This document shows, piece after piece, positions 1 to 55,324 of a stretch of DNA of 55,324 nt. The DNA is from a bacterium (lineage in GTDB: Bacteria; Bacillota_I; Bacilli_A; RF39; UBA660), in contig JAHZGA010000003.1 in assembly GCA_019421005.1 (NCBI GenBank), positions 1 through 55,324 of the forward strand, given 5' to 3'. Every line of letters starts with the position of its first letter. Position 1 is the first letter of the stretch. The notes beneath the pieces are model-generated. The model saw only the letters and a list, made by a program, of their open reading frames with translations, was not told the origin of the DNA and searched no databases. The position numbers and the translations under genes are program-made.

Positions 1-645
1 ATTCTTGGAGTTACTACTGAAGGATTTAAGGAAGTACTAGGAATATGGATTGGAGAAAATGAATCTGCAAAATATTGGTTAGGTACTTTAAATGAATTAA
101 AGAATCGTGGAGTCAAAGACATATTAATTATCTGTTCTGATGGATTAAAAGGAATAAATGAAGCAATTAAAGCAGTTTATCCAAGTGCTATGCAACAAAG
201 ATGTATTGTTCATTTAATTAGAAATTCTGTTAAATTTGTTTCTTATAAACACTTAAAAGAATTTTGTAATGATTTAAGAACTATATATAAATCAAATACA
301 GAAAAGGAGGCAAGAGAAAATTTAGAAAAAGTAAAAGCAAAATGGAAAGATATTTACCCAACCAGTTTAAAAGTTTGGGAAGATAATTGGGAAGCAATTT
401 GTACTTTATTCAATTATTCTAAAGAATTGAGAAGAATAATGTATACAACTAATGCTATTGAAAGTTTAAATCGTTCTTATCGAAAATATACTAAAACTAA
501 AGGTGTATTTACTAGTGATAATTCTTTAATGAAATGCTTATTTTTAGCTACTAAAAATGTAGAAAAAAAGTGGACTACTAGATACCCTAATTGGGATATG
601 ATTTATAATGAACTTAATATTTTATATCCCGAACGATTAAATTGA
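1..645 (+). CDS. IS256-family (Mutator-type) transposase, C-terminal portion; the N-terminus lies left of the window
   Basis: Frame 1 is open from base 1 (ILGVTTEGFKEVLGIWIGENESAKYW...) to the stop at 643-645. Family-typical stretches are present: LNELKNRGVKDILIICSDGLKGINEAI, QRCIVHLIRN, TTNAIESLN. Confidence 0.85.
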   Translation: MLGVTTEGFKEVLGIWIGENESAKYWLGTLNELKNRGVKDILIICSDGLKGINEAIKAVYPSAMQQRCIVHLIRNSVKFVSYKHLKEFCNDLRTIYKSNTEKEARENLEKVKAKWKDIYPTSLKVWEDNWEAICTLFNYSKELRRIMYTTNAIESLNRSYRKYTKTKGVFTSDNSLMKCLFLATKNVEKKWTTRYPNWDMIYNELNILYPERLN

Positions 646-768
646 TCTTTGAAAATTATTCAATTTATGTTATTATTATGGTAACAAAAAGAGACTGATA
701 TAATCAATCTCAAATATCTTTATTACCATGGATTGGTAACTTTACACAAAGTTTTTTACACTCTCAAT
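1..768 (+). mobile_element. Partial IS256-family insertion sequence (right end approximate, left end outside window)
   Basis: Transposase ORF plus about 120 bp downstream. The tract ggtaactttacacaaagttttttacac (about 735-761) resembles the TGTGTAAA-type terminal repeats of this family. The boundary is not verified. Confidence 0.5.
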
Positions 769-772
769 TAAA

Positions 773-794
773 AGGAAGCATTAACTTCCTTTTT
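773..794. terminator. Hairpin aggaag-cattaa-cttcct with T/A runs on both sides; likely a bidirectional terminator between the IS and rny
   Basis: 6-bp GC-containing stem at 773-790, flanked by tttt (791-794) on plus and aaaa on the other side. It lies about 50 nt downstream of the rny stop. Confidence 0.45.
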
Positions 795-841
795 GTTATT
801 AATATATTTTCATTTTTATTACAATTATATAAAAAAAGAAA

Positions 842-2395
842 CTATTTAGCTTCTTCAGTTACTCTAGTTTCTCTTATTACAGTTACCTTTATAGTACCCG
901 GATATTGCATTTCATCTTCTATTTTATTTTTAATATCTCTTGCAACTTTATAAGTTGCTACATCATCGATTTCTTCTGGTTTAACAATAACCCTTAATTC
1001 CCTACCAGCTTGAACAGCAAATGTTTTTTCAACTCCAGGAACATCCCTTGCAATATTTTCTAACTCTTGTAAACGTTTAATATAGTTTTCTAAAGAATCG
1101 TTCCTAGCGCCCGGACGTGAAGCTGATAAAGCATCAGCAATAGCAACTATTTCAGCAATAAAACTAGTTGCTTCGGTATCACCATGATGAGATTCAATTG
1201 CATTAATAACAACTGCGTTTTCTTTATATTTTCTACCAAGTTCAGCACCTAATTCAACATGACTACCTTCAATTTCATGATCAATAACTTTACCTATATC
1301 ATGTAACAATCCTGCTCTTTTAGCAAGATTTACATTCTCACCTATTTCACCTGCCAATAATCCTGATAATTGAGCAACTTCAATTGAATGTTGTAAAGCA
1401 TTTTGTCCATAACTAGTTCGATAATATAATCTACCTACTAATTTTACTAATTCAGGATCCATTTTAGTAATTCCTAATTCAAATAAAGTAGCTTCTCCTT
1501 GCTCTAAAATTTTATTATTCATTTCTTTTGTTGTTTTATCATAAAGTTCTTCAATTCTTGATGGATGAATTCTACCATCTTTGATTAAACCTTCAATCGT
1601 TACTCTAGCAATTTCCCTTCTATAAGGATCAAAACTTGATAAGACAATTGCTTCTGGAGTATCATCAATTATTAAATCTACACCTGTTACAGCTTCAATT
1701 GTTCTTATATTTCTACCCTCTCTACCAATAATTCTACCTTTCATTTCATCATTAGGTAAATTAACAACAGTGATAGTTTGTTCATTTGCAACATCTGCTG
1801 AATATCGTTGCATAGCTGAAACTAACATTGATTTAGCTTTTTTAGAAACTTCCATTTTAGCTTCAGCTTCTCTATCTTTAATATAGGCAGCTATTTCTAA
1901 ATTCATCATCTCTTCAACTTTTTTTAAAACTAACTCTCTAGCATGATTTTTTGAATAACCAGCTATACTTTCTAATAAATTAATTTGTTCTTTTTTTATT
2001 TCTTCCACTTTAGCTTGTTCGTTTTGAATATCTTTTTGCTTTTTTATTATATTATTTTCTTTTTCTTCCAACATATTTTCTCTATTTTGGAGAGTTTGAT
2101 CACGTCTATCCATATTACCTTCACGAACCAATAAACGTTCTTCAGCCTCTTTAACTTCATTCTTTTTTTCTTTTATTTCTCTTTCAGTTTCAATTTTTAG
2201 TTTATGTACTTCTTCTTTAGCTTCTAATAAATGATCTCTTTTTATTTTTTCAGCTTCTTTTTTAGCTTTTTCTATCATTGCTTCAGCATTTTTAGAAGCC
2301 ATATTACCTTTAAAATAATTAATTAAAAACATTATAATAATTCCGACAAAAAGTCCAATTAGGACAAGTAAAATGGAAAGACTTATATTATCCAT
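842..2395 (-). CDS. rny: Ribonuclease Y
   Basis: N-terminal TM and a long charged coiled coil. KH motif [12 protein letters not shown] and HD motif HSIEVA...LLHDIGK. recA-rny adjacency as in Bacillus. Confidence 0.95.
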
Positions 2396-2482
2396 TTCAT
2401 TCCTCCATTTTCTAACAGTAAAAATCTTACTAATACTATTTTAATGTTTATTTATCAATAAGTCAAGTTAAAAATAAAGCTC

Positions 2483-2520
2483 AAAAAAAATAACCACTTC
2501 AATTTTGCTATGAAATGATT
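2483..2520 (-). terminator. Intrinsic terminator downstream of recA
   Basis: Minus strand AATCATTTCA-loop-TGAAGTGGTT (10 bp with two G-U pairs) followed by T8. Confidence 0.6.
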
Positions 2521-2538
2521 ACTTTTTAATTAATAAAA

Positions 2539-3564
2539 CTATTTTTTAGTTTCTTCTTTTGCAGGACTTTTTTTAGTGGAAATATCATAAAATTCTCGAA
2601 CTTTATTTTCTATTTCTTGACAAACTTTAGGATTGTTTTTTAAATACTCTTTGACATTTTCTTTTCCCTGTCCAATTTTCTCTCCCTTATAAGCATACCA
2701 AGCACCACTTTTATCCATTATATTAGCATTGCTAGCTAAATCAACAAGTTCTCCTGTTTTTGATACTCCTTCACCATACATAATTTCAACTGTTGTTGCT
2801 TTAAATGGTGGAGCCATTTTATTTTTAACTACTTTAATATTAGTTTTATTACCAATAACATCAGTACCTTGTTTTATTGCTTCACCTTTTCTTATATCAA
2901 GTCTTATTGAAGCATAAAATTTTAAAGCCCTTCCACCTGAAGTTACTTCAGGATTTCCAAATATTACCCCTACTTTTTCTCTTAATTGATTAATAAAAAT
3001 TGCTGTTGTATTAGTTTTATTGATAATTCCAGATAATTTTCTTAAAGCTTGGCTCATTAATCTTGCTTGAAGTCCAACATGAGCATCACCCATTTCACCT
3101 TCTATTTCGGCTTGTGGTACTAAAGCTGCTACTGAATCAATTACAATAACACTTATTGAGCCACTTCTAATTAAGGCTTCAGCTATTTCTAGGGCTTGTT
3201 CTCCGTTATCAGGTTGAGATAATAATAATTCATTAATATTAACACCTAATTTTTCTGCATATTGTGGATCTAATGAATGTTCAGCATCAATAAAGGCAGC
3301 TGTTCCACCTTTTTTTTGAGCTTCAGCAATTGCATGCAATGCAAAAGTTGTTTTACCACTTGATTCTGGTCCAAATATTTCAATAATTCTTCCTTTAGGA
3401 TATCCACCGATACCTAAAGCTATATCTAATGATAAAGAACCTGATGGTATAACATCAATTTCACGATGTTCATTTGTTCCTAATTTCATAACAGAGCCTT
3501 TACCAAATTGTTTTTCAATATCAACTAATACTTGTTCTAATGTTTTATCACTTGTTTTTGCCAT
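2539..3564 (-). CDS. recA: Recombinase RecA
   Basis: Walker [10 protein letters not shown] and full-length RecA sequence pattern ([22 protein letters not shown]). Confidence 0.98.
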
Positions 3565-3592
3565 TTACTATCCTCCTATTTCTTACATAATC

Positions 3593-3621
3593 ATTGTATC
3601 TTATTTTTTAATGGATGTCAA
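3593..3621 (-). promoter_or_regulatory. Sigma-A type promoter of recA (TTGACA-17-TACAAT)
   Basis: Minus strand TTGACA (3621-3616), 17-nt spacer, TACAAT (3598-3593), about 30 nt upstream of the recA SD AGGAGG. Confidence 0.6.
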
Positions 3622-3630
3622 TACTTTTAG

Positions 3631-3643
3631 CGAACATTCGTTT
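3631..3643 (-). promoter_or_regulatory. Candidate LexA (Cheo/SOS) box upstream of the recA promoter
   Basis: cgaacattcgttt matches the Gram-positive GAAC-N4-GTTC core with one mismatch (GTTT). It lies 10 nt upstream of the -35. Confidence 0.5.
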
Positions 3644-3752
3644 AAGTAAATTTGTGGTAATTTTTTATCAAAAAAAGCTTATTTGTTATTATAATATCCT
3701 AAATCTGAATATCATAATTTGCAAATAAGCTTATTTTGCTAATTTTAATTTT

Positions 3753-4364
3753 TTAAACATCTACCATTTCAGGTTTATCAAATATTAATTTTTTATTCAT
3801 ATAGTAATATTGAAAACCAGAAACAAGCGACATAATTGCAGCAATTACAAGTAATAAATCAGCTACTTTTAAATTCCATAATTCAAAAGGCATATTATAG
3901 AATAGTGTTAAAACAATTCCTACCATTAATAAAGCAGTTTTAATTTTACCACTTTTAATTGCAGCCACTACTTTACCTTTACTACCAGCTATCATTTTAA
4001 TTGAATTAACAACAGTATCACGCATAATAATTATAATTGGAATTATTGGATGAATAAATCCTGTTGAAGCTAAAATAATTAAAACTGAATTAACTAAAAT
4101 TTTATCAGCAATAGCATCCATCATTTTTCCAAAGTCAGTTACTAAATTATATTTTCTAGCTATGTACCCATCAACAAAATCAGTTAATGAAGCTATTATA
4201 AATAATACTCCAGCAATTAAATATTTAATTTCAATTACAATTGTTTCATTAACATAAATAGTTGGTAAATTAATTCCAGCTGAATCAAAAGGGAATATTA
4301 AAAGTGCGATTATAAAAATTGCTAAAATCATTCTAAAAATAGTTATTTTATTTGGTAAATTCAT
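3753..4364 (-). CDS. pgsA: CDP-diacylglycerol--glycerol-3-phosphate 3-phosphatidyltransferase
   Basis: CDP-alcohol phosphatidyltransferase motif DFVDGYIARKYNLVTDFGKMMDAIADK. Start moved to the ATG at 4364 (MNLPNKITIFR), which has SD AGGAG 6 nt upstream. Confidence 0.9.
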   Translation of the reverse strand: MNLPNKITIFRMILAIFIIALLIFPFDSAGINLPTIYVNETIVIEIKYLIAGVLFIIASLTDFVDGYIARKYNLVTDFGKMMDAIADKILVNSVLIILASTGFIHPIIPIIIIMRDTVVNSIKMIAGSKGKVVAAIKSGKIKTALLMVGIVLTLFYNMPFELWNLKVADLLLVIAAIMSLVSGFQYYYMNKKLIFDKPEMVDV

Positions 4365-4371
4365 AATTCTC

Positions 4372-4854
4372 CTACTTTCCTTCTTCGCTGATAACTGTTC
4401 CTTCAACAAAATTATCATCTTGAACTAATGAAACCACAAAATATGCTATAATCATTAGTAAAACAATAATAATGGCATAAATAACAGTTGGCGAAATAAT
4501 AATTTGACTTTTTCTTTCAATTGTATAAGGTGAAGCTATCTTTTTTTGTTCATTCTTTTTTTTGCTTTCTACTTTCTTTTTTGCTTTCTTTATATCATCT
4601 AATGAAATTTTAGATGTATAATCAAATAAATATTCATTAAATTCATCAACTAAATCTTCATATTTTAATCCTAAATATTTAGCATAATCTCTAATAAAAT
4701 ATTTTAAATAAAATATATCTTTAAAAGCATCCATGTTGCCATTTTCTATATTTTCAATCTGACTAGGACGTAATTTTAAATCATTAGCAGCCTCATCGAT
4801 TGAAATTCCCATATTTTCTCGGGCCTCTTTTAAAGTTTCACCAATTTCCTTCAT
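4372..4854 (-). CDS. RodZ/YmfM-like membrane protein with an N-terminal XRE-type HTH
   Basis: HTH MGISIDEAANDLKLRPSQIENIENG and a single TM near the C-terminus. It sits directly upstream of pgsA, as ymfM (rodZ) does in Bacillus. Confidence 0.7.
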   Translation of the reverse strand: MKEIGETLKEARENMGISIDEAANDLKLRPSQIENIENGNMDAFKDIFYLKYFIRDYAKYLGLKYEDLVDEFNEYLFDYTSKISLDDIKKAKKKVESKKKNEQKKIASPYTIERKSQIIISPTVIYAIIIVLLMIIAYFVVSLVQDDNFVEGTVISEEGK

Positions 4855-4875
4855 GTTTCACCTCAAATCAATAAT

Positions 4876-5223
4876 AATATTTTATAAGCCATGTTCTGTA
4901 CCTATTTCTAGGCGACAAACATCTATCTATGAATTAAATTCATCCCATAACCAGTTCTTATTCCCAGTTATTAGGCTCCCCTACCATAATTTGGGTTTCT
5001 CGCTCGTGGGGTTTACCGCGTTCCACTTTTTTAATTTCTTAAAAAAATCGTCACTATGGCACTTTATGTCTAATTTGACCATATCAATGACTTAGGTCAT
5101 TTCGACGCCGTTAGTTAAAAACTACCATAAGTTATTTTTTCCTTATGCACGAACACTACCATCATCACAGATGGTGCGAGCATGGACTTTCCTCTATATT
5201 TCTATAGCGTTTGTCAAAATATT
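4876..5223 (-). ncRNA. rnpB: RNase P RNA, type B (Bacillus-like)
   Basis: The minus strand carries universal and type-B blocks: GAGGAAAGTCCATGCTCGCAC, AAAGTGCCATAGTGACG, GTGGAACGCGGTAAACCCCACGAGCGAGAAACCCAAAT..GGTAGGGG, ATAGATAGATG..TGTCGCC, ACAGAACATGGCTTA. P1 can form between AATATTTT (5' end) and AAAATATT (3' end). Ends are accurate to about 5 nt. Confidence 0.9.
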
Positions 5224-5545
5224 AATTATCTCCATAAATTATTTTTTCTAAATTAGATAGTCTCCTTAGTACATCCGAACTATTTGCATCACTTGAACCA
5301 CTATCTTTTAAAACATCAAGTTTTGTTCTTAACATTCTAATTTCTTGTTTTAAATGCATATTATCTTCTAATAAAGATTTTTTATCATTATCCAGTTCTT
5401 TTATAATAGATATCATCTCTTCATAATCTCTAATAATTACATCTAAAAATTTATCAACCTCTTGTGGTCTATATCCTCTTGTGTCAATTTTAAATTCTTT
5501 TTCCAAGATATCTTTAACTGTAAGCAATATTCGCTCTTGGTACAT
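5222..5545 (-). CDS. gpsB: Cell-cycle protein GpsB (DivIVA-domain protein)
   Basis: DivIVA-type N-terminus ILEKEFKIDTRGYRPQEVDKFLDVIIRDYE and GpsB-type C-terminus LRRLSNLEKIIYG. SD GAGGTGGGAG. Neighbours are rnpB and recU-ponA, as in Bacillus. Confidence 0.85.
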   Translation of the reverse strand: MYQERILLTVKDILEKEFKIDTRGYRPQEVDKFLDVIIRDYEEMISIIKELDNDKKSLLEDNMHLKQEIRMLRTKLDVLKDSGSSDANSSDVLRRLSNLEKIIYGDN

Positions 5546-5867
5546 ATTCTCCCACCTCTTTTTTATCCAATATTATTTTCTCAAAAATAATCATATTTGT
5601 CAATTATTTAAAATAAAAAACAGGTTGTTAGTTAAACCTATTTTTAAATATTATTAAATTAGTCGTAATTTTTAAATAACATAAATCATCAAACATTTCC
5701 TTATAAATTTCATCAATATCGTTATTCATTTTCCACCTCTATTATAATTTATATCACATAAAACTAGATAATTCATGCTTTTCGACAAAACTAGTTAATT
5801 CTTTTTATTAACAAAACTTTTACATAAAAGGTAGAAAAAATTTTATAATTATAGTATAATATGGTAG

Positions 5868-6446
5868 GTGATAATCTTGAGTAATACAAAAGGAAATTTA
5901 AACACTATTTATGGAAATCGTGGTATGGGACTTGAAAATGATTTAAACGAAACTAATAAATATTACTTAATTCATGATATAGCTGTTATCCATAAAAAAC
6001 CAACTCATATCACTATAAAAAAAGTTGATTATCGTGGTAAATATGATGCCAAAATTGAGGAAGCATATTTTAAAACACCATCAACCACTGATTATAATGG
6101 TATTTATAAAGGAAAATATATTGATTTTGAAGCCAAAGAAACAAAATTAAAATCCTCTTTTCCAATTAATAATATTCATGCTCATCAAATAATACATTTA
6201 AAAAAAATTATCAAACATGGTGGAATTGGATTTATTATTGTTAGATTTACAACCTTAAATTTAACTTTTCTTTTAGAGGCAAAAGAACTAATTAATTTTA
6301 TAGAAACTAATGACCGAAAATCAATTCCTTTAGATTATTTTGAAAAAAAAGGTTTTCTAATTAAAGATAAATATTGTCCACGAGTTGATTATTTAAAAGT
6401 TGTTGATAAATTAATAGAAGGAGTAAGTTATGAAAAAATATATTAA
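5868..6446 (+). CDS. recU: Holliday junction resolvase RecU
   Basis: [48 protein letters not shown] closely follows the Bacillus RecU pattern. The track start 5868 is GTG. TTG at 5877, preceded by AGGTGA, is an equally plausible start. Confidence 0.9.
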
Positions 6447-9402
6447 ATATTTAAAGAATTTTTGTAAAAATTTAAAGAGTATAATTTTAAAAAATAAATT
6501 TCAAAGTATTATGGTTTTTATCAATTTATTGGTTTTTATTCTCTTTTGCATTAAAACTAACATTTTAGTAGCTTTATTGATTTTTATTATCTTGAATTCT
6601 TTATTATATGGTGTAATGTTTTTTAAAAATAAAATTACATCAACTAATAATAAAAAGTCTAAAAATGATATTAAGAAATCTAAAAACAAGGTAAAAAAAT
6701 CTAAAGATGATGATATAGAAATATTTGATAAAATTGAAAATAAAAAGAAGGAAATGAAAACTATGAAAAAAAAGAAGAAAAAGAAAAAAGGTAATAAAGT
6801 TGGACGTATTATTTTATTAACTTTACTAGGAATTGGTATTTTCCTAATTTTAATATTTATTGCTTTAATGGTTTATATTATGATTAAAGCTCCTAAATTT
6901 GATGAAAAAAATCTATATCATCAAGAGTCAAGTATTCTTTATGATAATAAGGGTGAAGAATTAACAAAATTAGGTAGTGAAAGACGAGAAATAATTGATT
7001 ATGATGAATTACCAGAAGTTTTAATTGATGCCATTATTGCAACTGAAGATTCAAGATTTTTCCAACATAACGGTTTTGACCTGCCAAGATTTTTAAAAGC
7101 TTCTGTTGGTCAAGTACTTGGACGTAATTCTGGTGGTGCTTCTACTTTAACTATGCAAGTGGTTAAAAATCACTTTACTTCTACTGAAGCATCTGGTATT
7201 AAGGGAATTATTAGAAAATTTACTGATATTTATATGGCTATATTTAAAGTAGAAAAGAAATATACAAAACAAGAAATAATAGAATTTTATGTTAATTCCA
7301 ATTATTTAGGTGGAAGTGCTTATGGTGTTGAACAAGCATGTATTAACTATTTTGGAAAAAGTGCGAAAGATATCAACCTTTCAGAAGCTGCTGTTATTGC
7401 TGGTTTATTCCAAGCTCCAGGTACATATGATCCATATATAAATCCTGATTTAACTAAAGAAAGAAGATCAACTGTATTATATTTAATGGAAAAACATGGA
7501 TATATAACTGAAGAAGAAAGAAAAGAAGCGGAAAAAATTGAAATTGCTGATATGTTAACTAGTAAAACTTCTCCAAGTGATAATAAATATCAAGGTTTTA
7601 TTGATACTGTTGTTGCTGATGTTGAAGAAATTACTGGTTATAATCCTTATTCTGTTTCTATGGAAATATATACAACTATGGATAGAGAAAAACAAGATTA
7701 TTTAAATGGTATTGTTAATGGGGAAACATTTAATTGGGAAAACGATGCTGTTGATACTGGTATTGCTGTAGTTGATGTTAATACTGGTGAATTAGCTGCC
7801 GTTGGTACTGGTCGTAATAATACTGGCGAACTTAGCTTTAATAATGCTACTATGGCTAATCGTCAAATTGGTTCAACTGCTAAACCTTTATTTGATTATG
7901 CTCCTGCTATTGAATATGAAGATTGGTCAACTTATAATCTAGTTGTTGATGAACCTTATCACTATTCTGATGGAAATAATATTCAAAACTGGGATGGAAG
8001 TTATAATGGACTTATGACTGCCCGTGAAGCATTACGTAAATCACGTAATATTCCTGCTTTAAAAGCTTTCCAAGCTGTTGATAATAGTAAAATTAAAGAA
8101 TTTGTTACAAGTTTAGGATTACATCCTGAAGTAAGTAGTGATGGAACTATTCATGAAGCTCACTCTATCGGTGGATATACTGGTGAATCACCTTTAAATG
8201 TTGCAGCTGCTTATGCTTCTTTTGCAAACGGTGGTTACTATGTTAAACCTCATAGTTTCAGTAAAATAGTTTACCGTTCAAGTAAAAAAACTTATGAATA
8301 TAAAAAATCTAAAACTAAAGTTATGGGAGAAGATACAGCTTATATGGTAGCTGATATGCTAGTTAGTACTCCATCTTATGCCCTTGGTGCTTATGCCAAT
8401 GTAAATGGTCTACCTTATGGAGCTAAAACTGGTACAAGTAACTTCTCTGATGATACTTTTGAAAAATACAACTTACCATACGGTGCAGTTAATGATTTAT
8501 GGGTTGCTGGTATTAATACTGAATACTCTATTACAGTTTGGTATGGTTATGAAAAGATAAATAATCAATATGTTAGTAAAATGGGAACTGCTGAACATAT
8601 GCGTTTATTCCAAGCAGTTGCTAAAGGTATGTTTACTTCTAATAAAAAGTTTACAAAACCAAGTAGTGTTGTTTCATCTAAAGTTGAATTTGGTACAGTT
8701 CCAGCTCAATTACCTAGTCAATATACACCTGATAGTTTAATTCTTACCGAGTTATTTAAATCTGGTACTGAACCTACAGCAACATCAAAACGTTATTCTC
8801 AAGCTGATAAACCAACAAATTTAAAAGCTTCAGTTAAAGGAGAAGAAGTTACACTTTCATGGCAAGCTCCTGCGAGTGCGAACAATTCAAATAATTTAGC
8901 ATCTATTTTCTCTGATAAATCAGCTTATAATTCTTTCGTTAATAATTATGGTGCGGTTGGTGATTTAGTTTATAATGTTTATTTAAAATCTGGTGGTGGC
9001 TTAACTTTATTGACAACTACAAGTAAAACTTCATTTGTTCATACTCCTAGTGAGTCTGGTACATATACTTATGTTGTTAAAGCAATGTACTCTAACTCTG
9101 CTAAAAGTGAAAGTAGTGGTGCGGAAGTTTCAGCTAAAGTTAATGTTGCAGCAAAAGAAATATCGATAACTTTAAAAGGTAGCAGTTCTATATCTTTAAA
9201 AGTTGGAGATACTTATGATGATCCTGGAATTATTGTTATGTGTAATGGAAAAGATGTAACTAGTTCTTCAGAGATTAGCATTGATGATTCTTTTGATACT
9301 AATACTCCTGGTACTTATACAGTTACCTACACTGCTTATTATAACGGCGCGAGTAAAACGGCAACAAGAGAAGTTGTCGTTGAAGATAAAGACGGAGAAT
9401 AA
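6430..9402 (+). CDS. ponA: Class A penicillin-binding protein 1A (transglycosylase/transpeptidase) with C-terminal Fn3-like and Ig-like domains
   Basis: Glycosyltransferase motifs [12 protein letters not shown] and GASTLTMQ. Transpeptidase motifs STAKP, SRN, KTGT. SD AGGAG 6 nt before the ATG at 6430. It overlaps the recU stop. Confidence 0.95.
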
Positions 9403-9423
9403 AAAAAGTACTCTATTGATTTG

Positions 9424-9453
9424 AACCTTGTTTCTTAAGAAACGAGGTTTTTC
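9424..9453. terminator. Bidirectional intrinsic terminator between convergent ponA and nth
   Basis: aaccttgtttc-ttaa-gaaacgaggtt (11-bp stem, one G-T pair) followed by ttttt. An A-run precedes it, so it can work on both strands. Confidence 0.7.
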
Positions 9454-9454
9454 A

Positions 9455-10066
9455 TTAAAGTACTTTTTTATTACAAATATCATTTAGTTTACAATTATGA
9501 CATTTAGGATTAATAGCTTTACAATAGTATCTACCAAATAAAACTAACCTATGATGTAATTTAGAAAAATCTTCATCACTAAAAAATTGATATAATTTCT
9601 TTTCAACTTCTAATGGTGAATCATTAATATCCGCTATTTTTAATCTTACACTTACCCTTTTTACATGGGTATCAACCGCAATACAATTTTCATTAAATAA
9701 GTTACTTAATACCACATTTGCAGTTTTTCTTCCTACTCCTGGTAGTGATTCTAGATACTCACGATTATTAGGTACTGAAGAGTTACATTCTATAACTAAT
9801 CTGGAAGCAATTTCTTTAATATTTAAAGATTTTTTATGATATGTTCCTACTGGTTTAATAATATTTTCTATATCAGTAATAGGAGCATTTTTTAATTCTA
9901 ATAAAGTAGGATATTTATTAAATAGAATATCCCCTACTTTATTAACTATTTTATCAGTTGTTCTTGCACTTAACATAACTTTAATTAATAGTTGATAATC
10001 TTTTTCATATGTTAATTCACATTTAGGATCAGGAATTAATTTTGTTAAATAATCAGTTATGTTCAT
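9455..10066 (-). CDS. nth: Endonuclease III
   Basis: HhH-GPD motif LPGVGRKTANVVL and C-terminal 4Fe-4S cluster CKAINPKCHNCKLNDIC. Confidence 0.95.
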   Translation of the reverse strand: MNITDYLTKLIPDPKCELTYEKDYQLLIKVMLSARTTDKIVNKVGDILFNKYPTLLELKNAPITDIENIIKPVGTYHKKSLNIKEIASRLVIECNSSVPNNREYLESLPGVGRKTANVVLSNLFNENCIAVDTHVKRVSVRLKIADINDSPLEVEKKLYQFFSDEDFSKLHHRLVLFGRYYCKAINPKCHNCKLNDICNKKVL

Positions 10067-10679
10067 TTAACCAATCATAATCAAAAGTATCAATTTTAAC
10101 TGATGATTTTGGCTTTCTTTTTTGATTAATTAAATCTTTTTCACTTTTAATTCCTTTTTTTTGCCATTCGTGAATTATTTTATCAATATATCTTAAATTA
10201 GATACCCCATTATAAACAGCTTCTTTTAAGGCAAGAGTAATTATTTGTTCATTATTATTTTCTAACCAACTATTAATAAGTTCATATTCAATTGGCGATA
10301 AGGTACGGCCAAATTCTTTTTCAAATTTGTCAAAAATAGTGCTTTGTTTTTTTTCTACATTATTATCCATAATTATAAATGCTAATTTATTATATAGACC
10401 TTCAAGATTAGTTTGTTCTTCTCTAATATTTCCTTTTTTCTTTAATTCAAGTTTTATTAATCCTTTTTCACTCAAATTATTAATTATTTCTAAAGTATCT
10501 GTTAAAGTTAAACTTAAATAATCACTAATGGCTTTGGGATTAAAAGTAGAATCATTATTAATTAAATAAATAATAATTAATAGTTCTATTTCCTTTAATT
10601 CAAGTTTCTTATAATTCATTATTAATATTTCTGGTATTACTAAATTTTTACTTTTTAATATATTTATAATATGTTTCAT
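10053..10679 (-). CDS. dnaD: DnaD-domain replication initiation / membrane attachment protein
   Basis: C-terminal DnaD/DnaB_2 domain pattern (LSPIEYELINSWL..., LRYIDKIIHEWQKKGIKS). dnaD-nth adjacency as in Bacillus. Confidence 0.85.
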   Translation of the reverse strand: MKHIINILKSKNLVIPEILIMNYKKLELKEIELLIIIYLINNDSTFNPKAISDYLSLTLTDTLEIINNLSEKGLIKLELKKKGNIREEQTNLEGLYNKLAFIIMDNNVEKKQSTIFDKFEKEFGRTLSPIEYELINSWLENNNEQIITLALKEAVYNGVSNLRYIDKIIHEWQKKGIKSEKDLINQKRKPKSSVKIDTFDYDWLNEHN

Positions 10680-10742
10680 AGTAAATAATCCTCTCTAAAT
10701 CTTCATAATAAATATTATACAACAATTTGTTTTCTTTGTATA

Positions 10743-11327
10743 TTAATTTTTATTAGGAATATTAATAATATTATAGTTTTCCTTATTTATTTTTAATATA
10801 TTATAGTAATTTTCTTCTAAATAATAAGTATCTATCCATTTATCATACATTATTTCTAAAAATTCTTCATCAAGTTTTTCATATAGTATCAATGTTGGTT
10901 CTTTATTAAAAGAGATATTTTTATTAGGATTTAATAAATATATATAGTTACAATCAATGTTTTCAGTCCTATATATACAAAAACTATTATATAAATAATT
11001 AATTTTTACATTGTTATTTTCATTTAAAATATTTATATCATTAATTGTAATTGATTCTAACTCATCAATATTAATTAAATTATCAATTTGTTTTATATTA
11101 AAATCATCTAGATTTTTTTTAATTTTGTTTATATCTTTTAAATTAATATTTAATAAAATATTATTTTTATTATTTTTAATTAAGATAGCTTGTTTTAAAA
11201 ATATTATTGCTAATTCATCATCTTTTAGTTTTAAATCTATTTTTTCAATAAATACTGGTTGATAATAGTTAGTTAAAAAACATAGTTCAATTGTTATTAC
11301 TAATAGAATTATAAATATTTTTTTCAT
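10743..11327 (-). CDS. Hypothetical protein with an N-terminal signal/anchor segment
   Basis: 194-aa ORF with SD AGGTG 8 nt upstream and a hydrophobic N-terminus MKKIFIILLVITIELCFL. No recognisable domain. Confidence 0.55.
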   Translation of the reverse strand: MKKIFIILLVITIELCFLTNYYQPVFIEKIDLKLKDDELAIIFLKQAILIKNNKNNILLNINLKDINKIKKNLDDFNIKQIDNLINIDELESITINDINILNENNNVKINYLYNSFCIYRTENIDCNYIYLLNPNKNISFNKEPTLILYEKLDEEFLEIMYDKWIDTYYLEENYYNILKINKENYNIINIPNKN

Positions 11328-11357
11328 AAATAAAACACCTACTTAAGTGTATGTGTT

Positions 11358-12458
11358 TCATTTAATATCTTTATATTTTTTTAATACATATTGTTTTAAA
11401 GTTGATATATCATTTTCTAATTCTTTATTAACAATATTCATTTCTAAATCTCTTATAATTCCCTTTAAAAACGGCCCTGGAGCTTTATTTAATAAGTTAC
11501 ATATATCATTAGCCTTAAGTGCTATTTCGCCCCTATTTTTAATATATAATTCATTATATTTTTGGGTTATTGTTTTTCTATCAATATTTTTTATTTCTCC
11601 AACAATAGTTGATACGTATAAACCATATTTATATAAATTTTCATTATTCAAAACATCTTTATTTAAAAGTTCATTAATAGATTTTATAGTTTGCTTTTCA
11701 TTATTAGAAAAGTTATAAATATCTAATACATTAAGTTGAGCCCATAAGCCAATAACTGCAGTTGTAGGTTTAACATTATTAAAGTTATTTAATTCTAAAT
11801 ATTTAGCTAGTTTTAATTCTGATATTAATTTTAAACCTACTTCTGAATTTGGAGAACTAAATATCTTATTAAGTTCTTCTTGTTTTCTATTATAAGAAAG
11901 TTTTTTTAAATTTGATGCATATTTTTTCATATATTTTTTTAAGTCTTTGTCAATTTCAAAATTAAGAGTTGTAGCAAATCTTAAGGCTCTTAAAATTCTT
12001 AAGGCATCTTCTTTAATTTTGGTTTTAGGATTTCCCACCGATCTTATAATTTTATGGTTTATATCTTCTTTAGCGTTTAATAAATCAATTGTATTCCCTT
12101 TACTATCAATACATAATGTATTTATAGTAAAATCTCTTCTTTTAAGATCTTCTAGTAAATTATCGATATATTTTATTTTAACTGGATATCTTTTATCTTT
12201 ATATTTTATTTCTTTACGAAAAGTAGTTATTTCAAATTTCATTTTATTTCTAACAATTACAACCGAACCATATTGTTCATTTGGTAGATTTATATCATTA
12301 AAGATTTCTTTTAATTCTTTAGGGGTTGCATTAGTGGTGATATCAATATCTACTGATGGAATATTTAAATATTTATCTCTAGGATAGCCTCCTATAATAT
12401 AAGCTTTAAAGCCATTATTTTCTATTTGTTTTAAAATATCTAAAGCTATTTCAAACAT
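11358..12458 (-). CDS. cca: CCA-adding tRNA nucleotidyltransferase
   Basis: Pol-beta nucleotidyltransferase head GGYPRDKYL...DIDITT and RRDFTIN motif. Confidence 0.9.
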   Translation of the reverse strand: MFEIALDILKQIENNGFKAYIIGGYPRDKYLNIPSVDIDITTNATPKELKEIFNDINLPNEQYGSVVIVRNKMKFEITTFRKEIKYKDKRYPVKIKYIDNLLEDLKRRDFTINTLCIDSKGNTIDLLNAKEDINHKIIRSVGNPKTKIKEDALRILRALRFATTLNFEIDKDLKKYMKKYASNLKKLSYNRKQEELNKIFSSPNSEVGLKLISELKLAKYLELNNFNNVKPTTAVIGLWAQLNVLDIYNFSNNEKQTIKSINELLNKDVLNNENLYKYGLYVSTIVGEIKNIDRKTITQKYNELYIKNRGEIALKANDICNLLNKAPGPFLKGIIRDLEMNIVNKELENDISTLKQYVLKKYKDIK

Positions 12459-12477
12459 TTTTTCCTCCTTTTTAAAC

Positions 12478-12498
12478 TAAAAAAAGGTTATTAACCTT
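12478..12498 (-). terminator. Intrinsic terminator downstream of hup
   Basis: Minus strand AAAGGTTA-ATAACCTTT hairpin directly after the hup stop, followed by T7. Confidence 0.7.
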
Positions 12499-12771
12499 TT
12501 AGTTTAAAGCATCTTTTAATTTACTACCAGCTTTAATAGTAACCGCAATACGTTCAGGAATATTAACAGCTTCTCCTGTTCTTGGATTACGACCTACTTT
12601 AGCTTCTTTTTTCTTAGCTGTAAAAGTGCAGAATCCTGTTAATTTAACACAGCCTTCATCTTTTAAACCTTCAGCTATTCCTTCCATTGTTGCCTCTAAA
12701 GCTTTTGTAGCATCTGCTTTAGTTAAACCAGCTTTTTCAGCTATGAAATTGATTAATTCTACTTTTGTCAT
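12499..12771 (-). CDS. hup: DNA-binding protein HU
   Basis: HU fold sequence MTKVELINFIAEKAGLTKADA...GRNPRTGEAV. The ATG at 12771 has SD GGGAGG, while the upstream ATG of the track ORF has none. Confidence 0.95.
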   Translation of the reverse strand: MTKVELINFIAEKAGLTKADATKALEATMEGIAEGLKDEGCVKLTGFCTFTAKKKEAKVGRNPRTGEAVNIPERIAVTIKAGSKLKDALN

Positions 12772-12855
12772 ATATATACCTCCCAATATTTTATAAGCTA
12801 CCTTGCTTACATTTACAGAATACCACGTTTTGGTAATAAAATCAAGAGTTTTGCT

Positions 12856-14490
<1,635 letters not shown>

Positions 14491-14508
14491 TCACTATTTT
14501 CTAAAACA

Positions 14509-14537
14509 ATTGTATCAAATTTTTATTTGAAAGTCTA
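14509..14537 (-). promoter_or_regulatory. Candidate pyrG promoter (TAGACT-17-TGaTACAAT)
   Basis: Extended -10 TGATACAAT (-10 hexamer at 14514-14509) and -35 TAGACT (14537-14532). It lies just downstream of the rhodanese terminator. Confidence 0.4.
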
Positions 14538-14540
14538 GTA

Positions 14541-14566
14541 AAAAAAACTAAGAATTAAATTCTTAG
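14541..14566 (-). terminator. Intrinsic terminator of the rhodanese gene
   Basis: Minus strand CTAAGAAT-TTA-ATTCTTAG followed by T8. The stem includes the stop codon. Confidence 0.75.
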
Positions 14567-14853
14567 TTCATTAATATCCATCTTTCATATCCGCCTTCAA
14601 TATTAACAATTTTAAATCCTTGTTTTTCTAAAATCATAGCAATATTAACACTTGATTTACCTTTTTGACAATAAATATAATATGTATCATTTTTATTTAA
14701 ATATTTATTTGGATTTATTAATAATTTTTCTTGTGGAATATTTTTAGCTGTTGGAATATGGTTATTATTATATCTTTCAATTGATCTTATATCAATTATA
14801 TTAATTTGCCCCAACATTTTTTTTAAGTCGGATACCATTACACTACCTACCAT
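14563..14853 (-). CDS. Single-domain rhodanese-like sulfurtransferase
   Basis: Rhodanese layout with active-site loop CQKGKSS. SD AGGGTGA before the ATG at 14853. Confidence 0.85.
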   Translation of the reverse strand: MVGSVMVSDLKKMLGQINIIDIRSIERYNNNHIPTAKNIPQEKLLINPNKYLNKNDTYYIYCQKGKSSVNIAMILEKQGFKIVNIEGGYERWILMN

Positions 14854-14917
14854 CTTATCACCCTAACATATTATATGATTAGCATTAAAAGTTATAAATG
14901 GTAGTTGTTTAGTTTTT

Positions 14918-16990
14918 TTAATAATCATCACTGAAGAAGTCATCAAATAGTTGATCATCAGTTACATAACCAGGTTCATGATGTTCTTGTTTAGGTTCAT
15001 TTTTAACTGTTGGTTTTGGTTCAATTGATGGTCTAATTTCAACTTTTGGCTGAATTTCAATTTTAGGTTTAATTTCTTGAACTGGTTTAGTATCTTTCTT
15101 AAGTTGATTTTCTCTTTTTTCTTCTTCCTCTAATTCAGCTATTCTAGCATCAATTTTCTTAACTAATGAGTCCATATCAAATTTATTATTTGATGATGAC
15201 ATACCTCCAAATGGAAACATAGGCGGTTTATCTGATAGAGATTCCATTTCTTGAACCATTTTACTAGCTCTATCTTTTCTTGCTTTTTCAACAAATCCTT
15301 TTAAGTCAAAAACATTTATTTTCTTTTTTTCTCTTTGAGGATAACTTGCTTTAGGATATTTTTTACCCCAAGCATTTTTATTTTCTAATTGCCAGTTGGG
15401 TGTTAGAACTGTTTTAAAAGGCATTTTCCTTAATCTCAAAACAATAACTGACCATTTTTTCATTCTTTGTAGGTCACTTACAGTTACTAGTGGTGTAGAT
15501 GAAGTTTTTTCCTTTTCTTTTGATTTTACTTCTCCACATAATTTACTAATTTCTTCTAGAGCCGCTAATTCTGTACTTATTAAGTAAATTATATTACCAC
15601 AGTTACCCCTAATGGTTTCAGCATTTTCTTTACCATAAACTTCATTTAATTGAGCAAAGTTTTGAATAATAAAGTTAAATCGTATTTTTCTACTTCGAGC
15701 AGCCGTTACCATAGTAGTTACATCTTTTAATGGTGGCATATTAGCAAACTCATCTAGAATAAAATTAGTTCTAAATGGTAATTTACCACCTAATTCTTGA
15801 GCTACGTCAATTAAAGTTTCATAACATTGTTTTATAAAGATTGTTACCAATGAATGGTATGTTTTCTTTTCATCTTGAACAACTAAAAAGACGGCTGTTT
15901 TTTTTCTACCTATATCTTTCATATCAAAATCACTATGAGATAACATTTCAGATAGATTTTCTCTTGATACAAATAATCTTATTTTTTGTCTAAATACAGA
16001 TAAAACACTATCTTTAGTATCTTTAGGAGCATTTATCGTGCTGGCGGCACTGGTATAAACAGTTGAGTTAGGATCCTTTTTTGAAAAGTATTCTTTTATT
16101 ATTGTTGAAGGTCCTAATTTTTCTTCACCAACCGTTGTCATTAAACTAATGCTATTTAGGTTAATTTCTTCTTCTTTGGCATCTTCAAATAGTCCTAGAG
16201 TACATGCTGAAAAATAATCAGCTGATGTTTTTTCCCAGAATGGATCTGAACCACTAGTTTTTTCATCATATAAAATATTTAAGGCTAAATCGTCTACTAG
16301 CTCATTAGCTTTATCAATATTTCCACTTTTATATAATTGATAAGGTAAAGTTAAAGGGTTCCAACAATTACCTTTTTGCGGATTACGGAAGTTTAATAAG
16401 ACAATATTGTAGCCTTTTTCCCTTAATTCATTCGCATTGTTTTCATATATTTCACCTTTAGGGTCGGTTATAATCATTGATTCGCCTTTTTTGGCCAAAA
16501 TTTTTACCATTGGCTGAACAAGCATTTCGGTTTTTCCACTTCCGGTTGAACCAATTATAACATTATGATATTCACTATCATCAACCCAAATTTTTTTTCC
16601 GTTATTTATTAAAGGAATACCAGCATATTGACTTACAGGCGCGCCTGGTAAAACCATTTTCAATTCTTTTTTCATTTCTTTAGGTTCTAGCCAATGGGTA
16701 TAATTACTTTCTTGTTTTTGTCCTACCTTAAACCCAACACCTTTTTCTCTTTCAAATATTTTTGATGATATTCCTGAAATTATAGCAATTAGAAAAACTA
16801 TAGTTATAATCAATGTAGTCCAAAAATATTCACCAGTAAATATTGGTAGCGGGTTTAGACCATGTAATTGACCAGTTCCTCCAAATGTTGTAATATTTAT
16901 AACACCTAATCCAACTATAAAAAATAAAACAATAGCAAATATAATAAAGGCTATTAAGTCTTGTTTTTTTACTCGAATTTTAAATTTCAT
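14918..16990 (-). CDS. Type IV coupling protein (VirD4/TraG family ATPase)
   Basis: Two N-terminal TM segments, Walker A GSTGSGKT and Walker B-like NFILDEFANMP. SD GGTGGG before the ATG at 16990 (track ORF starts at 17020). Confidence 0.9.
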   Translation of the reverse strand: MKFKIRVKKQDLIAFIIFAIVLFFIVGLGVINITTFGGTGQLHGLNPLPIFTGEYFWTTLIITIVFLIAIISGISSKIFEREKGVGFKVGQKQESNYTHWLEPKEMKKELKMVLPGAPVSQYAGIPLINNGKKIWVDDSEYHNVIIGSTGSGKTEMLVQPMVKILAKKGESMIITDPKGEIYENNANELREKGYNIVLLNFRNPQKGNCWNPLTLPYQLYKSGNIDKANELVDDLALNILYDEKTSGSDPFWEKTSADYFSACTLGLFEDAKEEEINLNSISLMTTVGEEKLGPSTIIKEYFSKKDPNSTVYTSAASTINAPKDTKDSVLSVFRQKIRLFVSRENLSEMLSHSDFDMKDIGRKKTAVFLVVQDEKKTYHSLVTIFIKQCYETLIDVAQELGGKLPFRTNFILDEFANMPPLKDVTTMVTAARSRKIRFNFIIQNFAQLNEVYGKENAETIRGNCGNIIYLISTELAALEEISKLCGEVKSKEKEKTSSTPLVTVSDLQRMKKWSVIVLRLRKMPFKTVLTPNWQLENKNAWGKKYPKASYPQREKKKINVFDLKGFVEKARKDRASKMVQEMESLSDKPPMFPFGGMSSSNNKFDMDSLVKKIDARIAELEEEEKRENQLKKDTKPVQEIKPKIEIQPKVEIRPSIEPKPTVKNEPKQEHHEPGYVTDDQLFDDFFSDDY

Positions 16991-17021
16991 TTTATCCCAC
17001 CTTTGCAAAGTGCTTATCAAT

Positions 17022-17050
17022 ATTATATCACAGTTTATAGTTTTTGTATT
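17022..17050 (-). promoter_or_regulatory. Candidate promoter of the coupling-protein gene (extended -10 TGATATAAT)
   Basis: TGATATAAT at 17030-22 with a weak -35 AATACA at 17050-45, about 25 nt upstream of the SD. Confidence 0.4.
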
Positions 17051-17239
17051 GATTTTAGTGTTACAATTAACAATTTTTTTTAATTTATTATTATCTATTT
17101 TATATAAAAAGATTAATATTAAAATTAATCTTTATAGGTCTAAACTATTTTTATTTAATAAAAATTCTTGAATTTTAATTTACTGTCATTGAAAATTTTT
17201 GCCATTTACGGCATTTTTTTTCAATGAATGTTATTTAAA

Positions 17240-17266
17240 AATATTAAAAAGAAGTCAACGACTTCC
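17240..17266 (-). terminator. Intrinsic terminator after the 211-aa gene, separating it from the coupling-protein gene
   Basis: Minus strand GAAGTC-GTT-GACTTC immediately after the stop, followed by TTTTTTAATATTTTT. Confidence 0.7.
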
Positions 17267-17902
17267 TTAATTCAAATATGATGTATCACACGGTACAATT
17301 GTTTCAAAATCATTGTTACTTAATTTATACAATCCATAACATAAAAATTTCCCATTAGAATCTTCTTCAGTTATTATTACACCATAATTTTTATTAAATT
17401 TAACAACATTAGTTAAAATGAATTTAATATTATTACTATTTATTTCGCTATATTTAAATGTTTTAATCTCTAATACTTCTTTATCAATATAATAAATAGC
17501 GGAAAATGATTTAGTATTTTTTTCTGTATCAACATTTGAAATGACAATAATTTGTTCTTTTTTTCTATCTTTATCAAAATCAAATGTAACTTTTTGATTA
17601 ATAACTAAATTGTCTAATTTAACATTGAGCTTTTTTTCAAAATATTCTCTATTAATTTCACTAATTTCATTTTCATTATAACTTACATTGTGAAGATTAT
17701 CACTATTATTTAATTTTTGTTTTACTTTTTCAACACCATCAGTAGTTAATTTTAATTTTCCTTCTTCTTTAACAACAGGAAAATAATCCTTAACTACCTT
17801 TTTGGTAGCTTTTGAAACTTGAGTTTGATTAGCAAATAATAAATACATTATTACTAAATATAAACTTAAAATTAATACAACAATAACGTAAGATTTTTTC
17901 AT
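17267..17902 (-). CDS. N-terminally anchored T4SS-associated protein, paralog of the upstream gene (VirB8-role candidate)
   Basis: One N-terminal TM (VIVVLILSLYLVIMYLLF). Shares NQKVTFDFDKDRKKEQ..., FSAIYYIDKEV and C-terminal CYGLYKL...PCD with the 256-aa neighbour. Confidence 0.55.
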   Translation of the reverse strand: MKKSYVIVVLILSLYLVIMYLLFANQTQVSKATKKVVKDYFPVVKEEGKLKLTTDGVEKVKQKLNNSDNLHNVSYNENEISEINREYFEKKLNVKLDNLVINQKVTFDFDKDRKKEQIIVISNVDTEKNTKSFSAIYYIDKEVLEIKTFKYSEINSNNIKFILTNVVKFNKNYGVIITEEDSNGKFLCYGLYKLSNNDFETIVPCDTSYLN

Positions 17903-17903
17903 T

Positions 17904-18674
17904 TTAGTCGCATGCCTTTACTTTTTTATATTTTCCATATTTCAATTGATAAACTTCATAACAATCAATACAGTTATTATCAAAACATGTTTTTTCAACA
18001 AAAATCTCATTTTTACCATTTTTCTTTAAATCTATAATATGTCCAAGTGAATAATTATATCCTTCATATGCCTCATAAATATCAACTATATCTTTAGCTA
18101 AAACCGAAACTTTGTTATTATCAACATAAATTACGAATGAAAATTTTGACTTTGCCTTTACATCATCATATGCATTTGCAATGAAATATAAAGTTTCATT
18201 TTTAGAATCCCCATCAAAATCTAAATTAATTTTTTGATTTAAACTAAATCCTTCGTATTTAGTTATATCATTATCTTTCAAAACATCATTTATAATTTGC
18301 AAATCATCTGAATTTAATTCATCTATCTTATATTCGGGAACGGTATATTTTCTATTACTTTTTATAGCAAATATAGGAGTTGATATTTTAATATATTTAT
18401 CATTTTTATCAAAAACATACCATTTATTTTGATAGAATTTTATTTTATAATTTCCCAAATGTCCATTGGAGTCATACACATCATAAATTTGATTATGGTA
18501 TAGGGAAGTATCATTACTTCCCATATCAACATAACCATTTTCATATTTTATTTTTCCATTTTCACCTAAAACAATATATGTTTTATTCTTAAATAATCCA
18601 AGACCAAAAATTAAAATCATTAATACTAAATACGCGATCAAAACAATACCAATAATTATATATTTTTTTTTCAT
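17904..18674 (-). CDS. N-terminally anchored T4SS-associated protein (VirB8-role candidate)
   Basis: One N-terminal TM and SD AGGTGA. Motifs NQKINLDFDGDSKNET, FSFVIYVDNNKV and CYEVYQL...ACD are shared with the 211-aa neighbour. Confidence 0.55.
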   Translation of the reverse strand: MKKKYIIIGIVLIAYLVLMILIFGLGLFKNKTYIVLGENGKIKYENGYVDMGSNDTSLYHNQIYDVYDSNGHLGNYKIKFYQNKWYVFDKNDKYIKISTPIFAIKSNRKYTVPEYKIDELNSDDLQIINDVLKDNDITKYEGFSLNQKINLDFDGDSKNETLYFIANAYDDVKAKSKFSFVIYVDNNKVSVLAKDIVDIYEAYEGYNYSLGHIIDLKKNGKNEIFVEKTCFDNNCIDCYEVYQLKYGKYKKVKACD

Positions 18675-18684
18675 ATTTTTTCAC

Positions 18685-21600
18685 CTAATCATTCTTTTTA
18701 TAAATTAATATACGATTACAAACAGATGGACCGTATTTAATGTCATTTAGTTTGGTTAATTTACTACCAGGATCAAACATATAAATTGTATCACCTTCAA
18801 CTTTATCAATTGCTACATAGTGACCAAATGATGGTTTAGCTGTTATAACTAAATAATAGTTTTGAGCAATTAATTCTTTAGCCTTATTAGCTACATCGCT
18901 CCAACTTTTCGGATTAAATCTATAATCATCAACAAATTCAAAATTAGGAGCAAGTCCGGTAAATCTTGGAGCATCCCAGTAAATACCATTACCATCAAAT
19001 CCACCATGAGCACTTAAGTGTGCGACAAATGTACCAGGATTTAAATTAGGTATTGTAACTTCAGTTCCTGATCTAGCGATTTGAATTGCAACTGATGTCG
19101 CTGCACATCCGATTTTACATATGCTAGATGAACCTAATGAATCATTAGACCATGACATTCCACACTGTTTCCAAGTTGCAAAATCTCCACTAGCTGTATA
19201 ATTACTTGGACCACATGCACTAGCTGTTGTACTATTAGAACTTTCTATAATCCATACACCATTGTTTATTTTTCCAACATAATTACTAGCTATAGTATCT
19301 TCTTTATAATATCCTGTTCTTTCACGACTAGCGGAATCCAAAACTTTGATCTGACCTTCTTCATTAATTGAAGATAAAACCACATAATGTCCGCCTGTTG
19401 TTGCCCATTTATCTGTTCCTGGATCCTGTTTATTATGATATTCAATACCATGGTAATCAATTCCTGTTTCGTTATCAACTAATGAGGCTATTATCATTTT
19501 ATTAGCCTTTAATGCTTCTTTAATCTTATTCATTATTTCTGCATTTGATGGTTTCGAAGAAACTGATCTATCCCATATTTTGGTAACATTGATACCAAAT
19601 TTTTCTTTTAATCCAGCATCAGAATAAATCTGCCATTTTGTTCCGCTATTAGGCACTCGATAATCAGTATTATTACATACCCAATCAGCTACTGTTACTG
19701 GTGTTATTGAAGGATTATTATTCAAAGTAGCAGCTGCCATAGCGATTGAGGTTATTGAACATCCACTTGTACTTATAGTAGCTGGATATTCATGACAAAC
19801 TTTTCCATTAGTTTCATATGATGCTATCATTGACTCACAATATGCATCATTATAATCATGTTGATTATAATATATATCCTCACTTGCTCTAGTAGAGGTT
19901 TGGGTTGAATTACTTGATGAACTATTTGAATTATCAGTTGAACCTGTGTTAGCTTTTATTGCATCCAAAGTTGGATTAGGATCAATTGGACTATTAGAAG
20001 AATCACGAACTTCAAAATGTAAATGATTTCCAGTAGATGTTCCTGTTGTACCAACTTTACCTATTTCTTGTCCACCATTTACATGGTCGCCTTCTTTTAC
20101 TAAATATTTAAGCATATGTGCATATAAAGTATAATATTGATAAGAACCATCACTTTGCTTATTATGACCTATTATAACGTTATTACCATAACCAGTTGTT
20201 AAACTTTGAACTCTAGTTACATCTCCGTCAGCAATTGCATAAATACTTGTTCCTTCTGCAGCGGCATAATCTATACCAGTATGCATTTTTCTTTTCTTTG
20301 ATATAGGATGGATTCTTTCACCATATGGAGATGAAATTCTTTTATAGTCTGTTATTGGTAAATGTGAAGATCCTGCAATACCTGCTATAAAATTATCTGA
20401 AGAAGCTGTACAATTAGATGTTATTTCTTTATCAGTCCCATAAAATGATTGCAAAGCAGCATAATAATCGCCACCAGAGCTTACAGTCGCAGCCCATTGA
20501 TTTTGACCACTCTTTTGAGTAAAATTAGTATAAAACATATTTCCAGTTCCGTCAACTAAAACTTGACCTGCTACTTGATCTAGATTATTTTCAAATGTCG
20601 TTAACGCATCACCTGTTAGACCACTTTTCCAGCCAGGAACACCTTGAACATATTCCGAAACTTTACCTCCACCTCTTGAACAACCATTTTTATAATCACA
20701 ATAAACTTGATCATTTTCACAAGCACGCATTCTTATTGTATTAGTTCCTTTTTGATATCCAACAAAACAGTCATATTGTTTAGATGGACACATCGCACCC
20801 CCGCGTGTAAATGCAAAAGTTCTTGCAGCAACCGCTTGAGCTTTTTGCACTTCAGGATCGGACTCCGAAGAAACTTCAGCATATACAACACCTTTAATAT
20901 AATCTTCTAAATCAAGCGTCATTAAAACAGTGCTATTACTTTTCTTTGTTGCATTACAATTTATTAACTCAACTTTTACATTGCTGACAGTTTGTCCATC
21001 AATATTATATGAACAGTTAGTTCCACCACTTGATAATTCACATTCATTTTTATCTTCAAACCAATATGTATAGGCATCTACCTGTTCATGGATATCATCA
21101 ATTATTTTTTGAATCTGATCTTCTTCATCATCTGCTCCTGGTGTATAATATGCACTTAAATATTTAGGAATATATTCATCCCTTAAGTAATCATCGTATG
21201 CTGAATTTTCATCAGCACAATTTCCTTGTTCCATTGCTTTAACTAATTTTTTAGTTCTTTTTTTCACATCTTTTAAAACATCATCTGATTGTTCACCCTC
21301 TGATTGTTCTTCATCTGTTTGCTCTTCTTCGTATGTATATTCACTTTCTTCATCATATATCTTATCTAAACTATCATCATAATTTAGTGTTGCCAATAAC
21401 AGTTTCATGTTTAAACCATTTGAACAACTTGATTTTTCATTATATTTCTGAAGTTTCTCCATGAATTTAGCTTGATTGGAATCTTTAGGGGCAATATCTG
21501 TTATATCTTTATCATTACCTTTAAACCATTCAATAACAGAATATATTGGTTCCATTTTTGCATACAATGATTCACTTAATACAAAAATACTTAAGAATAT

Positions 21601-22182
21601 AACTATTAAAGCAATTAAAATTATAATAAGTGGCAATAATTTTTTTAAAAGTAACATCATTCTAACTTTACCACTTATTGAATCATTTTTTGCTGGACCT
21701 TTATTTCCAAATAAACCTAAATTTTTAAATATGCCATTTTCTTTAGATAACCCTTCTTTATTGGGTAACCCCTTTTCATTGGGTAATTCTTCTTTTGATA
21801 GCTCACTATTTTTAGAACTTCCAGTATTATTTCCACTAGGATTATTTTTTTTATTTGGTGCTCCTCTTCTAAAATTAGTTAATCTATCAGCTTTATCTAA
21901 AAGTCCTTTATTATTAGCTTTTTCTAAAGCTTTAGACGCTAACGGATTTCTATTTATAGTCTTACCAGATGTATCTAGAATTTTTTTACCGGCTTTTGTT
22001 TTAGAGGCTATATCAACCGCTTTACCACCTAAAGCCCCTCCAAAATATGTACCAGCAGCTTTAGCTCCTAATTTAGCAGCTTTAGCTCCAGCTTCTTGTT
22101 TAGACTGTTTTTTAGCTGCTTTAGGATCTACTTCTTGTTGAGGATTAACCTCTCGATCATTTATATTATTATCATTTGGCAT
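18685..22182 (-). CDS. Multi-domain membrane-anchored peptidoglycan hydrolase (VirB1 role): SpoIID-like + M23 + two papain-fold (C39-like) Cys peptidase domains
   Basis: 1165 aa with a TM at aa 174-203. SpoIID-like EVQKAQAVAARTFAFTR...DQVY. M23 HTGIDYAA...GNHLHFEV. Two Cys/His modules: SGCSITSIAMAA...GGHYVVL and CKIGCAATSVAI...FGHYVAID. SD AGGTGAGG. Confidence 0.85.
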   Translation of the reverse strand: MPNDNNINDREVNPQQEVDPKAAKKQSKQEAGAKAAKLGAKAAGTYFGGALGGKAVDIASKTKAGKKILDTSGKTINRNPLASKALEKANNKGLLDKADRLTNFRRGAPNKKNNPSGNNTGSSKNSELSKEELPNEKGLPNKEGLSKENGIFKNLGLFGNKGPAKNDSISGKVRMMLLLKKLLPLIIILIALIVIFLSIFVLSESLYAKMEPIYSVIEWFKGNDKDITDIAPKDSNQAKFMEKLQKYNEKSSCSNGLNMKLLLATLNYDDSLDKIYDEESEYTYEEEQTDEEQSEGEQSDDVLKDVKKRTKKLVKAMEQGNCADENSAYDDYLRDEYIPKYLSAYYTPGADDEEDQIQKIIDDIHEQVDAYTYWFEDKNECELSSGGTNCSYNIDGQTVSNVKVELINCNATKKSNSTVLMTLDLEDYIKGVVYAEVSSESDPEVQKAQAVAARTFAFTRGGAMCPSKQYDCFVGYQKGTNTIRMRACENDQVYCDYKNGCSRGGGKVSEYVQGVPGWKSGLTGDALTTFENNLDQVAGQVLVDGTGNMFYTNFTQKSGQNQWAATVSSGGDYYAALQSFYGTDKEITSNCTASSDNFIAGIAGSSHLPITDYKRISSPYGERIHPISKKRKMHTGIDYAAAEGTSIYAIADGDVTRVQSLTTGYGNNVIIGHNKQSDGSYQYYTLYAHMLKYLVKEGDHVNGGQEIGKVGTTGTSTGNHLHFEVRDSSNSPIDPNPTLDAIKANTGSTDNSNSSSSNSTQTSTRASEDIYYNQHDYNDAYCESMIASYETNGKVCHEYPATISTSGCSITSIAMAAATLNNNPSITPVTVADWVCNNTDYRVPNSGTKWQIYSDAGLKEKFGINVTKIWDRSVSSKPSNAEIMNKIKEALKANKMIIASLVDNETGIDYHGIEYHNKQDPGTDKWATTGGHYVVLSSINEEGQIKVLDSASRERTGYYKEDTIASNYVGKINNGVWIIESSNSTTASACGPSNYTASGDFATWKQCGMSWSNDSLGSSSICKIGCAATSVAIQIARSGTEVTIPNLNPGTFVAHLSAHGGFDGNGIYWDAPRFTGLAPNFEFVDDYRFNPKSWSDVANKAKELIAQNYYLVITAKPSFGHYVAIDKVEGDTIYMFDPGSKLTKLNDIKYGPSVCNRILIYKKND

Positions 22183-22202
22183 ATCCTCACCTACTTCTTA
22201 TT

Positions 22203-23987
22203 TTAATATCCCCCACCTGAACCAAAAGAATCTAATTCTTGTTCAGTTACAACAACTTCTATTTGCATTCTTCTACTACCGCATACAAATAAAGCTTCAC
22301 CTTGATTATATCTTTTTATATTTTCTCTTTCATTATCATTTAAGTCAATTAATTTTGATAAATCTTCAACTGCTTGTTTTTTTAGTCCCATAACTAAATA
22401 ATATGAAGCATTATCAAATATAGCTTTTCCTTGAGTTATTACAGAAGGATCACTGAAATCACTTGGTTGTTGAGTTATAATCATTGTACCTGTATTATAT
22501 TTTCTCGAACGTCTTTGGATTTGAGCCAAGAAATCTGCTCCTAGCTTATTTCCACCACTCATTAAAACATGAGCTTCATCAACCATTAAAATAGTATTTA
22601 TTGTTCTATCTAAAGTTAGTCCCCATGCATATTTTAATATATTGAAGAACAAAGCATTTCTAACATTTTCATCAGCATTCATTAATTCTTTTATATTAAA
22701 TACAATAAAATCACTATTAGGACTTATAGTTGTATGACCATCAAAATAATATCTTAATTCTTTAACAATCGGTCTTACTTTTAGTTCCAATTTTTCCATA
22801 ATATCACGTTCATGAGTTTTTTCAGTCATTGATAATAATCTACCCTTAATTGTTGCATATACATCAGTAAAAGTTGGATAATCTTTAGAGGTAAATTTAG
22901 TAAAATCAGTTGAAAAATCCATTCCAAAACGTCTATATGTTTCTTGAATTATCTCACTGAAAAGTGTTACTACATCATCTTCAACATCAGGTGAATAATA
23001 TTTAAAAAATGCTTTAGATGTTTGTAATGCTCTTGTTAAAACAGCATAGCCTAATCCTTGTTTAGCCTCTTCTTCATCATAATCCAAGACTACTTCCAAA
23101 GGATTGACCATTCCATATTCTCCACCTTTTCCTAAATCGATATAATCTCCACCATATAATTTTACCATCTCATCTAATTCACCTTCAGGATCAATTACAA
23201 TAATTTGATGATTATTTCTTATATGAGTTCTCAATACTAATTTAGCAGCTGTAGATTTACCTGAACCAGATGTACCTAAAATTATCATATTGGCATTATT
23301 TCTATTATGCTCTTTTTTTATTTGATATAAAAATTGATTAAATAAAATTACTCCGCCTGAAAAATCAACTCCAAGTAAACAAGATAATCCTGGGTCTTTT
23401 ATACTATCAAAAACAAAAGGATACATGGCTGCTAAAGTTGGTGCTGGAATTGGAGTTCCTATATGATCTTCAATTGCTTGTTTTGGATAAATTGGTAGAA
23501 TAGATTTTAAAACTTTTTCTTGTTCAAAACGAAGTGGAAAAGCTCGCATTTCCATTGCTTCAACATAGTTTTTAACTTGTAATTTTTTGGCTATCAACTC
23601 ATCTTCAGAATTAGCTGTAATCATAATATGTAATTGAAAATCATATATTTTAGATTGATTAGCTGCTAATTGAGAGATGAATTGTTCCAAAGATTCATAA
23701 TCTTGTCTAATCATTTCTTGTCTAGTTCTATCATACTCTTCAGTATATTTTACCTTTAAATCTGCAATTTCTTTATTTAACATCTTTTGAATAACACTGA
23801 AAGGTAGAGGAATATGTTTTGCAACAACCTTAATACCTGACATTTGAGTTAATGATGATAAATATCCAGTATTTATGTATTTTGGATAAGAAACAACCGT
23901 TAAGATAGTTGCATATTTATCACTTATTATAAATTCACTAGGTTTAAATTCTAAACCTTTAGGGGCAATTTCCTTTTTTATATTCAT
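22203..23987 (-). CDS. VirB4-family T4SS ATPase (TraE/TcpF/PrgJ-like), lacking the usual N-terminal ~180 aa
   Basis: Walker A GTSGSGKST and Walker B ILMVDEAH. The entry APKGLEFKPSEFIISDKYATILTVVSYP is typical of the region after the N-terminal domain in Gram-positive VirB4 proteins. Confidence 0.9.
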   Translation of the reverse strand: MNIKKEIAPKGLEFKPSEFIISDKYATILTVVSYPKYINTGYLSSLTQMSGIKVVAKHIPLPFSVIQKMLNKEIADLKVKYTEEYDRTRQEMIRQDYESLEQFISQLAANQSKIYDFQLHIMITANSEDELIAKKLQVKNYVEAMEMRAFPLRFEQEKVLKSILPIYPKQAIEDHIGTPIPAPTLAAMYPFVFDSIKDPGLSCLLGVDFSGGVILFNQFLYQIKKEHNRNNANMIILGTSGSGKSTAAKLVLRTHIRNNHQIIVIDPEGELDEMVKLYGGDYIDLGKGGEYGMVNPLEVVLDYDEEEAKQGLGYAVLTRALQTSKAFFKYYSPDVEDDVVTLFSEIIQETYRRFGMDFSTDFTKFTSKDYPTFTDVYATIKGRLLSMTEKTHERDIMEKLELKVRPIVKELRYYFDGHTTISPNSDFIVFNIKELMNADENVRNALFFNILKYAWGLTLDRTINTILMVDEAHVLMSGGNKLGADFLAQIQRRSRKYNTGTMIITQQPSDFSDPSVITQGKAIFDNASYYLVMGLKKQAVEDLSKLIDLNDNERENIKRYNQGEALFVCGSRRMQIEVVVTEQELDSFGSGGGY

Positions 23988-24532
23988 CCTATCACCGTCC
24001 CAAAATTAGTTGTTTGTCCAGCGTTTAAGAAATTATCCAAAATAAGTCTTAAATCTTCATTTGTTACTTGATGTGAATTTAATCCAGCATTTGCTAAACT
24101 TGTAATTAAATTTCTTAATTTTTTTCCTATTAATTCTTGATCCTTTTCTTTAAATAAAATAAAGTATTCTGTATCAGCAACATTATTGCTAATAAACATT
24201 CCTATTTTATTAATATCTTCATTTATCATTTTTCTTCTTATAGGGTCATTAGTGTTATTAAACAGTAGTTGTAGTTCAGCTTGATAAGCATTTATATCTA
24301 CTGGTCTATCTGCTACAACTAACCAAAATTCATAGTCAATTTGATTATAAACATTTTTTAGATTATCTATTACTGCCATTTGAGTGCTATAATCACTTAT
24401 GAAAATATTTCTTGGTAATATTTTCACACCAGTTACATTTAATCTATTATCTAATAAAATCATTCCATTATTAATTGCTCTTACAGGAATATCATCAACT
24501 GTATATTTACTTCTTACTTTTTTTTCTGACAT
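23984..24532 (-). CDS. VirB4 N-terminal-domain-like protein (separate ORF, ATGA overlap with the ATPase ORF)
   Basis: 182 aa from the ATG at 24532. DDIPVRAINNGMILLDNRLNVTGVKILPRNIF...EFWLVVADRPVDI resembles the N-terminal module of full-length Gram-positive VirB4 proteins. Its stop TGA overlaps the next ATG. Confidence 0.65.
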   Translation of the reverse strand: MSEKKVRSKYTVDDIPVRAINNGMILLDNRLNVTGVKILPRNIFISDYSTQMAVIDNLKNVYNQIDYEFWLVVADRPVDINAYQAELQLLFNNTNDPIRRKMINEDINKIGMFISNNVADTEYFILFKEKDQELIGKKLRNLITSLANAGLNSHQVTNEDLRLILDNFLNAGQTTNFGTVIG

Positions 24533-24827
24533 CGTAATAACTCCAACCTTTCCATTCAAATTTTTGATTATTAGTATAAAAATCAATTATAGCTTTTAAA
24601 ATAGTTAACATATTATGATAATTAGGAACTGGTAATACCAGAAATCCTGTTATTAATCCTGGGGCAATTGCTAGTAGCGCAACTGTTAAACTTTTTAGAG
24701 GTAAGACTAGTAATAATATAAAAGTTACTACTAGTCCACTTCCAAATAAAATTAAATCAAATTTATTAAACAAACCAAATATTAGCATTGATTTTTTACT
24801 ATTAGCTGGAATTAAATATCCATTCAT
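24507..24827 (-). CDS. PrgI/VirB3-like small membrane protein
   Basis: 106 aa from the ATG at 24827 (SD AGGTGAT). YLIPANSKKSMLIFGLFNKFDLILFGSGL followed by two TM segments. It sits directly upstream of VirB4, as in other Gram-positive T4SS. Confidence 0.6.
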   Translation of the reverse strand: MNGYLIPANSKKSMLIFGLFNKFDLILFGSGLVVTFILLLVLPLKSLTVALLAIAPGLITGFLVLPVPNYHNMLTILKAIIDFYTNNQKFEWKGWSYYDVRKKSKK

Positions 24828-24892
24828 TAGTATCACCTATCCTTTTTATCTATTTTTTCAAAATACAAAGTGTTTATAACAGATCTAATTTA

Positions 24893-26809
24893 TTACTGTT
24901 GTTGTCTTCCTCTATTAGCTGGGTTATTAGGACTATTCTCCCATTCAACTCTTGCATCAGCGTTCATTAAACGTGCGTCTCTTTCAGTAATCTGTTGATC
25001 TGATCCAGTTCCCGTATTTCGATTGTTACTATTATTATTATTATTTACATTAGAATTAATTCCTTGAAAATCACTATCAGTTGCGAGATCTGCCATTGCC
25101 CTATCAGCTTTTCTTATATCTGCTTTGGCACTCTCATCAATTCTAAATTGAGTTTTTATTGAATTAATTTGATCACTATAAACATTCGCCATAGATTTAT
25201 ATCTAGCAGCTTTACCAAATAATCTTTCTGCTTCGCTTTGATTTCCAGACTGTGCTGCTTGTTCAGCTTGAGCCCTAAAAAGATCTGCCGCATTCGATGC
25301 TGTATTTCTTTTTTCCTTTAAAACATCCATTTCAGCTTTAGCTCCTTTTTTTCCACCTAAAGTGTCGTAAACAGACCACGTTTTAAAATCCTTACCGAAC
25401 ATTCCTTTTGCTACGTTATTAGCACCTTTAGAAAACGATCCAAAGAACCCATCTTTTTCAGTTACACCTTTATGTCCAGTAAGTAGTCCTCCAACAGCAC
25501 CTCTAAATGCATGACCAGATTCTTTACCATATTTGGCGCCTGCATAAACTGCTCCAGCTGTTCCAACTGTTTTAGCAACACCAGGAACAGATGCTAATTT
25601 CTTGCTAGGGTTTAAAGTAAATCCGCCATCTAATTTAACGCCTATGATATTTTCAATTAATTTAGGTAATTGTTTTGCAAATAATAATGCTCCAAAAATT
25701 ATAAATATATAGATTAAGGAATTATGAATAAATCCACCACTTTGATCGGATACATCACCTTTAACATTAATATACATTTCAGGTAACATTTGAACAACAT
25801 ATAATGCAAAGAAAATAGCAATTAATCTTATAAACAAATCAAAATATGTTGTTAAGCATTGCTTTACCCATTTTTTAAAAATTCCACTACTTTTTGGCTC
25901 AGCATATGTAACAATAGGAATAGGTGCAATTAATTGTAAAAATGCTAACTTAACCAATCGTACAGCTATATCAAAACAAAACATAACCAATATCCAGGCT
26001 AAAAATCCGCCAGCTATTAAAGCCATAATTCCATGAAAATTAAACGTTGCTACCTTTTCGCCATCAATTTCTGATTTTGCTTTTATAATATCTGTATCAG
26101 TCAAAATATTGATATTCGTATCCTGATAAGCATATGATAATACATCAGAAATTTGTCCATCAAATGATGTACCAGTTGCAGCATTCAAAACTTCAGCGCA
26201 TTCATCTCTCATTACTAAATCTGAATTGCCTATATCATGCTTTGAATCAATTACCTCTCTTATATCAGAATTATCAGCTCCACTAAAAAGGTTATAACGA
26301 CATTCTTTGTTCTCGTCACTATTAAATATTGCAGGATTTGGTCCATAAAAAACTGATAAAGTCATAAAAGCCATATATTCTCCTTCGCTTTCGTAAGAAA
26401 TTACATCTCCTTGTTCCTCTTGACCAGCACCTAAAAAGAAATTAGGTATAACATTATTGGTCAAAATTAACCTTTGAATTTTCATTCCCATATCAAAGAT
26501 AAATGGTATTGAAACTAGTAAAATTAGCACAACACAAATATTCAAAACCAACTTTCCAATACCCTTATTCTTATCAGTAAACAAATCAGGATTTACTATA
26601 TAAGATATAAGTGAAAAAGTTAATTTAAATAACATTAATATTGCCAAAAGAACATATATTCTTGAACTGAAATCAGAAAATTGACTTTCAGTAAATAGTT
26701 CAACATTGGTTAAATCTATCAACAAATCATAAGCTTTTTCAGCAAACCAGAATACTGTGTTATCAAGCCATAAGAAGACTTGTTGAATTAAGGTAAGTCC
26801 CGAAAACAT
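24893..26809 (-). CDS. VirB6-like polytopic membrane protein with a long G/A/K/N/Q-rich C-terminal tail
   Basis: 638 aa with at least six hydrophobic segments and one large loop. The tail is about 230 aa and hydrophilic. SD GAGAGGTGA. The position between pilin genes and VirB3/VirB4 is typical. Confidence 0.65.
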   Translation of the reverse strand: MFSGLTLIQQVFLWLDNTVFWFAEKAYDLLIDLTNVELFTESQFSDFSSRIYVLLAILMLFKLTFSLISYIVNPDLFTDKNKGIGKLVLNICVVLILLVSIPFIFDMGMKIQRLILTNNVIPNFFLGAGQEEQGDVISYESEGEYMAFMTLSVFYGPNPAIFNSDENKECRYNLFSGADNSDIREVIDSKHDIGNSDLVMRDECAEVLNAATGTSFDGQISDVLSYAYQDTNINILTDTDIIKAKSEIDGEKVATFNFHGIMALIAGGFLAWILVMFCFDIAVRLVKLAFLQLIAPIPIVTYAEPKSSGIFKKWVKQCLTTYFDLFIRLIAIFFALYVVQMLPEMYINVKGDVSDQSGGFIHNSLIYIFIIFGALLFAKQLPKLIENIIGVKLDGGFTLNPSKKLASVPGVAKTVGTAGAVYAGAKYGKESGHAFRGAVGGLLTGHKGVTEKDGFFGSFSKGANNVAKGMFGKDFKTWSVYDTLGGKKGAKAEMDVLKEKRNTASNAADLFRAQAEQAAQSGNQSEAERLFGKAARYKSMANVYSDQINSIKTQFRIDESAKADIRKADRAMADLATDSDFQGINSNVNNNNNSNNRNTGTGSDQQITERDARLMNADARVEWENSPNNPANRGRQQQ

Positions 26810-26822
26810 TTAATCACCTCTC

Positions 26823-27707
26823 TTAATAATCAGTTTTCACACCGCAAAAGATACTATCTTTATCAACATTATCGAAATCTATTTGAGTTAATACGAACTT
26901 AACTAATAGCGGTAATAATAATAATAACGCTAAAGCTACTATACGTCTAATAAAATTTTTCCAAGCTTTTTTCATCCCGTCATCTTTAGCGCCAGTAACA
27001 GCTCCTATAAAATCTTTTATTCCTAAAATCATTGTTAAAACGAATGCTGCAACAATAGCTAAATATAAAACTTTACTTATTTCATCGGCAACCTCTTTTG
27101 GAACCAATCCACACCCTTCTACCATTTCAGCAGTAGTGTTAGATTGTGGCTTATTACTATCTTTAACATACTTCTTTTTAAAATCTTCAATAGTTCTATC
27201 GCCTTGTCGATTATCATCCGCATCATCAGCATTTTTCCCACCAGATACAGCTGCAAAATTATAATATTTACATTTGTTTTTATCATCACCACAATACTTT
27301 TTCAATGTAGAACTAGGATTTTTTTTTGTTCCAGCTCCCAAATATCCTACTGAATTAACTTTTCCAGTTATTCCGCTTGAAGTTTGAGTATCAACCGTTA
27401 ACATCAGTTTAGGACATTTTTTATTCTTTAGCACCCATTCTTCAATTGATTTTTGGTTTTTTTCATCCAACGAAACACTATATCCACTACCTGGAGTAAG
27501 TGTAGTTTCTATTTTTTTTCCACCATTTGTTGCTTCAAACCTTACTCTGTGATATATTTCATGAATAACCTCATAATCACAAGCAATTGCTGCATATTTT
27601 TCTCCTTCAACAGAAAATATATTATTATTTTCATCACCTTTTACATTACCAATAAATAGAAATGAAAAAGCTATAATTATAAATCCTAATAAAATATTTT
27701 TTTTCAT
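26823..27707 (-). CDS. Secreted Cys-containing domain fused to a C-terminal VirB2-like two-TM pilin module
   Basis: Signal peptide MKKNILLGFIIIAFSFLFIGNVKG and a domain of about 170 aa. The following CG..TM..KDDGMKKAWKNFIRRI..TM..C module aligns with the two small pilin-like proteins. SD GAGGAGTG. Confidence 0.6.
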   Translation of the reverse strand: MKKNILLGFIIIAFSFLFIGNVKGDENNNIFSVEGEKYAAIACDYEVIHEIYHRVRFEATNGGKKIETTLTPGSGYSVSLDEKNQKSIEEWVLKNKKCPKLMLTVDTQTSSGITGKVNSVGYLGAGTKKNPSSTLKKYCGDDKNKCKYYNFAAVSGGKNADDADDNRQGDRTIEDFKKKYVKDSNKPQSNTTAEMVEGCGLVPKEVADEISKVLYLAIVAAFVLTMILGIKDFIGAVTGAKDDGMKKAWKNFIRRIVALALLLLLPLLVKFVLTQIDFDNVDKDSIFCGVKTDY

Positions 27708-27814
27708 TTATATCACTCCTCGTAATATAATAATTACAATTATACATAATATATTATAACATAAAAAAAAGCAATAATATATACCTTATTATCACTTTTT
27801 TATTTTTGTTATAT

Positions 27815-28138
27815 TTATGCTTTTAAAATTTTATCAATACATTCAACAATATTACTTGAAGTTCCACCTTCAACAACTAAACCTACAACAAACTTAACAA
27901 TAACTACTACGAAGAATACAATTAAAGCCGCCAACAGTCTTGATAGAAAAGTTTTCCAACCTTTTTTTATATCATCTTCTTTTTGTTGAATAACAGCTTT
28001 TCCTAAATCTAACATTCCCCAGACAATTAATAAAATAGGAACACCTATATATATAAAGTTTATTACCATCGCTACTATATGTGCCAGTTGTTGAGGAATA
28101 CTAACTCCATCTCCACACGAAATATCTAATATAAACAT
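27815..28138 (-). CDS. VirB2/TrbC-like pilin-type protein, paralog 2
   Basis: 107 aa with two TM segments separated by the basic loop QQKEDDIKKGWKTFLSR. SD GAGGAGG. Shares YIGVPILLIVWGMLDLGKA with paralog 1. Confidence 0.6.
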   Translation of the reverse strand: MFILDISCGDGVSIPQQLAHIVAMVINFIYIGVPILLIVWGMLDLGKAVIQQKEDDIKKGWKTFLSRLLAALIVFFVVVIVKFVVGLVVEGGTSSNIVECIDKILKA

Positions 28139-28164
28139 AATTAAACCTCCTCGTTTCTAAATAT

Positions 28165-28193
28165 ATCTTACTTTAATTTTAAATATTTGTCAA
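28165..28193 (-). promoter_or_regulatory. Candidate internal promoter before pilin paralog 2 (TTGACA-17-TAAGAT), -35 inside a 7-bp inverted repeat
   Basis: TTGACA at 28193-88 and TAAGAT at 28170-65. tgtcaat (28188-94) and attgaca (28208-14) form an inverted repeat overlapping the -35. Confidence 0.45.
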
Positions 28194-28255
28194 TATAATA
28201 ATTTAAAATTGACACTTATTTACTTAATTTATCATTATATTATTCATTATTTTAT

Positions 28256-28576
28256 TTAATAATCAATTAACTTATCAACGCATTCCGAAACACCATACAT
28301 TCCTGGTAAATCTGCTTTAGCTAAAATTCCTAAAACAAATTCTACTGCTACTGCTATAAAAAATACTAAAACAGCACTTAATAAACGTTTAAAAAACATT
28401 TTTTGGTGTTTCTTAATTTCATCTTCTTTCTGACTAATAGTTGCTTTTCCTAAATCTAACATTCCCCAAACAATTAATAAAATAGGAACACCTATATAAA
28501 AAGCCTTAATTAACATACTTACAATAACAGCTATTGTTTCTGGAATAGTAAAAGTTCCACAAGTAATATCTAGCAT
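28256..28576 (-). CDS. VirB2/TrbC-like pilin-type protein, paralog 1
   Basis: 106 aa with two TM segments, a basic loop SQKEDEIKKHQKMFFKR and SD GAAGGAGGG. It is the first gene of the cluster. Confidence 0.6.
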   Translation of the reverse strand: MLDITCGTFTIPETIAVIVSMLIKAFYIGVPILLIVWGMLDLGKATISQKEDEIKKHQKMFFKRLLSAVLVFFIAVAVEFVLGILAKADLPGMYGVSECVDKLIDY

Positions 28577-28596
28577 AGTAACCCTCCTTCAATAAT

Positions 28597-28625
28597 ATTA
28601 TACTCATGTTTTAATCATAAATCAA
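28597..28625 (-). promoter_or_regulatory. Candidate promoter of the T4SS cluster (TTGATT-17-TATAAT)
   Basis: TTGATT at 28625-20, 17-nt spacer, TATAAT at 28602-28597, about 20 nt upstream of the SD of the first pilin gene. Confidence 0.45.
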
Positions 28626-28738
28626 TCAAATTCATGAAATTTATTATTATGAAGTTTATTTTTTACTTGAATATTATTTTAAATTCAAAATATATTATCT
28701 ACGTTATATCTATATATAGGTTTTTATACATTATAATA

Positions 28739-30721
<1,983 letters not shown>

Positions 30722-30851
30722 CTAATAATAGTATACAACATTTTCTAGTGTTTTAAAAGAAAAGTTTATTGTTATTACCAGAAAACTTAAATTATGATAA
30801 AATATTAATGTTCATTTAATAATTTTTTTATATTATAATGGTGGTGATTTT

Positions 30852-31535
30852 ATGCGAATATTAATAATTGAAGATGAATATACTTTGGCTGATGTTATGG
30901 CATCAACTTTAAAAAAAGAAAATTATGAAGTAGACATTCAAACTGATGGAGAAATTGGATATTATAATGCTTTATCAAATATATATGATTTAATAATATT
31001 AGATGTTATGCTTCCTAATATGAATGGATTTGATATTTTAAAAAATTTAAGAAAAAATAATATTTCTAGTAAAATAATCATGCTTACAGCTAAAAGTACT
31101 TTAGAAGATAAGTTAGATGGATTAGAAAATGGTGCGAATGATTATATGACAAAACCATTTCATATAAAAGAACTTATTGCACGTGTAAATGTTCAGTTGA
31201 AAATATCAACAAATAAGGGAGAAAATATTATTAAATATCATGATTTAATTTTAAATACTTCAACTTCTAAACTAAAATGTGTTACAACTAATCAGACAGT
31301 TGAATTAGTTTGTAAGGAATTTGGAATAATTGAATATTTGATTAATAACCAAAATCAAATTCTTTCTAAAGAACAATTATATGATAAAATTTGGGGAATT
31401 GAAAATGAAATTGAGTCTAATAATTTAGAAGTTTATTTATCATTTTTAAGAAAAAAAATAGATGCAATTGGGTCAAAGGTAATCATTAAATCTCATCGTG
31501 GTCTTGGTTATAAATTGGAGAGTAAAGATGAATAA
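30852..31535 (+). CDS. OmpR-family response regulator
   Basis: Receiver domain (DLIILDVMLP, MLTAK) plus a winged-helix output (RGLGYKL). Confidence 0.9.
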   Translation: MRILIIEDEYTLADVMASTLKKENYEVDIQTDGEIGYYNALSNIYDLIILDVMLPNMNGFDILKNLRKNNISSKIIMLTAKSTLEDKLDGLENGANDYMTKPFHIKELIARVNVQLKISTNKGENIIKYHDLILNTSTSKLKCVTTNQTVELVCKEFGIIEYLINNQNQILSKEQLYDKIWGIENEIESNNLEVYLSFLRKKIDAIGSKVIIKSHRGLGYKLESKDE

Positions 31536-32715
31536 ACTTAAAAAGAAAATATTTTATTTAACTTTTTCAATTCTTTCTTTAAGTGTTTTTAGTTTTATAG
31601 TAGTTTTAAATGTTCAAAAATATATTGAACAAAAACATTTAATTGAAAACGATTTAAAAATTTCTAGTGAAAACAAATCAAAACCAAACAATCATGAGCC
31701 AATTAAATTTATGGATAAAGTTATATATACTGTAATTTTAGATAATACTAATAATATTAAGGATATAATTAATATGGCAAATGATAATTTAAAAGAAGAT
31801 GATATTAAAAAAATTGCTAGTGAAATATTAAATAGTAAATCATTAAAAAATAAATATATCGGATGTCTTTATTTTGAAGATTATTCTTATACTTATTTTA
31901 AAGGAAACTATTTAATTATTTTAGATAATCATGCTACTAAATCTAGTTTATTAAATACCTTTTATAATTGTACTCTTTTATTTATTATTTTAGAAATTGT
32001 TGTTTATATTGTATCAAAAATTATTACAAATTGGATAATAAAACCAGTTGTTTTAAGTTTTTCAAAGCAAAAACAATTTATTGCTGATGCCTCACATGAA
32101 TTAAAAACTCCTCTATCTGTTATTGTTGCCAGTAGTGAAGCTTTATCAAATTATCCAAATGAAAAAAAATGGTTAACTAATATTAAAAATGAAGCTGATA
32201 GAATAAATACTCTTATAAGTGATCTTTTAGATTTAACTACAAGTGAAAAAAAAGATATATATAATTTTAAAAAAGAAAATCTATCTAAAGTAGTAGAATT
32301 AGCTGTTCTTACATTTGAAGGAAAAGCTTTTGAAAATAATATTAAACTTGAAGAGAATATAAAAGAAAATATAATAATAAAATTTGATGAAAATTCTATT
32401 AAACAATTAATTGAAATATTACTAGATAACGCTATTAAACATGCTAAAAAAGGAAGTGTTATAAAAGTTTTTTTAACAACTTCATTTAATCAAATAATTT
32501 TAACTATTGAAAACGAGGGTGATGAAATACCTAAAGGTGAAGAGAAAAAAATATTTGAACGATTTTACCGAGTTAATAAATCAAGAAACAGAAAAGAAAA
32601 TAGATATGGTTTAGGTCTTGCAATTGCTAAAAATATAGTAACAAATCATAACGGAATTATTAAAGCAAAATCAAATAACGGAATAACAACTTTTAAAATT
32701 TTATTAAAAATTTAA
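31528..32715 (+). CDS. Sensor histidine kinase (two TM segments)
   Basis: H-box SHELKTPL, N-box LLDNAIKH, G-box GLGLAIAK. The start ATG at 31528 overlaps the regulator stop (ATGAATAA) and has SD GGAGAG upstream. Confidence 0.85.
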   Translation: MNKLKKKIFYLTFSILSLSVFSFIVVLNVQKYIEQKHLIENDLKISSENKSKPNNHEPIKFMDKVIYTVILDNTNNIKDIINMANDNLKEDDIKKIASEILNSKSLKNKYIGCLYFEDYSYTYFKGNYLIILDNHATKSSLLNTFYNCTLLFIILEIVVYIVSKIITNWIIKPVVLSFSKQKQFIADASHELKTPLSVIVASSEALSNYPNEKKWLTNIKNEADRINTLISDLLDLTTSEKKDIYNFKKENLSKVVELAVLTFEGKAFENNIKLEENIKENIIIKFDENSIKQLIEILLDNAIKHAKKGSVIKVFLTTSFNQIILTIENEGDEIPKGEEKKIFERFYRVNKSRNRKENRYGLGLAIAKNIVTNHNGIIKAKSNNGITTFKILLKI

Positions 32716-32767
32716 TCTTCATTTAATTTTTAAATAATATAATTATCAGGAGAAAGGAATGATTTAA

Positions 32768-34531
32768 TTGAAAAGATTTTTTAAAAATTTAATTATGATT
32801 GGAATAATTATTTTAATTAGTTTTAGTTTGTTTCTTATTATTAATAACATTAAAAATTCAAATCAAAGTATAGATAATAAAGTAACAAACAACGTCAATA
32901 ATAATTCTATTCAAGATAGTAAAAGTCAACCAGGTAATTCAGATGGTAACTCTAATCAGCCAAGCAATTCAAATACACCACCTGAAATTCCTAATAGCTC
33001 TAGCGAGAACACTCCTCCTAGTATGCCTAATTCTAGTGATAATCAACCACAAAAACCTGATAGTAATGACACCAACCTTAATTTAAACAATAACAATACA
33101 GATGATAATACTCAAGATATTGACAATAATATGACATGGATATATTTACTTTTTGGTACTTTATCATTTATTATAGCAATATTATTAGTATATCTAATTA
33201 TGTCTAAATTTAATAAGAAAACTTTTAAAGAAACTTTTATCAACAAAGACAAAGTGTTAATTCATATTTTATCTTTAATTATAATAACTTTTTCTTTAGT
33301 ATGTTTCTGTATAATTATTAATAATTATAAACAAAATAGTTCTATTAGTTATAGCGCGAAAAAAGATATTACCACTGATACAACTATAAGTAAAGGTAAC
33401 TACTCTTCTAACACTTCTAATGAAAACGCTATTCGCATTAATGGTGATATAACTGCTAATATTTCAAATATTAAAGTTAATAAAACAGGTGATTCAAATA
33501 GTGGTGATGATACAAGTTTTTATGGGATAAATTCTGCTATTCTTGCTAAAGGAAAAGCAACTTTAAATTTAAAAAATATAACTATTAAAACTTCTGCTAA
33601 TGGAGCTAACGGAGTATTTTCTTATGGTGGAACAGCTACTACTAATAATGAAACAAGTGATGGAACTAAAGTTACAATCAGCAATTCTAAAATAACAACA
33701 ACCAAAGACAATTCTGGAGGAATTATGACTACTGGTGGTGGTATTATGAATGCTAATAATTTAGTTATCAATACATCTGGAACTTCATCAGCAGCTATCA
33801 GAACTGATAGAGGTGGTGGAAAAGTCAAAGTTAAAAAAGGTGTCTATACTACAACTGGACAAGGCTCACCTACTATTTATTCAACAGCTGATATAACAGT
33901 TAGTGATGCTAAATTAGTAGCAAAAGCTTCTGAAGGAATTGTAATAGAAGGTAAAAATTCAGTTATAATTAATAATGTTACCTTAATAGATACAAATAAT
34001 AAATTAAATGGTCAATCAACTACATATAAAAATATTTTTTTATATCAATCAATGAGTGGTGATGCTGATGATGGAAATGCTACTTTCAGCGCTAAAGATA
34101 GTAAAATAACAACTAATAAGGGAGATACTTTTTATATTACTAACACAACAGCTACAATTAATCTATCAAATAATACCATTAAAAACAATGATACTTCTGG
34201 TAATTTCTTAAGAAGTCAAAAAGATTCTTGGGGAAATAATGGTTCTAATGGTGGAAACGTAACTCTTAATATGGAAAAACAAAAAGCATTAGGAAATATT
34301 GTTATAGATTCTATTTCAACTTTAAATATGAATATGAAATCCAATTCTTACTATGAAGGTGCAATAAATAAAGATAATACTGCTAAAGAAATAAACTTAA
34401 CTCTTGATAAAGGTTCTAAAATAAAATTAACTGGTGATAATTATGTTACATCTTTAGAAAATGAAGATAGTTCTAATAGCAACATTGATTTTAATGGATA
34501 TAAATTATATGTTAATGGAATAGCAATTTAA
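32768..34531 (+). CDS. Membrane protein with a P/S/N-rich spacer and a C-terminal parallel beta-helix-like repeat domain
   Basis: TTG start with AGGAGAAAGGAA upstream and three hydrophobic segments. The C-terminal ~380 aa is full of short N-x-[ST]-[IV] type beta-helix-like repeats. The domain call is by pattern only. Confidence 0.6.
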   Translation: MKRFFKNLIMIGIIILISFSLFLIINNIKNSNQSIDNKVTNNVNNNSIQDSKSQPGNSDGNSNQPSNSNTPPEIPNSSSENTPPSMPNSSDNQPQKPDSNDTNLNLNNNNTDDNTQDIDNNMTWIYLLFGTLSFIIAILLVYLIMSKFNKKTFKETFINKDKVLIHILSLIIITFSLVCFCIIINNYKQNSSISYSAKKDITTDTTISKGNYSSNTSNENAIRINGDITANISNIKVNKTGDSNSGDDTSFYGINSAILAKGKATLNLKNITIKTSANGANGVFSYGGTATTNNETSDGTKVTISNSKITTTKDNSGGIMTTGGGIMNANNLVINTSGTSSAAIRTDRGGGKVKVKKGVYTTTGQGSPTIYSTADITVSDAKLVAKASEGIVIEGKNSVIINNVTLIDTNNKLNGQSTTYKNIFLYQSMSGDADDGNATFSAKDSKITTNKGDTFYITNTTATINLSNNTIKNNDTSGNFLRSQKDSWGNNGSNGGNVTLNMEKQKALGNIVIDSISTLNMNMKSNSYYEGAINKDNTAKEINLTLDKGSKIKLTGDNYVTSLENEDSSNSNIDFNGYKLYVNGIAI

Positions 34532-34577
34532 ATATTTTTCTAAATACTACTATACAATATTTTAACAAGTGTTAAAT

Positions 34578-34614
34578 AAAGGTTGTAATGAAATTAATTC
34601 ATTACACCTTTTTA
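34578..34614. terminator. Bidirectional terminator between the beta-helix gene and spoIVA
   Basis: aaggttgtaatgaa-attaa-ttcattacacctt hairpin (one bulge), flanked by A-run and T-run. Confidence 0.65.
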
Positions 34615-34652
34615 AATTAAATAATTATAAAAACACAAGAAAAAAAGCCACG

Positions 34653-36128
34653 TTATAAAACAATGGCAAATAAGTTTCCAGAACCTTTATTAACCAATTT
34701 GGTTAAAGTTTGTTGTAATTTAAATCTAGCATTATCCGGCATCAAAGAAAGTTTGGCTTGTATTCCCTCTTTTACAATTACATCTAAACTTCTTCCAAAA
34801 ATTTCGCTTTTCCAAATATTATCAGGCGAAGTATCATAATCACGCATTAAATAGTCAATTAACTCTTTACTTTGAATTTCTGAACCAATTATCGGCTCAA
34901 ATGTACTTTCAACATCTACCCTAATCATATGTATTGATGGGGCAACAGCTTTTAATTTTATTCCATATCTACTACCTTGTTTAATTATTTCAGGTGTATC
35001 AAGTTTCATATCGGCTAAAGTTGGCGCTGCAACTCCATAACCTGTTTGTTTTACCATTTTAAGTGCCTCTTTAATTTGATCATATTCCATTTTAGCTTCA
35101 TTGTAATCTTGAAATAAAGTTAATAATTGTGATCTATTTGTTATATCAACACCTATTATTTCTTTTAATACTTGATTATATAATCCTTTAGGAGCATCTA
35201 AATTCAATGTTACTTCTCCTGTTGAAGTGTTAACTTCTGATAAATATGATTTTTCTATATACTCACAATCTTTAAAATAATTTTGGATATTTTCAATATC
35301 CCTTAACTTATCAATTTCTACTACACTTTCTTTTATTTTTTCTATATAAATTTTTTTCAACCAATTATCTTTAGATAAGCATGCTATCCAATCAGGCATA
35401 TTAACATTAACTTGAGTAACTGGAAATTCATATAATGCTTCTCTTAATATTGAATAAATATCTCTTTCTGTCATATTTTCAACACTTATTGGCATAACAG
35501 GTACTTTGTAATTATCATGTAATTCTTCTGCTAATCTTTCAGTTTCTGGTAACATTGGATGAGTTGAATTTAATAAAACTATAAATGGTTTTCCTATTTC
35601 AGTTAATTCATTAATAACTCTTTGTTCAGCCTCAACATAATTTGATCTATTTATCTCTCCTATTGTACCATCAGTTGTAATAACTATTCCTATTGAAGAG
35701 TGATCCTTAATAACTTTTTCTGTTCCTATTTCAGCAGCTTCAACAAATGGTATTTCTTCATCATACCATGGTGTCTTAACCATTCTAGGTCCATTTTCAT
35801 CTTCATATCCTTTCGCGCCATCAATAACATATCCAACACAGTCAACTAATCTTATATTAGCATCAAATGTATCTATATTAATTTTAGCAGCATTACTTGG
35901 TACAAATTTAGGTTCAATTGTCATAATTGTTTTCCCTTGAGCTGTTTGAGGTATTTCATCCAAAGCTCTTTTACGTTCGTATTCATCAGCAATATTAGGT
36001 ACAACTAAATTTTCAATGACTTTTTTTATAAAGGTTGACTTGCCAGTTCTAACGGCACCTACTACTCCAAAATAAATATCGCCATTGGTTCGTTCTGTTA
36101 AACTTTTAATAATGTCTAATTTATCCAT
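34653..36128 (-). CDS. spoIVA: Stage IV sporulation protein A (spore coat morphogenetic ATPase)
   Basis: MDKLDIIKSLTERTNGDIYFGVVGAVRTGKSTFIKK matches the SpoIVA N-terminus and Walker A. The ATG at 36128 was chosen over the track start 36155, which has no SD and sits at or upstream of the predicted transcription start. Confidence 0.9.
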   Translation of the reverse strand: MDKLDIIKSLTERTNGDIYFGVVGAVRTGKSTFIKKVIENLVVPNIADEYERKRALDEIPQTAQGKTIMTIEPKFVPSNAAKINIDTFDANIRLVDCVGYVIDGAKGYEDENGPRMVKTPWYDEEIPFVEAAEIGTEKVIKDHSSIGIVITTDGTIGEINRSNYVEAEQRVINELTEIGKPFIVLLNSTHPMLPETERLAEELHDNYKVPVMPISVENMTERDIYSILREALYEFPVTQVNVNMPDWIACLSKDNWLKKIYIEKIKESVVEIDKLRDIENIQNYFKDCEYIEKSYLSEVNTSTGEVTLNLDAPKGLYNQVLKEIIGVDITNRSQLLTLFQDYNEAKMEYDQIKEALKMVKQTGYGVAAPTLADMKLDTPEIIKQGSRYGIKLKAVAPSIHMIRVDVESTFEPIIGSEIQSKELIDYLMRDYDTSPDNIWKSEIFGRSLDVIVKEGIQAKLSLMPDNARFKLQQTLTKLVNKGSGNLFAIVL

Positions 36129-36158
36129 ATAATCCCTACTTTCATATTGTTTCATTAA

Positions 36159-36186
36159 AATATATGTAATAATACGAATTATATGA
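36159..36186 (-). promoter_or_regulatory. Candidate sigma-E-type sporulation promoter of spoIVA
   Basis: Minus strand TCATATA-13 nt-CATATATT resembles the mother-cell sigma-E consensus (kmATATT / CATACAhT). Confidence 0.3.
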
Positions 36187-36193
36187 AAATAAT

Positions 36194-36436
36194 TTAAATT
36201 AATCCATTAAAATTTTTAGGTACTTTATCATTTACAACTGCCTTTATAATTTTATCTTCTTTTTCTTTATCAACTTTTTTTCCGGTCATTTGACCTAACT
36301 CTTGAATAACCTCTCGTAAAGTGTTTTCATTTTTTAAATCTGATTTTTGTAGCTTTTCAGCTAATTCTAGGATTTTTTCCTTTCCTACTTTAGTTTTTCT
36401 TTCTACTTTGTTAAAAAAGCTATCTGAAAAATTCAT
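36194..36436 (-). CDS. Small protein resembling stage VI sporulation protein F (SpoVIF/YjcC family)
   Basis: 80 aa with SD AGAGGTGA. The pattern FFNKVERKTKV...L.ELAEKLQKSDLKNENTLREVIQELGQMTGKKV..EKEDKII is recalled from that family. Not verified by search. Confidence 0.5.
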   Translation of the reverse strand: MNFSDSFFNKVERKTKVGKEKILELAEKLQKSDLKNENTLREVIQELGQMTGKKVDKEKEDKIIKAVVNDKVPKNFNGLI

Positions 36437-36478
36437 ATATTCACCTCTAGAATATTATATGAAAAAAATAAAAAAGCG

Positions 36479-37795
36479 TTAGTTTTCGCCTTTATTTTTG
36501 AATTGTAATACAATAGGAGTACCTTCTAAATCAAAGGATTCTCTTATTTTATTTTCTAAATATCTTTTATAAGAAAAATGAATTAACCCTTTACTATTAA
36601 CTTGAATATTAAAAGTTGGTGGTTTACTGCTTACTTGATTACAGAAATATATTTTTAATCTTTTTCCTTTATAACTTGGTGGTAAATTTAATAAGTAAGC
36701 ATCACTTATAACATCATTTAATAAACTAGTTTTAATTTCTTTACAACTATTTTCATATACTTTTAAAATTTCTGGCATTAAAGTATGAATTCTTTTTTTA
36801 GTTAATGCAGATAAAAAGACTATTGGCGCAAAAGACATGAATTGAAAATTATTTCTTATTTCTTTAGTAAATTTCTTCATAGCTTCATCTTTATTATCAA
36901 TCATATCCCATTTATTAACAACAATTATAATTGCTTTACCAGCTTCTAAAGCATAACTTGCAATATGTTTATCATGTTCAATTATTCCTTCTTTAGCATC
37001 TATAACTAATAAGCAAACATCTGATCTATCAATTGCTTTCAAAGCTCTTAATAAACTATATTTTTCAACATTTTCATATATTTTCCCTCTTTTGCGCATA
37101 CCTGCTGTATCAATGACAACAAAATCTTGTCCATGATAAGTTAATGGAGTGTCAATTGCATCTCTAGTTGTTCCTGCTATATCCCCTACTAAAACTCTTT
37201 CCTCATTTAATAAAGCATTAACTAAACTACTTTTTCCAACATTAGGTCTACCTATTACCGAAAACTTTATAACGTTTTCTTCATAATCTCTTTGATCATA
37301 TTTTGTAAAATCTAAAGTTATTTCATCTAGTAATTCACCAATACCTTTGTTTTCTTCCGCACTTATTGGAATATAATTTTCAAAACCTAGTTCATAAAAA
37401 TCATATAAATTTTCTAAAGCTTTTTTATTATCATATTTATTTATAACTACTATAACTTGCTTATTACTTTTTAACAACATTTCTTTTACAACATAATCAT
37501 TGGCTGTTAATCCTTCTTTTCCATCAACTACAAATAATACAATATCAGCTTCATCTATTGCTAATTCAGCTTGCATTTTTATATCTTTATTGAAGTCATT
37601 TTCTCCAATATCAATTCCACCAGTATCAATTAAATGAAAGCTATAATCATCATAACTAACAGTTCCATAAATTCGATCTCTAGTTATTCCAGGTGTATCT
37701 TCAATAATAGATATTTTTTTTCCTACTAAACGATTAAATAAAGTTGATTTTCCTACATTAGGTCTACCTACTAAAGCTACTACGGGTTTTTTCAT
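36479..37795 (-). CDS. der: Ribosome-associated GTPase Der (EngA)
   Basis: Two tandem G domains (GRPNVGKST, GRPNVGKSS) and a KH-like C-terminus. Confidence 0.97.
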   Translation of the reverse strand: MKKPVVALVGRPNVGKSTLFNRLVGKKISIIEDTPGITRDRIYGTVSYDDYSFHLIDTGGIDIGENDFNKDIKMQAELAIDEADIVLFVVDGKEGLTANDYVVKEMLLKSNKQVIVVINKYDNKKALENLYDFYELGFENYIPISAEENKGIGELLDEITLDFTKYDQRDYEENVIKFSVIGRPNVGKSSLVNALLNEERVLVGDIAGTTRDAIDTPLTYHGQDFVVIDTAGMRKRGKIYENVEKYSLLRALKAIDRSDVCLLVIDAKEGIIEHDKHIASYALEAGKAIIIVVNKWDMIDNKDEAMKKFTKEIRNNFQFMSFAPIVFLSALTKKRIHTLMPEILKVYENSCKEIKTSLLNDVISDAYLLNLPPSYKGKRLKIYFCNQVSSKPPTFNIQVNSKGLIHFSYKRYLENKIRESFDLEGTPIVLQFKNKGEN

Positions 37796-38289
37796 ATTTT
37801 TCCTCCTATTACTTTTCCATATTTAATTATATTTTCAAGATATTCTTCATAAATTATTTTGGTTTTTTCAATTAATCGACCTAAAATTACATTATTAATA
37901 TCATTTTTAATTTTTATATAAAATCGGTGATGATAAGAATAGATATCAATTTTATCTTTTATACTTTTATCAAGCATAAATAAGTCATCTATTTCATAAA
38001 GAAAACTATTATAATTTTTAATTGTAAAACACATATCAATATGGTTATCATAATAATTATAATAATCAATTTCTTCTTTTTCTAAAGTTATAATCATACC
38101 ATAATATAAATCTTTATAGATTTTTATATTATAAAAACCTTTTATATCCATATGATAATATTTTTTTAATTTTCTAAAGATATTTTTAAAAAATTCTTCT
38201 AAATCTAATTCATCTTCCAAGTCAACATCTATAATATATTTTTTATTTAAATACAGTGTTATTATATTATCATCATTTTCAATTTTCAT
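37792..38289 (-). CDS. Hypothetical protein (weak resemblance to a short MecA-like adaptor)
   Basis: 165 aa with SD AGGTGAT and an ATGA overlap with der. Only the MKIE..ITLYL start and a Y-rich C-terminus hint at MecA. Confidence 0.5.
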   Translation of the reverse strand: MKIENDDNIITLYLNKKYIIDVDLEDELDLEEFFKNIFRKLKKYYHMDIKGFYNIKIYKDLYYGMIITLEKEEIDYYNYYDNHIDMCFTIKNYNSFLYEIDDLFMLDKSIKDKIDIYSYHHRFYIKIKNDINNVILGRLIEKTKIIYEEYLENIIKYGKVIGGKI

Positions 38290-38339
38290 TATATCACCTA
38301 AATTATCTTATGATTTAATAATTAAAAAGTAATATTATT

Positions 38340-38921
38340 TTAAATAATTCTTGAAATTTTATCGTAAACTACATCCTTACCTTGTTTAGAAACTGATGAA
38401 AATGTAATAAAATCATCTTCTACTACTAGGTTTAATTCATTTAAAATCAAAGTTCGTTGTTTTTGTTGTTGATTAACACTTACTTTATCTACTTTGGTTG
38501 CAACTATTGTTACTGGTATTTTATAATGTTTTAAAAATTTATACATCATTAAATCATCTTCGGTTGGTTTATGTCTAAAATCAACTAACATAAATACTTG
38601 TTTTAATTGAGGACGATTAGTTATATAATCTTCCATCATTAATCCAAATTTTTGTTTTTTCTTTTTTCCCATTCTTGCATAACCATATCCTGGAGCATCA
38701 ACTAAATAAAATTCCTCATTAATTAAATAAAAATTAATTGTTTGAGTTTTACCTGGATTAGATGATACTCTAGCATAATTTTTTCTATTAATTACACTAT
38801 TAATAAAACTACTTTTTCCAACATTAGATCTTCCAACTAATAAAAATTCTGGTAGTTCTAAAGTTGGATATTGGCTTTTTCTAACAGCACTTATAACTAG
38901 TTCAACTGATTTAATTTTCAT
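38340..38921 (-). CDS. engB: Ribosome biogenesis GTPase YsxC/EngB
   Basis: G1 GRSNVGKSS, G3 DAPGYG, G4 TKVDK. Confidence 0.95.
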   Translation of the reverse strand: MKIKSVELVISAVRKSQYPTLELPEFLLVGRSNVGKSSFINSVINRKNYARVSSNPGKTQTINFYLINEEFYLVDAPGYGYARMGKKKKQKFGLMMEDYITNRPQLKQVFMLVDFRHKPTEDDLMMYKFLKHYKIPVTIVATKVDKVSVNQQQKQRTLILNELNLVVEDDFITFSSVSKQGKDVVYDKISRII

Positions 38922-38990
38922 CTTAATTAAGCACCACTTTCTTTTAAATTAAACACTTTAATTATACATGTTAATTAAGAAAATGTCAAA

Positions 38991-39027
38991 ATTTAATAAA
39001 ACTAGAAACTCTCAAGATTCTAGTTTT
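38991..39027 (-). terminator. Intrinsic terminator of folD (stop codon lies in the loop)
   Basis: Perfect 10-bp stem AAAACTAGAA / TTCTAGTTTT followed by ATTAAATTTT. Confidence 0.6.
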
Positions 39028-39857
39028 AAAAACTTTTTATATACATCTATTATATTAGAAAGAACAGAAGTAACAGTCATTACGCCTACTCCATTTGGTA
39101 CTGGGGTATATATTATATCTTCAGTTTCTGTTTTAAAGTCCCCTTTAATTTTGTTATCAACTCTTGTTATTCCAGCATCAATTACAATCGCACTTTCTTT
39201 TACCATTTTATCAGTTATTAATCCTTCTTTTCCTGTTGCTGTTATAATTATATCAGCATTCTTAGTATAATATTCTAAATTAGTTGTATTTATATCACAA
39301 TTAGTAACAGTACATTTATCATAAAGCATCAATGATAAAGGTCTACCGATTAAATCACTTTTACCGATAATTACAACATTTTTTCCAATTAAAGTATTTA
39401 AAATATTTTCTTTTATTAAATTATCAAGTATTTTTTTTATTCCTAAAGCTGTACATGGAATAACTGTTTTTAAATTTTGACTTAAATTCATTTTATTGGT
39501 AGTTGTTAATCCATCAACATCTTTTCTATAATCAATTGTATCAATTAATTCTCTTTGGTATTCTTTTAGTTCATTTGGTAGTGGTAATTGCAATAATATG
39601 CCTGTAATATTTTTATCTTCATTTAATTCTATTATTTTATTTTTTATATGAAATTTAGATATTTCTTTAGGATATTCAAATTTTTCAAAATCAATTCCTA
39701 CTTCTAGACAAGCTTTTTCTTTTTGGTTAACATATATTTTACTTGCTTCATCATCACCAATTCTAATTACAGCTAATTTTAATTTAGGAAAAAATTTTAA
39801 TTCTTCTTTTATTTCATTTCTTATTTGATTAGATATTTCTTGACAATTAATTTTCAT
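39012..39857 (-). CDS. folD: Bifunctional methylenetetrahydrofolate dehydrogenase/cyclohydrolase
   Basis: FolD-length protein with GKNVVIIGKSDLIGRPLSLML and PVPNGVGVMTV blocks. Confidence 0.95.
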   Translation of the reverse strand: MKINCQEISNQIRNEIKEELKFFPKLKLAVIRIGDDEASKIYVNQKEKACLEVGIDFEKFEYPKEISKFHIKNKIIELNEDKNITGILLQLPLPNELKEYQRELIDTIDYRKDVDGLTTTNKMNLSQNLKTVIPCTALGIKKILDNLIKENILNTLIGKNVVIIGKSDLIGRPLSLMLYDKCTVTNCDINTTNLEYYTKNADIIITATGKEGLITDKMVKESAIVIDAGITRVDNKIKGDFKTETEDIIYTPVPNGVGVMTVTSVLSNIIDVYKKFLKLES

Positions 39858-39908
39858 AAATTTCCTCTTTTCTATAATTATTATATCACGTATATAAGAA
39901 AACTAAAA

Positions 39909-42080
39909 CTATAAGTTACTATTAATTCTTTTTATTATTTTTTTTATATCTTCTTTATTTTCATCTAATAAATCAATTTTATAATTAGTAATTCCTATTT
40001 GTTTTAAATAGTTAATTCTATCTATTAAATCAACTTTTTTATGGTTAAATATTTTATTAAATCCATCTTCAATTATAATTTTATATTTATTATTAAATCT
40101 ATCAATTAAGTAATATGAATTATTATCTTTAATTAATGAATATTTCATTATCATTAGTTCTAAATATCCATAAATAACTATTTCTAAATTTGATGGATTT
40201 AAATATTTTAAATAATCAAGTTCAATTTCTGGTGATAAAACAATTCTTTTAACATTGTTTTCTTTTAATAATTTAATACTTGAATTATTAACAACATTTA
40301 AATAGTATTCTGTAATAATATCATTATTTTTTGAATAGGAAAATAAACCACCTAATTCAGTTACTAATAATTTTTCATTTTGCATTTTTTTAATGTTTCC
40401 ATTAACTCTTGGGAGTTTATAATAAATATTACCAAGATGTTTATATTTTAGATATAAGTTATAATCACTTAAATAGATATCATTTATTTTTTCATTAATT
40501 AAAGTTTTTAATTGTTCTTCATTTCTTACTAAAAAATTAATAGTTACTTTATTATTTTTAGTTTTATTTTCATCTCTTTTTATATCATTAATAATGATAT
40601 CTTTTTTTATTTTAGTTCTTTCTTTGATTAATAAATCAACTAAATTTCTTCTTATATTGTTAAGCTCACTTAATGGGATAAAAATATTATCATCGATATC
40701 AATTTCTATTTTGTTTATGATAAATGGAGTATTACCTAGTTTTTCTAATTTATCTAAAATATCTTTTTTAGTAGTTTCTTTTTTAAGGGCTTTATTAATT
40801 ATGTTACCTTTAGATACTACTTTATTAATTCCATCAGACATTGTTATTATTAAATTATCATTTATTTTAGCTTTTACATTATAGTTAATTTTTATTTTCT
40901 TTTTATCATAATTTTCTAAACTTTTATTTAATTTAGCATCAATTGTTTTTAGAACTATATCTTTTGTTTTTAAATTTATTTTGTTATCTAAATATAAAGT
41001 TTGACCTTTTTTTAATCCATTAACTAGTAAATCTTTATCATTATATATTTTATTAACCATCATTCCTAAATTATTATTCTTAAATCTTATTCCATCGTTT
41101 ATATTAATATCATCAGTTAATTTAATTTTTATTTTTTTTCTATTTACAGATATAACTTTTCCTATTTCAATTCCTAAATGATTAGGACTTTCAGGGTTTA
41201 TAATGAAATCATTAAATAAGTATCCAGATGTAAATTTACGATTAAATAATTTTTTTAAGTTTTTTTCTTCCTCTAATGTAAGAGTTAAAGGTTCATTATT
41301 ATAATATTTATCAATTAAGTTGCGGTATAACTTGGTTACATATCCAACATATGCTGGACTTTTCATTCTTCCTTCTATTTTTAATGATTTTATATTACTA
41401 TCTAAAATTTCTTTTAAATGTTTAGTTGTATTTAATTCTTTGGTACTTATGAGATATTTATTATCAATCACTTCATTATTTTTAATTAATTTATAGGGAA
41501 GGCGGCATGAACCAACACATGAGCCTCTATTACCACTTCTACCACCATTTAAACTACTAAATAAGCAGCACCCTGAATAGCATACACATAAAGCTCCATG
41601 GATAAAAATTTCTTTTTCTAAATTGGTTTTTAAATTATTAATTTCAGTTAATGACATTTCCCTATCTAAAACAATTCTAGTTACACCTATTTGTTTTAAA
41701 AATTTAATTCCTTCATCATTATGATTATGACATTGAGTTGAAGCATGAATTTCTAAATTAGGAAACATTTGATGGACTAAAAAAATCATTCCAATATCTT
41801 GCATAATTACAGCATCAATTCCATTTTTATATAAAAATTTAATATATGATAAAAATTCTTCAACTTCGTGTTCAAAGATAATGGTATTAACAGTTACATA
41901 TATTTTTACACCATAAAGATGACAATAGTTAATTGCCTTAATCATTTCCTCATTGGTAAAGTTTTTAGAATATGCTCTTGCACCAAAGTTTTTACCACCT
42001 AAATATACAGCATCTGCACCGTTGTTTACAGCCTGATATAACATTTCTTTATTTCCAACTGGACTTAAAAGTTCAACCAT
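39909..42080 (-). CDS. U32-family peptidase-like protein (long, fused form)
   Basis: U32 signature EIFIHGALCVCYSGCCLFSS. The ATG at 42080 (MVELLSP) is preceded by SD AAGGAG. Confidence 0.85.
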   Translation of the reverse strand: MVELLSPVGNKEMLYQAVNNGADAVYLGGKNFGARAYSKNFTNEEMIKAINYCHLYGVKIYVTVNTIIFEHEVEEFLSYIKFLYKNGIDAVIMQDIGMIFLVHQMFPNLEIHASTQCHNHNDEGIKFLKQIGVTRIVLDREMSLTEINNLKTNLEKEIFIHGALCVCYSGCCLFSSLNGGRSGNRGSCVGSCRLPYKLIKNNEVIDNKYLISTKELNTTKHLKEILDSNIKSLKIEGRMKSPAYVGYVTKLYRNLIDKYYNNEPLTLTLEEEKNLKKLFNRKFTSGYLFNDFIINPESPNHLGIEIGKVISVNRKKIKIKLTDDININDGIRFKNNNLGMMVNKIYNDKDLLVNGLKKGQTLYLDNKINLKTKDIVLKTIDAKLNKSLENYDKKKIKINYNVKAKINDNLIITMSDGINKVVSKGNIINKALKKETTKKDILDKLEKLGNTPFIINKIEIDIDDNIFIPLSELNNIRRNLVDLLIKERTKIKKDIIINDIKRDENKTKNNKVTINFLVRNEEQLKTLINEKINDIYLSDYNLYLKYKHLGNIYYKLPRVNGNIKKMQNEKLLVTELGGLFSYSKNNDIITEYYLNVVNNSSIKLLKENNVKRIVLSPEIELDYLKYLNPSNLEIVIYGYLELMIMKYSLIKDNNSYYLIDRFNNKYKIIIEDGFNKIFNHKKVDLIDRINYLKQIGITNYKIDLLDENKEDIKKIIKRINSNL

Positions 42081-42144
42081 ATATAACAACTCCTTGTAAA
42101 TTTATTATAAATGATTTTATTAAATATTTCAATTGAAAAAACTA

Positions 42145-43554
42145 TCAATCAATGATAGTTTCTAAATTTTGTTTATATTCTCTTATATTATTTTTATATT
42201 CCTCTATTTGAGATTTTAATTCTTCGTTTTCTTGTTCTAATTGATCATTTCTTTCTTCTAAATAATCTTCACTATTTTGTTCTTCATATAAATAATTATG
42301 TTTTAATTTATTTAAGTTTTCTTCATTACCATAAACATTTACTTTTATATTTTGTAGTTCACCATAGTTATAAAATTTATTAGATTTTAAATTTTTTAAA
42401 ATTAATTCTAGATATTTTTTATTATTTTTAGAATATCCATTAATACTTACAAAATTATCATATTCATAAATATTACCTTGATAATATTCTTTATAATATT
42501 TTATGTTTACTACAATTACATCATTTAAGTTATTATCAACTATATATTCTGTATGATAAAAATTATTTTCAAAAGATAATTTATCAGTCATTTTTATTTC
42601 TTTTGTTACTTCTTCTATTTTTTCATTAGGAACTTTATTAATATAATTTATTTTAGATATTTCAATCATAAATATTCCAAATGATAAACCAATTCCAACA
42701 AGAGAGATTAAAAAAGTAATTAGAAATTTTTTAGTATTATTTTTCCTATTGAATAGAAAATTAATTATTAATTCTAGTATTAAAATGTTTAATAAAATTA
42801 GAAAGCTTATCATTAAAAATATTCCTAAATAGAATATTCCTTTAAATATTAAAGCAATATTGACTATAAATGATGTACATAATAATAGTAATGAAAATAC
42901 TAAAGGAAGTGAGAAGAAGCAAATCATTATTTTAATACATACCAATACTATTACCCCTAATGTATTAAAAATAGGATGGTTTTTAGTTTCTATTTTTTCG
43001 TTTTTTTCTTCTTTTGATGTTACTTCATAGTTATCTAAATAGGCAATTTTTAAAATATATACAAATATTAAAATATAGAGAATATAGTAACAAATATTTA
43101 CTAATAAATTAAATATTTGAGATATAAATTCAGTTAATTTATCATTTGCTAAAACATTTATAATATTATGTACTGCTGTTTTAATTCCATCAAATGGTAT
43201 TCTAAGGAGAAGTAGCCCTAGGGCAATTAAAAACATAATAAATATACAGTTAACTGTTTGTTTAAATGTAAAAGCTTTAAACATTTCAAAAGTTTTTTTA
43301 ATTAGTTCTAAAGTTGTATCAATTAAGTTTAATTTTTTCTTTTCACTTATATTGATAATTTCATCGTTGGTAAGTTCATCTAGACTACATTTAAATATTT
43401 TTGAAAGAGCAATTAACTTATCCATTTCAGGATATGTTTGACCAGATTCCCATTTAGAAACTGATTGTCTAGTTACATCAAGCATATCGGCAAGTTGTTC
43501 TTGCGACATTTTATTTTCTTTTCTTAAATTTTGGAGTTTTTCATTGAAACTCAT
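42145..43554 (-). CDS. XRE-family HTH regulator fused to a polytopic membrane domain and a C-terminal coiled coil
   Basis: HTH MSQEQLADMLDVTRQSVSKWESGQTYPEMDKL and at least six hydrophobic segments. C-terminal heptad-like NDQLEQENEELKSQIEEYKNNIREYKQ. SD AGGTGAT. Confidence 0.75.
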   Translation of the reverse strand: MSFNEKLQNLRKENKMSQEQLADMLDVTRQSVSKWESGQTYPEMDKLIALSKIFKCSLDELTNDEIINISEKKKLNLIDTTLELIKKTFEMFKAFTFKQTVNCIFIMFLIALGLLLLRIPFDGIKTAVHNIINVLANDKLTEFISQIFNLLVNICYYILYILIFVYILKIAYLDNYEVTSKEEKNEKIETKNHPIFNTLGVIVLVCIKIMICFFSLPLVFSLLLLCTSFIVNIALIFKGIFYLGIFLMISFLILLNILILELIINFLFNRKNNTKKFLITFLISLVGIGLSFGIFMIEISKINYINKVPNEKIEEVTKEIKMTDKLSFENNFYHTEYIVDNNLNDVIVVNIKYYKEYYQGNIYEYDNFVSINGYSKNNKKYLELILKNLKSNKFYNYGELQNIKVNVYGNEENLNKLKHNYLYEEQNSEDYLEERNDQLEQENEELKSQIEEYKNNIREYKQNLETIID

Positions 43555-43713
43555 AATATCACCTCAAAAACATTTTACTATGTATAGTGGGTTTTAATCT
43601 ACCACTTTTTAGTTGTTTTTTGTCAATTTTCGGTTGCATGTTTATTATTTTATCAAATTTTTGAGATAAATTCTATATTACCATTTGCAATATTTAAAAT
43701 TTACTATAAAGCA

Positions 43714-43739
43714 AAAGGAAGAGCAATAACTCTTCCTTT
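43714..43739 (-). terminator. Intrinsic terminator downstream of the 83-aa ORF
   Basis: aaaggaagag-caataa-ctcttccttt, a 10-bp stem with T/A runs on both sides. Confidence 0.65.
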
Positions 43740-43811
43740 TGAAATACCTCTACCAAGTGTAAAATACACCTGCAACAATCTAAAGTAATTTAATTATACC
43801 ATTTCTAGTGG

Positions 43812-44063
43812 TTAAGTCAATACTTTTTCACGATTTTCTTTAGATTTATTATTAACAATGTCTTGTCTTTTTATAGGTTTTATATTACTTTTATTTGTTT
43901 CTTTTATCTCTTCAAAAGCGTAATATTTTTTGATTATTTTAATTATCTCATCATTATCTTTTTTAGTAATAGTTCCTGTTTCAGTATTTTTGACACTTCT
44001 TCTTGCTTTTTTAGATTTGTTTTTATCATTACTTAAATGTAATGAATAAGATAATTCTTCCAT
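43812..44063 (-). CDS. Hypothetical small basic protein (83 aa)
   Basis: ORF from the ATG at 44063 (MEELSYSLHL...). Lys-rich, with a weak SD and no recognisable domain. Confidence 0.35.
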   Translation of the reverse strand: MEELSYSLHLSNDKNKSKKARRSVKNTETGTITKKDNDEIIKIIKKYYAFEEIKETNKSNIKPIKRQDIVNNKSKENREKVLT

Positions 44064-44089
44064 ATTTTTATTACCCACTTTAAGATGTA

Positions 44090-44115
44090 TAATAAAAAAT
44101 CCTTTAAAAGGATTT
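44090..44115 (-). terminator. Intrinsic terminator of the 402-aa gene (stop codon in the loop)
   Basis: Minus strand AAATCCTT-TTA-AAGGATTT followed by TTTTTATT. Confidence 0.65.
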
Positions 44116-45312
44116 CGTTTTTGTTTTAACTGAATTACTAATAAGAACTTGACTTGAAGCGATTTCAGCAACATTGTCTAATGGATTACCACTTAATAAT
44201 CTTTTTATAAATGTTTCTGGCGATTTTATTCTAAATTTTTTACCAAATTGTTCTAAATGATTATGAATTGCAAGTTCAATGTCTAACACATTATCATAAT
44301 TATTTTTTAATTGTTGCAATTCTTTTTTTACTCCTATGCTATTTCTACCAACAGTATATACAATGTTTCCTTTGCTACTTTCTTTATGATTTTTTTCTTT
44401 AGTTTGTTTAAATTCATCAAAACATTTTAATTCAGCATTAGGATTAACTTTTTTTATTGCTTTGATATATATTTCTCTAATTTGATCTAATAACAATTGG
44501 TATTCATTATAAACATTCTTTTGAAGTTCTTTGTTTTTTATAAATGAAATTAATTTATTATTTCTATTATTTTCTAATGATTGTGATGCCATTTCAAATT
44601 GAGTTGTGTCTAAACCATAATTTTTTTTAAAAAATTCTAAAAATTGTTTATCAATAACTTTTTTATTACTACATAAACTTAAAACTCTTTCAATTCTTTT
44701 AATATCTAAAAGTTCACTCATTAACATTAATTCTTTTTGTTTATTTTTATTATTTTTTTTAACATCTTCGATATTATAGTTTTTACCATTTGTTAAATCT
44801 TGTTTGGCATTTTCATATTTTTTTAATAATACTTGATATTGAGCTATCATATCAATAAATTGTTCTAAAGTTTTTTCATCATTTAAGTCTACAATTTCAC
44901 TATATTCAAACATTTTTTTATAGCTATCATAATGTCCACTTCTTTTTAAAAGATCTTCTCTTATATCACATAAGCTATATTGTTCAATTATTTGTAAATC
45001 ATTAGATAATATAAGAACTTCTTTTTGTAAAAGTTCTATTGCTTCTTTTAATTCTTTTATTCTATTAATATCTTCTAAAGATTTTTTTTCAAGTAAATTT
45101 AACCTTTTTAATTCTTCTTCATTATTTTTAAGTTTGTTTTTACAATCTTCTAATTTTATTAATAATTTATAAATATTATCATCATTAATTCTTTTTAAAT
45201 CTTCATCAGTTAAATTTAAATATCTATATAGACTTTCTTCAAAAGAATGTTTTTTTTCTAATTTATCATAAAATAATTTTTGAAATTCAGTTAATTTATT
45301 TTTATCTACCAT
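44104..45312 (-). CDS. Hypothetical coiled-coil-rich protein (402 aa)
   Basis: Strong SD AAAGGAGGAA. Long K/E/L/N-rich helical sequence with no recognisable catalytic motif. Confidence 0.6.
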   Translation of the reverse strand: MVDKNKLTEFQKLFYDKLEKKHSFEESLYRYLNLTDEDLKRINDDNIYKLLIKLEDCKNKLKNNEEELKRLNLLEKKSLEDINRIKELKEAIELLQKEVLILSNDLQIIEQYSLCDIREDLLKRSGHYDSYKKMFEYSEIVDLNDEKTLEQFIDMIAQYQVLLKKYENAKQDLTNGKNYNIEDVKKNNKNKQKELMLMSELLDIKRIERVLSLCSNKKVIDKQFLEFFKKNYGLDTTQFEMASQSLENNRNNKLISFIKNKELQKNVYNEYQLLLDQIREIYIKAIKKVNPNAELKCFDEFKQTKEKNHKESSKGNIVYTVGRNSIGVKKELQQLKNNYDNVLDIELAIHNHLEQFGKKFRIKSPETFIKRLLSGNPLDNVAEIASSQVLISNSVKTKTKSF

Positions 45313-45339
45313 TTTTATTCCTCCTTTAGTGGTTCTGAT

Positions 45340-45368
45340 ATAATATCATATTTTTTAATTTTATGCAA
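45340..45368 (-). promoter_or_regulatory. Candidate promoter of the 402-aa gene (TTGCAT-17-TGaTATTAT)
   Basis: TTGCAT at 45368-63, 17-nt spacer, extended -10 TGATATTAT (hexamer at 45345-40), about 20 nt upstream of the SD. Confidence 0.5.
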
Positions 45369-45395
45369 GTTACTAATTTTTAATAACTTTAATTT

Positions 45396-45773
45396 TTAAT
45401 TAAAGGCTAATTCAATAGAAATTTCTTCATCCAAATAAGCAATTATTAAAAATATTATTCCACTTATTAACACTAAAGAAGAACCTATAAAGGCTAAAAA
45501 GGTTAAAATTATTTTTTTATCAGTATCAGTTTCATTTAAATTTTTAAGGTTTTTATAATCACTATTAGCAAAATAATAATATATTATAACTAATATAGAG
45601 AAAATTAAAATTATTGTATTTTGATAGTTTTTTCTTGCTTCTTCATCATCATATAAAATGAATTTTTTTTCTAATTCATTTGCATAAAAACTTAAAATAA
45701 TAATTCCTATATAAATAATCCAAATATAGTTTTCAATTTTTATATCTTTTAATCTATTTAGTTTTTCTTCCAT
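45396..45773 (-). CDS. Hypothetical membrane protein (125 aa, three hydrophobic segments)
   Basis: ORF with three TM-like segments. No clear SD. Confidence 0.45.
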   Translation of the reverse strand: MEEKLNRLKDIKIENYIWIIYIGIIILSFYANELEKKFILYDDEEARKNYQNTIILIFSILVIIYYYFANSDYKNLKNLNETDTDKKIILTFLAFIGSSLVLISGIIFLIIAYLDEEISIELAFN

Positions 45774-45803
45774 ATTTAATTTTATTTAAACTATTAAAAA
45801 AAA

Positions 45804-46652
45804 TTAGAATTTATTTTTTAAATATTCTTCTAATTCTTCTTTAATATCATCTCGTTTTAATCCAATTTCTATTATTGCTTTAATGAAGCCTATTTTATTA
45901 CCTATATCATAATATTCTCCATCATATTTACAAGCATAAAAATCTTCATCTTTCATTAATTCTTTAATTGCATCAGTAAGTTGATATTCTTTGTTATTTA
46001 ATTTAATTTTTTCTAGCTTTTCAAAAATAGAACTTTTAAATATATATCTTCCTGAAATTGCTATATTACTTGGAGCAGATGTTATTTCAGGTTTTTCGAT
46101 TATACTTTTTATTTTTTGACCGTTTTCAAATTCAATAATTCCATAACGGTTTACTTCTTCTCTTAATACTTCTTTCGCGCCTATTATGTTACCATCATAT
46201 TTTTCATATAATTCAATCAGTTGTTTTAATACTGGTTTTTTAGCTATTGTTAAGTCATCTCCGTATAAAACAGCAAATGAATTATCTTTTATATAGTTTT
46301 TAGCTAAATAAACTGCATGACCACTTCCTTTTGGTTCTAGTTGTTCTATATAATGAATATTACATAATTGACAAATATTTTTTACTTGATTTAATTCTTT
46401 AATTTTTTGGTAATTTTTTAAATGATTTTCTAATTTTTCATTACGTTCAAAATATTTTTTTATTTCTGGTTTCAAGGGATTAGTTATTAAGTAAACATCT
46501 TTAATTCCACTTTCAATACATTCTTCTATAATGTATTGTAAATTGGGTTTATCAATGATTGGAAATAACTCTTTAGGTATTCCTTTAGTAGCAGGTAAAA
46601 ACCTAGTTCCCATACCAGCACAACAAATAACTGCTTTGGTAATTTTTTTCAT
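45804..46652 (-). CDS. galU: UTP--glucose-1-phosphate uridylyltransferase
   Basis: N-terminal motif AGMGTRFLPATKGIPKE and full GalU-like length. Confidence 0.93.
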   Translation of the reverse strand: MKKITKAVICCAGMGTRFLPATKGIPKELFPIIDKPNLQYIIEECIESGIKDVYLITNPLKPEIKKYFERNEKLENHLKNYQKIKELNQVKNICQLCNIHYIEQLEPKGSGHAVYLAKNYIKDNSFAVLYGDDLTIAKKPVLKQLIELYEKYDGNIIGAKEVLREEVNRYGIIEFENGQKIKSIIEKPEITSAPSNIAISGRYIFKSSIFEKLEKIKLNNKEYQLTDAIKELMKDEDFYACKYDGEYYDIGNKIGFIKAIIEIGLKRDDIKEELEEYLKNKF

Positions 46653-46804
46653 TTTTCTTTACTTAGAGCATCCCATACGACTTTAAAAATAAATACACCA
46701 AATAAAAAACAAGCGAGCCAAAAAATTGGGTTATCATGATATTCAAAAAATAAATCAGATACCTTTCTTCTTAAATGTTCTATTCTATCTATAATTGTTA
46801 ACAT
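46649..46804 (-). CDS. Unannotated 51-aa small membrane protein, translationally coupled between pcrA and galU
   Basis: The ATG at 46804 lies 3 nt after the pcrA stop, with GGAAGGTG upstream. Sequence MLTIIDRIEHLRRKVSDLFFEYHDNPIFWLACFLFGVFIFKVVWDALSKEK has one TM. Its TGA overlaps the galU ATG (ATGA). It is below the ORF-track length cutoff. Confidence 0.5.
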   Translation of the reverse strand: MLTIIDRIEHLRRKVSDLFFEYHDNPIFWLACFLFGVFIFKVVWDALSKEK

Positions 46805-46806
46805 AT

Positions 46807-48894
46807 TTACACCTTCCTATAACTTTTATGACCTTTCATAATTTGTTTTATTCCATGAGGATGTTTAAAGGCAATAGTAAGAATTGATTTATCTACACCG
46901 ACTACTATTCCTTCACCATATTTATCATGTATTACATGGTCACCAACTTTATATTCAATAGTTTTATCAATCATTATTTCTTTTTTAAATTTATTTGTTA
47001 ATAATACTCTATCACTTTCTAGATATTGCGTATCTATTTCTTTGACAAATCTACTTATTGGGTTAAAGTTAGTATTTCCAAATAATATTCTTTGTTTGGC
47101 ACTTACTAGATATAAATTCTTTTTAGCACGTGTTACTCCAACATAACATAGTCTTCTTTCTTCTTCAAGTTCATCATTAGCTTCAAAAGATTTACTACTT
47201 GGAAAAACACCTTCTTCTAGTCCAACAATAAATACATTATCAAATTCTAATCCTTTAGCAGCGTGCAAAGTCATTAAGGTAACAACTTCTTTATTTTGTT
47301 TATGTTCATCAATATCACTTACTAAAGATATTTCCATTAAAAATTCATCTAACATTATTATACCATTGTTTTCTTCAAATGTTTTTGTTATTGATTTAAA
47401 TTCTTCTAAATTTTCTAATCTTACTAAAGATTCAATTGTATTTTCACTTTCTAATTCTTGTCTTAATCCACTTAATTTTAATACAGCTTCTACAATTTCG
47501 GTTAAAGAACTTGTTTCTTTTAATTGAATTAACTCATCAATTAAATTTTTGAATTGTTGTTCTTTTCCCGAAGAAATAACTTCATAAATACTTTTTTTAT
47601 CACGTGTTGCTAAATCTATTAATTTTTCAATTGTTTTTAAACCAATTCCTCTTTTAGGAACATTTATAATTCTTAATAAATTTAAATCATCATCTTGATT
47701 ATAAATAACTTTTAAATAGGCAATTAAATCTTTAATTTCTTTTCTATTATAGAATGAAAACCCACCAATAATTTTATAAGGTATATTTTCTTTTAATAAA
47801 GCTTCTTCTATATTTCTTGATTGAGCATTAGTTCTATATAAAACTGCTATTTCATCTATTTCTTCGCCATTTTTAATTAATTTTTTTATTTCTTTTACTA
47901 CATAAGTAGCTTCATCTTTTTCATCAATAGCTTGATAATGTTTTATTTTAGAACCTACATCACTATCTGTCCAAAGTTTTTTTTCTTTACGACTTTTGTT
48001 ATTAGCAATTATATTATTAGCCGCATTTAATATATTTTGAGTTGAGCGGTAGTTCTTTTCTAATTTTACTACTTTAGTATTAGGATAGTCTTTTTCAAAG
48101 TTTAAAATGTTTTTATAATTGGCACCTCTCCATGAGAAAATGGTTTGATCAGGATCTCCTACTGCACATATATTTTTATTTTTAGCAACTATCATTTTAA
48201 TTAAAATATATTGAGCTTCATTAGTATCTTGATATTCATCAACTAAAACATATTTGTATTTTTGTTGATATTTTTGCAAAATTTTAGGATTATTTTTAAA
48301 TATTTTTATTGGCATTATAAGTAAGTCATCAAAATCAAAAGAATTGTTTATTTTTAGTTTTTGTTGATATTTTTGATATACTTTTAATACTACTTCTTCA
48401 AATTCGCTATTGACGTATTTTTCATAATTATATTCATCTATTAATTCGTTTTTAGCCCCGCTAATTCTACTTTTTATAGCTTTAGGATTATATATTTTAG
48501 GATCTAATCCCAAATCTTTTAGTATTCTTTTTATTAATGTTAATGAGTCATCACTGTCAATAATAGTAAAATTGCTTTTATAGTTTAATAAATCATAGTT
48601 TTCTTTTATTACAATAAGACCAAAGGCATGAAAGGTTGATATTTGCATATTATATGCAATAGGTCCAATAATTTTTACTAATCTATCTTTCATTTCTTTA
48701 GCTGCTTTATTAGTAAATGTTATAGCTAAAATGTTTTCTGGATTAATGTTATTTTCAATTAAATAGGCAATTCTAGTGGTTAAAACTTTGGTTTTACCAC
48801 TTCCTGCCCCAGCTAAAACTAATAGAGCACCATCAATTGTTGTTACAGCTTCTAATTGTTCTTTGTTTAAATTTTCAATGTTAGTCTTTAACAT
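46807..48894 (-). CDS. pcrA: ATP-dependent DNA helicase PcrA (UvrD family)
   Basis: Motifs AGAGSGKT, VDEYQDTN, TLHAAKGLEF. The ATG at 48894 (MLKTNIENLNKEQLEAV) matches the usual PcrA N-terminus. The track start 48906 is TTG. Confidence 0.95.
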   Translation of the reverse strand: MLKTNIENLNKEQLEAVTTIDGALLVLAGAGSGKTKVLTTRIAYLIENNINPENILAITFTNKAAKEMKDRLVKIIGPIAYNMQISTFHAFGLIVIKENYDLLNYKSNFTIIDSDDSLTLIKRILKDLGLDPKIYNPKAIKSRISGAKNELIDEYNYEKYVNSEFEEVVLKVYQKYQQKLKINNSFDFDDLLIMPIKIFKNNPKILQKYQQKYKYVLVDEYQDTNEAQYILIKMIVAKNKNICAVGDPDQTIFSWRGANYKNILNFEKDYPNTKVVKLEKNYRSTQNILNAANNIIANNKSRKEKKLWTDSDVGSKIKHYQAIDEKDEATYVVKEIKKLIKNGEEIDEIAVLYRTNAQSRNIEEALLKENIPYKIIGGFSFYNRKEIKDLIAYLKVIYNQDDDLNLLRIINVPKRGIGLKTIEKLIDLATRDKKSIYEVISSGKEQQFKNLIDELIQLKETSSLTEIVEAVLKLSGLRQELESENTIESLVRLENLEEFKSITKTFEENNGIIMLDEFLMEISLVSDIDEHKQNKEVVTLMTLHAAKGLEFDNVFIVGLEEGVFPSSKSFEANDELEEERRLCYVGVTRAKKNLYLVSAKQRILFGNTNFNPISRFVKEIDTQYLESDRVLLTNKFKKEIMIDKTIEYKVGDHVIHDKYGEGIVVGVDKSILTIAFKHPHGIKQIMKGHKSYRKV

Positions 48895-49081
48895 CAATAA
48901 CAACAACCTTACTAGTCTTTTTTTTGGTAAATTTATTTTTTATAAACATAATTAACCATACAATAGCTATAACTATAATTAAAAATACAAAAGCATAAAA
49001 AGATAAAATTAAGAAAATAACTGCAACAGCTATTACAAATATATATATCAAAATTAATTTTAATTTATCTAAATTATTCAT
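48881..49081 (-). CDS. Small membrane protein (66 aa, two TM segments), first gene of the pcrA operon
   Basis: Strong SD AAGGAGGG before the ATG at 49081. It overlaps the pcrA start by 14 nt. Confidence 0.55.
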   Translation of the reverse strand: MNNLDKLKLILIYIFVIAVAVIFLILSFYAFVFLIIVIAIVWLIMFIKNKFTKKKTSKVVVIDVKD

Positions 49082-49103
49082 ATCTTACCCTCCTTTCTAT
49101 ATT

Positions 49104-49132
49104 ATTATACCATGTATAATACTTTATTACAA
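49104..49132 (-). promoter_or_regulatory. Candidate promoter of the small-protein/pcrA/galU operon (TTGTAA-17-TGgTATAAT)
   Basis: TTGTAA at 49132-27, 17-nt spacer, extended -10 TGGTATAAT (hexamer at 49109-04). Confidence 0.5.
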
Positions 49133-49273
49133 TTGATTATTGTATAAATAAACATTGGTTATTTTTCTTATAATAAGGTAGCATTTCTATCTGAATAATT
49201 ATTTAATATTAAAACATTTATATGTAATTAACATCTTAAGATAAGGTTATTTTTATTACTTCGTATTAGTTAT

Positions 49274-49302
49274 AAAAAAAAAATAGGAATTAATCAATTC
49301 CC
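49274..49302 (-). terminator. Strong intrinsic terminator (GGGAATT-GATT-AATTCC + T10)
   Basis: Minus-strand hairpin at 49286-49302 followed by ten T. It would end the transcript from the module-L promoter about 115 nt upstream. Confidence 0.75.
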
Positions 49303-49368
49303 ATTAAAAATTATAGAAAGTAGGTGATACTTATGATAGAAAAAATATTTCTTTCATATGTATCACTT

Positions 49369-49497
49369 GTGTTCAATTTACTTGAACAACTATATCATAC
49401 CATATTTTTTTAGTACATTTCAAGTATTTATTTATATTTAGATTAAAAAATATTCTCTATATGTATATGTTTTTTTATTTTTGTTTTAAAATATAAC
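49369..49497 (-). repeat. Promoter/leader module, copy L (degenerate, A/L subtype)
   Basis: Aligns by eye with 51811-51925 (cttg..catatcata..ttcaagtatttatttatattta.attaaaaa.t.ttctctatatgtatatgttttt). Confidence 0.6.
49394..49423 (-). promoter_or_regulatory. Module-L promoter (TTGAAA-18-TGgTATGAT)
   Basis: TTGAAA at 49423-18 and TATGAT at 49399-94, preceded by TGG. Confidence 0.5.
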
Positions 49498-49732
49498 ATT
49501 GGTAATAATAAATCTAAAGATAATTTTAATAAATATTGACTTAAATATATATACAGTAGTTACTGAAATAATTATTAAAAAGTTTGATTTGTTAAGTTTA
49601 ATAAATTGAAAAACAAATAACTTGGTTACAAAAAATATGGCTTTGATAAAAAAGTGGCAAAAAAGCGGCAAAAATTTTTTGAACAACTATCACTCTATTA
49701 TCTTTTCAAAGATAGTAGATAGGAGTGATTTA

Positions 49733-50956
49733 ATGAGAAAAGATGTAAGTAATGAAATTATAAGAATAGGAGGTGATAGTATTAATAAAAGTGAATTGGC
49801 AAGAATCATGGGATGTTCAAGACAAACAATTTATAATCGTGAAGAAAGATTGAAAAATCCCAAACCTAGAAAAAATATTGTTAGATCAAGTAAACTTGAT
49901 CCATATAAGGAAATAATAGATACTAAAGTGGATAAATATCATAGTAAAGCCATGAATGTTTATAAGTTCATAAAAAAGCAAGGTTATACTGGAGGATATG
50001 GGATAGTCAGAAACTATGTTAAATCGCATAAAAATGAGCAAATAAAAAAGGCAACAATAAGATTTGAAACCATACCAGGATTACAAGCACAAGTAGATTG
50101 GAAAGAATCTATGAAATTAGTAAATAAACACGGTGAAGTATATGAAGTAAATATATTTCTCATAATACTAGGTTATTCAAGGTATAAATATATTGAATTA
50201 ACTAGTGATAGAAATCAAAATACACTATTCAAATGTATGGTTGGAGCTTTCGGATATTTTAATGGTTGCCCCAAAGAAATATTATTCGATAATATGAAAA
50301 CTGTTGTAGATAAAGCAAGAACAACTATAACTAATGTCGTATTTAATAAAAGGTTTGAAAGTTTTAGTAATGATGCAGGTTTTACACCTATAGCTTGTAT
50401 TGGATATAGACCTAAAACCAAAGGAAAAGTTGAAACTCTAGCAAGAATAATGGAAAGATTAAGACCTTATAACGAAGAGTTTGAGACTTGGGAAGATTTA
50501 GATGCAATAGTAAAAGAAATAAACGAAGATATAAACAACGAGGTTGTTCAAGGTGTAAATATTATTCCAAATGAAATTTATGAAAAAGAAAAAGAGTATC
50601 TTAATCCTCTACCATTATGGGATAGACTAATTAATTACTATGAGCCAGAAAAAACTTATAAAGTATCTAAAGAGTCTATGATAACATATAAAGGAAAAAA
50701 ATACTCAGTTCTAACGTATCTGATAAGTAAACAAGTTACTGTAACAGAAATTGATTCCAGAATCAATATATATTATAACATTACAGACTTTATTTGCCAA
50801 CATGAGATGAGCAACAAATATTTAAATTATCATGAAAGTGATTTAAAAGAAATAATGAAAAGCGAAGCATATAGAAATAAAACAGATGAAGAAATACAAG
50901 AAATAATAGAATTAAAAAAGAAAGATAAATTGTTAGGAGTGAAAATAGATGAATGA
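49733..50956 (+). CDS. istA: IS21-family transposase IstA
   Basis: N-terminal HTH (SELARIMGCSRQTIYNRE) and a DDE integrase-like core (QVDWKE..., FDNMKT...). The ATG at 49733 has SD AGGAGTG. Confidence 0.9.
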   Translation: MRKDVSNEIIRIGGDSINKSELARIMGCSRQTIYNREERLKNPKPRKNIVRSSKLDPYKEIIDTKVDKYHSKAMNVYKFIKKQGYTGGYGIVRNYVKSHKNEQIKKATIRFETIPGLQAQVDWKESMKLVNKHGEVYEVNIFLIILGYSRYKYIELTSDRNQNTLFKCMVGAFGYFNGCPKEILFDNMKTVVDKARTTITNVVFNKRFESFSNDAGFTPIACIGYRPKTKGKVETLARIMERLRPYNEEFETWEDLDAIVKEINEDINNEVVQGVNIIPNEIYEKEKEYLNPLPLWDRLINYYEPEKTYKVSKESMITYKGKKYSVLTYLISKQVTVTEIDSRINIYYNITDFICQHEMSNKYLNYHESDLKEIMKSEAYRNKTDEEIQEIIELKKKDKLLGVKIDE

Positions 50957-51710
50957 ATATAATAACTTATTAAATAATTTGGAAGTATTAAAATTAGAAA
51001 AAATGAGAAGTTTTTTACCAAATTATTTAGAAGAAATAACAAACAAAAAAATACCATTTCAAAAAGCGTTTTTGAAATTAACCAACAAGGAAATAGAATA
51101 TAGGAATGAAAGAGCCTCAAAAATTCAAATAACTGTATCTGCTTTTCCTTATGAAAAAGAATTAAAAGACTTTGATTTTGATTATCAACCATCGATTGAT
51201 AAAGATAAGATAGAAGATTTAAACACTTTACGATTTTTAGAAAAACATGAAAATATATTGTTTGTAGGGTCAAGTGGTGTCGGTAAGACACACTTGGCTA
51301 CAGCAATTGGAGTAACTGCTGCTAAAAAAAGATATTCAGTATATTTTATATCATGTCATGATTTGATTACACAATTAAATAAAGCTCATTATGAAAATAA
51401 ATTAGAAAATAGAATAAAACATTTTTGTAGATATGAATTGTTAATAATAGACGAAATAGGTTATCTTCCTGTAGATAAACAAGGAGCAAATTTATTATTT
51501 CAATTGATAGCAAAAAGATATGAGAAAAGATCTACAATAATAACTACTAATATGACTTTTAGTAAATGGGGGGAAGTGTTTAGTGATAATACATTAGCTA
51601 ATGCAATTCTTGATAGATTGCTCCACCATTCACATGTAATTAATATAACAGGTAATTCATATCGAATAAAAGATAAAATAGAACAACTTGAAAATACACA
51701 AAAAAGATAG
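50949..51710 (+). CDS. istB: IS21-family helper ATPase IstB
   Basis: Walker A GSSGVGKTHLA and Walker B LLIIDEIGY. It overlaps the istA stop by 8 nt, as is typical. Confidence 0.93.
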   Translation: MNEYNNLLNNLEVLKLEKMRSFLPNYLEEITNKKIPFQKAFLKLTNKEIEYRNERASKIQITVSAFPYEKELKDFDFDYQPSIDKDKIEDLNTLRFLEKHENILFVGSSGVGKTHLATAIGVTAAKKRYSVYFISCHDLITQLNKAHYENKLENRIKHFCRYELLIIDEIGYLPVDKQGANLLFQLIAKRYEKRSTIITTNMTFSKWGEVFSDNTLANAILDRLLHHSHVINITGNSYRIKDKIEQLENTQKR

Positions 51711-51789
51711 ATATATACCTGTCTTGAATATAAAGAAGTGTCCAACTTTGAAATTGACATTTTTGTCCAAAAAATCATTGACATTTACA

Positions 51790-51925
51790 CTTTTTTTATT
51801 TTATGCAAGTTTCCTTGCTAAATACATCATATCATATTTTTTTTATTTCTTTCAAGTATTTATTTATATTTAAATTAAAAAGTGTTCTCTATATGTATAT
51901 GTTTTTTGTTTTTATTTTAAAAATA
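51790..51925 (-). repeat. Promoter/leader module, copy A (truncated by the IS21 insertion)
   Basis: ctttttttattttatgcaagtttccttgctaaatacatcatatcatattttt is shared with copies B and C. Homology breaks exactly at the IS end. Confidence 0.7.
51826..51855 (-). promoter_or_regulatory. Module-A promoter (TTGAAA-18-TGaTATGAT)
   Basis: TTGAAA at 51855-50 and TATGAT at 51831-26. Confidence 0.5.
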
Positions 51926-51928
51926 CAA

Positions 51929-51957
51929 TTGACACTCGAAAATATGTTTGGTACAAT
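51929..51957 (+). promoter_or_regulatory. Near-consensus sigma-A promoter (TTGACA-17-TGgTACAAT) driving the small hydrophobic peptide ORF
   Basis: TTGACA at 51929-34, 17-nt spacer, TACAAT at 51952-57, preceded by TGG. Confidence 0.6.
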
Positions 51958-52029
51958 TGTTTTAAGGAACATTTAATAAAGTTGGGTGTTATCTATTTTC
52001 TATAAAATAATAGAAAGTGGGTGATGTTT

Positions 52030-52128
52030 ATGATAGAAAAAAATTTTTCTTATCAAATAATAAGTTTTTTATTAACAGTAATAAAAATGCTTATGGCATT
52101 GCTTATTATTATAGCAATTAAACTGTAA
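52030..52128 (+). CDS. 32-aa hydrophobic peptide (type I toxin-like candidate)
   Basis: MIEKNFSYQIISFLLTVIKMLMALLIIIAIKL has a single TM. SD AGAAAGTGGGTGAT lies upstream, the promoter about 73 nt upstream, and a hairpin 10 nt after the stop. It is below the ORF-track cutoff. Confidence 0.45.
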   Translation: MIEKNFSYQIISFLLTVIKMLMALLIIIAIKL

Positions 52129-52137
52129 TAATAAGTA

Positions 52138-52168
52138 AGCACCTAAATCATCATTTGAATTAGGTGCT
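52138..52168. terminator. Shared hairpin (agcacctaa...ttaggtgct) between the convergent peptide mRNA and the module-B transcript
   Basis: 9-bp GC-containing stem plus a closing pair. U-tracts are weak on both strands. Confidence 0.55.
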
Positions 52169-52258
52169 ATTTAAAAACTTTAAATCATTAGGTAGCACCC
52201 AACATGTAACTATTAGATGTTCCTTTTTTTATTTTATGCAAGTTTTCTTGCTAAATAC

Positions 52259-52287
52259 ATCATATCATATTTTTCTGCTTTTTTCAA
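52259..52287 (-). promoter_or_regulatory. Module-B promoter (TTGAAA-17-TGaTATGAT)
   Basis: TTGAAA at 52287-82 and TATGAT at 52264-59. Confidence 0.55.
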
Positions 52288-52352
52288 GGTGATTATTTTT
52301 TTATTGATAATTACCGTTTTCTATATGTTTATTGTTTCTTACAATAATAGTA

Positions 52353-53090
52353 TTAATTATCTTCTAGAAAATAATTTACTAGTTTTTCATAATTATCTTG
52401 ACTATTTAAACAAGTATCTATTAAATATCCTCTTTCATTATTTATTTGATATTCTTTAATACCTCTTATATAAAAATCTTTGTTTCTATCTTCAATAAAG
52501 AAAGGCATTATATCATTGTATAAACATTCTCTAAATATTATCATTCTTCCGATACGCCCATTTCCATCTTGAAAAGGATGGATACGTTCAAATCTAACAT
52601 GAAATTCAATAATATCTTCTATTGTTTTATTATCTATTTTATCATACCATTTTAATAATTCTTTCATATCAGTTGCAACATTACTTGGTAATGATGTAGT
52701 AATATTGCCAACAAAGTTACTTTTCTTTTTATACTCACCTACATTAAACCATTCTTTTTCATTATCAGTTAAAGTACCTTCTTTTAATATAAAATGAAAT
52801 TTTTTTATCATATCTTCAGATAATTTATCATCAATTGTATCTAACATATACTTAAACAAAGTAAAATGATTTTTTATTTCGGTGGCATCTTTTAAAACAA
52901 TTACTTTATTTTTATTAGCTAAAATTGTTCCAGTATCATAAATACTTGCGGTTTCATCAGGGGTTATTGTAGAACCCTCAATATGATTTGTGTTATAGGC
53001 AAAATCAATTTGAGTTTTATGATAAAGACTACCTGATAAACCAATATTTTTTTGTTCAATTAAAGCATTCTTTATTTTTTTTACTTCCAT
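52353..53090 (-). CDS. Fic-domain protein (putative AMPylase) with an N-terminal auto-inhibitory motif
   Basis: Fic motif HPFQDGNGRIGR. TNHIEG matches the [ST]xxxE[GN] inhibitory helix motif. SD AAAGGAGG. Confidence 0.9.
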   Translation of the reverse strand: MEVKKIKNALIEQKNIGLSGSLYHKTQIDFAYNTNHIEGSTITPDETASIYDTGTILANKNKVIVLKDATEIKNHFTLFKYMLDTIDDKLSEDMIKKFHFILKEGTLTDNEKEWFNVGEYKKKSNFVGNITTSLPSNVATDMKELLKWYDKIDNKTIEDIIEFHVRFERIHPFQDGNGRIGRMIIFRECLYNDIMPFFIEDRNKDFYIRGIKEYQINNERGYLIDTCLNSQDNYEKLVNYFLEDN

Positions 53091-53139
53091 TTTTTTACCT
53101 CCTTTAAAACTTTAACTATAATTTTTCAAATAATAAGTA

Positions 53140-53170
53140 AGCACCTAAATCAGCATTTGAATTAGGTGCT
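53140..53170 (-). terminator. Leader hairpin (candidate attenuator terminator) in the Fic 5' leader
   Basis: AGCACCTAA..TTAGGTGCT stem followed by TACTTATTATTTG. The upstream GGGTGCTACC can alternatively pair with TAGCACC of the 5' arm. Confidence 0.5.
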
Positions 53171-53258
53171 ATTTTAAAATTCAATATTACAGGTAGCACC
53201 CAACATTGCACTATTAGATGTTCCTTTTTTATTTTATGCAAGTTTTCTTGCTAAATAC

Positions 53259-53287
53259 ATCATATCATATTTTTTGGCTTTTTTCAA
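53259..53287 (-). promoter_or_regulatory. Module-C promoter (TTGAAA-17-TGaTATGAT), probable Fic promoter
   Basis: TTGAAA at 53287-82 and TATGAT at 53264-59. No better promoter is visible between the hairpin and the Fic SD. Confidence 0.55.
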
Positions 53288-53332
53288 GGTAATTATTTTT
53301 TTATTGATAATTACCGTTTTCTATATGTTTAT

Positions 53333-54220
53333 TTAATTGCCTTTGATAATAACAGTATTATCAATAACATTGTCTTTAAGTTGACTGCATTTTCCATCAT
53401 CTTTGCTAATTTCAAACTTTAATATCGATGTCATATTTTTACTACTATAAAAATAATAATCTGTATTATAGTCTTCACTATAATAATGATTTAATTTTAC
53501 ACCGTTTTTATTTTGAAATGCTTTAATATTGATATCTTTTTTAGTTAAATTAGTATAATATTTTTTAGCTTGTTCTTTTTGAGTTGTTTTTCTATTTAAT
53601 CTATATTCATCAGTTAATGTTAAAGTAAGATAACAAATATTGTCATTATCATTATATTGAAAAAGTACTTCTGTATAATGATATTTTCCTTTTTTATAAC
53701 TATTGAAACTTGGATTTTTTAGTTCTGGTATATTATTATATTCTAATTTTAATCTTTCAACATTTTTAGAACTTAAATTTAGAAACATTAATCCAATTAA
53801 TAATAGTAATATTTCTATAACATATGTTAATACAACCGTAACAGCACTTGTGCCTCCTTTTACCTTACAAATTTGTTTTAATTCATCCATATCAGAGTTA
53901 GGATTATTTTTAATTATTTCATCTATTTTTTCATTACAAATATTTAAATATTCTTGTTTAAAATTAAATGATAAAACAATATTAACTATTGGTACAGCAT
54001 AAGATAAAAGGAATAAATCAGGGAAAAATATAACTAAAACATAATTTATTATTGATAATAAAGTCAGTATTATACCCATCGAATAACATTTGCGGTATAA
54101 CAAATATAAACTTCCAAAAGCAAATAAATTCCATGAGAATTTTCCACGAGTAAATTCTTTATAATTATTCCCTACATAAGATTTTAATAACTCTTCTCTA
54201 TTGATTATTGTTTGTTCCAT
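53333..54220 (-). CDS. DUF2628-like membrane protein with a C-terminal soluble domain
   Basis: FSWNLFAFGSLYLLYRKCY plus following TM segments is the pattern recalled for DUF2628. The start is uncertain (ATG 54220 or TTG 54235). Either way it overlaps the upstream gene. Confidence 0.65.
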   Translation of the reverse strand: MEQTIINREELLKSYVGNNYKEFTRGKFSWNLFAFGSLYLLYRKCYSMGIILTLLSIINYVLVIFFPDLFLLSYAVPIVNIVLSFNFKQEYLNICNEKIDEIIKNNPNSDMDELKQICKVKGGTSAVTVVLTYVIEILLLLIGLMFLNLSSKNVERLKLEYNNIPELKNPSFNSYKKGKYHYTEVLFQYNDNDNICYLTLTLTDEYRLNRKTTQKEQAKKYYTNLTKKDINIKAFQNKNGVKLNHYYSEDYNTDYYFYSSKNMTSILKFEISKDDGKCSQLKDNVIDNTVIIKGN

Positions 54221-55178
54221 TTTGATTACTTTCAATAGGTTTTATATTAAAAATTTCATCAGCACTTGGAGTGCTAACGGGATTATTCACAACTTGATTA
54301 TTATTTTGAACAGGTGGTTCAAATTGATTATTTTGAAGTGGTTGAGGATTAATTGGTTGATTATTTATTGGTGCAATATTATTTACAGGTTGAACATTAT
54401 TAACTTGTTCATTATTTGAACTAACTACTGTTTTTTTTGATTTACTATTACCTATAGCAGATAATATAACAATTAAGAATATTAAAACTATAATACCTAT
54501 TCCAAAATAAATATTGGTCCAATTATATAATTCAAATTCAAAATCAATGTTGGTACTTTTATCTGTTAATAAACTCCAATTTAAATCTTTACCTTCATTA
54601 CTTACCTTATTTGCATTATTAGATATAGCTTTATAAGGTAGTGAAACATTAAAACTTAAATCTAATTTAGACATCATTTTAGAAAAATCTAAATCTTCTA
54701 AATTACCACTTGTACCATCATTTGAACTTCCATCATATTCTATACTATCATCAGAACTATCCATATTACTTTCTTCAGCTGCAAATTTAAATTTAGCTGT
54801 ATAAGTATTTTTTAATAATCCTTTTTTTACATTAAAAATATATTTTTCATCACTTTTTTCATCTAATATTCCACTTAAATCATATTCAATATTTCCAGAA
54901 GCACTTATTTCATCAATATTCTTTACTTTTTTAGAAATAACATTACCTACCATACCATTTTCATTATAATCAGTTATAGTATAACCTTTATTTTCAATTA
55001 CTTTTCTGTCTTTATCTTCTAATAATTTCTGGTCTTGGACAAGTGATTCATCAATTGCATAAATAAATGATAACTCCATTGATTTATCTTTATTAATAAC
55101 CATATTTCCATTGTATTTAATGCAACCAGTTAACAATAAAACTGTTAATAAAGCAGCTAAATATTTTAATTTTTTCAT
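54198..55178 (-). CDS. Lipoprotein with a C-terminal TM anchor and an N/Q/P-rich tail
   Basis: Lipobox LLLTGC after MKKLKYLAALLTV, with ATG at 55178 and SD AGGAGG. A TM (IYFGIGIIVLIFLIVILSAIG) is followed by a VNN/QP-type low-complexity tail. Confidence 0.75.
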   Translation of the reverse strand: MKKLKYLAALLTVLLLTGCIKYNGNMVINKDKSMELSFIYAIDESLVQDQKLLEDKDRKVIENKGYTITDYNENGMVGNVISKKVKNIDEISASGNIEYDLSGILDEKSDEKYIFNVKKGLLKNTYTAKFKFAAEESNMDSSDDSIEYDGSSNDGTSGNLEDLDFSKMMSKLDLSFNVSLPYKAISNNANKVSNEGKDLNWSLLTDKSTNIDFEFELYNWTNIYFGIGIIVLIFLIVILSAIGNSKSKKTVVSSNNEQVNNVQPVNNIAPINNQPINPQPLQNNQFEPPVQNNNQVVNNPVSTPSADEIFNIKPIESNQNGTNNNQ

Positions 55179-55324
55179 TTTATTTTTCCTCCTATTATAT
55201 TTATAATATATCATAAGTATCTAATAAATAGCAATTATTTTAATTAAAAATAAATATCACTTTACACATTTTGGTTCTATAATAAATAGTGTTGGTGAGG
55301 TATCTCACTGATACTATTTTTAAT

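Follow-up and report, generated by a model that had tools for sequence, protein, structure and literature searches.

Patescibacteria carry a chromosomal, relaxase-less, pilin-bearing type IV secretion system (T4SS) that is essential for epibiotic growth (PMC10633639, PMC12102498, PMC12857230). In Southlakia epibionticum this system is encoded by SEML1_0006-0019 (Wang et al. 2023, PMC10633639; Quinonero-Coronel et al. 2025, PMC12102498), with no recognisable coupling protein according to Wang et al. (PMC10633639), and in Saccharibacteria the T4SS is essential independently of competence, for which type IV pili and ComEC are needed (PMC12857230). The T4SSs of Mycoplasma ICEs move chromosomal segments too (PMC6819513, PMC12857230), and in Mycoplasma chromosomal transfer DNA is moved without a canonical Hfr/oriT mechanism (PMC6819513). 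We found no published description of a T4SS in RF39, an uncultured gut order of small-genome bacteria, described as having reduced genomes and many auxotrophies (PMC12306168, citing earlier work).

We analysed a 55,324-nt stretch of an RF39 genome (the window) in which positions 14918-28576 hold a T4SS cluster of the Gram-positive type on the minus strand, the strand of all features located below in and next to the cluster. The eleven long, co-directional genes listed by the initial annotation are all present and intact, and AGGAGG or GGTGA-like motifs precede essentially all starts, in agreement with the good Shine-Dalgarno sequences it had described. The gene order is pilins-VirB6-VirB3-VirB4N-VirB4C-hydrolase-anchored proteins-VirD4-rhodanese, and the GC content of the cluster (0.289) equals that of core genes. 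Just 5' of the first pilin gene lies a candidate sigma-70-like promoter (28597-28625; TTGATT-17-TATAAT); this consensus match is weak evidence, because such sites are no commoner in the region than in shuffled sequence. A terminator-like hairpin (17248-17268) sits inside the 276-nt gap ahead of virD4, where strain L170 has an additional AAA_14/DUF4143 gene. Within the cluster we saw no genes for candidate effectors or immunity proteins.

The three VirB2-like pilin modules proposed initially do belong to one family, in which PF18895 (T4SS_pilin) matches 24 of the 72 members scanned and PF04956 (TrbC/VirB2) a single one of the 72. The first is a short pilin of 106 aa (28256-28576) with a two-TM hairpin, an AGGAGG Shine-Dalgarno motif, 100% identity to its counterpart in strain L170 and, in the family alignment, invariant Cys6, Gly38 and Asp41. 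The second, pil107 (107 aa, 27815-28138), is its tandem paralog, as supported by a direct repeat, D1, of 143 nt at 78% identity. The third is a fusion of 294 aa (26823-27707) that joins a signal peptide and a variable, Cys-containing ectodomain to a C-terminal T4SS_pilin module, residues 206-272 matching PF18895 at E 6e-4, under the gathering cutoff. Its dN/dS is 0.47-0.66, and among its counterparts at the same position in other species the architecture is common but the ectodomain sequence is not.

The next gene encodes a polytopic membrane protein of 638 aa (24893-26809) whose ectodomain is large and variable and whose C-terminal tail is of low complexity. Its assignment as VirB6-like is upheld by weak matches only, to NF045889 (Mbov_0396, 1.7e-9) and NF045848 (7e-10), both under cutoff; its orthologs match PF19597 (TrbL_4), and its position is kept in 81 of 88 loci. 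The small membrane protein that follows (106 aa, 24507-24827) likely starts at 24827, although its ORF was first called from 24836; that it is PrgI/VirB3-like agrees with a weak PF26592 (PrgI_like) match on a 97-99% identical ortholog, and it lies directly upstream of VirB4-N in 84 of the 88 loci. VirB4 itself had been read as one gene and is in fact two, overlapping at ATGA. VirB4-N (182 aa, 23984-24532, likely starting at 24532) matches positions 88-278 of the 894 in NF045975 at 2e-13, its orthologs match PF26593 (TraC-like), and in 87 of 88 loci it has a gene of its own. The ATPase part, VirB4-C (594 aa, 22203-23987), whose start overlaps the VirB4-N stop codon, has the predicted Walker A motif GTSGSGKST and matches NF045975 (4.3e-108, model positions 294-891), NF045971 (4.5e-52) and PDB entry 4AG5 (1.1e-56); its dN/dS is 0.05-0.08.

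The giant wall hydrolase recognised at the outset is a membrane-anchored, multidomain peptidoglycan hydrolase of 1165 aa (18685-22182) that fills the VirB1 role, with matches to PF08486 (SpoIID, 2e-12), PF01551 (M23, 4e-29) and PF13529 (C39-like, 3e-7); among species its domain set varies, comprising CHAP, GH25, glucosaminidase and M23. Behind it lie two anchored ectoproteins, anc2 (256 aa, 17904-18674; N-terminal TM helix, beta-rich domain, DxDxDGxxE motif) and anc1 (211 aa, 17267-17902), rightly called paralogs (BLASTP 27% identity over 124 aa, E 6e-7). The AF2 model of anc2 (mean pLDDT 83.7) gave no Foldseek match in the PDB under E 0.01 and no VirB8/NTF2 match; the dN/dS of anc2 is 0.40-0.67. 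Both proteins are predicted to be membrane-anchored, extracytoplasmic and beta-rich, and not DNA enzymes. Since no VirB8-like component was found in the cluster, the set of channel parts falls short of current Gram-positive models.

The last gene encodes the coupling protein VirD4, of 690 aa from its likely start, the ATG at 16990 (14918-16990), with N-terminal TM segments, a TrwB-type all-alpha domain and a variable linker. The GSTGSGKT Walker A motif is present, and NF045973 scores 297.7 bits against a cutoff of 250; PF02534 (1.8e-54), PF10412 (3.2e-25) and PF12696 (3.6e-25) match as well, and dN/dS is 0.12-0.14. The protein ends in an acidic-aromatic tail, VTDDQLFDDFFSDDY (about 14921-14965), with the conserved form TDDQ(F/L)FDDFF in all but one of the approximately 70 distinct VirD4 C-termini listed. 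Some RF39 genomes have, besides this protein, a second and shorter paralog of it. A full VirD4 with a DNA-binding-type all-alpha domain and a TraG-D_C region is as compatible with the transfer of DNA as with that of protein.

Neither the cluster nor the scanned unannotated ORFs of the window contain a relaxase, integrase, replication or partition domain, no tRNA occurs anywhere in the 55-kb window, and the only flanking direct repeats are AT-rich chance matches, in line with the absences initially reported for the cluster and its edges. DDE transposases do occur elsewhere in the window, as IS21 istAB (49622-51710), 21 kb from the cluster with many core genes in between, and as an IS256 fragment (190-645). 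The annotation had placed the cluster between ligA and rhodanese/pyrG. The ligA junction is real, being present also in the independent assembly L170 at 94.8% nucleotide identity, and is limited to the lineage of the source genome. The rhodanese, however, accompanies the cluster as a conserved neighbour and is not a mere flank: this single-domain protein (96 aa, 14563-14853; PF00581, 9e-20) is found downstream of virD4 in 56 loci, mostly 41-100 nt past it, with its active-site motif YCxxGxxS at least 90% conserved. In 44 loci rmuC is likewise conserved next to the cluster, and in most species the T4SS adjoins a Tad/VirB11-type pilus module, absent from the window, whose ATPase matches ComGA (1.4e-22) and TadA/VirB11. 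These comparisons make ligA and pyrG derived neighbours, the ancestral ones being the pilus module upstream and rhodanese-RmuC downstream. Housekeeping genes surround the cluster in about 80 species, among whose 118 rare neighbour ORFs no recurrent relaxase or integrase family was found; a relaxase, oriT-like feature, SSB or primase was likewise found in none of the roughly 80 neighbourhoods.

Relatives of VirB4-C occur in at least 558 species-level genomes, which is a count of species-representative genomes and not a share of RF39 species, and the named ones are all in RF39. The best 80 are 76-93% identical, with gene order unchanged, as it is in all 88 loci examined. Among proteins clustered at 90% identity, VirB4-C matches over 7,000 clusters, and of the best 120 listed almost all have a length of 594 aa; with clustering at 50% the family forms one isolated cluster, with next relatives at 42%, 40% and then at most 34%. 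The T4SS locus is single-copy among matches. VirB4-C distances track those of PyrG (CTP synthase; r=0.83 in the same 11 genomes, pairs non-independent) and of the flanking RmuC (r=0.71 over 41 loci, pairs likewise non-independent), and VirB4-C is more conserved than PyrG in those 11 genomes (mean distance 0.19 versus 0.24). While dS is about 0.7-1.2 in T4SS genes and pyrG alike, near saturation, dN/dS is 0.05-0.14 in the ATPases, 0.08-0.11 in pyrG and 0.4-0.7 in exposed parts. Within the species, flanks are 97-100% identical, as against only 71% for pil107, 63% for the VirB6-like protein and only 36% for the pilin fusion (compared with strain L170), so that the exposed parts are hypervariable between strains. 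The sequence comparisons indicate that the T4SS is ancient and order-wide, not peculiar to one genome.

The chromosomal T4SS of Patescibacteria, including Saccharibacteria, is the closest analogue of the RF39 system. Both are monoderm MPF-FATA-derived T4SSs, chromosomally fixed across a whole reduced-genome lineage, with no relaxase in cis and a conjugation origin that has been inferred for each; both combine VirB1-, VirB3-, VirB4- and VirB6-like parts and a type IV-like pilus system with arrays of sequence-divergent VirB2-like pilins (PF18895). In RF39, however, the host belongs to Bacillota (class Bacilli, order RF39), VirB4 is split, a rhodanese is a conserved neighbour and no VirB8-like part was found; unlike in S. 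epibionticum, VirD4 is always present and strongly conserved, with its distinctive C-terminal tail.

The nearest mobile relative found is an ICE of Thomasclavelia ramosa (Erysipelotrichales, locus L168/L169), whose VirB4-C (606 aa) is 33% identical. It shares the succession of VirB6, a 121-aa protein, a 225-aa VirB4-N and VirB4-C with a 4-nt overlap, then a hydrolase and two proteins of about 200-250 aa. Only the ICE has a serine recombinase, SSB, Toprim primase, sortase-dependent pili and an element-boundary site; RF39 has VirB2-like pilins instead. Curated Mycoplasma ICE models (NF045975 for VirB4, NF045889 for the VirB6-like protein) score best on the RF39 proteins, albeit under the family cutoffs (362 versus 590 bits). 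These ICEs, too, encode a minimal T4SS and come from a reduced-genome host within the same broad lineage, but their VirB4 is one protein of about 890 aa, a DDE transposase and the lipoprotein CDS14 are part of them, and they are mobile and patchily distributed; mycoplasmas, moreover, have no wall, hydrolase or pilins. Helicobacter pylori ComB, the Neisseria GGI and Streptococcus suis 89K are repurposed chromosomal T4SSs (for DNA uptake, DNA release and Gram-positive effector export, respectively). ComB is not known to have a VirD4, the GGI retains a relaxase and ParA/ParB, and 89K is a pathogenicity island confined to particular strains; none of the three is a core locus of a whole order, and relatedness to RF39 was detected only at the level of generic ATPase families.

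The initial annotation offered two readings, a domesticated transfer module or a T4SS with a role other than self-transfer. Our results support this, and the comparative evidence supports domestication more strongly than the window's sequence alone could: order-wide conservation, core-like divergence, selection on the ATPases, housekeeping flanks and the lack of a close mobile homolog argue that the T4SS is domesticated and vertically inherited. No known ICE or plasmid was found to carry a highly identical version of this gene set, the closest plasmid homolog being 30% identical. The locus is probably a complete, functional monoderm MPF-FATA-type T4SS, captured from a conjugative element and since inherited vertically as a chromosomal locus; the best explanation places the capture at or before the origin of RF39. 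The split VirB4 with the PrgI-like and VirB6-like proteins would form the membrane channel, the large hydrolase would open the cell wall, and the VirB2-like pilins, one with a variable ectodomain, may form or tip an extracellular fibre contacting another cell. VirD4 would recruit a cytoplasmic substrate into the channel, probably via a partner docking on the TDDQ(F/L)FDDFF tail. The machine would therefore serve the cell and not the transfer of its encoding element. We tentatively prefer a role in passing protein or nucleoprotein cargo to adjacent cells, which by analogy may reflect a contact-dependent lifestyle as proposed for Patescibacteria.

A chromosomal DNA-exchange machine that conjugates DNA without its own relaxase is a somewhat unlikely alternative to cargo delivery. 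A relaxase could act in trans, from mobilisable elements or another chromosomal site, or the process could be oriT-independent and distributive, like Mycoplasma chromosomal transfer. VirD4 keeps the TrwB all-alpha domain and TraG-D_C region, and its near-universal C-terminal tail, a candidate docking site, recalls that of F-plasmid TraD, which binds TraM. The top-scoring VirB4 model belongs to a Mycoplasma ICE family (NF045975, 4.3e-108), some genomes have the second VirD4, and the DNA-recombination gene rmuC is a neighbour in 44 loci, though this adjacency may be simple ancestral synteny. VirB2-like pilin arrays are, however, atypical for Gram-positive conjugation (PMC12857230). Relaxase, oriT-like feature, SSB and primase are missing from all of the roughly 80 neighbourhoods, and order-wide VirB4 conservation above that of CTP synthase would be unusual for a facultative sex apparatus. 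DNA exchange, if true, would give RF39 populations a built-in recombination route.

Competence-like uptake, in which the T4SS and the adjacent pilus module would take in DNA from the environment or from neighbours, as a source of nucleotides or for repair, has precedents for DNA import in H. pylori ComB and the archaeal Ced system. It would suit hosts with reduced genomes and many auxotrophies, as well as the absence of a relaxase in cis, and the upstream ATPase of most species matches ComGA and TadA/VirB11. We nevertheless regard it as improbable: VirD4, not known from ComB systems, is strongly conserved in RF39, the weak Ced matches (VirD4 to CedB, 5e-6; VirB4-C to CedD, 1e-11) span P-loop regions only and fall far under cutoffs, the window's own locus has no pilus module, and in Saccharibacteria, the closest analogue, competence relies on type IV pili with ComEC and the T4SS is essential apart from it (PMC12857230). 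It is scarcely credible that the locus is still mobile, as an ICE or recent remnant with a relaxase and recombinase too divergent to be recognised or outside the window and with IS21 or IS256 in the role that a DDE transposase has in Mycoplasma ICEs. Its closest characterised relatives are without exception conjugative modules, anc1 and anc2 have no assigned function and IS elements do occur in the window. Yet the locus and its rhodanese-RmuC flank are alike in dozens of species, its divergence equals that of core genes, it is single-copy among matches, boundary repeats were not found, the anchored proteins are predicted not to be DNA enzymes, and the IS21 copy lies well away, past many core genes. 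This mobile-element reading is already refuted for the most part.

Returning to delivery of cargo into neighbouring cells, the order-wide inheritance of the T4SS suggests that RF39 bacteria rely on direct contact with other cells.

[quoted passage not shown] Its eleven genes follow one another in the same direction on the minus strand, at 14918−28576. In transcription order, two small pilin-like genes (28256−28576 and 27815−28138) are followed by a 294-aa protein whose C-terminus is a third pilin module (26823−27707; the pilin fusion), a 638-aa polytopic VirB6-like protein (24893−26809), a 106-aa PrgI/VirB3-like membrane protein (24507−24827), the N-terminal and C-terminal parts of VirB4 (VirB4-N, 182 aa, 23984−24532; VirB4-C, 594 aa, 22203−23987), a wall hydrolase of 1165 aa (18685−22182), two membrane-anchored proteins (anc2, 17904−18674; anc1, 17267−17902) and, last, VirD4 (14918−16990). 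The ORFs are long under the standard genetic code in a window of about 25.6% G+C, and a Shine-Dalgarno-like motif precedes every cluster gene. With a G+C of 0.289, close to that of pyrG (0.29), ligA (0.28) and recA, the cluster is not atypical in composition. Promoter-like sites were no commoner in the cluster region than in shuffled sequence, and an Rfam scan gave no match within the cluster. A class B RNase P RNA at 4880−5222 of the window (minus strand, 296 bits) fits a Bacillota/Mollicutes-type host.

The co-directional, intact gene set proposed in the initial annotation is borne out by the ORFs and by HMM support for VirD4, both VirB4 parts and the hydrolase; the start codons of three genes, as first called, were corrected. 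VirD4 scores 297.7 bits against NF045973 (cutoff 250) and matches PF02534 at 1.8e-54, which identifies it as a coupling protein. The ATPase part of VirB4 matches NF045975 (4.3e-108) and NF045971 (4.5e-52), both below the equivalog cutoffs, as well as PDB entry 4AG5 (1.1e-56), and VirB4-N matches positions 88−278 of the 894-position NF045975 model. That model describes the VirB4 of Mycoplasma ICEs; membership in this family was ruled out, since the score of 362.2 bits falls short of the cutoff of 590 and the protein is split into 182 + 594 aa instead of being a single protein of ~890 aa. By its SpoIID, M23 and C39-like domains, the wall protein qualifies in the domain search as a VirB1-like peptidoglycan hydrolase. 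The VirB6-like protein (NF045889, 1.7e-9; weak PF19597) and the PrgI/VirB3-like protein (weak PF26592) gave sub-threshold matches, and both are conserved in position and topology. The pilin assignment is based on the family: among 72 aligned members, 24 match PF18895 (T4SS_pilin; best 1.7e-6) and one matches PF04956 (TrbC/VirB2), the window's own short pilins being individually below detection.

The two anchored proteins are genuine paralogs (E 6e-7). An AF2 model of anc2 built from a 7-sequence alignment (mean pLDDT 83.7) shows an N-terminal transmembrane helix and, after it, a beta-rich domain that bears a DxDxDGxxE motif; a single-sequence model (mean pLDDT 43.6) was discarded. Foldseek found no PDB match of the alignment-based model below E 0.01; VirB8, TcpC and PrgL were not matched, and a 23-sequence profile of the family gave only marginal matches to beta-propeller lyases among PDB sequences. 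We therefore rejected the two proteins as VirB8-like (NTF2-fold) subunits, anc1 being judged solely through its paralogy to anc2, and recognised no such cell-wall-spanning subunit with either the anc2 model or the family profile. Since no significant PDB match was found, the predicted fold of anc2 may be undescribed. Owing to the fast evolution of the family, a homolog search with anc2 returned 5 proteins only. The gap that separates anc1 from virD4 (16991−17266) contains a terminator-like hairpin at 17248−17268; in L170, an independent assembly of the same species, the corresponding gap (13297−14541) holds an extra gene for a 414-aa AAA_14/DUF4143 ATPase.

VirB4 had been reported in the initial annotation as one gene; the protein is present, and it is encoded by two. 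In the homologous RF39 loci compared, VirB4-C always opens with a conserved methionine (MDIKSQIA or MNIKKEIA) at the upstream stop or a few bases from it, and the two genes overlap by 1 nt or 4 nt in 77 of 87 loci. We considered a programmed frameshift joining the two parts and rejected it as unlikely, because of this conserved start at the upstream stop and because a related ICE likewise encodes the two parts as separate genes. That element, in Thomasclavelia ramosa, is a typical ICE (serine recombinase, SSB, Toprim, sortase pili), and its VirB6 and its proteins of 121, 225 and 606 aa are laid out as in RF39, with a 4-nt overlap. Since the split recurs there, it is an inherited trait of this T4SS lineage and not a sign of decay.

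RF39 bacteria are common in human and livestock guts, have to our knowledge no cultured member and are known only from metagenomes. The exact VirB4-C of the window had no match in the contig index, and near-identical relatives were used instead. Relatives of VirB4-C were found in at least 558 genomes (one genome per GTDB species), the best 80 at 76−93% identity, under labels such as uncultured Bacilli, Tenericutes, Mollicutes and 'Acholeplasma sp. CAG:878'. A large protein database holds more than 7,000 VirB4-C clusters at 90% identity, and among the 120 best matches listed nearly every one has a length of 594 aa. The named relatives, Candidatus Faecisoma (CAG-878), Ca. Coprosoma (CAG-822) and Ca. 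Faecenecus (CAG-988), were all placed in RF39 by their describers (PMC8035907), and the group is therefore assigned to this order.

Gene order is the same in all 88 loci compared: pilins, pilin fusion, VirB6, VirB3-like protein, VirB4-N, VirB4-C, hydrolase, anchored proteins, VirD4 and rhodanese. What varies is the number of short pilins (one to four, in addition to the pilin fusion) and of anchored proteins (one or two), and the domain set of the hydrolase. The pilin fusion ranges from 300 to 530 aa and consists of a signal peptide, a variable Cys-rich ectodomain and the C-terminal pilin module. The rhodanese (14563−14853; 96 aa, a single domain with the catalytic Cys kept) had been taken for a mere flank; it is a conserved neighbour, following virD4 by 41−100 nt in most of 56 loci. 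It holds this position regardless of which gene comes next (pyrG in the window, rmuC elsewhere), and in most lineages it is followed by RmuC and a DUF2238 protein.

Sequence divergence points to vertical descent. Distances in VirB4-C correlate with those in CTP synthase (PyrG; r=0.83) over 11 genomes, a small set because the PyrG scan, meant as a yardstick of species divergence, shared only 8 assemblies with the VirB4 set, and with those in the flanking RmuC (r=0.71) over 41 loci; as pairwise distances are not independent, we treat both correlations as descriptive. VirB4-C is the slower protein in each case, with mean distances of 0.19 against 0.24 for PyrG and 0.18 against 0.27 for RmuC. We also set the window against L001 and L164, the two relatives nearest to it. 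The dN/dS ratio was 0.05−0.08 for VirB4-C, 0.10 for VirB4-N, 0.12−0.14 for VirD4 and 0.08−0.11 for pyrG, and 0.36−0.74 for anc1, anc2, the hydrolase, VirB6 and the pilin fusion, at a dS of ~0.7−1.2 that is similar for T4SS genes and pyrG and near saturation.

Variation within the species is concentrated in one segment. Between L170 and the window, flanking and motor proteins are 97−100% identical, and identity falls to 71% in the second pilin, 36% in the pilin fusion and 63% in VirB6. The run from second pilin to VirB6 (window 24893−28138; L170 2022−5534) is thus a hypervariable cassette inside an otherwise near-clonal locus, which suggests diversifying selection or cassette exchange.

We could not find signs of mobility in or around the cluster. 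No integrase or recombinase domain (PF00589, PF00239, PF07508) was detected in the cluster or the scanned window ORFs, no relaxase (MOB) gene or oriT was found in cis within the 55-kb window, and no relaxase occurs in the Pfam-annotated neighbourhoods of relatives. These neighbourhoods contain only housekeeping genes past the cluster (RmuC, RNase R, SmpB, pyrG, hup, cca). The 118 rare neighbour ORFs (one per cluster, from ~80 species) encode glycolytic enzymes, tRNA synthetases, RpoA and the like, along with further pilins and hydrolases; neither a relaxase nor an integrase family is among the 25 most frequent of the 83 families that they match. The whole window is free of tRNA genes, and the flanking direct repeats are short, AT-rich chance repeats, none of them a boundary repeat. 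The initial annotation had noted the lack of relaxase, recombinase, replication and partition genes in cis, and of a tRNA or att repeat at the edges, and both points stand for the cluster and the scanned unannotated ORFs of the window. Because the ORF, HMM and mobile-element checks agree, we confirm its overall observation with five corrections.

One of these is that the window, though not the cluster, does carry insertion sequences, at a distance from the T4SS. An istA/istB pair of the IS21 family (49622−51710; at least 21 kb from the T4SS) and a C-terminal fragment of an IS256-like transposase (190−645), both assigned by eye, are its only transposase-type genes, and they may be linked to local rearrangements. 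Near the IS21 copy lies a gene for a Fic/DOC-domain protein (52353−53090; PF02661, 2e-17). Further window genes include two neighbouring ORFs on the minus strand (402 and 120 aa; 43812−45312), rich in charged residues and without a Pfam match, and a 500-aa ORF adjoining der (34653−36155) that visual inspection suggests to be stage IV sporulation protein A (SpoIVA); if so, it would be an unexpected sporulation gene in a reduced-genome lineage.

The wider distribution of the locus is not the patchy one of a horizontally spreading element: it occurs in at least 558 species of one order, has conserved flanks, and diverges in step with PyrG and RmuC. The best VirB4 match among 72,556 plasmids is 30% identical. 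Clustering of a library at 50% identity leaves the RF39 VirB4 proteins as one isolated representative; the next relatives, at 42% and 40%, sit on short anonymous contigs, and all others are at or below 34%. The named relatives beyond RF39 come from Erysipelotrichales, which are the nearest, and from a Mycoplasmatota plasmid. Judged by its gene content, the RF39 locus looks like an ICE-like module that has lost its genes for DNA processing and integration.

Most RF39 species, among them the closest relatives of the window (L001/L172 and L164, 91−93% VirB4-C identity), have a pilus-type module immediately upstream of the T4SS pilins and in the same orientation (for example L164 1−5259, L172 1−5314 and L166 1−5207). 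The module encodes a CpaB-like protein (TIGR03177, 3e-7), a VirB11/TadA-family ATPase (TIGR02788, 6.8e-34; TIGR03819, 1.7e-31; PF00437, 2.3e-27), two polytopic membrane proteins, a prepilin-like protein of ~80 aa, two proteins of ~150 aa and one of ~310−330 aa. By tblastn, this Tad/VirB11-type module and RmuC are absent from the 55-kb window, where ligA stands in the module's place; the module may lie elsewhere in the genome or have been lost. The position of ligA beside the cluster, described in the initial annotation, is real, as L170 reproduces the ligA-pilin junction, and the adjacency is specific to this lineage.

The last ~15 residues of VirD4 (window 14921−14965; the same in L001−L083) form a near-invariant acidic-aromatic motif, (V/I)(T/S)DDQFFDDFFxD(D/E), seen in all but one of the ~70 distinct C-termini listed. 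The linker before it shows no conservation and is wholly different between species. This pattern suggests that the tail serves as a docking peptide to which a conserved partner binds. Some RF39 genomes (L124 12075−13496, L081 3487−4722, L104, L106, L146) have a second, shorter VirD4 paralog of 411−473 aa, encoded either at the start of the T4SS cluster or beside pyrG in core-gene surroundings; the L124 copy matches NF045973 at 5.5e-59.

The closest analogue of the RF39 system is the chromosomal T4SS of Patescibacteria, which is lineage-wide, derived from MPF-FATA, lacks a relaxase and has VirB2-like pilins, and which in Southlakia is essential for epibiotic growth (PMC10633639, PMC12102498). 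The RF39 locus has all four of these features, the pilins being of the PF18895 type. It differs in host phylum, in a VirD4 that is always present and has a distinctive tail, in the split VirB4, in having no recognisable VirB8, and in its rhodanese neighbour. A 2025 review describes Gram-positive T4SSs as lacking VirB2-type pilins, with Patescibacteria the sole exception and unique among monoderms (PMC12857230). The RF39 locus thus appears to be a second monoderm T4SS with VirB2 pilins, inside Bacillota. We found no paper tying RF39 to T4SS, VirB4, pili or conjugation; our literature coverage was incomplete, and novelty is not proven.

Three observations argue for a function that serves the organism: the locus comes without DNA-processing genes in hundreds of species, VirB4 is better conserved than an enzyme that is essential, and the only other known pilin arrays of this kind are those of the Patescibacteria system. 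We tentatively favour a contact-dependent lifestyle in which the system delivers protein or nucleoprotein cargo to neighbouring cells. The membrane channel would consist of the split VirB4 together with the VirB3-like and VirB6-like proteins, the hydrolase would open the cell wall, the pilins would build or tip a fibre, and VirD4 would recruit cytoplasmic cargo through its C-terminal tail. The exposed parts appear to face a variable partner, be it target cells, pilus-specific phages or host immunity.

The retained VirD4 fits equally well with chromosomal DNA exchange, either Mycoplasma-like or with a relaxase acting in trans, an alternative that we consider rather unlikely. DNA uptake by the apparatus seems improbable to us. 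That the locus is a still-mobile ICE can hardly be maintained, as the checks on the window and its relatives found none of the marks that define such an element except the apparatus itself. An extension of the cargo-delivery reading, doubtful at this stage, is that RF39 bacteria are obligately contact-dependent (episymbiotic or parasitic), with the T4SS and the usually adjacent Tad/VirB11-type pilus module as their essential interaction organ. If so, the pair would be a Bacillota counterpart, possibly independently evolved, of the T4SS and type IV pilus of Saccharibacteria, the strain-level hypervariable cassette of pilin fusion and VirB6 would set partner specificity, and contact dependence would explain why RF39 resists cultivation.

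The locus offers a well-sampled natural case of T4SS domestication, spanning hundreds of species, in which selection is clearly partitioned between motor and surface parts. Its nearest mobile relative is an ICE with the same split VirB4, and close mobile relatives still exist in Bacillota for comparison. It also carries a warning for annotation, as ICE finders keyed to VirB4 and the coupling protein may miscall this core locus as a degenerate mobile element. For RF39 itself, it provides a testable handle on the biology of the group, through its expression, the partner of the VirD4 tail and the ligands of the pilin and VirB6 ectodomains.

Follow-up and report, generated by a model that had tools for sequence, protein, structure and literature searches.

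A tandem array of cysteine-bracketed two-helix proteins, probable pilin-like subunits, heads a type IV secretion operon in an uncultured gut Bacillota

Three minus-strand genes encoding proteins of 106, 107 and 294 aa form the head of a chromosomal type IV secretion system (T4SS) operon in an uncultured gut Bacillota, and their products are probably pilin-like surface subunits of that system. They were recovered from a 55,324-nucleotide stretch of contig JAHZGA010000003.1 (assembly GCA_019421005.1), analysed at its full length and referred to here as the window, whose Bacillota markers include SpoIVA, RecU, DnaD and RNase P class B. Open reading frames and alignments reveal a common module of approximately 95 aa in all three proteins. 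In the model that we favor, with a probability of roughly 0.55, disulfide-tied hairpins with both termini outside the membrane (N-out/C-out) would act as pilin-like surface subunits, which would make the array the equivalent, in Bacillota, of the Patescibacteria arrays of VirB2-like pilins.

The module runs, in a three-way alignment, from an N-tail cysteine through a first transmembrane helix (TM1), a basic loop and a second transmembrane helix (TM2) to a C-tail cysteine. Leaderless pilin-like protein 1 (106 aa; 28256..28576, minus strand; family HMM E 2e-37) has an acidic N-tail, Cys6, TM1, the basic loop, TM2 and a C-tail with Cys99, and leaderless pilin-like protein 2 (107 aa; 27815..28138, minus strand; E 5e-43) repeats this layout with Cys8 and Cys100. 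The third gene encodes a fusion protein of 294 aa (26823..27707, minus strand; E 6e-22), which begins with a Sec-type signal, MKKNILLGFIIIAFSFLFIGNVKG/DE (residues 1–24; 27707..27636), continues into a variable four-Cys ectodomain (residues 25–198; 27635..27114; cysteines at residues 43, 98, 139 and 146), and ends in the pilin-like module (residues 199–294; 27113..26823), bracketed by Cys199 and Cys288. Each of the three ORFs is preceded by a GGAGG-type ribosome binding site located 6–9 nt 5′ of the ATG. Both small ORFs are maximal stop-to-stop frames whose first cysteine is residue 6 or residue 8, so an upstream leader cannot be encoded.

All three modules are paralogues, each of them a two-helix hairpin whose loop is basic. 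The 106-aa and 107-aa proteins share 54% identity (E 3e-31), and the 107-aa protein is 29% identical to the 294-aa protein over residues 202–273 of the latter (E 1e-9). Profile–profile comparison joins the fused module to the stand-alone family (97.9%, E 3e-13), and within the wider family leaderless and ectodomain-fused modules are matched at 100% probability (E 1e-45). When searched against the six-frame translation of the window, the family HMM recovers exactly three copies. An earlier note, made from the letters of the window alone, had described three modules of one layout bracketed by a cysteine pair, two of them stand-alone copies with no cleavable leader and the third placed behind a Sec signal and a Cys-containing domain, and the ORFs, the alignment and the profile comparisons agree with that description in full.

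The hairpin with a basic loop that the same note proposed is likewise supported by structure and charge. AF2 models the 107-aa protein as a helix-turn-helix (helices 16–50 and 54–91, mean pLDDT 76.6); for the 294-aa protein, modeled from 5 sequences, the ectodomain is unreliable (pLDDT 44.7). Across 248 leaderless sequences (249 distinct leaderless modules minus one that failed the parsing pattern), the loop carries a net charge of +2 with six K/R residues and the tails carry −1.5 and −2.3, a distribution that obeys the positive-inside rule. Orientation is set independently by the relatives of these proteins: in some of them a Sec signal is cleaved a few residues ahead of the N-side cysteine, and many have large, variable, Cys-rich ectodomains fused N-terminal to the hairpin. 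Such fusions place the module N-out, which in turn supports the idea, raised conditionally before, that both cysteines lie on one side of the membrane, namely outside. A Foldseek search of the AF2 hairpin against the PDB found no pilin; its matches were all two-TM hairpins of a generic kind (HtrII, ATP-synthase c; E > 4), and the search is uninformative because the fold is so small.

At E ≤ 1e-10 the module retrieves 4,160 cluster representatives and thus defines a large family, as yet unannotated; a description of these thousands of clusters would help to annotate many gut MAGs better. Among GTDB species genomes, arrays of one to eight module copies were identified in 79 loci from MAGs of uncultured gut Bacilli/Mycoplasmatota, directly upstream of genes for VirB6, VirB3/PrgI, TrsD and VirB4, a wall hydrolase, and VirD4. 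No real match came out of a tblastn search of 72,556 plasmids, and the family is therefore undetected on the plasmids of that collection.

The cysteine pair is essentially invariant among homologues, well above any chance level. Aligning 471 non-identical modules gives 97% Cys in the N-side column and 98% Cys in the first of the C-side Cys columns; where the pair seems to be missing, the cause is mostly a shifted alignment or a truncated ORF. Even cysteine totals were counted in 115 of 119 small homologues and, among mature fusion proteins, in 114 of 128 (p 1e-20). When the ectodomains of the fusion proteins are counted alone, the number is again even (121 of 128), which indicates that the module cysteines pair with each other. 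Even counts and a near-invariant pair fit an extracytoplasmic disulfide between the N- and C-tails, as judged from sequence. Such a bond would be a natural parallel to the head-to-tail cyclic pilins TrhA (H-pilus) and TrbC (RP4), which are closed by a peptide bond rather than by the disulfide proposed here, and the cysteines offer a simple experimental handle. Biogenesis of the H-pilus requires a covalent link between the pilin termini (PMC12037004). No cyclase-type (TraF-type) peptidase was found in the 55-kb window. No thiol oxidase was found there either, and the host is apparently an anaerobe of the gut; these two points count against the disulfide.

The rest of the operon, also on the minus strand, follows in the order VirB6, VirB3/PrgI, TrsD and VirB4, wall hydrolase, two bitopic proteins and VirD4. 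The polytopic VirB6-like membrane protein (638 aa; 24893..26809) matches NCBIfam models MMCAP2_0566 (E 7e-10) and Mbov_0396 (E 2e-9), both below their cut-offs, and has, at about residues 113–255, an extracytoplasmic loop that is hydrophilic and contains two cysteines. Its gene comes next after the pilin array in 58 related loci. The small VirB3/PrgI-like membrane protein (24507..24836; Pfam PrgI, E 0.024) is also present in 58 loci, and PF26592 (PrgI_like) is recorded on its orthologue in the sister strain L080. The N-terminal domain of VirB4 is encoded by its own gene as a TrsD-like protein (23984..24586, with a likely start near 24532; NCBIfam VirB4_plasma positions 88–278, E 2e-13). This ORF is separate in all 54–55 related loci that carry it, which rules out a frameshift and indicates a genuine TrsD/VirB4 arrangement. 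The VirB4 ATPase itself (594 aa; 22203..23987) matches NCBIfam Mbov_0397 VirB4 (E 4e-108; 362 bits against a cut-off of 590) and CD1110 (E 5e-52), along with Pfam AAA_10 and P-loop_TraG.

Further along the operon, a cell-wall hydrolase of 1165 aa (18685..22182) with SpoIID, peptidase M23 and C39-like domains would supply a VirB1-type function. Two paralogous bitopic proteins of 256 and 211 aa (17267..18674) each combine an N-terminal TM anchor with an ectodomain, containing four and two cysteines, respectively. Their architecture makes them candidate VirB8-like components; neither has a Pfam or PHROG match, and the 256-aa protein has no PDB match by phmmer. The last gene encodes a VirD4-type coupling protein (700 aa; 14918..17020; Pfam T4SS-DNA_transf, E 2e-54, with TrwB_AAD_bind and TraG-D_C). 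No relaxase was found within the 55-kb window and no integrase beside the cluster. The T4SS is of the monoderm MPF-FATA type and apparently relaxase-less; chromosomal and with no relaxase in 55 kb, it is not evidently a conjugation system.

The premise that Gram-positive systems are regarded as pilus-free matches a December 2025 review, according to which Gram-positive T4SSs are without VirB2 and Patescibacteria are the single exception (PMC12857230). The Patescibacteria T4SS is chromosomal, has separate TrsD, PrgI/VirB3 and VirB6 along with tandem divergent pilin genes, and includes no relaxase (Quinonero-Coronel et al. 2025, PMC12102498). The cluster in the window is likewise monoderm and MPF-FATA-like, with separate TrsD and VirB4, PrgI/VirB3 and VirB6, and in both systems tandem, small, divergent two-helix proteins are encoded on the chromosome with no relaxase nearby. 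Unlike Patescibacteria, the window host is a Bacillota, and the window proteins score under the cut-off for PF18895. The family described here is mostly leaderless with a nearly invariant N/C cysteine pair, its hairpin is often fused to Sec-exported Cys-rich ectodomains, and the cluster carries a large wall hydrolase and VirD4, all of which further set it apart. With TrsD/VirB4, PrgI and VirB6 and no relaxase, the Bacillota T4SS described here shares the Patescibacteria build and has a pilin-like array, so that the origin of the Patescibacteria pilins, left open in reviews, becomes directly testable.

Homology of the module to known pilins is not established by sequence, although its architecture resembles that of pilus subunits. 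Pfam and NCBIfam scans of the three window proteins returned nothing above any family cut-off, and PF04956 (TrbC/VirB2) gave no match to them at E ≤ 1. HHalign comparison of the 63- and 471-sequence family alignments with 120 Agrobacterium-type VirB2 proteins, a set drawn only from the Agrobacterium/Rhizobiales branch of PF04956, yielded probabilities of 0.06–0.13%. A profile search of PDB sequences found no pilin and nothing relevant, and phmmer with the 294-aa protein found no PDB match. The VirB2/TrbC reading of the earlier note stands as a likeness of architecture and is unsupported as a family assignment. Like the VirB2/TrbC/TraA pilins (PF04956), the window proteins are small two-hydrophobic-helix hairpins of similar size with a basic loop and same-side termini, and their genes head those for VirB3, VirB4 and VirB6. 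Unlike those pilins, they have no detectable sequence similarity to VirB2 (HHalign 0.1%), their host has no outer membrane to cross, and no TraF-type cyclase is in view. The long leader cleaved by signal peptidase, a VirB2 trait, is absent from the two small proteins; the 294-aa protein and many relatives have a Sec signal. Mbov_0395-like membership, which the note had proposed to check, was not borne out, as the model (NCBIfam NF045849) does not match the window proteins at E ≤ 1 and matches only 2 of 63 relatives, weakly (best E 0.007).

The family that comes closest is PF18895 (T4SS_pilin). It matches the 294-aa protein at 20.3 bits (E 6e-4), short of its gathering cut-off (26.6 bits), and leaves the two small proteins unmatched. 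It is the commonest Pfam match in the family (29 of 63 sequences with a threshold of E ≤ 0.1; with E ≤ 0.01, 35 of 149; lowest E 9.5e-7), and the fused-module consensus reaches 28.3 bits against the same cut-off, a score of a size that a reversed-sequence control also gives by chance. In that control, PF18895 was matched by 0 of 99 reversed sequences and the unrelated DUF973 by 49 of 99, with E-values down to 7.7e-6. The recurrence of DUF973 puts both the size and the recurrence of the PF18895 scores within noise for sequences of such composition, and the recurrent matches, considered good evidence before the control, were downgraded after it. The link now draws mainly on a coincidence, and hence on context, in that the top forward match, for genes of a T4SS operon, is to a family of T4SS pilins. 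The setting of PF18895-type proteins is present in the window, with tandem divergent copies beside a monoderm T4SS (TrsD, VirB4, PrgI/VirB3 and VirB6) and no relaxase in view.

The sister strain L080 was compared with the window, to which its flanking genes are 97–100% identical. Pilin-like protein 1 is 100% identical between the strains, whereas pilin-like protein 2 is only 71% identical to its counterpart. The 294-aa fusion protein is 37% identical, with no nucleotide similarity in its ectodomain, and the VirB6-like protein 63% identical, its divergence being concentrated in the outer Cys loop (only 28–48% identity over residues 81–200). Two near-identical strains thus have hypervariable versions of pilin-like protein 2, the ectodomain and the outer loop of VirB6, as would be expected of exposed, interacting parts. 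This hypervariable cassette points to parts that contact partner cells, and also to a pilin–VirB6 interface like one proposed for R388.

Variation of these three parts together, in an operon otherwise 97–100% identical, would also suit non-polymerizing surface proteins, in which the hairpin is an anchor or a dock for VirB6 and the displayed parts mediate strain-specific recognition, adhesion or exclusion while co-evolving with the outer loop of VirB6. A precedent for such an arrangement is exclusion directed at VirB6-type proteins, as in ICEBs1 (YddJ/ConG) and SXT (Eex/TraG), and many family members have large, variable, Cys-rich ectodomains. The PDB profile, Foldseek and HHalign searches, which found no homology to a proven pilus subunit, fit it as well. 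Nevertheless, we consider this explanation unlikely. At least one leaderless copy occurs in 78 of the 79 loci, and these copies have almost no ectodomain yet form the most conserved class, with one of them 100% identical between the strains. The hairpin core, with invariant Pro, Gly, Asp, Lys and Arg residues, is conserved well beyond what simple anchoring would demand, and tandem small hairpins beside VirB6 and VirB4 are the pilin signature reported in Patescibacteria.

A role as integral translocon subunits like PrgF, TcpD/TcpE or Mycoplasma CDS13/CDS15, which never leave the membrane and in which the cysteine pair would merely steady the hairpin, is improbable. Gram-negative VirB2 is required for the channel even without a pilus (PMC12857230), and the VirB4 and VirB6 proteins of the window are nearest to Mycoplasma ICE families. 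In the Mbov_0395/0396/0397 set (M. agalactiae ICEA CDS15/CDS16/CDS17), a small TM protein is likewise followed by a VirB6-like protein and then VirB4, and these elements provide the best NCBIfam matches of the window VirB6-like protein and VirB4, all below curated cut-offs. NCBI names Mbov_0395 "pilin-like", whereas the literature describes CDS15, encoded upstream of the VirB6-like gene, as VirB3-like and not pilin-like. Mycoplasma ICEs are mobile, wall-less systems with no hydrolase, in contrast to the chromosomal cluster of a walled organism described here. The place of a VirB3 is already taken in the window by a separate PrgI-like gene, and paralogy of the module with the VirB3/PrgI-like proteins of the same loci was rejected (HHalign probability 0.4%). 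In addition, copy number ranges from 1 to 8, and hypervariability and ectodomain fusions would be unusual in a channel part of fixed stoichiometry.

Unrelated small membrane proteins (cargo, holins or proteins for bacteriocin immunity) that just happen to adjoin T4SS genes are a very remote and already disfavored explanation: a small protein with two TMs and a charged loop recalls some holins and no curated family claims these proteins, but synteny with VirB6 and VirB4 is kept in essentially every locus with enough flank, the pilin-like proteins have no PHROG match at E ≤ 0.01, the neighbors are T4SS and housekeeping genes with no lysis or bacteriocin genes nearby, and the plasmid search found no match.

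If the proteins are pilin-like surface subunits, as we favor, the two small ones may insert without a leader by Sec-independent, YidC-type translocation of the N-tail, a route proposed because these tails are short, acidic and poor in K/R. Outside the membrane, the cysteine pair would be oxidized to give a pseudo-cyclic subunit, as conservation and parity suggest. By analogy with VirB2, the membrane pool could then be taken up by the VirB6/VirB4 machinery into a wall-spanning fiber or conduit. The 294-aa protein would be a minor subunit whose hairpin joins or caps this structure, and its variable, disulfide-rich ectodomain would be displayed for partner recognition. The pilus, the tip or adhesin role and the disulfide are steps that we infer. 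More tentatively, and at somewhat worse than even odds, this widespread lineage of uncultured gut Bacillota might build a true VirB2-type pilus through the Gram-positive wall from leaderless, disulfide-closed subunits, with the fusion proteins as strain-specific tips or adhesins matched to the VirB6 loop, and its system might be related by evolution to the essential Patescibacteria T4SS and its pilin arrays, or be their source. To our knowledge, filaments have yet to be observed for a system of this kind, those of Patescibacteria included.

Tandem, sequence-variable copies of T4SS surface subunits also occur in the Bartonella Trw system, where the multiple variable copies of trwL (VirB2) and trwJ (VirB5) are taken to give adhesive pili that vary (PMC12857230). 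The Trw system is Gram-negative, has canonical VirB2 and VirB5 and lacks a coupling protein, whereas the cluster in the window has VirD4. Within the array itself, the two small genes share a near-identical 56-nt block that covers the end of TM1 and the start of the loop (27996..28051 in the 107-aa gene and 28443..28498 in the 106-aa gene, both minus strand), with 1 nt different between them. At identical residues, codon identity is 89% within this block and 42–58% elsewhere.

Three consecutive genes on the minus strand encode pilin 1 (28576..28256, 106 aa), pilin 2 (28138..27815, 107 aa), and a fusion protein (27707..26823, 294 aa) with a Sec-type signal, an ectodomain, and a C-terminal module, which we read, with a probability of roughly 0.55, as pilin-like subunits of a chromosomal monoderm type IV secretion system (T4SS). 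A strong GGAGG-type ribosome-binding site lies ahead of each ORF. The earlier note had described three modules of common layout bracketed by a Cys pair, and several comparisons confirm this: pilin 1 and pilin 2 share 54% identity (E 3e-31), pilin 2 matches residues 202-273 of the fusion protein at 29% identity (E 1e-9), and a three-way alignment places one Cys ahead of TM1 and another past TM2 in each protein. Profile-profile comparison joins the C-terminal module of the fusion-protein family and the small-protein family into one (97.9%, E 3e-13), and a family HMM run against the six-frame translation of the window picks out these three copies and no others. The stand-alone copies indeed lack a cleavable leader, with the first Cys at residue 6 in pilin 1 and residue 8 in pilin 2; both ORFs are maximal reading frames, so a leader cannot be encoded. 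The third copy does carry the proposed secreted, Cys-containing domain, with four Cys in the ectodomain and two bracketing the module.

The predicted two-TM hairpin with a basic loop agrees with both structure prediction and charge distribution. An AF2 model from a 63-sequence alignment contains helices at 16-50 and 54-91, with a further short helix at the C-terminus (mean pLDDT 76.6). The parsing pattern fitted 248 of the 249 distinct leaderless modules; in these, the N-tail has a mean length of 19 residues and a net charge of −1.5 and has zero K/R in 62%, the 24-residue loop carries 6 K/R and a net charge of +2, and the C-tail has a net charge of −2.3. This positive-inside pattern is clear, with the loop predicted inside and both tails outside, and relatives with a Sec signal or an ectodomain fusion independently require the module N-terminus to be outside. 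The extreme N-terminus of the leaderless family is conserved (MFILD/MLxxL; window 28124-28138 and relatives), with an MFIL start in 37 of 120 sequences; though expected to be a short external tail, it could act as an insertion or processing signal, or pair as a beta-strand as in the AF2 model.

Conservation of the Cys pair extends to homologues: across 471 distinct modules, Cys occupies 97% of the N-side column and 98% of the first C-side column, apparent exceptions are nearly all alignment shifts or truncated ORFs, and an extra CxxC...C pair co-occurs in about two-thirds. An even Cys total is the rule, holding for 115 of the 119 small homologues and for 114 of the 128 mature fusion proteins (binomial p 1e-20), while the ectodomain alone has an even count in 121 of these 128; therefore, the module cysteines likely pair among themselves, and a disulfide from N-tail to C-tail would be the most economical reading. 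The nearest precedent for such a staple is the head-to-tail cyclisation of TrhA, which is confirmed by cryo-EM and required for H-pilus biogenesis (PMC12037004). Cys counts are also even in the remaining exported T4SS proteins of the operon, and no thiol oxidase was found within the window.

The family is large and essentially unannotated. Pilin 2 has 193 word-indexed homologues, every one unnamed or “hypothetical”, from metagenome-assembled genomes labelled Bacilli, Mycoplasmatota, Tenericutes, or Firmicutes, and when 1.84 billion cluster representatives were searched with a profile, 8,773 matched at E ≤ 1e-3, of which 4,160 reached E ≤ 1e-10. Members fall into leaderless proteins of ~105-135 aa, frequently with an MFILD start; proteins of ~130-180 aa in which only a few residues separate a Sec signal from the N-side Cys and the module; and proteins of 180-580 aa in which a variable Cys-rich ectodomain stands between Sec signal and module. 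In 79 related loci from GTDB species genomes, arrays of 1-8 module copies are followed, with few exceptions, by VirB6, VirB3, TrsD/VirB4, hydrolase, and VirD4, and a crude classifier finds at least one leaderless copy in 78. The window trio of leaderless copy, ectodomain fusion, and VirB6 is a recurrent core across these loci. Larger arrays (L016, L031, L034, L036, L045, L047 at 8807-9907, L048, L055, L061, and L072) also encode a conserved bitopic protein of ~365 aa that contains Cys and has no equivalent in the window; its gene separates those for the Sec-signal pilins from the one for the leaderless pilin.

The genes that follow downstream on this strand encode a polytopic VirB6-like protein (26809..24893; closest families Mbov_0396/MMCAP2_0566 of Mycoplasma ICEs, matched below cut-off), a small PrgI/VirB3-like protein (24836..24507), a TrsD-like VirB4 N-domain in its own gene (23984 to 24586, minus), the VirB4 ATPase (23987..22203; Mbov_0397 family, E 4e-108), a wall hydrolase of 1165 aa with SpoIID/M23/C39-like domains, a 256-aa and a 211-aa bitopic protein (17267-18674), and the VirD4 coupling protein (17020..14918). 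The TrsD-like and VirB4 genes overlap by ATGA; a frameshift error was ruled out because the two are separate in all 54-55 related loci carrying the gene and fused in none. The bitopic proteins are paralogues (26% identity), each anchored by an N-terminal TM segment, with 4 and 2 Cys, respectively, in the ectodomain; neither matches Pfam or PHROG, the 256-aa protein has no PDB match, and they are possible candidates for VirB8-like components. At one end the cluster borders ligA, at the opposite end rhodanese, pyrG, and hup. The single-domain rhodanese gene (14563-14853, minus), which follows VirD4, recurs downstream in related loci L010, L022, and L028, an association that could be chance or related to thiol chemistry.

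The remaining window is housekeeping (rny, recA, pgsA, recU, class A PBP, nth, dnaD, cca, spoIVA, der, folD, pcrA, and RNase P class B). SpoIVA (sporulation coat morphogenesis ATPase, 34653-36155), RecU, DnaD, and class B RNase P RNA (4880-5222) mark the organism as a Bacillota with a cell wall; SpoIVA and RNase P class B are present here in a low-GC (~26%), small-genome-like lineage. Mobile-element genes in the window are limited to IS21 (IstA/IstB, 49622-51710), ~20 kb from the cluster, and a Mutator-family transposase fragment at the window edge (190-645); a Fic-domain protein is encoded at 52353-53090. The cluster includes VirD4, yet no relaxase or integrase adjoining it was found in the window.

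The proposed homology to VirB2/TrbC pilins was not upheld: window proteins have no match to PF04956, HHalign puts the probability of a match to 120 Agrobacterium-type VirB2 sequences at ~0.1%, a profile search of PDB sequences found nothing, and Foldseek returns only generic two-TM hairpins (E > 4). The NCBIfam Mbov_0395 “pilin-like” model, which the earlier note also named for profile searches, is essentially silent on the window proteins and their relatives. Kinship with VirB3/PrgI was rejected (HHalign 0.4% against the VirB3/PrgI-like proteins that these loci encode). The commonest Pfam match is PF18895 (T4SS_pilin), found in 29 of 63 sequences at E ≤ 0.1 and 35 of 149 at E ≤ 0.01 (best E 9.5e-7); against its cut-off of 26.6 bits, the fusion protein scores 20.3 and the consensus of fused modules 28.3. 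DUF621, a nematode TM family, is matched by real sequences about as often. Of 99 reversed modules, none hit PF18895 and 49 hit the unrelated DUF973 (E down to 7.7e-6), which places PF18895 scores of this size in the noise range for such composition. Hydrophobic hairpins of this kind recurrently reach E 1e-3 to 1e-6 against unrelated TM families in hmmscan (DUF621 and 7tm_1 for real sequences, DUF973 for reversed), and sub-threshold Pfam matches on them need a reversed-sequence control. The link to PF18895 rests on a coincidence, namely that the top forward family among ~25,000 is a T4SS pilin and that the genes head a T4SS operon; homology of the module family to PF18895 is probable, if unproven.

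Gram-positive systems are, as the earlier note held, regarded as pilus-free: a December 2025 review finds VirB2 and VirB5 absent from Gram-positive T4SSs with Patescibacteria the single exception, whose possible pilus it calls “intriguing” (PMC12857230). The Patescibacteria T4SS derives from MPF-FATA and has VirB4, TrsD (homologous to the VirB4 N-domain), PrgI/VirB3, VirB6, and 2-11 divergent VirB2-like pilin genes per array; it is usually chromosomal and without relaxase. Whether the monoderm system brought the pilins along was left undecided, since pilins are said to be missing from MPF-FATA systems (2025 survey, PMC12102498). That gene set, separate TrsD included, recurs in the window's Bacillota cluster, whereas PF18895, the family covering the Patescibacteria arrays, matches window proteins below threshold or not at all. 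The window array is the Bacillota counterpart of those arrays, distinguished by the missing leader, the putative Cys staple, and the ectodomain fusions.

Comparison with the sister-strain locus L080 reveals a hypervariable cassette (window 24893-28138, L080 2022-5534) inside a 97-100% identical operon. LigA (98.8%), pilin 1 (100%), VirB3 (98%), TrsD (100%), VirB4 (99.5%), the hydrolase (97%), and the two bitopic proteins (98%) are conserved, while pilin 2 (71%), VirB6 (63%), and the fusion protein (37%) diverge, the fusion-protein ectodomain having zero nucleotide similarity. VirB6 differs chiefly in residues 81-200, a hydrophilic loop with two Cys that separates TM segments and is predicted to be extracytoplasmic, and in residues 561-638 at its C-terminal end. 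Five fusion-protein homologues (overall identity 32-39%) were found; in P0122-P0125 the 26-residue signal peptide is 100% identical and the module conserved, with the middle replaced. Surface parts that are exposed and interact with one another would be expected to vary in this way. The pattern suits a pilin/VirB6 interface and, equally, non-polymerising proteins anchored in the membrane for recognition or exclusion, a less probable but serious alternative. Fixed translocon subunits are improbable, and unrelated small membrane proteins very much more so, a phage identity being rejected on zero phage-family matches. As pilin-like T4SS subunits, the leaderless copies would insert directly by YidC-type N-tail translocation and have their termini stapled by a disulfide, VirB6/VirB4 would build subunits into a wall-spanning fiber or conduit, and the fusion protein would be a minor subunit displaying the variable ectodomain.

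Pilin 1 and pilin 2 genes share a 56-nt block with a one-base difference (28443-28498 and 27996-28051), within which codon identity among identical residues is 89%, compared with 42-58% elsewhere, so that synonymous sites too are conserved, and reciprocal pilin 1/pilin 2 chimeras (proteins P0002, P0003, and P0008) occur on short metagenomic contigs; these may reflect gene conversion or recombination, or assembly artefacts. The coupling-protein end also differs between strains: similarity stops just past the 211-aa gene (L080 13297-13597, window 14918-17186), and L080 has an AAA_14/DUF4143 ATPase gene where the window has VirD4.

Follow-up and report, generated by a model that had tools for sequence, protein, structure and literature searches.

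Repeated candidate genes for antisense sRNAs as putative antitoxins of a type I toxin-antitoxin-like module in uncultured gut Bacilli

We have analysed a unit that recurs on the minus strand of a 55-kb window, i.e., the whole stretch of 55,324 nucleotides studied here. This unit probably encodes in cis an antisense sRNA of ~115–125 nt, which would serve as antitoxin in a module resembling type I toxin-antitoxin systems. The putative toxin gene lies on the opposite strand and converges on the sRNA gene. This reading draws on the architecture, conservation and covariation of the unit and on its promoter and terminator signals, all of which are established in silico.

Results

Four copies of the repeat unit in the window

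An earlier note had described four copies (L, A, B and C), and each was found where it had placed them. Over the 55 kb, exactly four sites fit their promoter, TTGAAA-N14/15-TG-N-TATGAT, every one of them on the minus strand; 0 are expected from 100 shuffles. The 5' stem-loops of the copies are as described there, and so are the leader AAGGAACATCTAATAG...GTTGGGTGCTACCT and the hairpin AGCACCTAA...TTAGGTGCT of B and C. The likeness of these two copies, put at about nine positions in ten, amounts to 92.8% identity (194 of 209 aligned columns, B 52127–52333 versus C 53129–53333). The features are as follows.

49276–49423, minus: copy L, with an A-like promoter at 49394–49423 (fold −32.4 kcal/mol, z −6.8)
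49307–49413, plus: putative remnant of a second toxin gene, its SD and ATG (49333) region 86% identical to the toxin-B start
~49655–51789, plus: IS21-family element of ~2.1 kb (istA 49622/49735–50956, istB 50949–51710; Pfam rve and IstB_IS21, 3e-81)
51790–51855, minus: copy A, promoter 51826–51855, then SL1 and A-rich linker, B/C-type by alignment
51929–52029, plus: predicted toxin promoter TTGACA-17-TACAAT (51929–51957) and 5' UTR
52030–52128, plus: small ORF from the ORF list, putative toxin MIEKNFSYQIISFLLTVIKMLMALLIIIAIKL (32 aa), SD GGGTGAT at 52019–52025
52127–52253, minus: putative sRNA gene, copy B (covariance-model match 75.8 bits, E 6.2e-12; fold −32.0 kcal/mol, z −4.9)
52259–52287, minus: promoter of copy B, TTGAAA-17-TATGAT with extended −10 TG
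52288–52315, plus: hairpin GGTGATTAT-N10-ATAATTACC then GTTTTCTAT, seen in the sequence and forming in the fold of 51962–52330
52348–53128, minus: portable Fic gene unit (CDS 52353–53090, HPFQDGNGRIGR motif; Pfam Fic 2e-17)
53129–53253, minus: putative sRNA gene, copy C (covariance-model match 79.6 bits, E 1.2e-12; fold −32.7 kcal/mol, z −4.2)
53259–53287, minus: promoter of copy C, TTGAAA-17-TATGAT with extended −10 TG
53288–53315, plus: hairpin GGTAATTAT-N10-ATAATTACC adjoining the C −35 box on the upstream side, from sequence and copy alignment

Two of the earlier descriptions hold only in part. A and L had been grouped as a second subtype; they have 130 nt in common at 79% identity, 91% over the upstream 68 nt, and the upstream region and promoter of A are indeed L-like, but its transcribed part (stem-loop and A-rich linker) is of the B/C type. 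The hairpin upstream of B and C is present, but not as a terminator of the preceding minus-strand gene: since its T-rich tail is on the plus strand, it reads as a plus-strand terminator. The membership of L in the RNA family is not borne out, as the covariance model does not detect it.

The intact locus

In our best reading of the sequence, copy B is the putative antitoxin gene of an intact locus, whose toxin ORF would be 52030–52128. The gene of this hydrophobic peptide converges on copy B, and the 3' end of B abuts its stop codon, in agreement with the earlier view that B faces the antisense of a small peptide ORF. Upstream of the ORF lies a plus-strand promoter that had been missed (51929–51957), which scores 11/12 matches, equalled but not exceeded elsewhere in the scanned region. 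The 5' UTR is predicted to begin at ~51964; the 5' motif typical of the family, GGAACATTTAATAAAGTTGGGTG, occupies 51966–51988.

The hairpin at 52288–52315, just past the promoter of sRNA B, is the predicted terminator of the toxin mRNA. An analogous hairpin ends 40–50 nt past the sRNA 5' end, at about the −35 box, in ~25 of the 99 family copies with enough upstream sequence. The plus-strand RNA 51962–52330 folds into a structure closed from 5' to 3' (−106 kcal/mol, z −10.7).

The family across genomes

A motif scan of 185,579 species genomes yielded 118 loci, and all but one chance match come from uncultured gut Bacilli, Erysipelotrichaceae or "Tenericutes" MAGs; the hosts of the module are all uncultured. 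In the layout common to these loci, the toxin promoter precedes a hairpin conserved at the 5' end, an SD that is sequestered and an ORF for ~27 aa (MNKKDFLILSLVIIIFLLLFLLFIVLI type); then comes the shared hairpin, and beyond it a convergent sRNA gene that encodes four hairpins and has an extended −10 promoter and a U-tract of its own. In 87 of the 93 loci with enough flank, the sRNA GGAACA occurs as its reverse complement 172–236 nt downstream (mostly 205–223). The peptides constitute one family, each a nearly pure hydrophobic helix with a KKD head, and MIEKNFSYQIISFLLTVIKMLMALLIIIAIKL resembles its MTKREKVLYAIISLLFILIFVILFK subgroup.

With the covariance model, 105 sRNA copies were detected at 41–134 bits in the window and 99 loci. 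A convergent peptide gene faces ~95 of the 103 assessable copies, a rate biased upward because the loci were gathered with the toxin 5' motif, which itself could not vary. Several MAGs have tandem or multiple loci, and decayed and orphan copies also occur. In addition, 52 of 114 toxin promoters carry, at a fixed position between the −35 and −10 boxes, the element GAAC-N4-GTT(T/C), which we take to be a putative site resembling the Gram-positive LexA (Cheo) box; in the window, the promoter spacer carries GAAAATATGTTT, one mismatch off such a site. No family in Rfam, Pfam or NCBIfam matches the module, and 0 of 10 peptides looked up are present in a collection of 15 billion proteins.

RNA structure and transcript ends

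In the model-fitted alignment, 87.7% of the cells of the sRNA pair and 22 of 31 pairs show double-sided changes, with a covariation score of 0.242, compared with no more than 0.067 for slid controls and reached by 0 of 500 shuffles. For helices 1 and 3 only ~70% of the cells pair, partly owing to register problems. SL2 is also retained in an independent alignment (MAFFT/RNAalifold): all pairs of its inner stem stay intact, and of its two outer G-C pairs one fails in 2 of 71 sequences. Across subfamilies, the toxin 5' arm changes in concert with the SL2 3' arm of the sRNA and the terminator arm.

A U-tract (at least 7 T in the 10 nt past the shared hairpin) was found on the sRNA strand in 83 of 87 cases and on the toxin strand in 0 of 87. 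For the full-length toxin mRNA, the minimum-energy fold shows long-distance 5'–3' pairing in 91 of 91 distinct loci, a closure that is automatic from the inverted repeat and depends on read-through of the shared hairpin by the toxin mRNA.

Discussion

Proposed mechanism

Transcription of the toxin gene would start at the conserved (A)GGAACAUUUAAUAAGUUGGGUG, which is predicted to form a weak, G-U-rich 5' hairpin, followed by the sequestered Shine-Dalgarno and an ORF whose product, 27–32 aa long, has a hydrophobic helix behind a charged N-terminus. The hairpin just past the stop codon would be common to both transcripts but terminate the sRNA alone, because only the sRNA strand has the U-tract; for the same reason, the toxin mRNA should read through the whole sRNA gene and end near the sRNA −35 box. 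As the second hairpin of the sRNA (SL2) is a same-sense paralogue of the toxin 5' end, the toxin 3' UTR would be complementary both to the sRNA and to its own 5' end. Pairing of the two ends would close the full-length message and bury the SD, so that the message should be inert. An abundant sRNA may in turn form a ~120 bp duplex with the toxin 3' UTR, and the duplex may lead to double-strand-specific cleavage and decay and/or to 5' refolding, whereby the peptide would stay unmade. We note that, in principle, an sRNA titrating the element that closes the mRNA could have the opposite effect and switch the toxin on.

The small ORF might instead encode a harmless small membrane protein, with the convergent sRNA an ordinary antisense regulator that takes no part in addiction or killing. 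Many small single-helix membrane proteins are non-toxic, the peptides match no known toxin family (best HokA, E 0.12, 12 bits against a cut-off of 89), and no association with phage contigs was found. However, several traits typical of type I toxins come together here, namely a tight multi-layer lock (buried SD plus 5'–3' closure), a strong, constitutive-looking antisense promoter, tandem multi-copy loci, decayed and orphan copies and an SOS-box-like operator in many toxin promoters. The peptide, moreover, consists of little but a hydrophobic helix behind its KKD head. We regard the harmless reading as unlikely.

Copy C and the Fic gene

Copy C comprises the 5' hairpin SL1, an A-rich linker, SL2 (GGAACAUCUAAUA/UGUUGGGUG), a variable SL3 and a terminator hairpin with a U-rich tail, and no convergent peptide gene was found at it. 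The hairpin at 53288–53315, with its T-rich tail on the plus strand, duplicates that of B and has no toxin gene here to terminate. Copy C is thus best read, on sequence grounds, as an orphan duplicate of the sRNA gene. Its lack of a partner toxin, as well as the restriction of L to this window, was counted against a type I interpretation.

That C faces the Fic gene was confirmed: the Fic unit is wedged exactly between C and B and has ~38 nt of its own upstream sequence. DNA homology of Fic to 35 metagenome loci begins and ends at 53128 and 52348, and the flanks differ in every other genome, which marks the unit as portable. These relatives (62–91% amino-acid identity, most 74–91%) are all in other contexts and 0 of 35 have the sRNA module beside them; the C–Fic pairing is unique to this window. 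The duplicate may have arisen when the portable Fic gene lodged between two module copies. A promoter scan between the C terminator and the Fic start codon detected no promoter-like site of Fic's own, and copy C probably supplies its only upstream promoter, via terminator read-through.

This arrangement invites another explanation, in which the unit is a portable promoter with a cis-acting leader (attenuator or riboswitch) controlling the downstream gene, e.g., Fic, through alternative structures of SL2 and terminator. The SL2 3' arm of B and C (UUGGGUGCUA) complements the 5' arm of the terminator (UAGCACCUAA) at every position, which gives a 1:2 / 2:3 / 3:4 layout; such pairing is possible in several subfamilies, and Fic follows C with no promoter-like site of its own. 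In the main family, however, the 2:3 pairing has an A-C mismatch (by eye, on the consensus), no Rfam riboswitch or leader family is matched, the Fic relatives have no module, and what follows the terminator in the ~95 of 103 copies is the antisense of the hydrophobic-peptide gene, not a co-oriented ORF. We consider a leader function improbable. Of the two alternatives in the earlier note, a portable regulatory cassette or an sRNA gene family, the latter is favoured by the unit's own strong promoter, 5' hairpin, covarying conserved hairpins, intrinsic terminator with a U-tract on its own strand only and recurrence in more than 100 genomes, whereas neither the promoter/leader reading nor the suggestion that the unit marks cassette boundaries is supported, given this downstream context and a Fic pairing that occurs only here.

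Copies A and L

Copy A, as had been proposed, is cut by IS21: it ends at the right end of the element (51789/51790) and matches the covariance model only partially (21 bits, SL1 and linker only). The sequence is best read as a third copy of the sRNA gene, apparently decapitated by IS21. The terminal inverted repeats of the element are imperfect (TGGCAAAAAAGCGGCAAAAATTTTTTGAACAAC and TGTAAATGTCAATGATTTTTTGGACAAAAATG), and alignment of the ends gave no target-site duplication.

One copy abutting IS21, direct repeats flanking Fic and the accessory nature of the region would suit a repeat that is itself a mobile-element end (MITE, IS terminus or integron-like recombination site). Around the copies, however, neither terminal inverted repeats nor target duplications are present, the inverted repeats of IS21 bear no relation to the module, genomes have one to few copies, always in fixed register with a peptide gene, the internal hairpins covary in an RNA-like manner, and there are 0 matches in 2.9 million viral contigs. 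Such an origin, which the earlier note had named as fatal to its proposal, is very improbable.

Copy L encodes a predicted RNA of ~112 nt (49387–49276) with a 5' hairpin GUUCAAGUAAAUUGAAC, an antisense segment and the strong terminator that L had been said to face (GGGAATT-GATT-AATTCC then T10). A point previously overlooked is that the antisense segment covers the SD, start codon and first ~18 codons of a decayed second copy of the peptide gene: 49307–49350 is 86% identical to 52004–52047, the frame (MIEKIFLSYVSLVFNLLEQLYHTIFF) continues into the L promoter, and no convincing plus-strand promoter was seen for 49307–49413. L is unique to this window, and is best read as an antisense RNA against the start region of this decayed gene. 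It may be a deletion remnant of another locus, in which the sRNA promoter would now transcribe the antisense of the toxin RBS and start codon. The L RNA could also silence toxin B in trans, as the cofold with the toxin-B start region reaches −65.9 kcal/mol, versus −50.1 folded apart.

Comparison with known type I systems

In bsrG/SR4, txpA/RatA and related Bacillus subtilis systems, toxin mRNA and sRNA are transcribed towards each other, and the sRNA lies 3' of the toxin gene (PMC8594479). The present module is alike in this layout, in its small hydrophobic, here putative, toxin and in the strong antitoxin promoter. Those systems act by RNase III-dependent decay and remote refolding of the ribosome-binding region, and the mode that we infer here is similar. 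On the other hand, there is no sequence or profile similarity, and the sRNA here leaves the ORF uncovered except for a few nt at the stop codon, seems to fall entirely within a long 3' UTR of the toxin mRNA and includes a paralogue of the 5' end of the toxin itself.

In Fst/RNA II (par of pAD1) and SprA1/SprA1AS, too, the sRNA stays clear of the ORF (PMC8594479). Convergent genes without ORF overlap, a 3'-side hairpin common to both transcripts and repeats linking the sRNA to the toxin 5' region are found in both these systems and ours. The par repeats are direct in DNA and make the sRNA complementary to the toxin translation-initiation region, whereas the repeat here is inverted, so that the sRNA resembles the toxin 5' end instead of complementing it. 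Further differences are the U-tract on only one strand of the shared hairpin, and a peptide with neither the Fst signature nor a Pfam Fst match.

The 5'–3' lock of the mRNA is the defining trick of the Gram-negative systems hok/Sok and aapA1/IsoA1. The extreme 5' end of the mRNA pairs there with a 3' element and the SD is buried (PMC6733600). A like lock is predicted for our full-length toxin mRNA. In those systems, however, the 5' part of the mRNA is what the antisense RNA binds, and the message becomes active through trimming at its 3' end, while here it is the 3' locking element that the antisense RNA would cover; our hosts are Bacilli, of Gram-positive lineage, and there is no homology. 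With the SOS-controlled tisB/istR-1, dinQ/agrB and symE/symR of E. coli, the module may share a LexA-box-like element in many toxin promoters, but the toxin promoter of the window has a degenerate version of the box, and organisation and sequences are unrelated.

Overall, the module looks like an undescribed type I toxin-antitoxin-like family, present in more than 100 genomes of uncultured gut Bacilli.

Four copies of one unit in the window

We have scanned the 55-kb window for the pattern TTGAAA-N14/15-TG-N-TATGAT and have found exactly four matches, all on the minus strand, while none is expected in 100 dinucleotide-preserving shuffles of the window. That is, the four promoter-bearing copies L, A, B and C, which an earlier note had picked out by reading, are real and beyond chance.

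Promoters of the four copies, each a match to the pattern
49394-49423, minus strand, promoter of copy L
51826-51855, minus strand, promoter of copy A
52259-52287, minus strand, promoter of copy B
53259-53287, minus strand, promoter of copy C

Copies B (52127-52333) and C (53129-53333) are direct repeats with a spacing of 1000-1002 bp, and their identity, put at about nine of ten positions by eye, is measured as 92.8%. Their upstream hairpin, the 5' stem-loops of the copies, the stretch AAGGAACATCTAATAG...GTTGGGTGCTACCT and the hairpin AGCACCTAA...TTAGGTGCT are present as described, and Pfam agrees on the neighbours Fic and IS21 (Fic; rve and IstB_IS21). In predicted folds, the minus-strand RNAs have z-scores of -4.2 (C), -4.9 (B) and -6.8 (L).

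A covariance model built from 71 sequences of this predicted antisense RNA (hereafter sRNA, a putative antitoxin) finds just two full members in the window, B (75.8 bits) and C (79.6 bits). Its match to A is limited to the first hairpin and linker, and it does not match L. A and L, which have 130 nt in common at 79%, had been taken for a second subtype; this holds for the upstream region and promoter (91% over 68 nt), but the first hairpin and linker of A are of the B/C type. Likewise, the four copies had been read as a portable regulatory cassette or an sRNA gene family. The sRNA gene family stands, while the promoter/leader cassette marking cassette boundaries does not. Overall, the finding is real and its interpretation has changed: the repeated unit represents an sRNA gene family in a widespread, unannotated toxin-antitoxin-like module.

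An intact locus with a peptide gene opposite copy B

The plus strand facing B carries a joint highest-scoring promoter of the scanned region, TTGACA-17-TACAAT, which is directed at B. The transcript predicted from it begins with AAGGAACATTTAATAAAGTTGGGTGTTATCT, a same-sense copy of the B/C 'leader', so that the two form an inverted repeat at the DNA level. An SD and a 32-aa ORF (putative toxin B) follow, with the product MIEKNFSYQIISFLLTVIKMLMALLIIIAIKL, and the stop codon adjoins the 3' end of the sRNA gene. B is thus the sRNA gene of the intact locus.

Features of the intact locus
51929-51957, plus strand, toxin-B promoter
about 51964, plus strand, predicted transcription start
52030-52128, plus strand, 32-aa ORF of toxin B
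52127-52333, minus strand, copy B with the convergent sRNA gene

In the predicted fold of the RNA 51962-52330 (-106.2 kcal/mol, z -10.7), the first ~30 nt pair with the complement of the second hairpin of B. The 'upstream hairpin' of B and C has a T-rich tail on the plus strand, and therefore fits as the toxin-B mRNA terminator.

Relatives in uncultured gut Bacilli

Genome collections were scanned for the family with the pattern GGAACATYTAATA-N1-9-GTTGGGTG, based on the toxin 5' motif. The 5'-motif scan has yielded 118 loci, of which one (L104) is an evident chance match inside a gene. The rest come from metagenome-assembled genomes (MAGs) labelled uncultured Bacilli, Erysipelotrichaceae, Tenericutes, Mycoplasma or Bacillales, with some Muribaculaceae, sampled from human, mouse, rabbit and ruminant guts. 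Among small-genome, uncultured gut Bacilli, at least 100 species-level genomes carry the family. The search of relatives for further copies that the earlier note had suggested gave 118 loci by motif scan and 105 sRNA copies by the covariance model, run over the window and 99 loci (one to three copies per contig). No matches to the toxin 5' motif were found in the viral-contig scan, and none to the MIEK-type toxin start region in the metagenome scan.

In the family, the toxin 5' motif lies directly after a TTG-N17-TATAAT promoter, with a predicted transcription start at (A)GGAACAU. It is followed by an SD-burying hairpin and an ORF for a peptide such as MNKKDFLILSLVIIIFLLLFLLFIVLI. The family peptides are 25-33 aa long, with a KKD head followed by a hydrophobic helix. 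The reverse complement of GGAACA recurs 172-236 nt downstream (mostly 205-223) in 87 of the 93 loci with enough flank, and the opposite strand carries the whole module described from the window, from the -35 box and extended -10 box onward.

Elements of the module RNA in the family
5' hairpin: variable sequence with pairing kept (GCAAGAAAACUUGC, AUGAAGGAAACUUCAU, GAUGGAGGCAACUCCAU and others)
Linker: AUAAAAUAAAAAA
Hairpin 2: GGAACAYUYAAUA-loop-UGUUGAGUG
Third hairpin: variable
Terminator hairpin: CCACCUAA...UUAGGUGG, then UUUCUUUU

Some MAGs hold two or three tandem toxin/sRNA loci per contig, with divergent subfamilies and decayed copies adjoining. In addition, by coordinates compared by eye, ~18 of 60 loci scanned have a tRNA or tmRNA gene 46-144 nt upstream of the sRNA gene and co-oriented with it. 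These tRNA genes have many different identities, and the module tends to sit just 3' of them, like island-type insertions. No tRNA gene was found in the window.

Contigs with tandem loci
L092, 3663-4623
L068, 2206-3000
L050, 2504-3470
L042, 1487-2430
L054, 4793-5271

Examples of tRNA or tmRNA genes beside the module
L010, 7160-7245
L011, 629-715
L022, 2012-2365 (tmRNA)
L036, 2896-2972
L040, 5362-5435
L042, 2476-2549
L063, 5846-5919

The window also holds an RNase P RNA of class B (4880-5222, minus strand, 296 bits). Its presence and the GC content of 19-31% assign the window to a low-GC Bacillota/Mollicutes-like lineage, in agreement with the family's hosts.

Structure and termination of the sRNA

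In the alignment of the 105 sRNA copies, 87.7% of cells pair and 22 of 31 pairs show two-sided changes. The covariation score is 0.242, compared with at most 0.067 for slid partners, and none of 500 shuffles reaches the observed values; these counts are those of a model-fitted alignment. A plain MAFFT/RNAalifold analysis independently recovers hairpin 2 and the terminator, and the inner stem of hairpin 2 is without a broken pair. Because several of its pairs are G-U, the fold of hairpin 2 is strand-specific.

The hairpin shared by the two convergent genes is followed by at least 7 T in 10 nt on the sRNA strand in 83 of 87 cases and on the peptide strand in none of the 87. This one-sided U-tract indicates that the shared hairpin terminates the sRNA, not the peptide mRNA. 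Where the peptide mRNA ends is suggested in a part of the family only: in ~25 of 99 copies with enough upstream sequence, a symmetric A-run/hairpin/T-run reaches 40-50 nt past the sRNA 5' end, hence to about the sRNA -35 box, and would end the peptide mRNA there. A search for toxin-strand terminators past the sRNA promoter gave hairpins in 40 of 99 loci, and the other strand gave 41 of 99; the counts are equal because the hairpin is symmetric, and a bidirectional terminator is supported only in a subset of loci. In ~25 loci (e.g., L009, L022, L044 and L066), the sRNA -35 hexamer (TTGACA or TTGTAA) itself lies within the loop of such a hairpin, AAAACGACTTTTTGACAAGTCGTTTT, flanked by an A-run and a T-run, as a bidirectional terminator overlapping a promoter. 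Overall, we have high confidence in the architecture of the module.

What the module faces

We have assessed the facing gene for 103 sRNA copies. In 78 of them a 5' motif with an ATG-started hydrophobic ORF is convergent, another 12 have the motif with a non-ATG start, and ~5 face a hydrophobic ORF with a divergent 5' motif. The remaining ~8, window copy C among them, are orphan or decayed; as the loci were collected via the 5' motif of the peptide gene, this count underrepresents orphan sRNA genes from other parts of these genomes. Since ~95 of 103 copies face the antisense of a peptide gene, the module is not the leader of a downstream gene. A riboswitch or attenuator leader should be followed by the gene under its control on the same strand, with this arrangement kept among relatives, and we reject it on this count and on the Fic relatives, which lack the module.

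The copies could also be the ends of a MITE or IS element, which the earlier note had named as one outcome that would overturn its reading. We find no terminal inverted repeats or target-site duplications around them, the ends of the IS21 element are unrelated, and contigs carry one to three copies, not the high number typical of such elements; this explanation is rejected as well.

Copies C, A and L

C is a 93% duplicate without the peptide gene. The DNA homology of the window to 35 metagenome Fic loci starts at 53128, directly at the end of C, and stops at 52348, leaving 14 nt to the start of B. The unit so bounded, ~38 nt of upstream sequence plus the CDS, has 76-90% DNA identity across 35 contigs (L121-L155), and the proteins have 62-91% amino-acid identity, most of them 74-91%. 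Its flanks are unrelated in each other contig or genome, and the module is absent beside all 35 relatives. The differing flanks, the fixed edges and the absence of the module elsewhere show Fic to be a portable gene which has come to lie between two module copies, e.g., via recombination through the module. The promoter scan shows no promoter-like site between the C terminator and the Fic SD, and Fic probably depends on read-through from the C promoter.

For sister strains without the IS, an exact-protein look-up has no record of Fic, PcrA or the 300-aa protein with TTG starts; with corrected starts, only short contigs of one sample matched, ending at the module repeat. The only other assembly with the 295-aa neighbour protein is Logan contig SRR13060987_20663 (L120). 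It ends 29 nt after the gene, at the start of C, in line with the module repeat interrupting short-read assemblies.

Copy A is a B/C-type gene of which promoter, first hairpin and linker remain, up to the right end of the IS21 element at 51789/51790. The flanks of the element are AAAAAAG on the left and CTTTTTT on the right. As there is no target duplication, the rest of A has not just moved beyond the far end of the element, and a rearrangement after the insertion is implied. The terminal repeats of the element contain reiterated AATGTCAAT and AAAAAAG(T/C)GGC motifs.

Features around copy L
48881-49081, minus strand, 66-aa strongly hydrophobic ORF (MNNLDKLKLILIYIFVIAVAVIFLILSFYAFVFLIIVIAIVWLIMFIKNKF...), just downstream of the L terminator
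49132-49104, TTGTAA-17-TATAAT promoter of the 66-aa ORF
49497-49654, 158-bp stretch between L and the IS
about 49655-51789, IS21-family element with imperfect terminal repeats and no target-site duplication

The L RNA has a distinct 5' hairpin, the antisense of an SD, an ATG and ~18 codons, and a strong terminator. The start region opposite L is 86% identical to that of toxin B. L looks like a sister locus altered by a deletion, which destroyed the toxin and joined the sRNA promoter to the antisense of its start. The L RNA is predicted to pair with the toxin-B SD/AUG region in an uninterrupted duplex of >30 bp (-65.9 kcal/mol, vs -50.1 kcal/mol folded apart), and by this modelling the L RNA may serve as a second, trans antitoxin for toxin B. 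No L-type locus was found among all fetched loci in BLAST searches with the L region and the 158-bp stretch. The first 48 nt of that stretch are an 86% inverted match to window 43812-43860, and the 66-aa ORF has no Pfam match.

Proposed mechanism

In thermodynamic prediction, the minimum-energy fold of the full-length toxin mRNA shows 5'-3' closure in 91 of 91 distinct loci, and the closed mRNA would be inert. The peptide mRNA should traverse the whole sRNA gene, and the sRNA would then be complementary to ~120 nt of its 3' UTR. As hairpin 2 of the sRNA is a paralogue of the mRNA 5' end, the same 3' UTR segment is complementary to the first 22 nt of the mRNA. A duplex of the sRNA with the toxin 3' UTR could lead to decay and/or refolding, the ways in which SR4 acts on bsrG mRNA. 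That control is by repression and that the peptide is toxic are both assumed from the type I class.

Across subfamilies, the terminator arm co-varies with two 3' arms, those of the toxin 5' hairpin and of sRNA hairpin 2 (GGGUGGA, GGGUGC, GAGUACU, GAGUGCU and GGAUGUC). Their joint change indicates that all three compete for the terminator 5' arm as their partner. A par-like attack of the sRNA in trans on the toxin 5' UTR has also been considered. RNAduplex gives a mean of -32.3 kcal/mol for cognate pairs vs -23.1 (sd 4.1) for shuffled sRNAs, but when intramolecular structure is allowed, RNAcofold leaves a net gain of only ~3-8 kcal/mol, and with so small a gain we do not take it as the main mechanism.

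In 52 of 114 distinct toxin promoters, the spacer between the -35 and -10 boxes carries a Cheo/LexA-box-like element, [GA]AAC-N4-GTT[TC], always at 27 to 16 nt before the toxin 5' motif; the background is 0.7% per 60 nt. The window promoter has GAAAATATGTTT at 51938-51949, one mismatch away. The element suggests that the toxin is under SOS control.

One joint reading, which we consider unlikely as a whole, would make the sRNA a mimic of the toxin mRNA 5' end. The sRNA would have arisen by inverted duplication of the toxin 5' leader, and the two would compete for the 3' UTR 'lock' and for the shared terminator's 5' arm. The four co-varying parts, toxin 5' arm, sRNA hairpin 2 and two terminator arms, would act as an attenuator-like switch between a short terminated sRNA and a read-through antisense transcript across the whole toxin ORF. 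Many members would be SOS-induced through the LexA-type operator, and the decayed L would have turned into a trans antitoxin against the toxin-B ribosome-binding site.

Relation to known type I systems

Several features of the type I class are found here. The peptide is small (<60 aa) and mostly hydrophobic (32 aa in the window). In silico, the antisense RNA has its own promoter and terminator, as seen from the promoters, the U-tract, the covariation and the convergent position. A translation-blocking fold of the mRNA is predicted for the window and for every full-length family mRNA folded. The likeness to Gram-positive type I systems, whose organisation is summarised in PMC8594479, lies in the small hydrophobic peptide, the convergent antisense RNA on the 3' side with a strong promoter, the buried SD, and tandem or multiple copies per genome. 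Based on the above analyses, a toxin-antitoxin function is likely, with toxicity and neutralisation putative.

Membership of a known family was not found. For Fst/RNA II (par) there is no Pfam match at E up to 10 and no Rfam match. Moreover, in par direct DNA repeats make the sRNA 5' region complementary to the toxin translation-initiation region, whereas here the repeat is inverted in the DNA and both RNAs carry same-sense copies. TxpA/RatA and BsrE/G/H have no match in Pfam, NCBIfam or Rfam; their antisense RNA overlaps the 3' part of the ORF, while the sRNA here ends at the stop codon. For Hok/Sok, the only match is a sub-threshold one to HokA (E 0.12, 12.4 bits vs a cut-off of 89). The Rfam search suggested in the earlier note gave no relevant family at gathering score or permissive E-values: in Rfam 15 the RNase P RNA is the only gathering-score match in the window, the best matches in 49000-53600 have E ~7, four typical family loci return only a tRNA and an S15 leader, and no existing Rfam model covers this sRNA. 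Nothing significant was found for four peptides in Pfam and NCBIfam, and none of 10 peptides is present by exact look-up in a 15-billion-protein collection.

To our knowledge, almost all known type I systems are from cultured Proteobacteria and Firmicutes, and such systems are invisible to standard annotation. Our literature search found nothing on type I systems in these lineages; a passage in a 2025 paper (PMC12390103) gives Proteobacteria, Firmicutes and Tenericutes as the only sources so far known. We have filed the locus as a new family among type I-like systems, outside Fst, TxpA/Bsr and Hok, and its unusual twist is an sRNA which is similar to the toxin 5' end and spans the element closing the mRNA.

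The apparent puzzle of a 'regulatory cassette' is replaced by a history of the window, with one live locus, one duplicate probably recruited as Fic promoter, one copy that IS21 has inactivated and a remnant left by rearrangement. A complete candidate family is now defined by its toxin promoter, 5' leader, peptide, shared hairpin, and four-hairpin sRNA with its promoter, and the covariance model and predicted transcript ends can be checked directly against gut and rumen metatranscriptomes. With an sRNA paralogous to the toxin 5' end, the family offers a clean test case for 3'-UTR-directed antisense control of a distant ribosome-binding site.

What the first reader, a model, noticed from the sequence alone, without database searches (positions are those of the whole stretch)
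51929..52287. Convergent small hydrophobic peptide ORF and antisense promoter: type I toxin-antitoxin-like locus
On the plus strand, a near-consensus promoter (TTGACA-17-TGgTACAAT) and an SD (AGAAAGTGGGTGAT) precede a 32-aa ORF, MIEKNFSYQIISFLLTVIKMLMALLIIIAIKL. The ORF has one TM helix and ends 10 nt before a hairpin. On the minus strand, the module-B promoter (TTGAAA-17-TGaTATGAT) fires toward the same hairpin from about 95 nt away.

The two RNAs must therefore overlap at their 3' ends, and any read-through RNA is antisense to the whole ORF. 3'-overlapping convergent pairs encoding short hydrophobic toxins are the established layout of txpA/RatA and bsrG/SR4 in Bacillus. The toxin function here is inferred from size, hydrophobicity and geometry only.
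Basis: partly seen in the sequence, partly recalled or inferred. Interest (0 to 1): 0.65.

Follow-up and report, generated by a model that had tools for sequence, protein, structure and literature searches.

The report
New type I toxin-antitoxin family
The locus looks like a real small-toxin gene facing an antisense-RNA "antidote" gene, and it belongs to an apparently undescribed family with well over 100 copies in uncultured gut bacteria, though nobody has yet tested whether the peptide is toxic.

Summary
The + promoter is at 51929-51957, the SD at 52012-52025, the 32-aa ORF at 52030-52128, the hairpin at 52139-52169 and the - promoter at 52287..52259. Taken alone these prove little in this AT-rich DNA. 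Comparison with other genomes is what makes the case.

The minus-strand unit is a structured ~120-nt RNA gene with three hairpins. A covariance model finds 133 copies in 100 loci from uncultured gut Bacilli/'Tenericutes' MAGs. 95% of cells pair and 17 of 20 pairs show compensatory changes.

In 90 of 126 testable copies it converges on a 24-32 aa, strong-SD, single-TM ORF, often in tandem arrays. Substitutions follow a coding pattern (3rd > 1st > 2nd codon position).

The peptide mRNA most likely runs through the whole antisense gene. Its 5' end pairs with its own 3' UTR, and a local hairpin hides the SD.

Rfam, Pfam and NCBIfam give no match. I read this as a new type I TA family. It has the Gram-positive 3'-overlap layout plus a hok/aapA-like 5'-3' clamp. 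Toxicity and transcription are untested.

The window also holds an orphan RNA copy upstream of a Fic gene, an IS21-truncated copy and a decayed unit.

The parts
51929..51957 (+). Promoter of the peptide (toxin) mRNA: TTGACA-17-TGgTACAAT
   Evidence: 11/12 plus TG. The predicted start at 51964 is 7 nt after the -10 and coincides with the first nucleotide of the 5'-3' pairing.
51964..52238 (+). Predicted peptide mRNA (about 275 nt): 5' UTR, ORF and a 3' UTR that covers the whole antisense RNA gene
   Evidence: MFE -89.3 kcal/mol against -43.3 for shuffles, z = -9.5. Family-wide 5'UTR/3'UTR complementarity. The ends are inferred, not measured.
51964..51992 (+). 5' arm of the long-distance interaction (mRNA nt 1-15 and 18-29). 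Its sequence resembles the antisense RNA's hairpin-2 region.
   Evidence: In the two helices of the fold, the 5' arm differs from the antisense RNA at three paired positions, all C-to-U changes that keep pairing with G.
51993..52020 (+). Local anti-SD/SD hairpin: CUAUUUUCUAU (51993-52003) pairs with AUAGAAAGUGG (52010-52020)
   Evidence: Across the family the median probability that the SD core is unpaired is 0.22.
52012..52025 (+). Shine-Dalgarno sequence AGAAAGTGGGTGAT, 4 nt before the ATG
   Evidence: Family members carry GGAGG-type SDs at the same place.
52030..52128 (+). 32-aa ORF MIEKNFSYQIISFLLTVIKMLMALLIIIAIKL, the putative membrane toxin
   Evidence: It is 41-48% identical to the two main peptide subfamilies.
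52139..52169 (.). Hairpin 3: terminator stem of the antisense RNA. Its complement folds in the mRNA just after the stop codon.
   Evidence: -14.8 and -15.0 kcal/mol. All 7 modelled pairs show compensatory changes in the family.
52192..52238 (+). 3' arm of the long-distance interaction (52192-52225, the complement of hairpin 2) and the U-run (52226-52238) where the mRNA probably ends
   Evidence: The local terminator hairpin is weak in this copy (-4.0 kcal/mol against a family median of -10.4).
52130..52252 (-). Antisense RNA gene (putative antitoxin, about 123 nt): 5' hairpin GCAAG-N4-CUUGC, A-rich single strand, hairpin 2, hairpin 3 and a U-rich tail
   Evidence: 87.6 bits against model R1. 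(MFE -32 kcal/mol, z = -4.9). (covariation).
52259..52287 (-). Promoter of the antisense RNA: TTGAAA-17-TGaTATGAT
   Evidence: At the same position 86 of 90 family members have a TG-extended -10, with a TTGnnA -35.
53132..53287 (-). Second, orphan copy of the antisense RNA gene with its promoter. It has no peptide gene and lies directly upstream of the Fic gene (53090..52353).
   Evidence: 90.1 bits. It is 96-97% identical to the copy in the finding over most of its length, 89% across hairpin 2.
51793..51855 (-). Third copy, promoter plus the first ~27 nt of the antisense RNA, cut off by the end of an IS21-family element
   Evidence: 45.5 bits; only the 5' part is genuine.
49307..49420 (.). 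Decayed unit. SD and ATG are followed by about nine codons, the first four matching the toxin (MIEK), then fused to a diverged copy of the antisense promoter and 5' hairpin. The resulting ORF MIEKIFLSYVSLVFNLLEQLYHTIFF is not TM-like.
   Evidence: (repeats D4 and D17). Model R1 does not detect it.

Best explanation
This is a type I toxin-antitoxin-like module of a previously uncurated family.

The + strand makes a ~275-nt mRNA for a 32-aa single-helix membrane peptide. The - strand makes a ~120-nt structured RNA from a strong TG-extended promoter. That RNA is fully complementary to the mRNA's 3' UTR over about 105 nt.

Shown by sequence and comparison:
- The RNA gene is conserved and its structure covaries.
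- The ORF is conserved as coding sequence.
- The mRNA 5' end is complementary to its own 3' UTR.
- The SD sits in a local hairpin.
- There is no second antisense site at the ribosome-binding region.

Inferred:
- The closed, SD-masked mRNA is stable but poorly translated.
- The antisense RNA docks through its single-stranded A-run onto the mRNA's free 3' U-tail. It then zips along the 3' UTR and displaces the mRNA's 5' end.
- The long duplex is cut by RNase III and the opened ends are degraded, as in txpA/RatA and bsrG/SR4. This keeps peptide synthesis off.
- If the RNA is lost, the peptide damages the membrane.
For: - Features are present at the stated coordinates.
All are uncultured gut Bacilli-type MAGs.
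- 90 of 126 testable copies face a 24-32 aa hydrophobic ORF with a GGAGG-type SD. Its stop lies 100-130 nt from the RNA start.
- Tandem arrays have a period of 346-508 bp.
- RNA structure: RNAalifold predicts 20 pairs, 11 of them compensatory.
- Model R1 finds 133 matches. 95.4% of cells pair against 28-39% when partners are slid. 17 of 20 pairs are compensatory and 0 of 500 shuffles reach the observed score.
- Abundant G-U pairs exist only on the antisense-RNA strand. That strand folds better at hairpin 2 in 64 of 90 units.
- Coding signature: substitutions by codon position (1st/2nd/3rd) are 3809/2399/4849 for 30-aa ORFs and 435/240/662 for 27-aa ORFs.
- mRNA 5'-3' pairing: median duplex energy is -37.4 against -19.5 kcal/mol for shuffles. 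Cognate pairs average -36.1 and non-cognate pairs -25.3.
- Window mRNA fold has z = -9.5.
- Pair-keeping transitions outnumber pair-breaking ones 206 to 101.
- The TG-extended -10 of the RNA promoter is present in 86 of 90 units.
- Known mechanisms for this layout are reviewed in PMC6563280 and PMC8594479.
Against: - No transcript data.
- No toxicity data.
- This copy is atypical in several ways. Its SD is GUGGGUGAU rather than GGAGG. Its N-terminus has no net positive charge. The antisense terminator has an interrupted U-tract. The mRNA's own terminator hairpin is weak at -4.0 kcal/mol.
- No close relative of this particular peptide was found.
- About a quarter of RNA copies lack an intact ORF, so the RNA can persist alone.
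- The covariation alignment was fitted to the model, which favours the structure.
- Substitution counts are over non-independent sequence pairs.
Confidence: 0.75

Rival explanations
1. The peptide is a real but harmless small membrane protein, for example a regulator or subunit of a membrane complex. Its expression is tuned by a cis-antisense RNA. Under this reading it is not an addiction or toxin module.
For: ORF and RNA conservation show function, not toxicity. Nothing here measures toxicity.
Against: Several traits are typical of type I toxins rather than housekeeping small proteins (PMC6563280; PMC6733600).
- Multi-copy tandem arrays and patchy presence: only 3 of 69 Fic-relative loci carry the RNA.
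- Frequent decay to orphan RNAs and IS hits.
- A masked SD, a 5'-3' clamp, and an antisense promoter that scores better than most predicted peptide promoters.
- No conserved partner gene is adjacent.
Confidence: 0.13
2. The minus-strand module is a portable promoter plus 5' leader or attenuator for downstream genes, as upstream of Fic at 53287..53091. The small ORF on the other strand is incidental.
For: Copy 3 sits 40 nt upstream of the Fic SD and has a weak U-tract. Several orphan copies in other genomes precede same-strand genes.
Against: In 90 of 126 cases the module faces the peptide ORF, with no same-strand gene directly after it. The ORF shows a coding pattern and a conserved strong SD. 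The hairpin sequences vary freely, so there is no ligand-pocket-like conserved core. Rfam gives no match.
Confidence: 0.05
3. The unit is a non-autonomous mobile repeat of the MITE kind. The complementary '5' UTR' and '3' UTR' would then be terminal inverted repeats at the DNA level.
For: The unit is multi-copy, tandem and patchily distributed, with inverted repeats near its two ends.
Against: The inverted repeat starts exactly at the predicted transcription start and ends at a U-run. Differences between the arms favour G-U-compatible changes, which is an RNA-level signal. The unit contains two promoters, an SD, a constrained ORF and a strand-specific RNA fold. I did not look systematically for target-site duplications.
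Confidence: 0.05
4. The match is a chance combination of promoter-like hexamers, a short ORF and a hairpin in AT-rich DNA.
For: Promoter-like sites and short ORFs are at background frequency in this region.
Against: The whole arrangement is conserved, with covariation, in well over 100 loci.
Confidence: 0.01

Closest known systems
txpA/RatA and bsrG/SR4 (also bsrE/SR5) of Bacillus subtilis
   Same: The genes converge. [quoted passage not shown] The toxin is a small single-TM peptide. The SD is partly masked by mRNA structure. The expected action is through an extended duplex, with RNase III cleavage (PMC6563280; PMC8594479).
   Different: There is no peptide or RNA homology. The peptides are shorter (24-32 aa, against 38-59 aa from my own knowledge). 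The RNA overlaps at most the last few codons rather than a larger part of the ORF. The mRNA has a conserved 5'-3' pairing whose 3' partner is exactly the antisense RNA's target. As far as I know that is not described for these systems.
hok/Sok (enterobacterial plasmids) and aapA/IsoA (Helicobacter pylori)
   Same: The full-length toxin mRNA is closed by a long-distance interaction between its 5' and 3' ends. That interaction is conserved by covariation. SD-sequestering hairpins are present, the loci are multi-copy, and some copies are inactivated by IS elements (PMC6733600).
   Different: In those systems the antisense RNA pairs with the 5' or ribosome-binding region and acts on a 3'-processed mRNA, and the 3' arm itself masks the SD. 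Here the RNA pairs with the 3' arm of the clamp, and the SD is masked by a local upstream hairpin. These are Gram-negative families with no sequence relation to this one.
Fst/RNAII (par of pAD1) and SprA1/SprA1as
   Same: Gram-positive, convergent genes, peptides of about 30 aa, and an antisense RNA on the 3' side (PMC8594479).
   Different: Those antitoxins act through complementarity outside the overlap, at the 5' translation-initiation region. No such second site is detectable here (median z = 0.08). No Fst-type profile match was found.
Clostridioides difficile CD2517.1/RCd8-type modules
   Same: [quoted passage not shown] They have no homology to other type I toxins, and a long duplex suggests a degradation mechanism (PMC6563280).
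   Different: Their toxins are 50-53 aa. They sit in prophages or next to CRISPR arrays. They have no sequence relation to this family, and no 5'-3' clamp is reported in the text I read.

Membership tests
Type I toxin-antitoxin systems (generic) | Small (<60 aa) hydrophobic peptide ORF with its own ribosome-binding site | tested here: met
   A 32-aa ORF with an SD. It is conserved with a coding-type substitution pattern in 90 units.
Type I toxin-antitoxin systems (generic) | Antisense RNA gene whose product is complementary to the toxin mRNA | tested here: met
   A structured RNA gene lies on the opposite strand with its own conserved promoter and terminator. It is complementary by position. 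Transcription itself was not observed.
Type I toxin-antitoxin systems (generic) | Peptide is toxic when over-expressed | not testable with these tools
   This needs expression experiments.
Type I toxin-antitoxin systems (generic) | The RNA prevents toxin synthesis | not testable with these tools
   This needs co-expression, half-life or translation assays.
TxpA/RatA and BsrG/SR4 families | [quoted passage not shown] | tested here: met
   The overlap is about 52130-52238.
TxpA/RatA and BsrG/SR4 families | Peptide homologous to TxpA/BsrG, or RNA homologous to RatA/SR4 | tested here: not met
   No Pfam or NCBIfam family at E up to 10 for eight family peptides. No Rfam family at E up to 10 beyond two chance-level hits.
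Fst/RNAII (par) and SprA1 families | Antitoxin pairs with the toxin 5' translation-initiation region, outside the overlap | tested here: not met
   RNA-to-TIR duplex energies equal those of shuffled controls (median -15.8 against -16.3 kcal/mol, z = 0.08).
Fst/RNAII (par) and SprA1 families | Fst-like peptide | tested here: not met
   Searches give no match.
hok/Sok and aapA/IsoA-type regulation | Conserved 5'-3' long-distance interaction in the toxin mRNA | tested here: met
   (in silico folding plus cognate specificity).
hok/Sok and aapA/IsoA-type regulation | Antisense RNA overlaps the 5' or ribosome-binding region of the mRNA | tested here: not met
   The RNA gene lies entirely 3' of the ORF.
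hok/Sok and aapA/IsoA-type regulation | 3' processing activates translation | not testable with these tools
   This needs RNA end mapping.

The most novel reading that the evidence does not exclude
The antitoxin RNA works as a mimic of the toxin mRNA's own 5' end. Both are complementary to the same 3' UTR segment.

The RNA's single-stranded A-run would use the mRNA's free 3' U-tail as a toehold. It would then displace the 5' end from the 5'-3' clamp. That would expose both mRNA ends to exonucleases and create an RNase III substrate.

This would combine the Gram-positive 3'-overlap design with the hok/aapA clamp design. I found no description of such a combination. The same promoter-plus-RNA cassette may also have been co-opted as a leader that drives neighbouring genes such as Fic by terminator read-through.
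Probability: 0.25. Interest if true: 0.7.

Novelty: new variant of a known kind. Interest (0 to 1): 0.58.

Why it matters
Type I TA systems are thought to be under-detected because searches rely on similarity to known families (PMC12390103). This is a family found from architecture alone. It is abundant in a lineage of uncultured, AT-rich gut Bacilli.

The data set is ready-made and large: more than 130 RNA copies and 90 peptide genes, with covariation for the RNA fold and for an mRNA 5'-3' clamp. This gives three things:
- a new set of very short (24-32 aa) candidate membrane toxins;
- a covariance model that can annotate these loci in MAGs;
- a testable regulatory design in which the antisense RNA competes with the mRNA's 5' end for the 3' UTR.

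It also helps explain local genome plasticity. Direct repeats of the RNA gene flank a Fic gene, and IS ends sit inside TA units.

Tried and rejected
**Searches that found nothing**
- Exact-protein look-ups for Fic and for the peptide (35-aa and 32-aa forms) returned nothing on record. One search failed because my coordinates were off by one.
- The peptide is too short for the search for homologous proteins and the search for related loci.
- tblastn of the peptide against 69 Fic-relative loci gave only noise.
- A first 35-nt module pattern had no hit in genome contigs.
- The window-specific SD/start pattern had no hit in genome contigs.
- Two metagenome scans, one for the peptide N-terminus and one for hairpin 3, had no hits. 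No close relative of this exact copy could be examined.
- Literature searches found no description of this family.

**Hypotheses tested and dropped**
- A second antisense site at the ribosome-binding region (Fst-like) showed no signal.
- The 3' UTR masking the SD (hok-like) was not supported. SD accessibility is the same with and without the 3' UTR.
- The 41-aa ORF at 53116-53241 I take to be spurious, because it overlaps RNA copy 3.
- A terminator/antiterminator riboswitch reading of the Fic leader was dropped once the same RNA proved to be the antisense partner of peptide genes elsewhere.

**Incomplete**
- Inverted repeats for the IS21 element were not found.
- I did not run the large protein-database searches. 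No names would be expected for peptides that lack a Pfam or NCBIfam model.

Full report
**1. The observation.**

Reading 51500-52800 confirms each element.
- TTGACA-17-TGgTACAAT lies at 51929-51957. It is equal best in the region at 11/12 plus TG, tied with one - strand site at 50800..50772.
- AGAAAGTGGGTGAT lies at 52012-52025.
- ATG 52030 opens a 32-codon ORF ending at TAA 52126-52128 (one search lists it from an upstream GTG).
- A 31-nt hairpin lies at 52139-52169.
- On the minus strand, TTGAAA-17-TGaTATGAT lies at 52287..52259.

On their own these are weak evidence. The same scan finds 31 promoter-like sites where 30.3 are expected. It finds no terminator by its simple rule. The region holds 39 ORFs of at least 20 aa.

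**2. Repeats inside the window.**

The minus-strand promoter and its downstream sequence occur three times. The promoters are at 51855, 52287 and 53287.
- The copy at 53287 has the same hairpin (53141-53171) but no peptide gene. It lies directly upstream of a Fic-domain gene at 53090..52353.
- The copy at 51855 is cut after about 27 nt by the end of an IS21-family element. That element carries istA at 49622-50956 and istB at 50949-51710.
- The SD and the start of the peptide ORF recur at 49307-49350. There they are fused to a diverged copy of the promoter module.

**3. The host and the family.**

Relatives of the Fic protein come only from uncultured gut MAGs. These are labelled Bacilli, Tenericutes, Erysipelotrichaceae and the like. 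The window carries a class B RNase P RNA.

Near Fic in locus L056, and next to unrelated genes in L065, I saw the same layout with different peptides.

A pattern for the RNA's 5' hairpin plus A-run (TAGCAAG-N4-6-CTTGCATAAAATAAAAA) hit at least 118 stretches of species-representative genomes.

Of 126 copies with enough flanking sequence, 90 face a convergent ORF under strict filters.
- The ORF is 24-32 aa and strongly hydrophobic, with a GGAGG-type SD.
- Its stop lies 100-130 nt from the RNA start.
- Several further copies fail the filters only through start-codon or SD variants.

The peptides fall into subfamilies:
- MKTKTFILKVLKLISIILLLSTLLVLAIKK
- MSKKDFLISALILIILLLIALLFIFAT
- MTKRETSLFIIILLLFFIVITLLFK
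- MRKQEKYLCTIIILLIIVILIILIKIVPTA

The window peptide is 41-48% identical to members of the first two. Units often stand in tandem with a period of 346-508 bp. The model finds up to four copies in a row in L093.

**4. The antisense RNA is a structured RNA gene.**

Individual folds all give three hairpins: a 5'-terminal 5-bp hairpin, hairpin 2, and a terminator hairpin followed by a U-run.
- RNAalifold on 40 non-redundant sequences predicts 20 pairs, 11 of them with compensatory changes.
- A covariance model (R1) scores the window copies at 90.1, 87.6 and 45.5 bits.
- R1 finds 133 matches in 100 loci.
- On that alignment 95.4% of cells pair, against 86.2% for shuffles and 28-39% when partners are slid by 1-3 columns.
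- 17 of 20 pairs have double changes, and no shuffle out of 500 reaches the observed covariation.

The alignment is fitted to the model, which favours the structure. The slid controls are still far lower.

G-U pairs are frequent on this strand. They would be A-C mismatches on the other strand. The RNA strand folds better than its complement in 64 of 90 units at hairpin 2 and 59 of 90 at hairpin 3. This points to selection on the minus-strand transcript.

Its promoter is fixed in position. A TG-extended -10 is present in 86 of 90 units.

**5. The ORF behaves as coding sequence.**

Within length classes, substitutions are ordered 3rd > 1st > 2nd codon position. The counts (1st/2nd/3rd) are 3809/2399/4849 for 30-aa ORFs and 435/240/662 for 27-aa ORFs. 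Half or more of single-difference codons are synonymous. The counts are over sequence pairs and so are not independent.

**6. Architecture of the peptide mRNA.**

The A-run of the antisense RNA is the complement of a U-run. That U-run follows the complement of hairpin 2. The peptide mRNA therefore most likely terminates there, at about 52226-52238, after crossing the whole antisense gene.

Folding 51964-52238 gives -89.3 kcal/mol against -43.3 for shuffles (z = -9.5).
- Nucleotides 1-15 and 18-29 pair with 52192-52225.
- The last 13 nt are free.
- The upstream half of the SD is held in a local hairpin, 51993-52003 with 52010-52020.

The 5'-3' pairing is a family trait.
- Median 5'UTR/3'UTR duplex energy is -37.4 against -19.5 kcal/mol for shuffles.
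- Cognate pairs average -36.1 and non-cognate pairs -25.3. The cognate partner ranks first of 45 for 15 units and within the top five for 36.
- Where the 5' arm differs from the antisense RNA sequence, pair-keeping transitions outnumber pair-breaking ones 206 to 101. In the two helices of the window fold, all three such differences are C-to-U.

The predicted -10 most often ends 5-7 nt before the first paired nucleotide. In the window the spacing is 7 nt.

The median probability that the SD core is unpaired is 0.22, with or without the 3' UTR. Masking is therefore local.

The antisense RNA has no extra complementarity to the ribosome-binding region (z = 0.08).

**7. Comparison with known systems.**

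Rfam (4227 models) gives nothing for this region beyond two chance-level hits. Pfam and NCBIfam give nothing meaningful for eight family peptides at E up to 10. Literature searches found no description.
- T1TAdb lists 24 families. It notes that in Gram-positive families the antisense RNA lies on the 3' side and partly overlaps the mRNA. The layout here is therefore the canonical Gram-positive one.
- RNase III cleavage of the duplex (txpA/RatA), dual action (SR4) and SD masking are established for such systems.
- A 5'-3' clamp is established for hok and aapA. There the antisense RNA binds the 5' region, and the 3' arm masks the SD.

This family combines the two designs. The clamp's 3' arm is the antisense RNA's target.

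**8. Likely mechanism (inferred).**

- The mRNA is made, terminates and closes into a clamp with a masked SD.
- The abundant antisense RNA pairs first through its single-stranded A-run with the free U-tail, then along the 3' UTR, and opens the clamp.
- RNase III and exonucleases then remove the mRNA.
- Without the RNA, slow activation lets the peptide insert into the membrane.

I put 0.75 on "type I TA module". I put about 0.25 on the specific toehold and 5'-mimic step.

**9. Caveats for this copy.**

- Its SD is GUGGGUGAU.
- Its N-terminus (MIEKNF) lacks the usual net positive charge.
- The antisense terminator's U-tract is interrupted (CUUACUUAUUAUU).
- The mRNA's own terminator hairpin is weak, at -4.0 against a family median of -10.4 kcal/mol.

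Read-through on both strands is therefore plausible. At copy 3 it would transcribe Fic.

No close relative of this exact peptide was found. ORF conservation is therefore shown at family level only.

**10. Context.**

Only 3 of 69 loci with a related Fic gene carry the RNA, so the modules are accessory. About a quarter of copies are orphan RNAs, frameshifted, deleted or hit by IS ends. This fits the usual decay of chromosomal type I loci. The comparison with IS-inactivated hok copies is made in PMC6733600.

Noticed in passing
window 52127-52333 and 53129-53333: The Fic-domain gene (53090..52353, Pfam Fic E = 2e-17) is bracketed by two ~205-bp direct repeats. They are mostly 96-97% identical and exactly 1000 bp apart, and each contains an antisense-RNA gene with its promoter. 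The upstream copy ends 40 nt before the Fic SD and has a weak U-tract, so Fic may be transcribed by read-through. In most relatives the sequence upstream of Fic is different.
   Followed up: partly
window 49622-51793; L080 (reverse strand, about 6692 in the reversed sequence): An IS21-family element (IstA with rve domain, IstB E = 3e-81) ends at TGTAAATGTCAATGATTTTTTGGACAAAAATGTCAAT. That end sits inside a truncated antisense-RNA copy. No matching left inverted repeat was found. A near-identical ~38-nt end abuts the start codon of a toxin ORF in L080, where a methyltransferase-like gene follows instead of istA.
   Followed up: partly
window 49270-49420: This is a decayed unit. A minus-strand RNA from the diverged promoter (TTGAAA-17-TATGAT, about 49431..49403) would have a 5' hairpin, GUUCAAGUAAAUUGAAC. 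It would run antisense across an SD and start codon that are 86% identical to those of the intact toxin gene. It would end at a hairpin (GGAATTgattAATTCC) followed by a U-run. It could act in trans on the intact toxin's ribosome-binding site. This is speculative.
   Followed up: no
window 4880-5222 (-): A class B bacterial RNase P RNA scores 296 bits. This supports a Bacilli/Mollicutes-type chromosome.
   Followed up: no
L093 3853-5100; L101 6860-7673; L079, L128, L161, L167: Related genomes carry tandem arrays of three or four complete units, with a period of about 350-390 bp. Different peptide subfamilies are sometimes mixed within one array.
   Followed up: partly
L075 (reversed, about 230-400) and L143: These are deletion derivatives. 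Hairpin 2 of the RNA is joined directly to the complement of the toxin 5' UTR, as if recombination between the two complementary arms had removed the ORF and hairpin 3.
   Followed up: no
window 27962-28104 and 28409-28551: A 143-nt direct repeat (78% identity) lies within two adjacent ~106-aa ORFs (27815..28138 and 28256..28576, minus strand). These are probably paralogous small genes.
   Followed up: no
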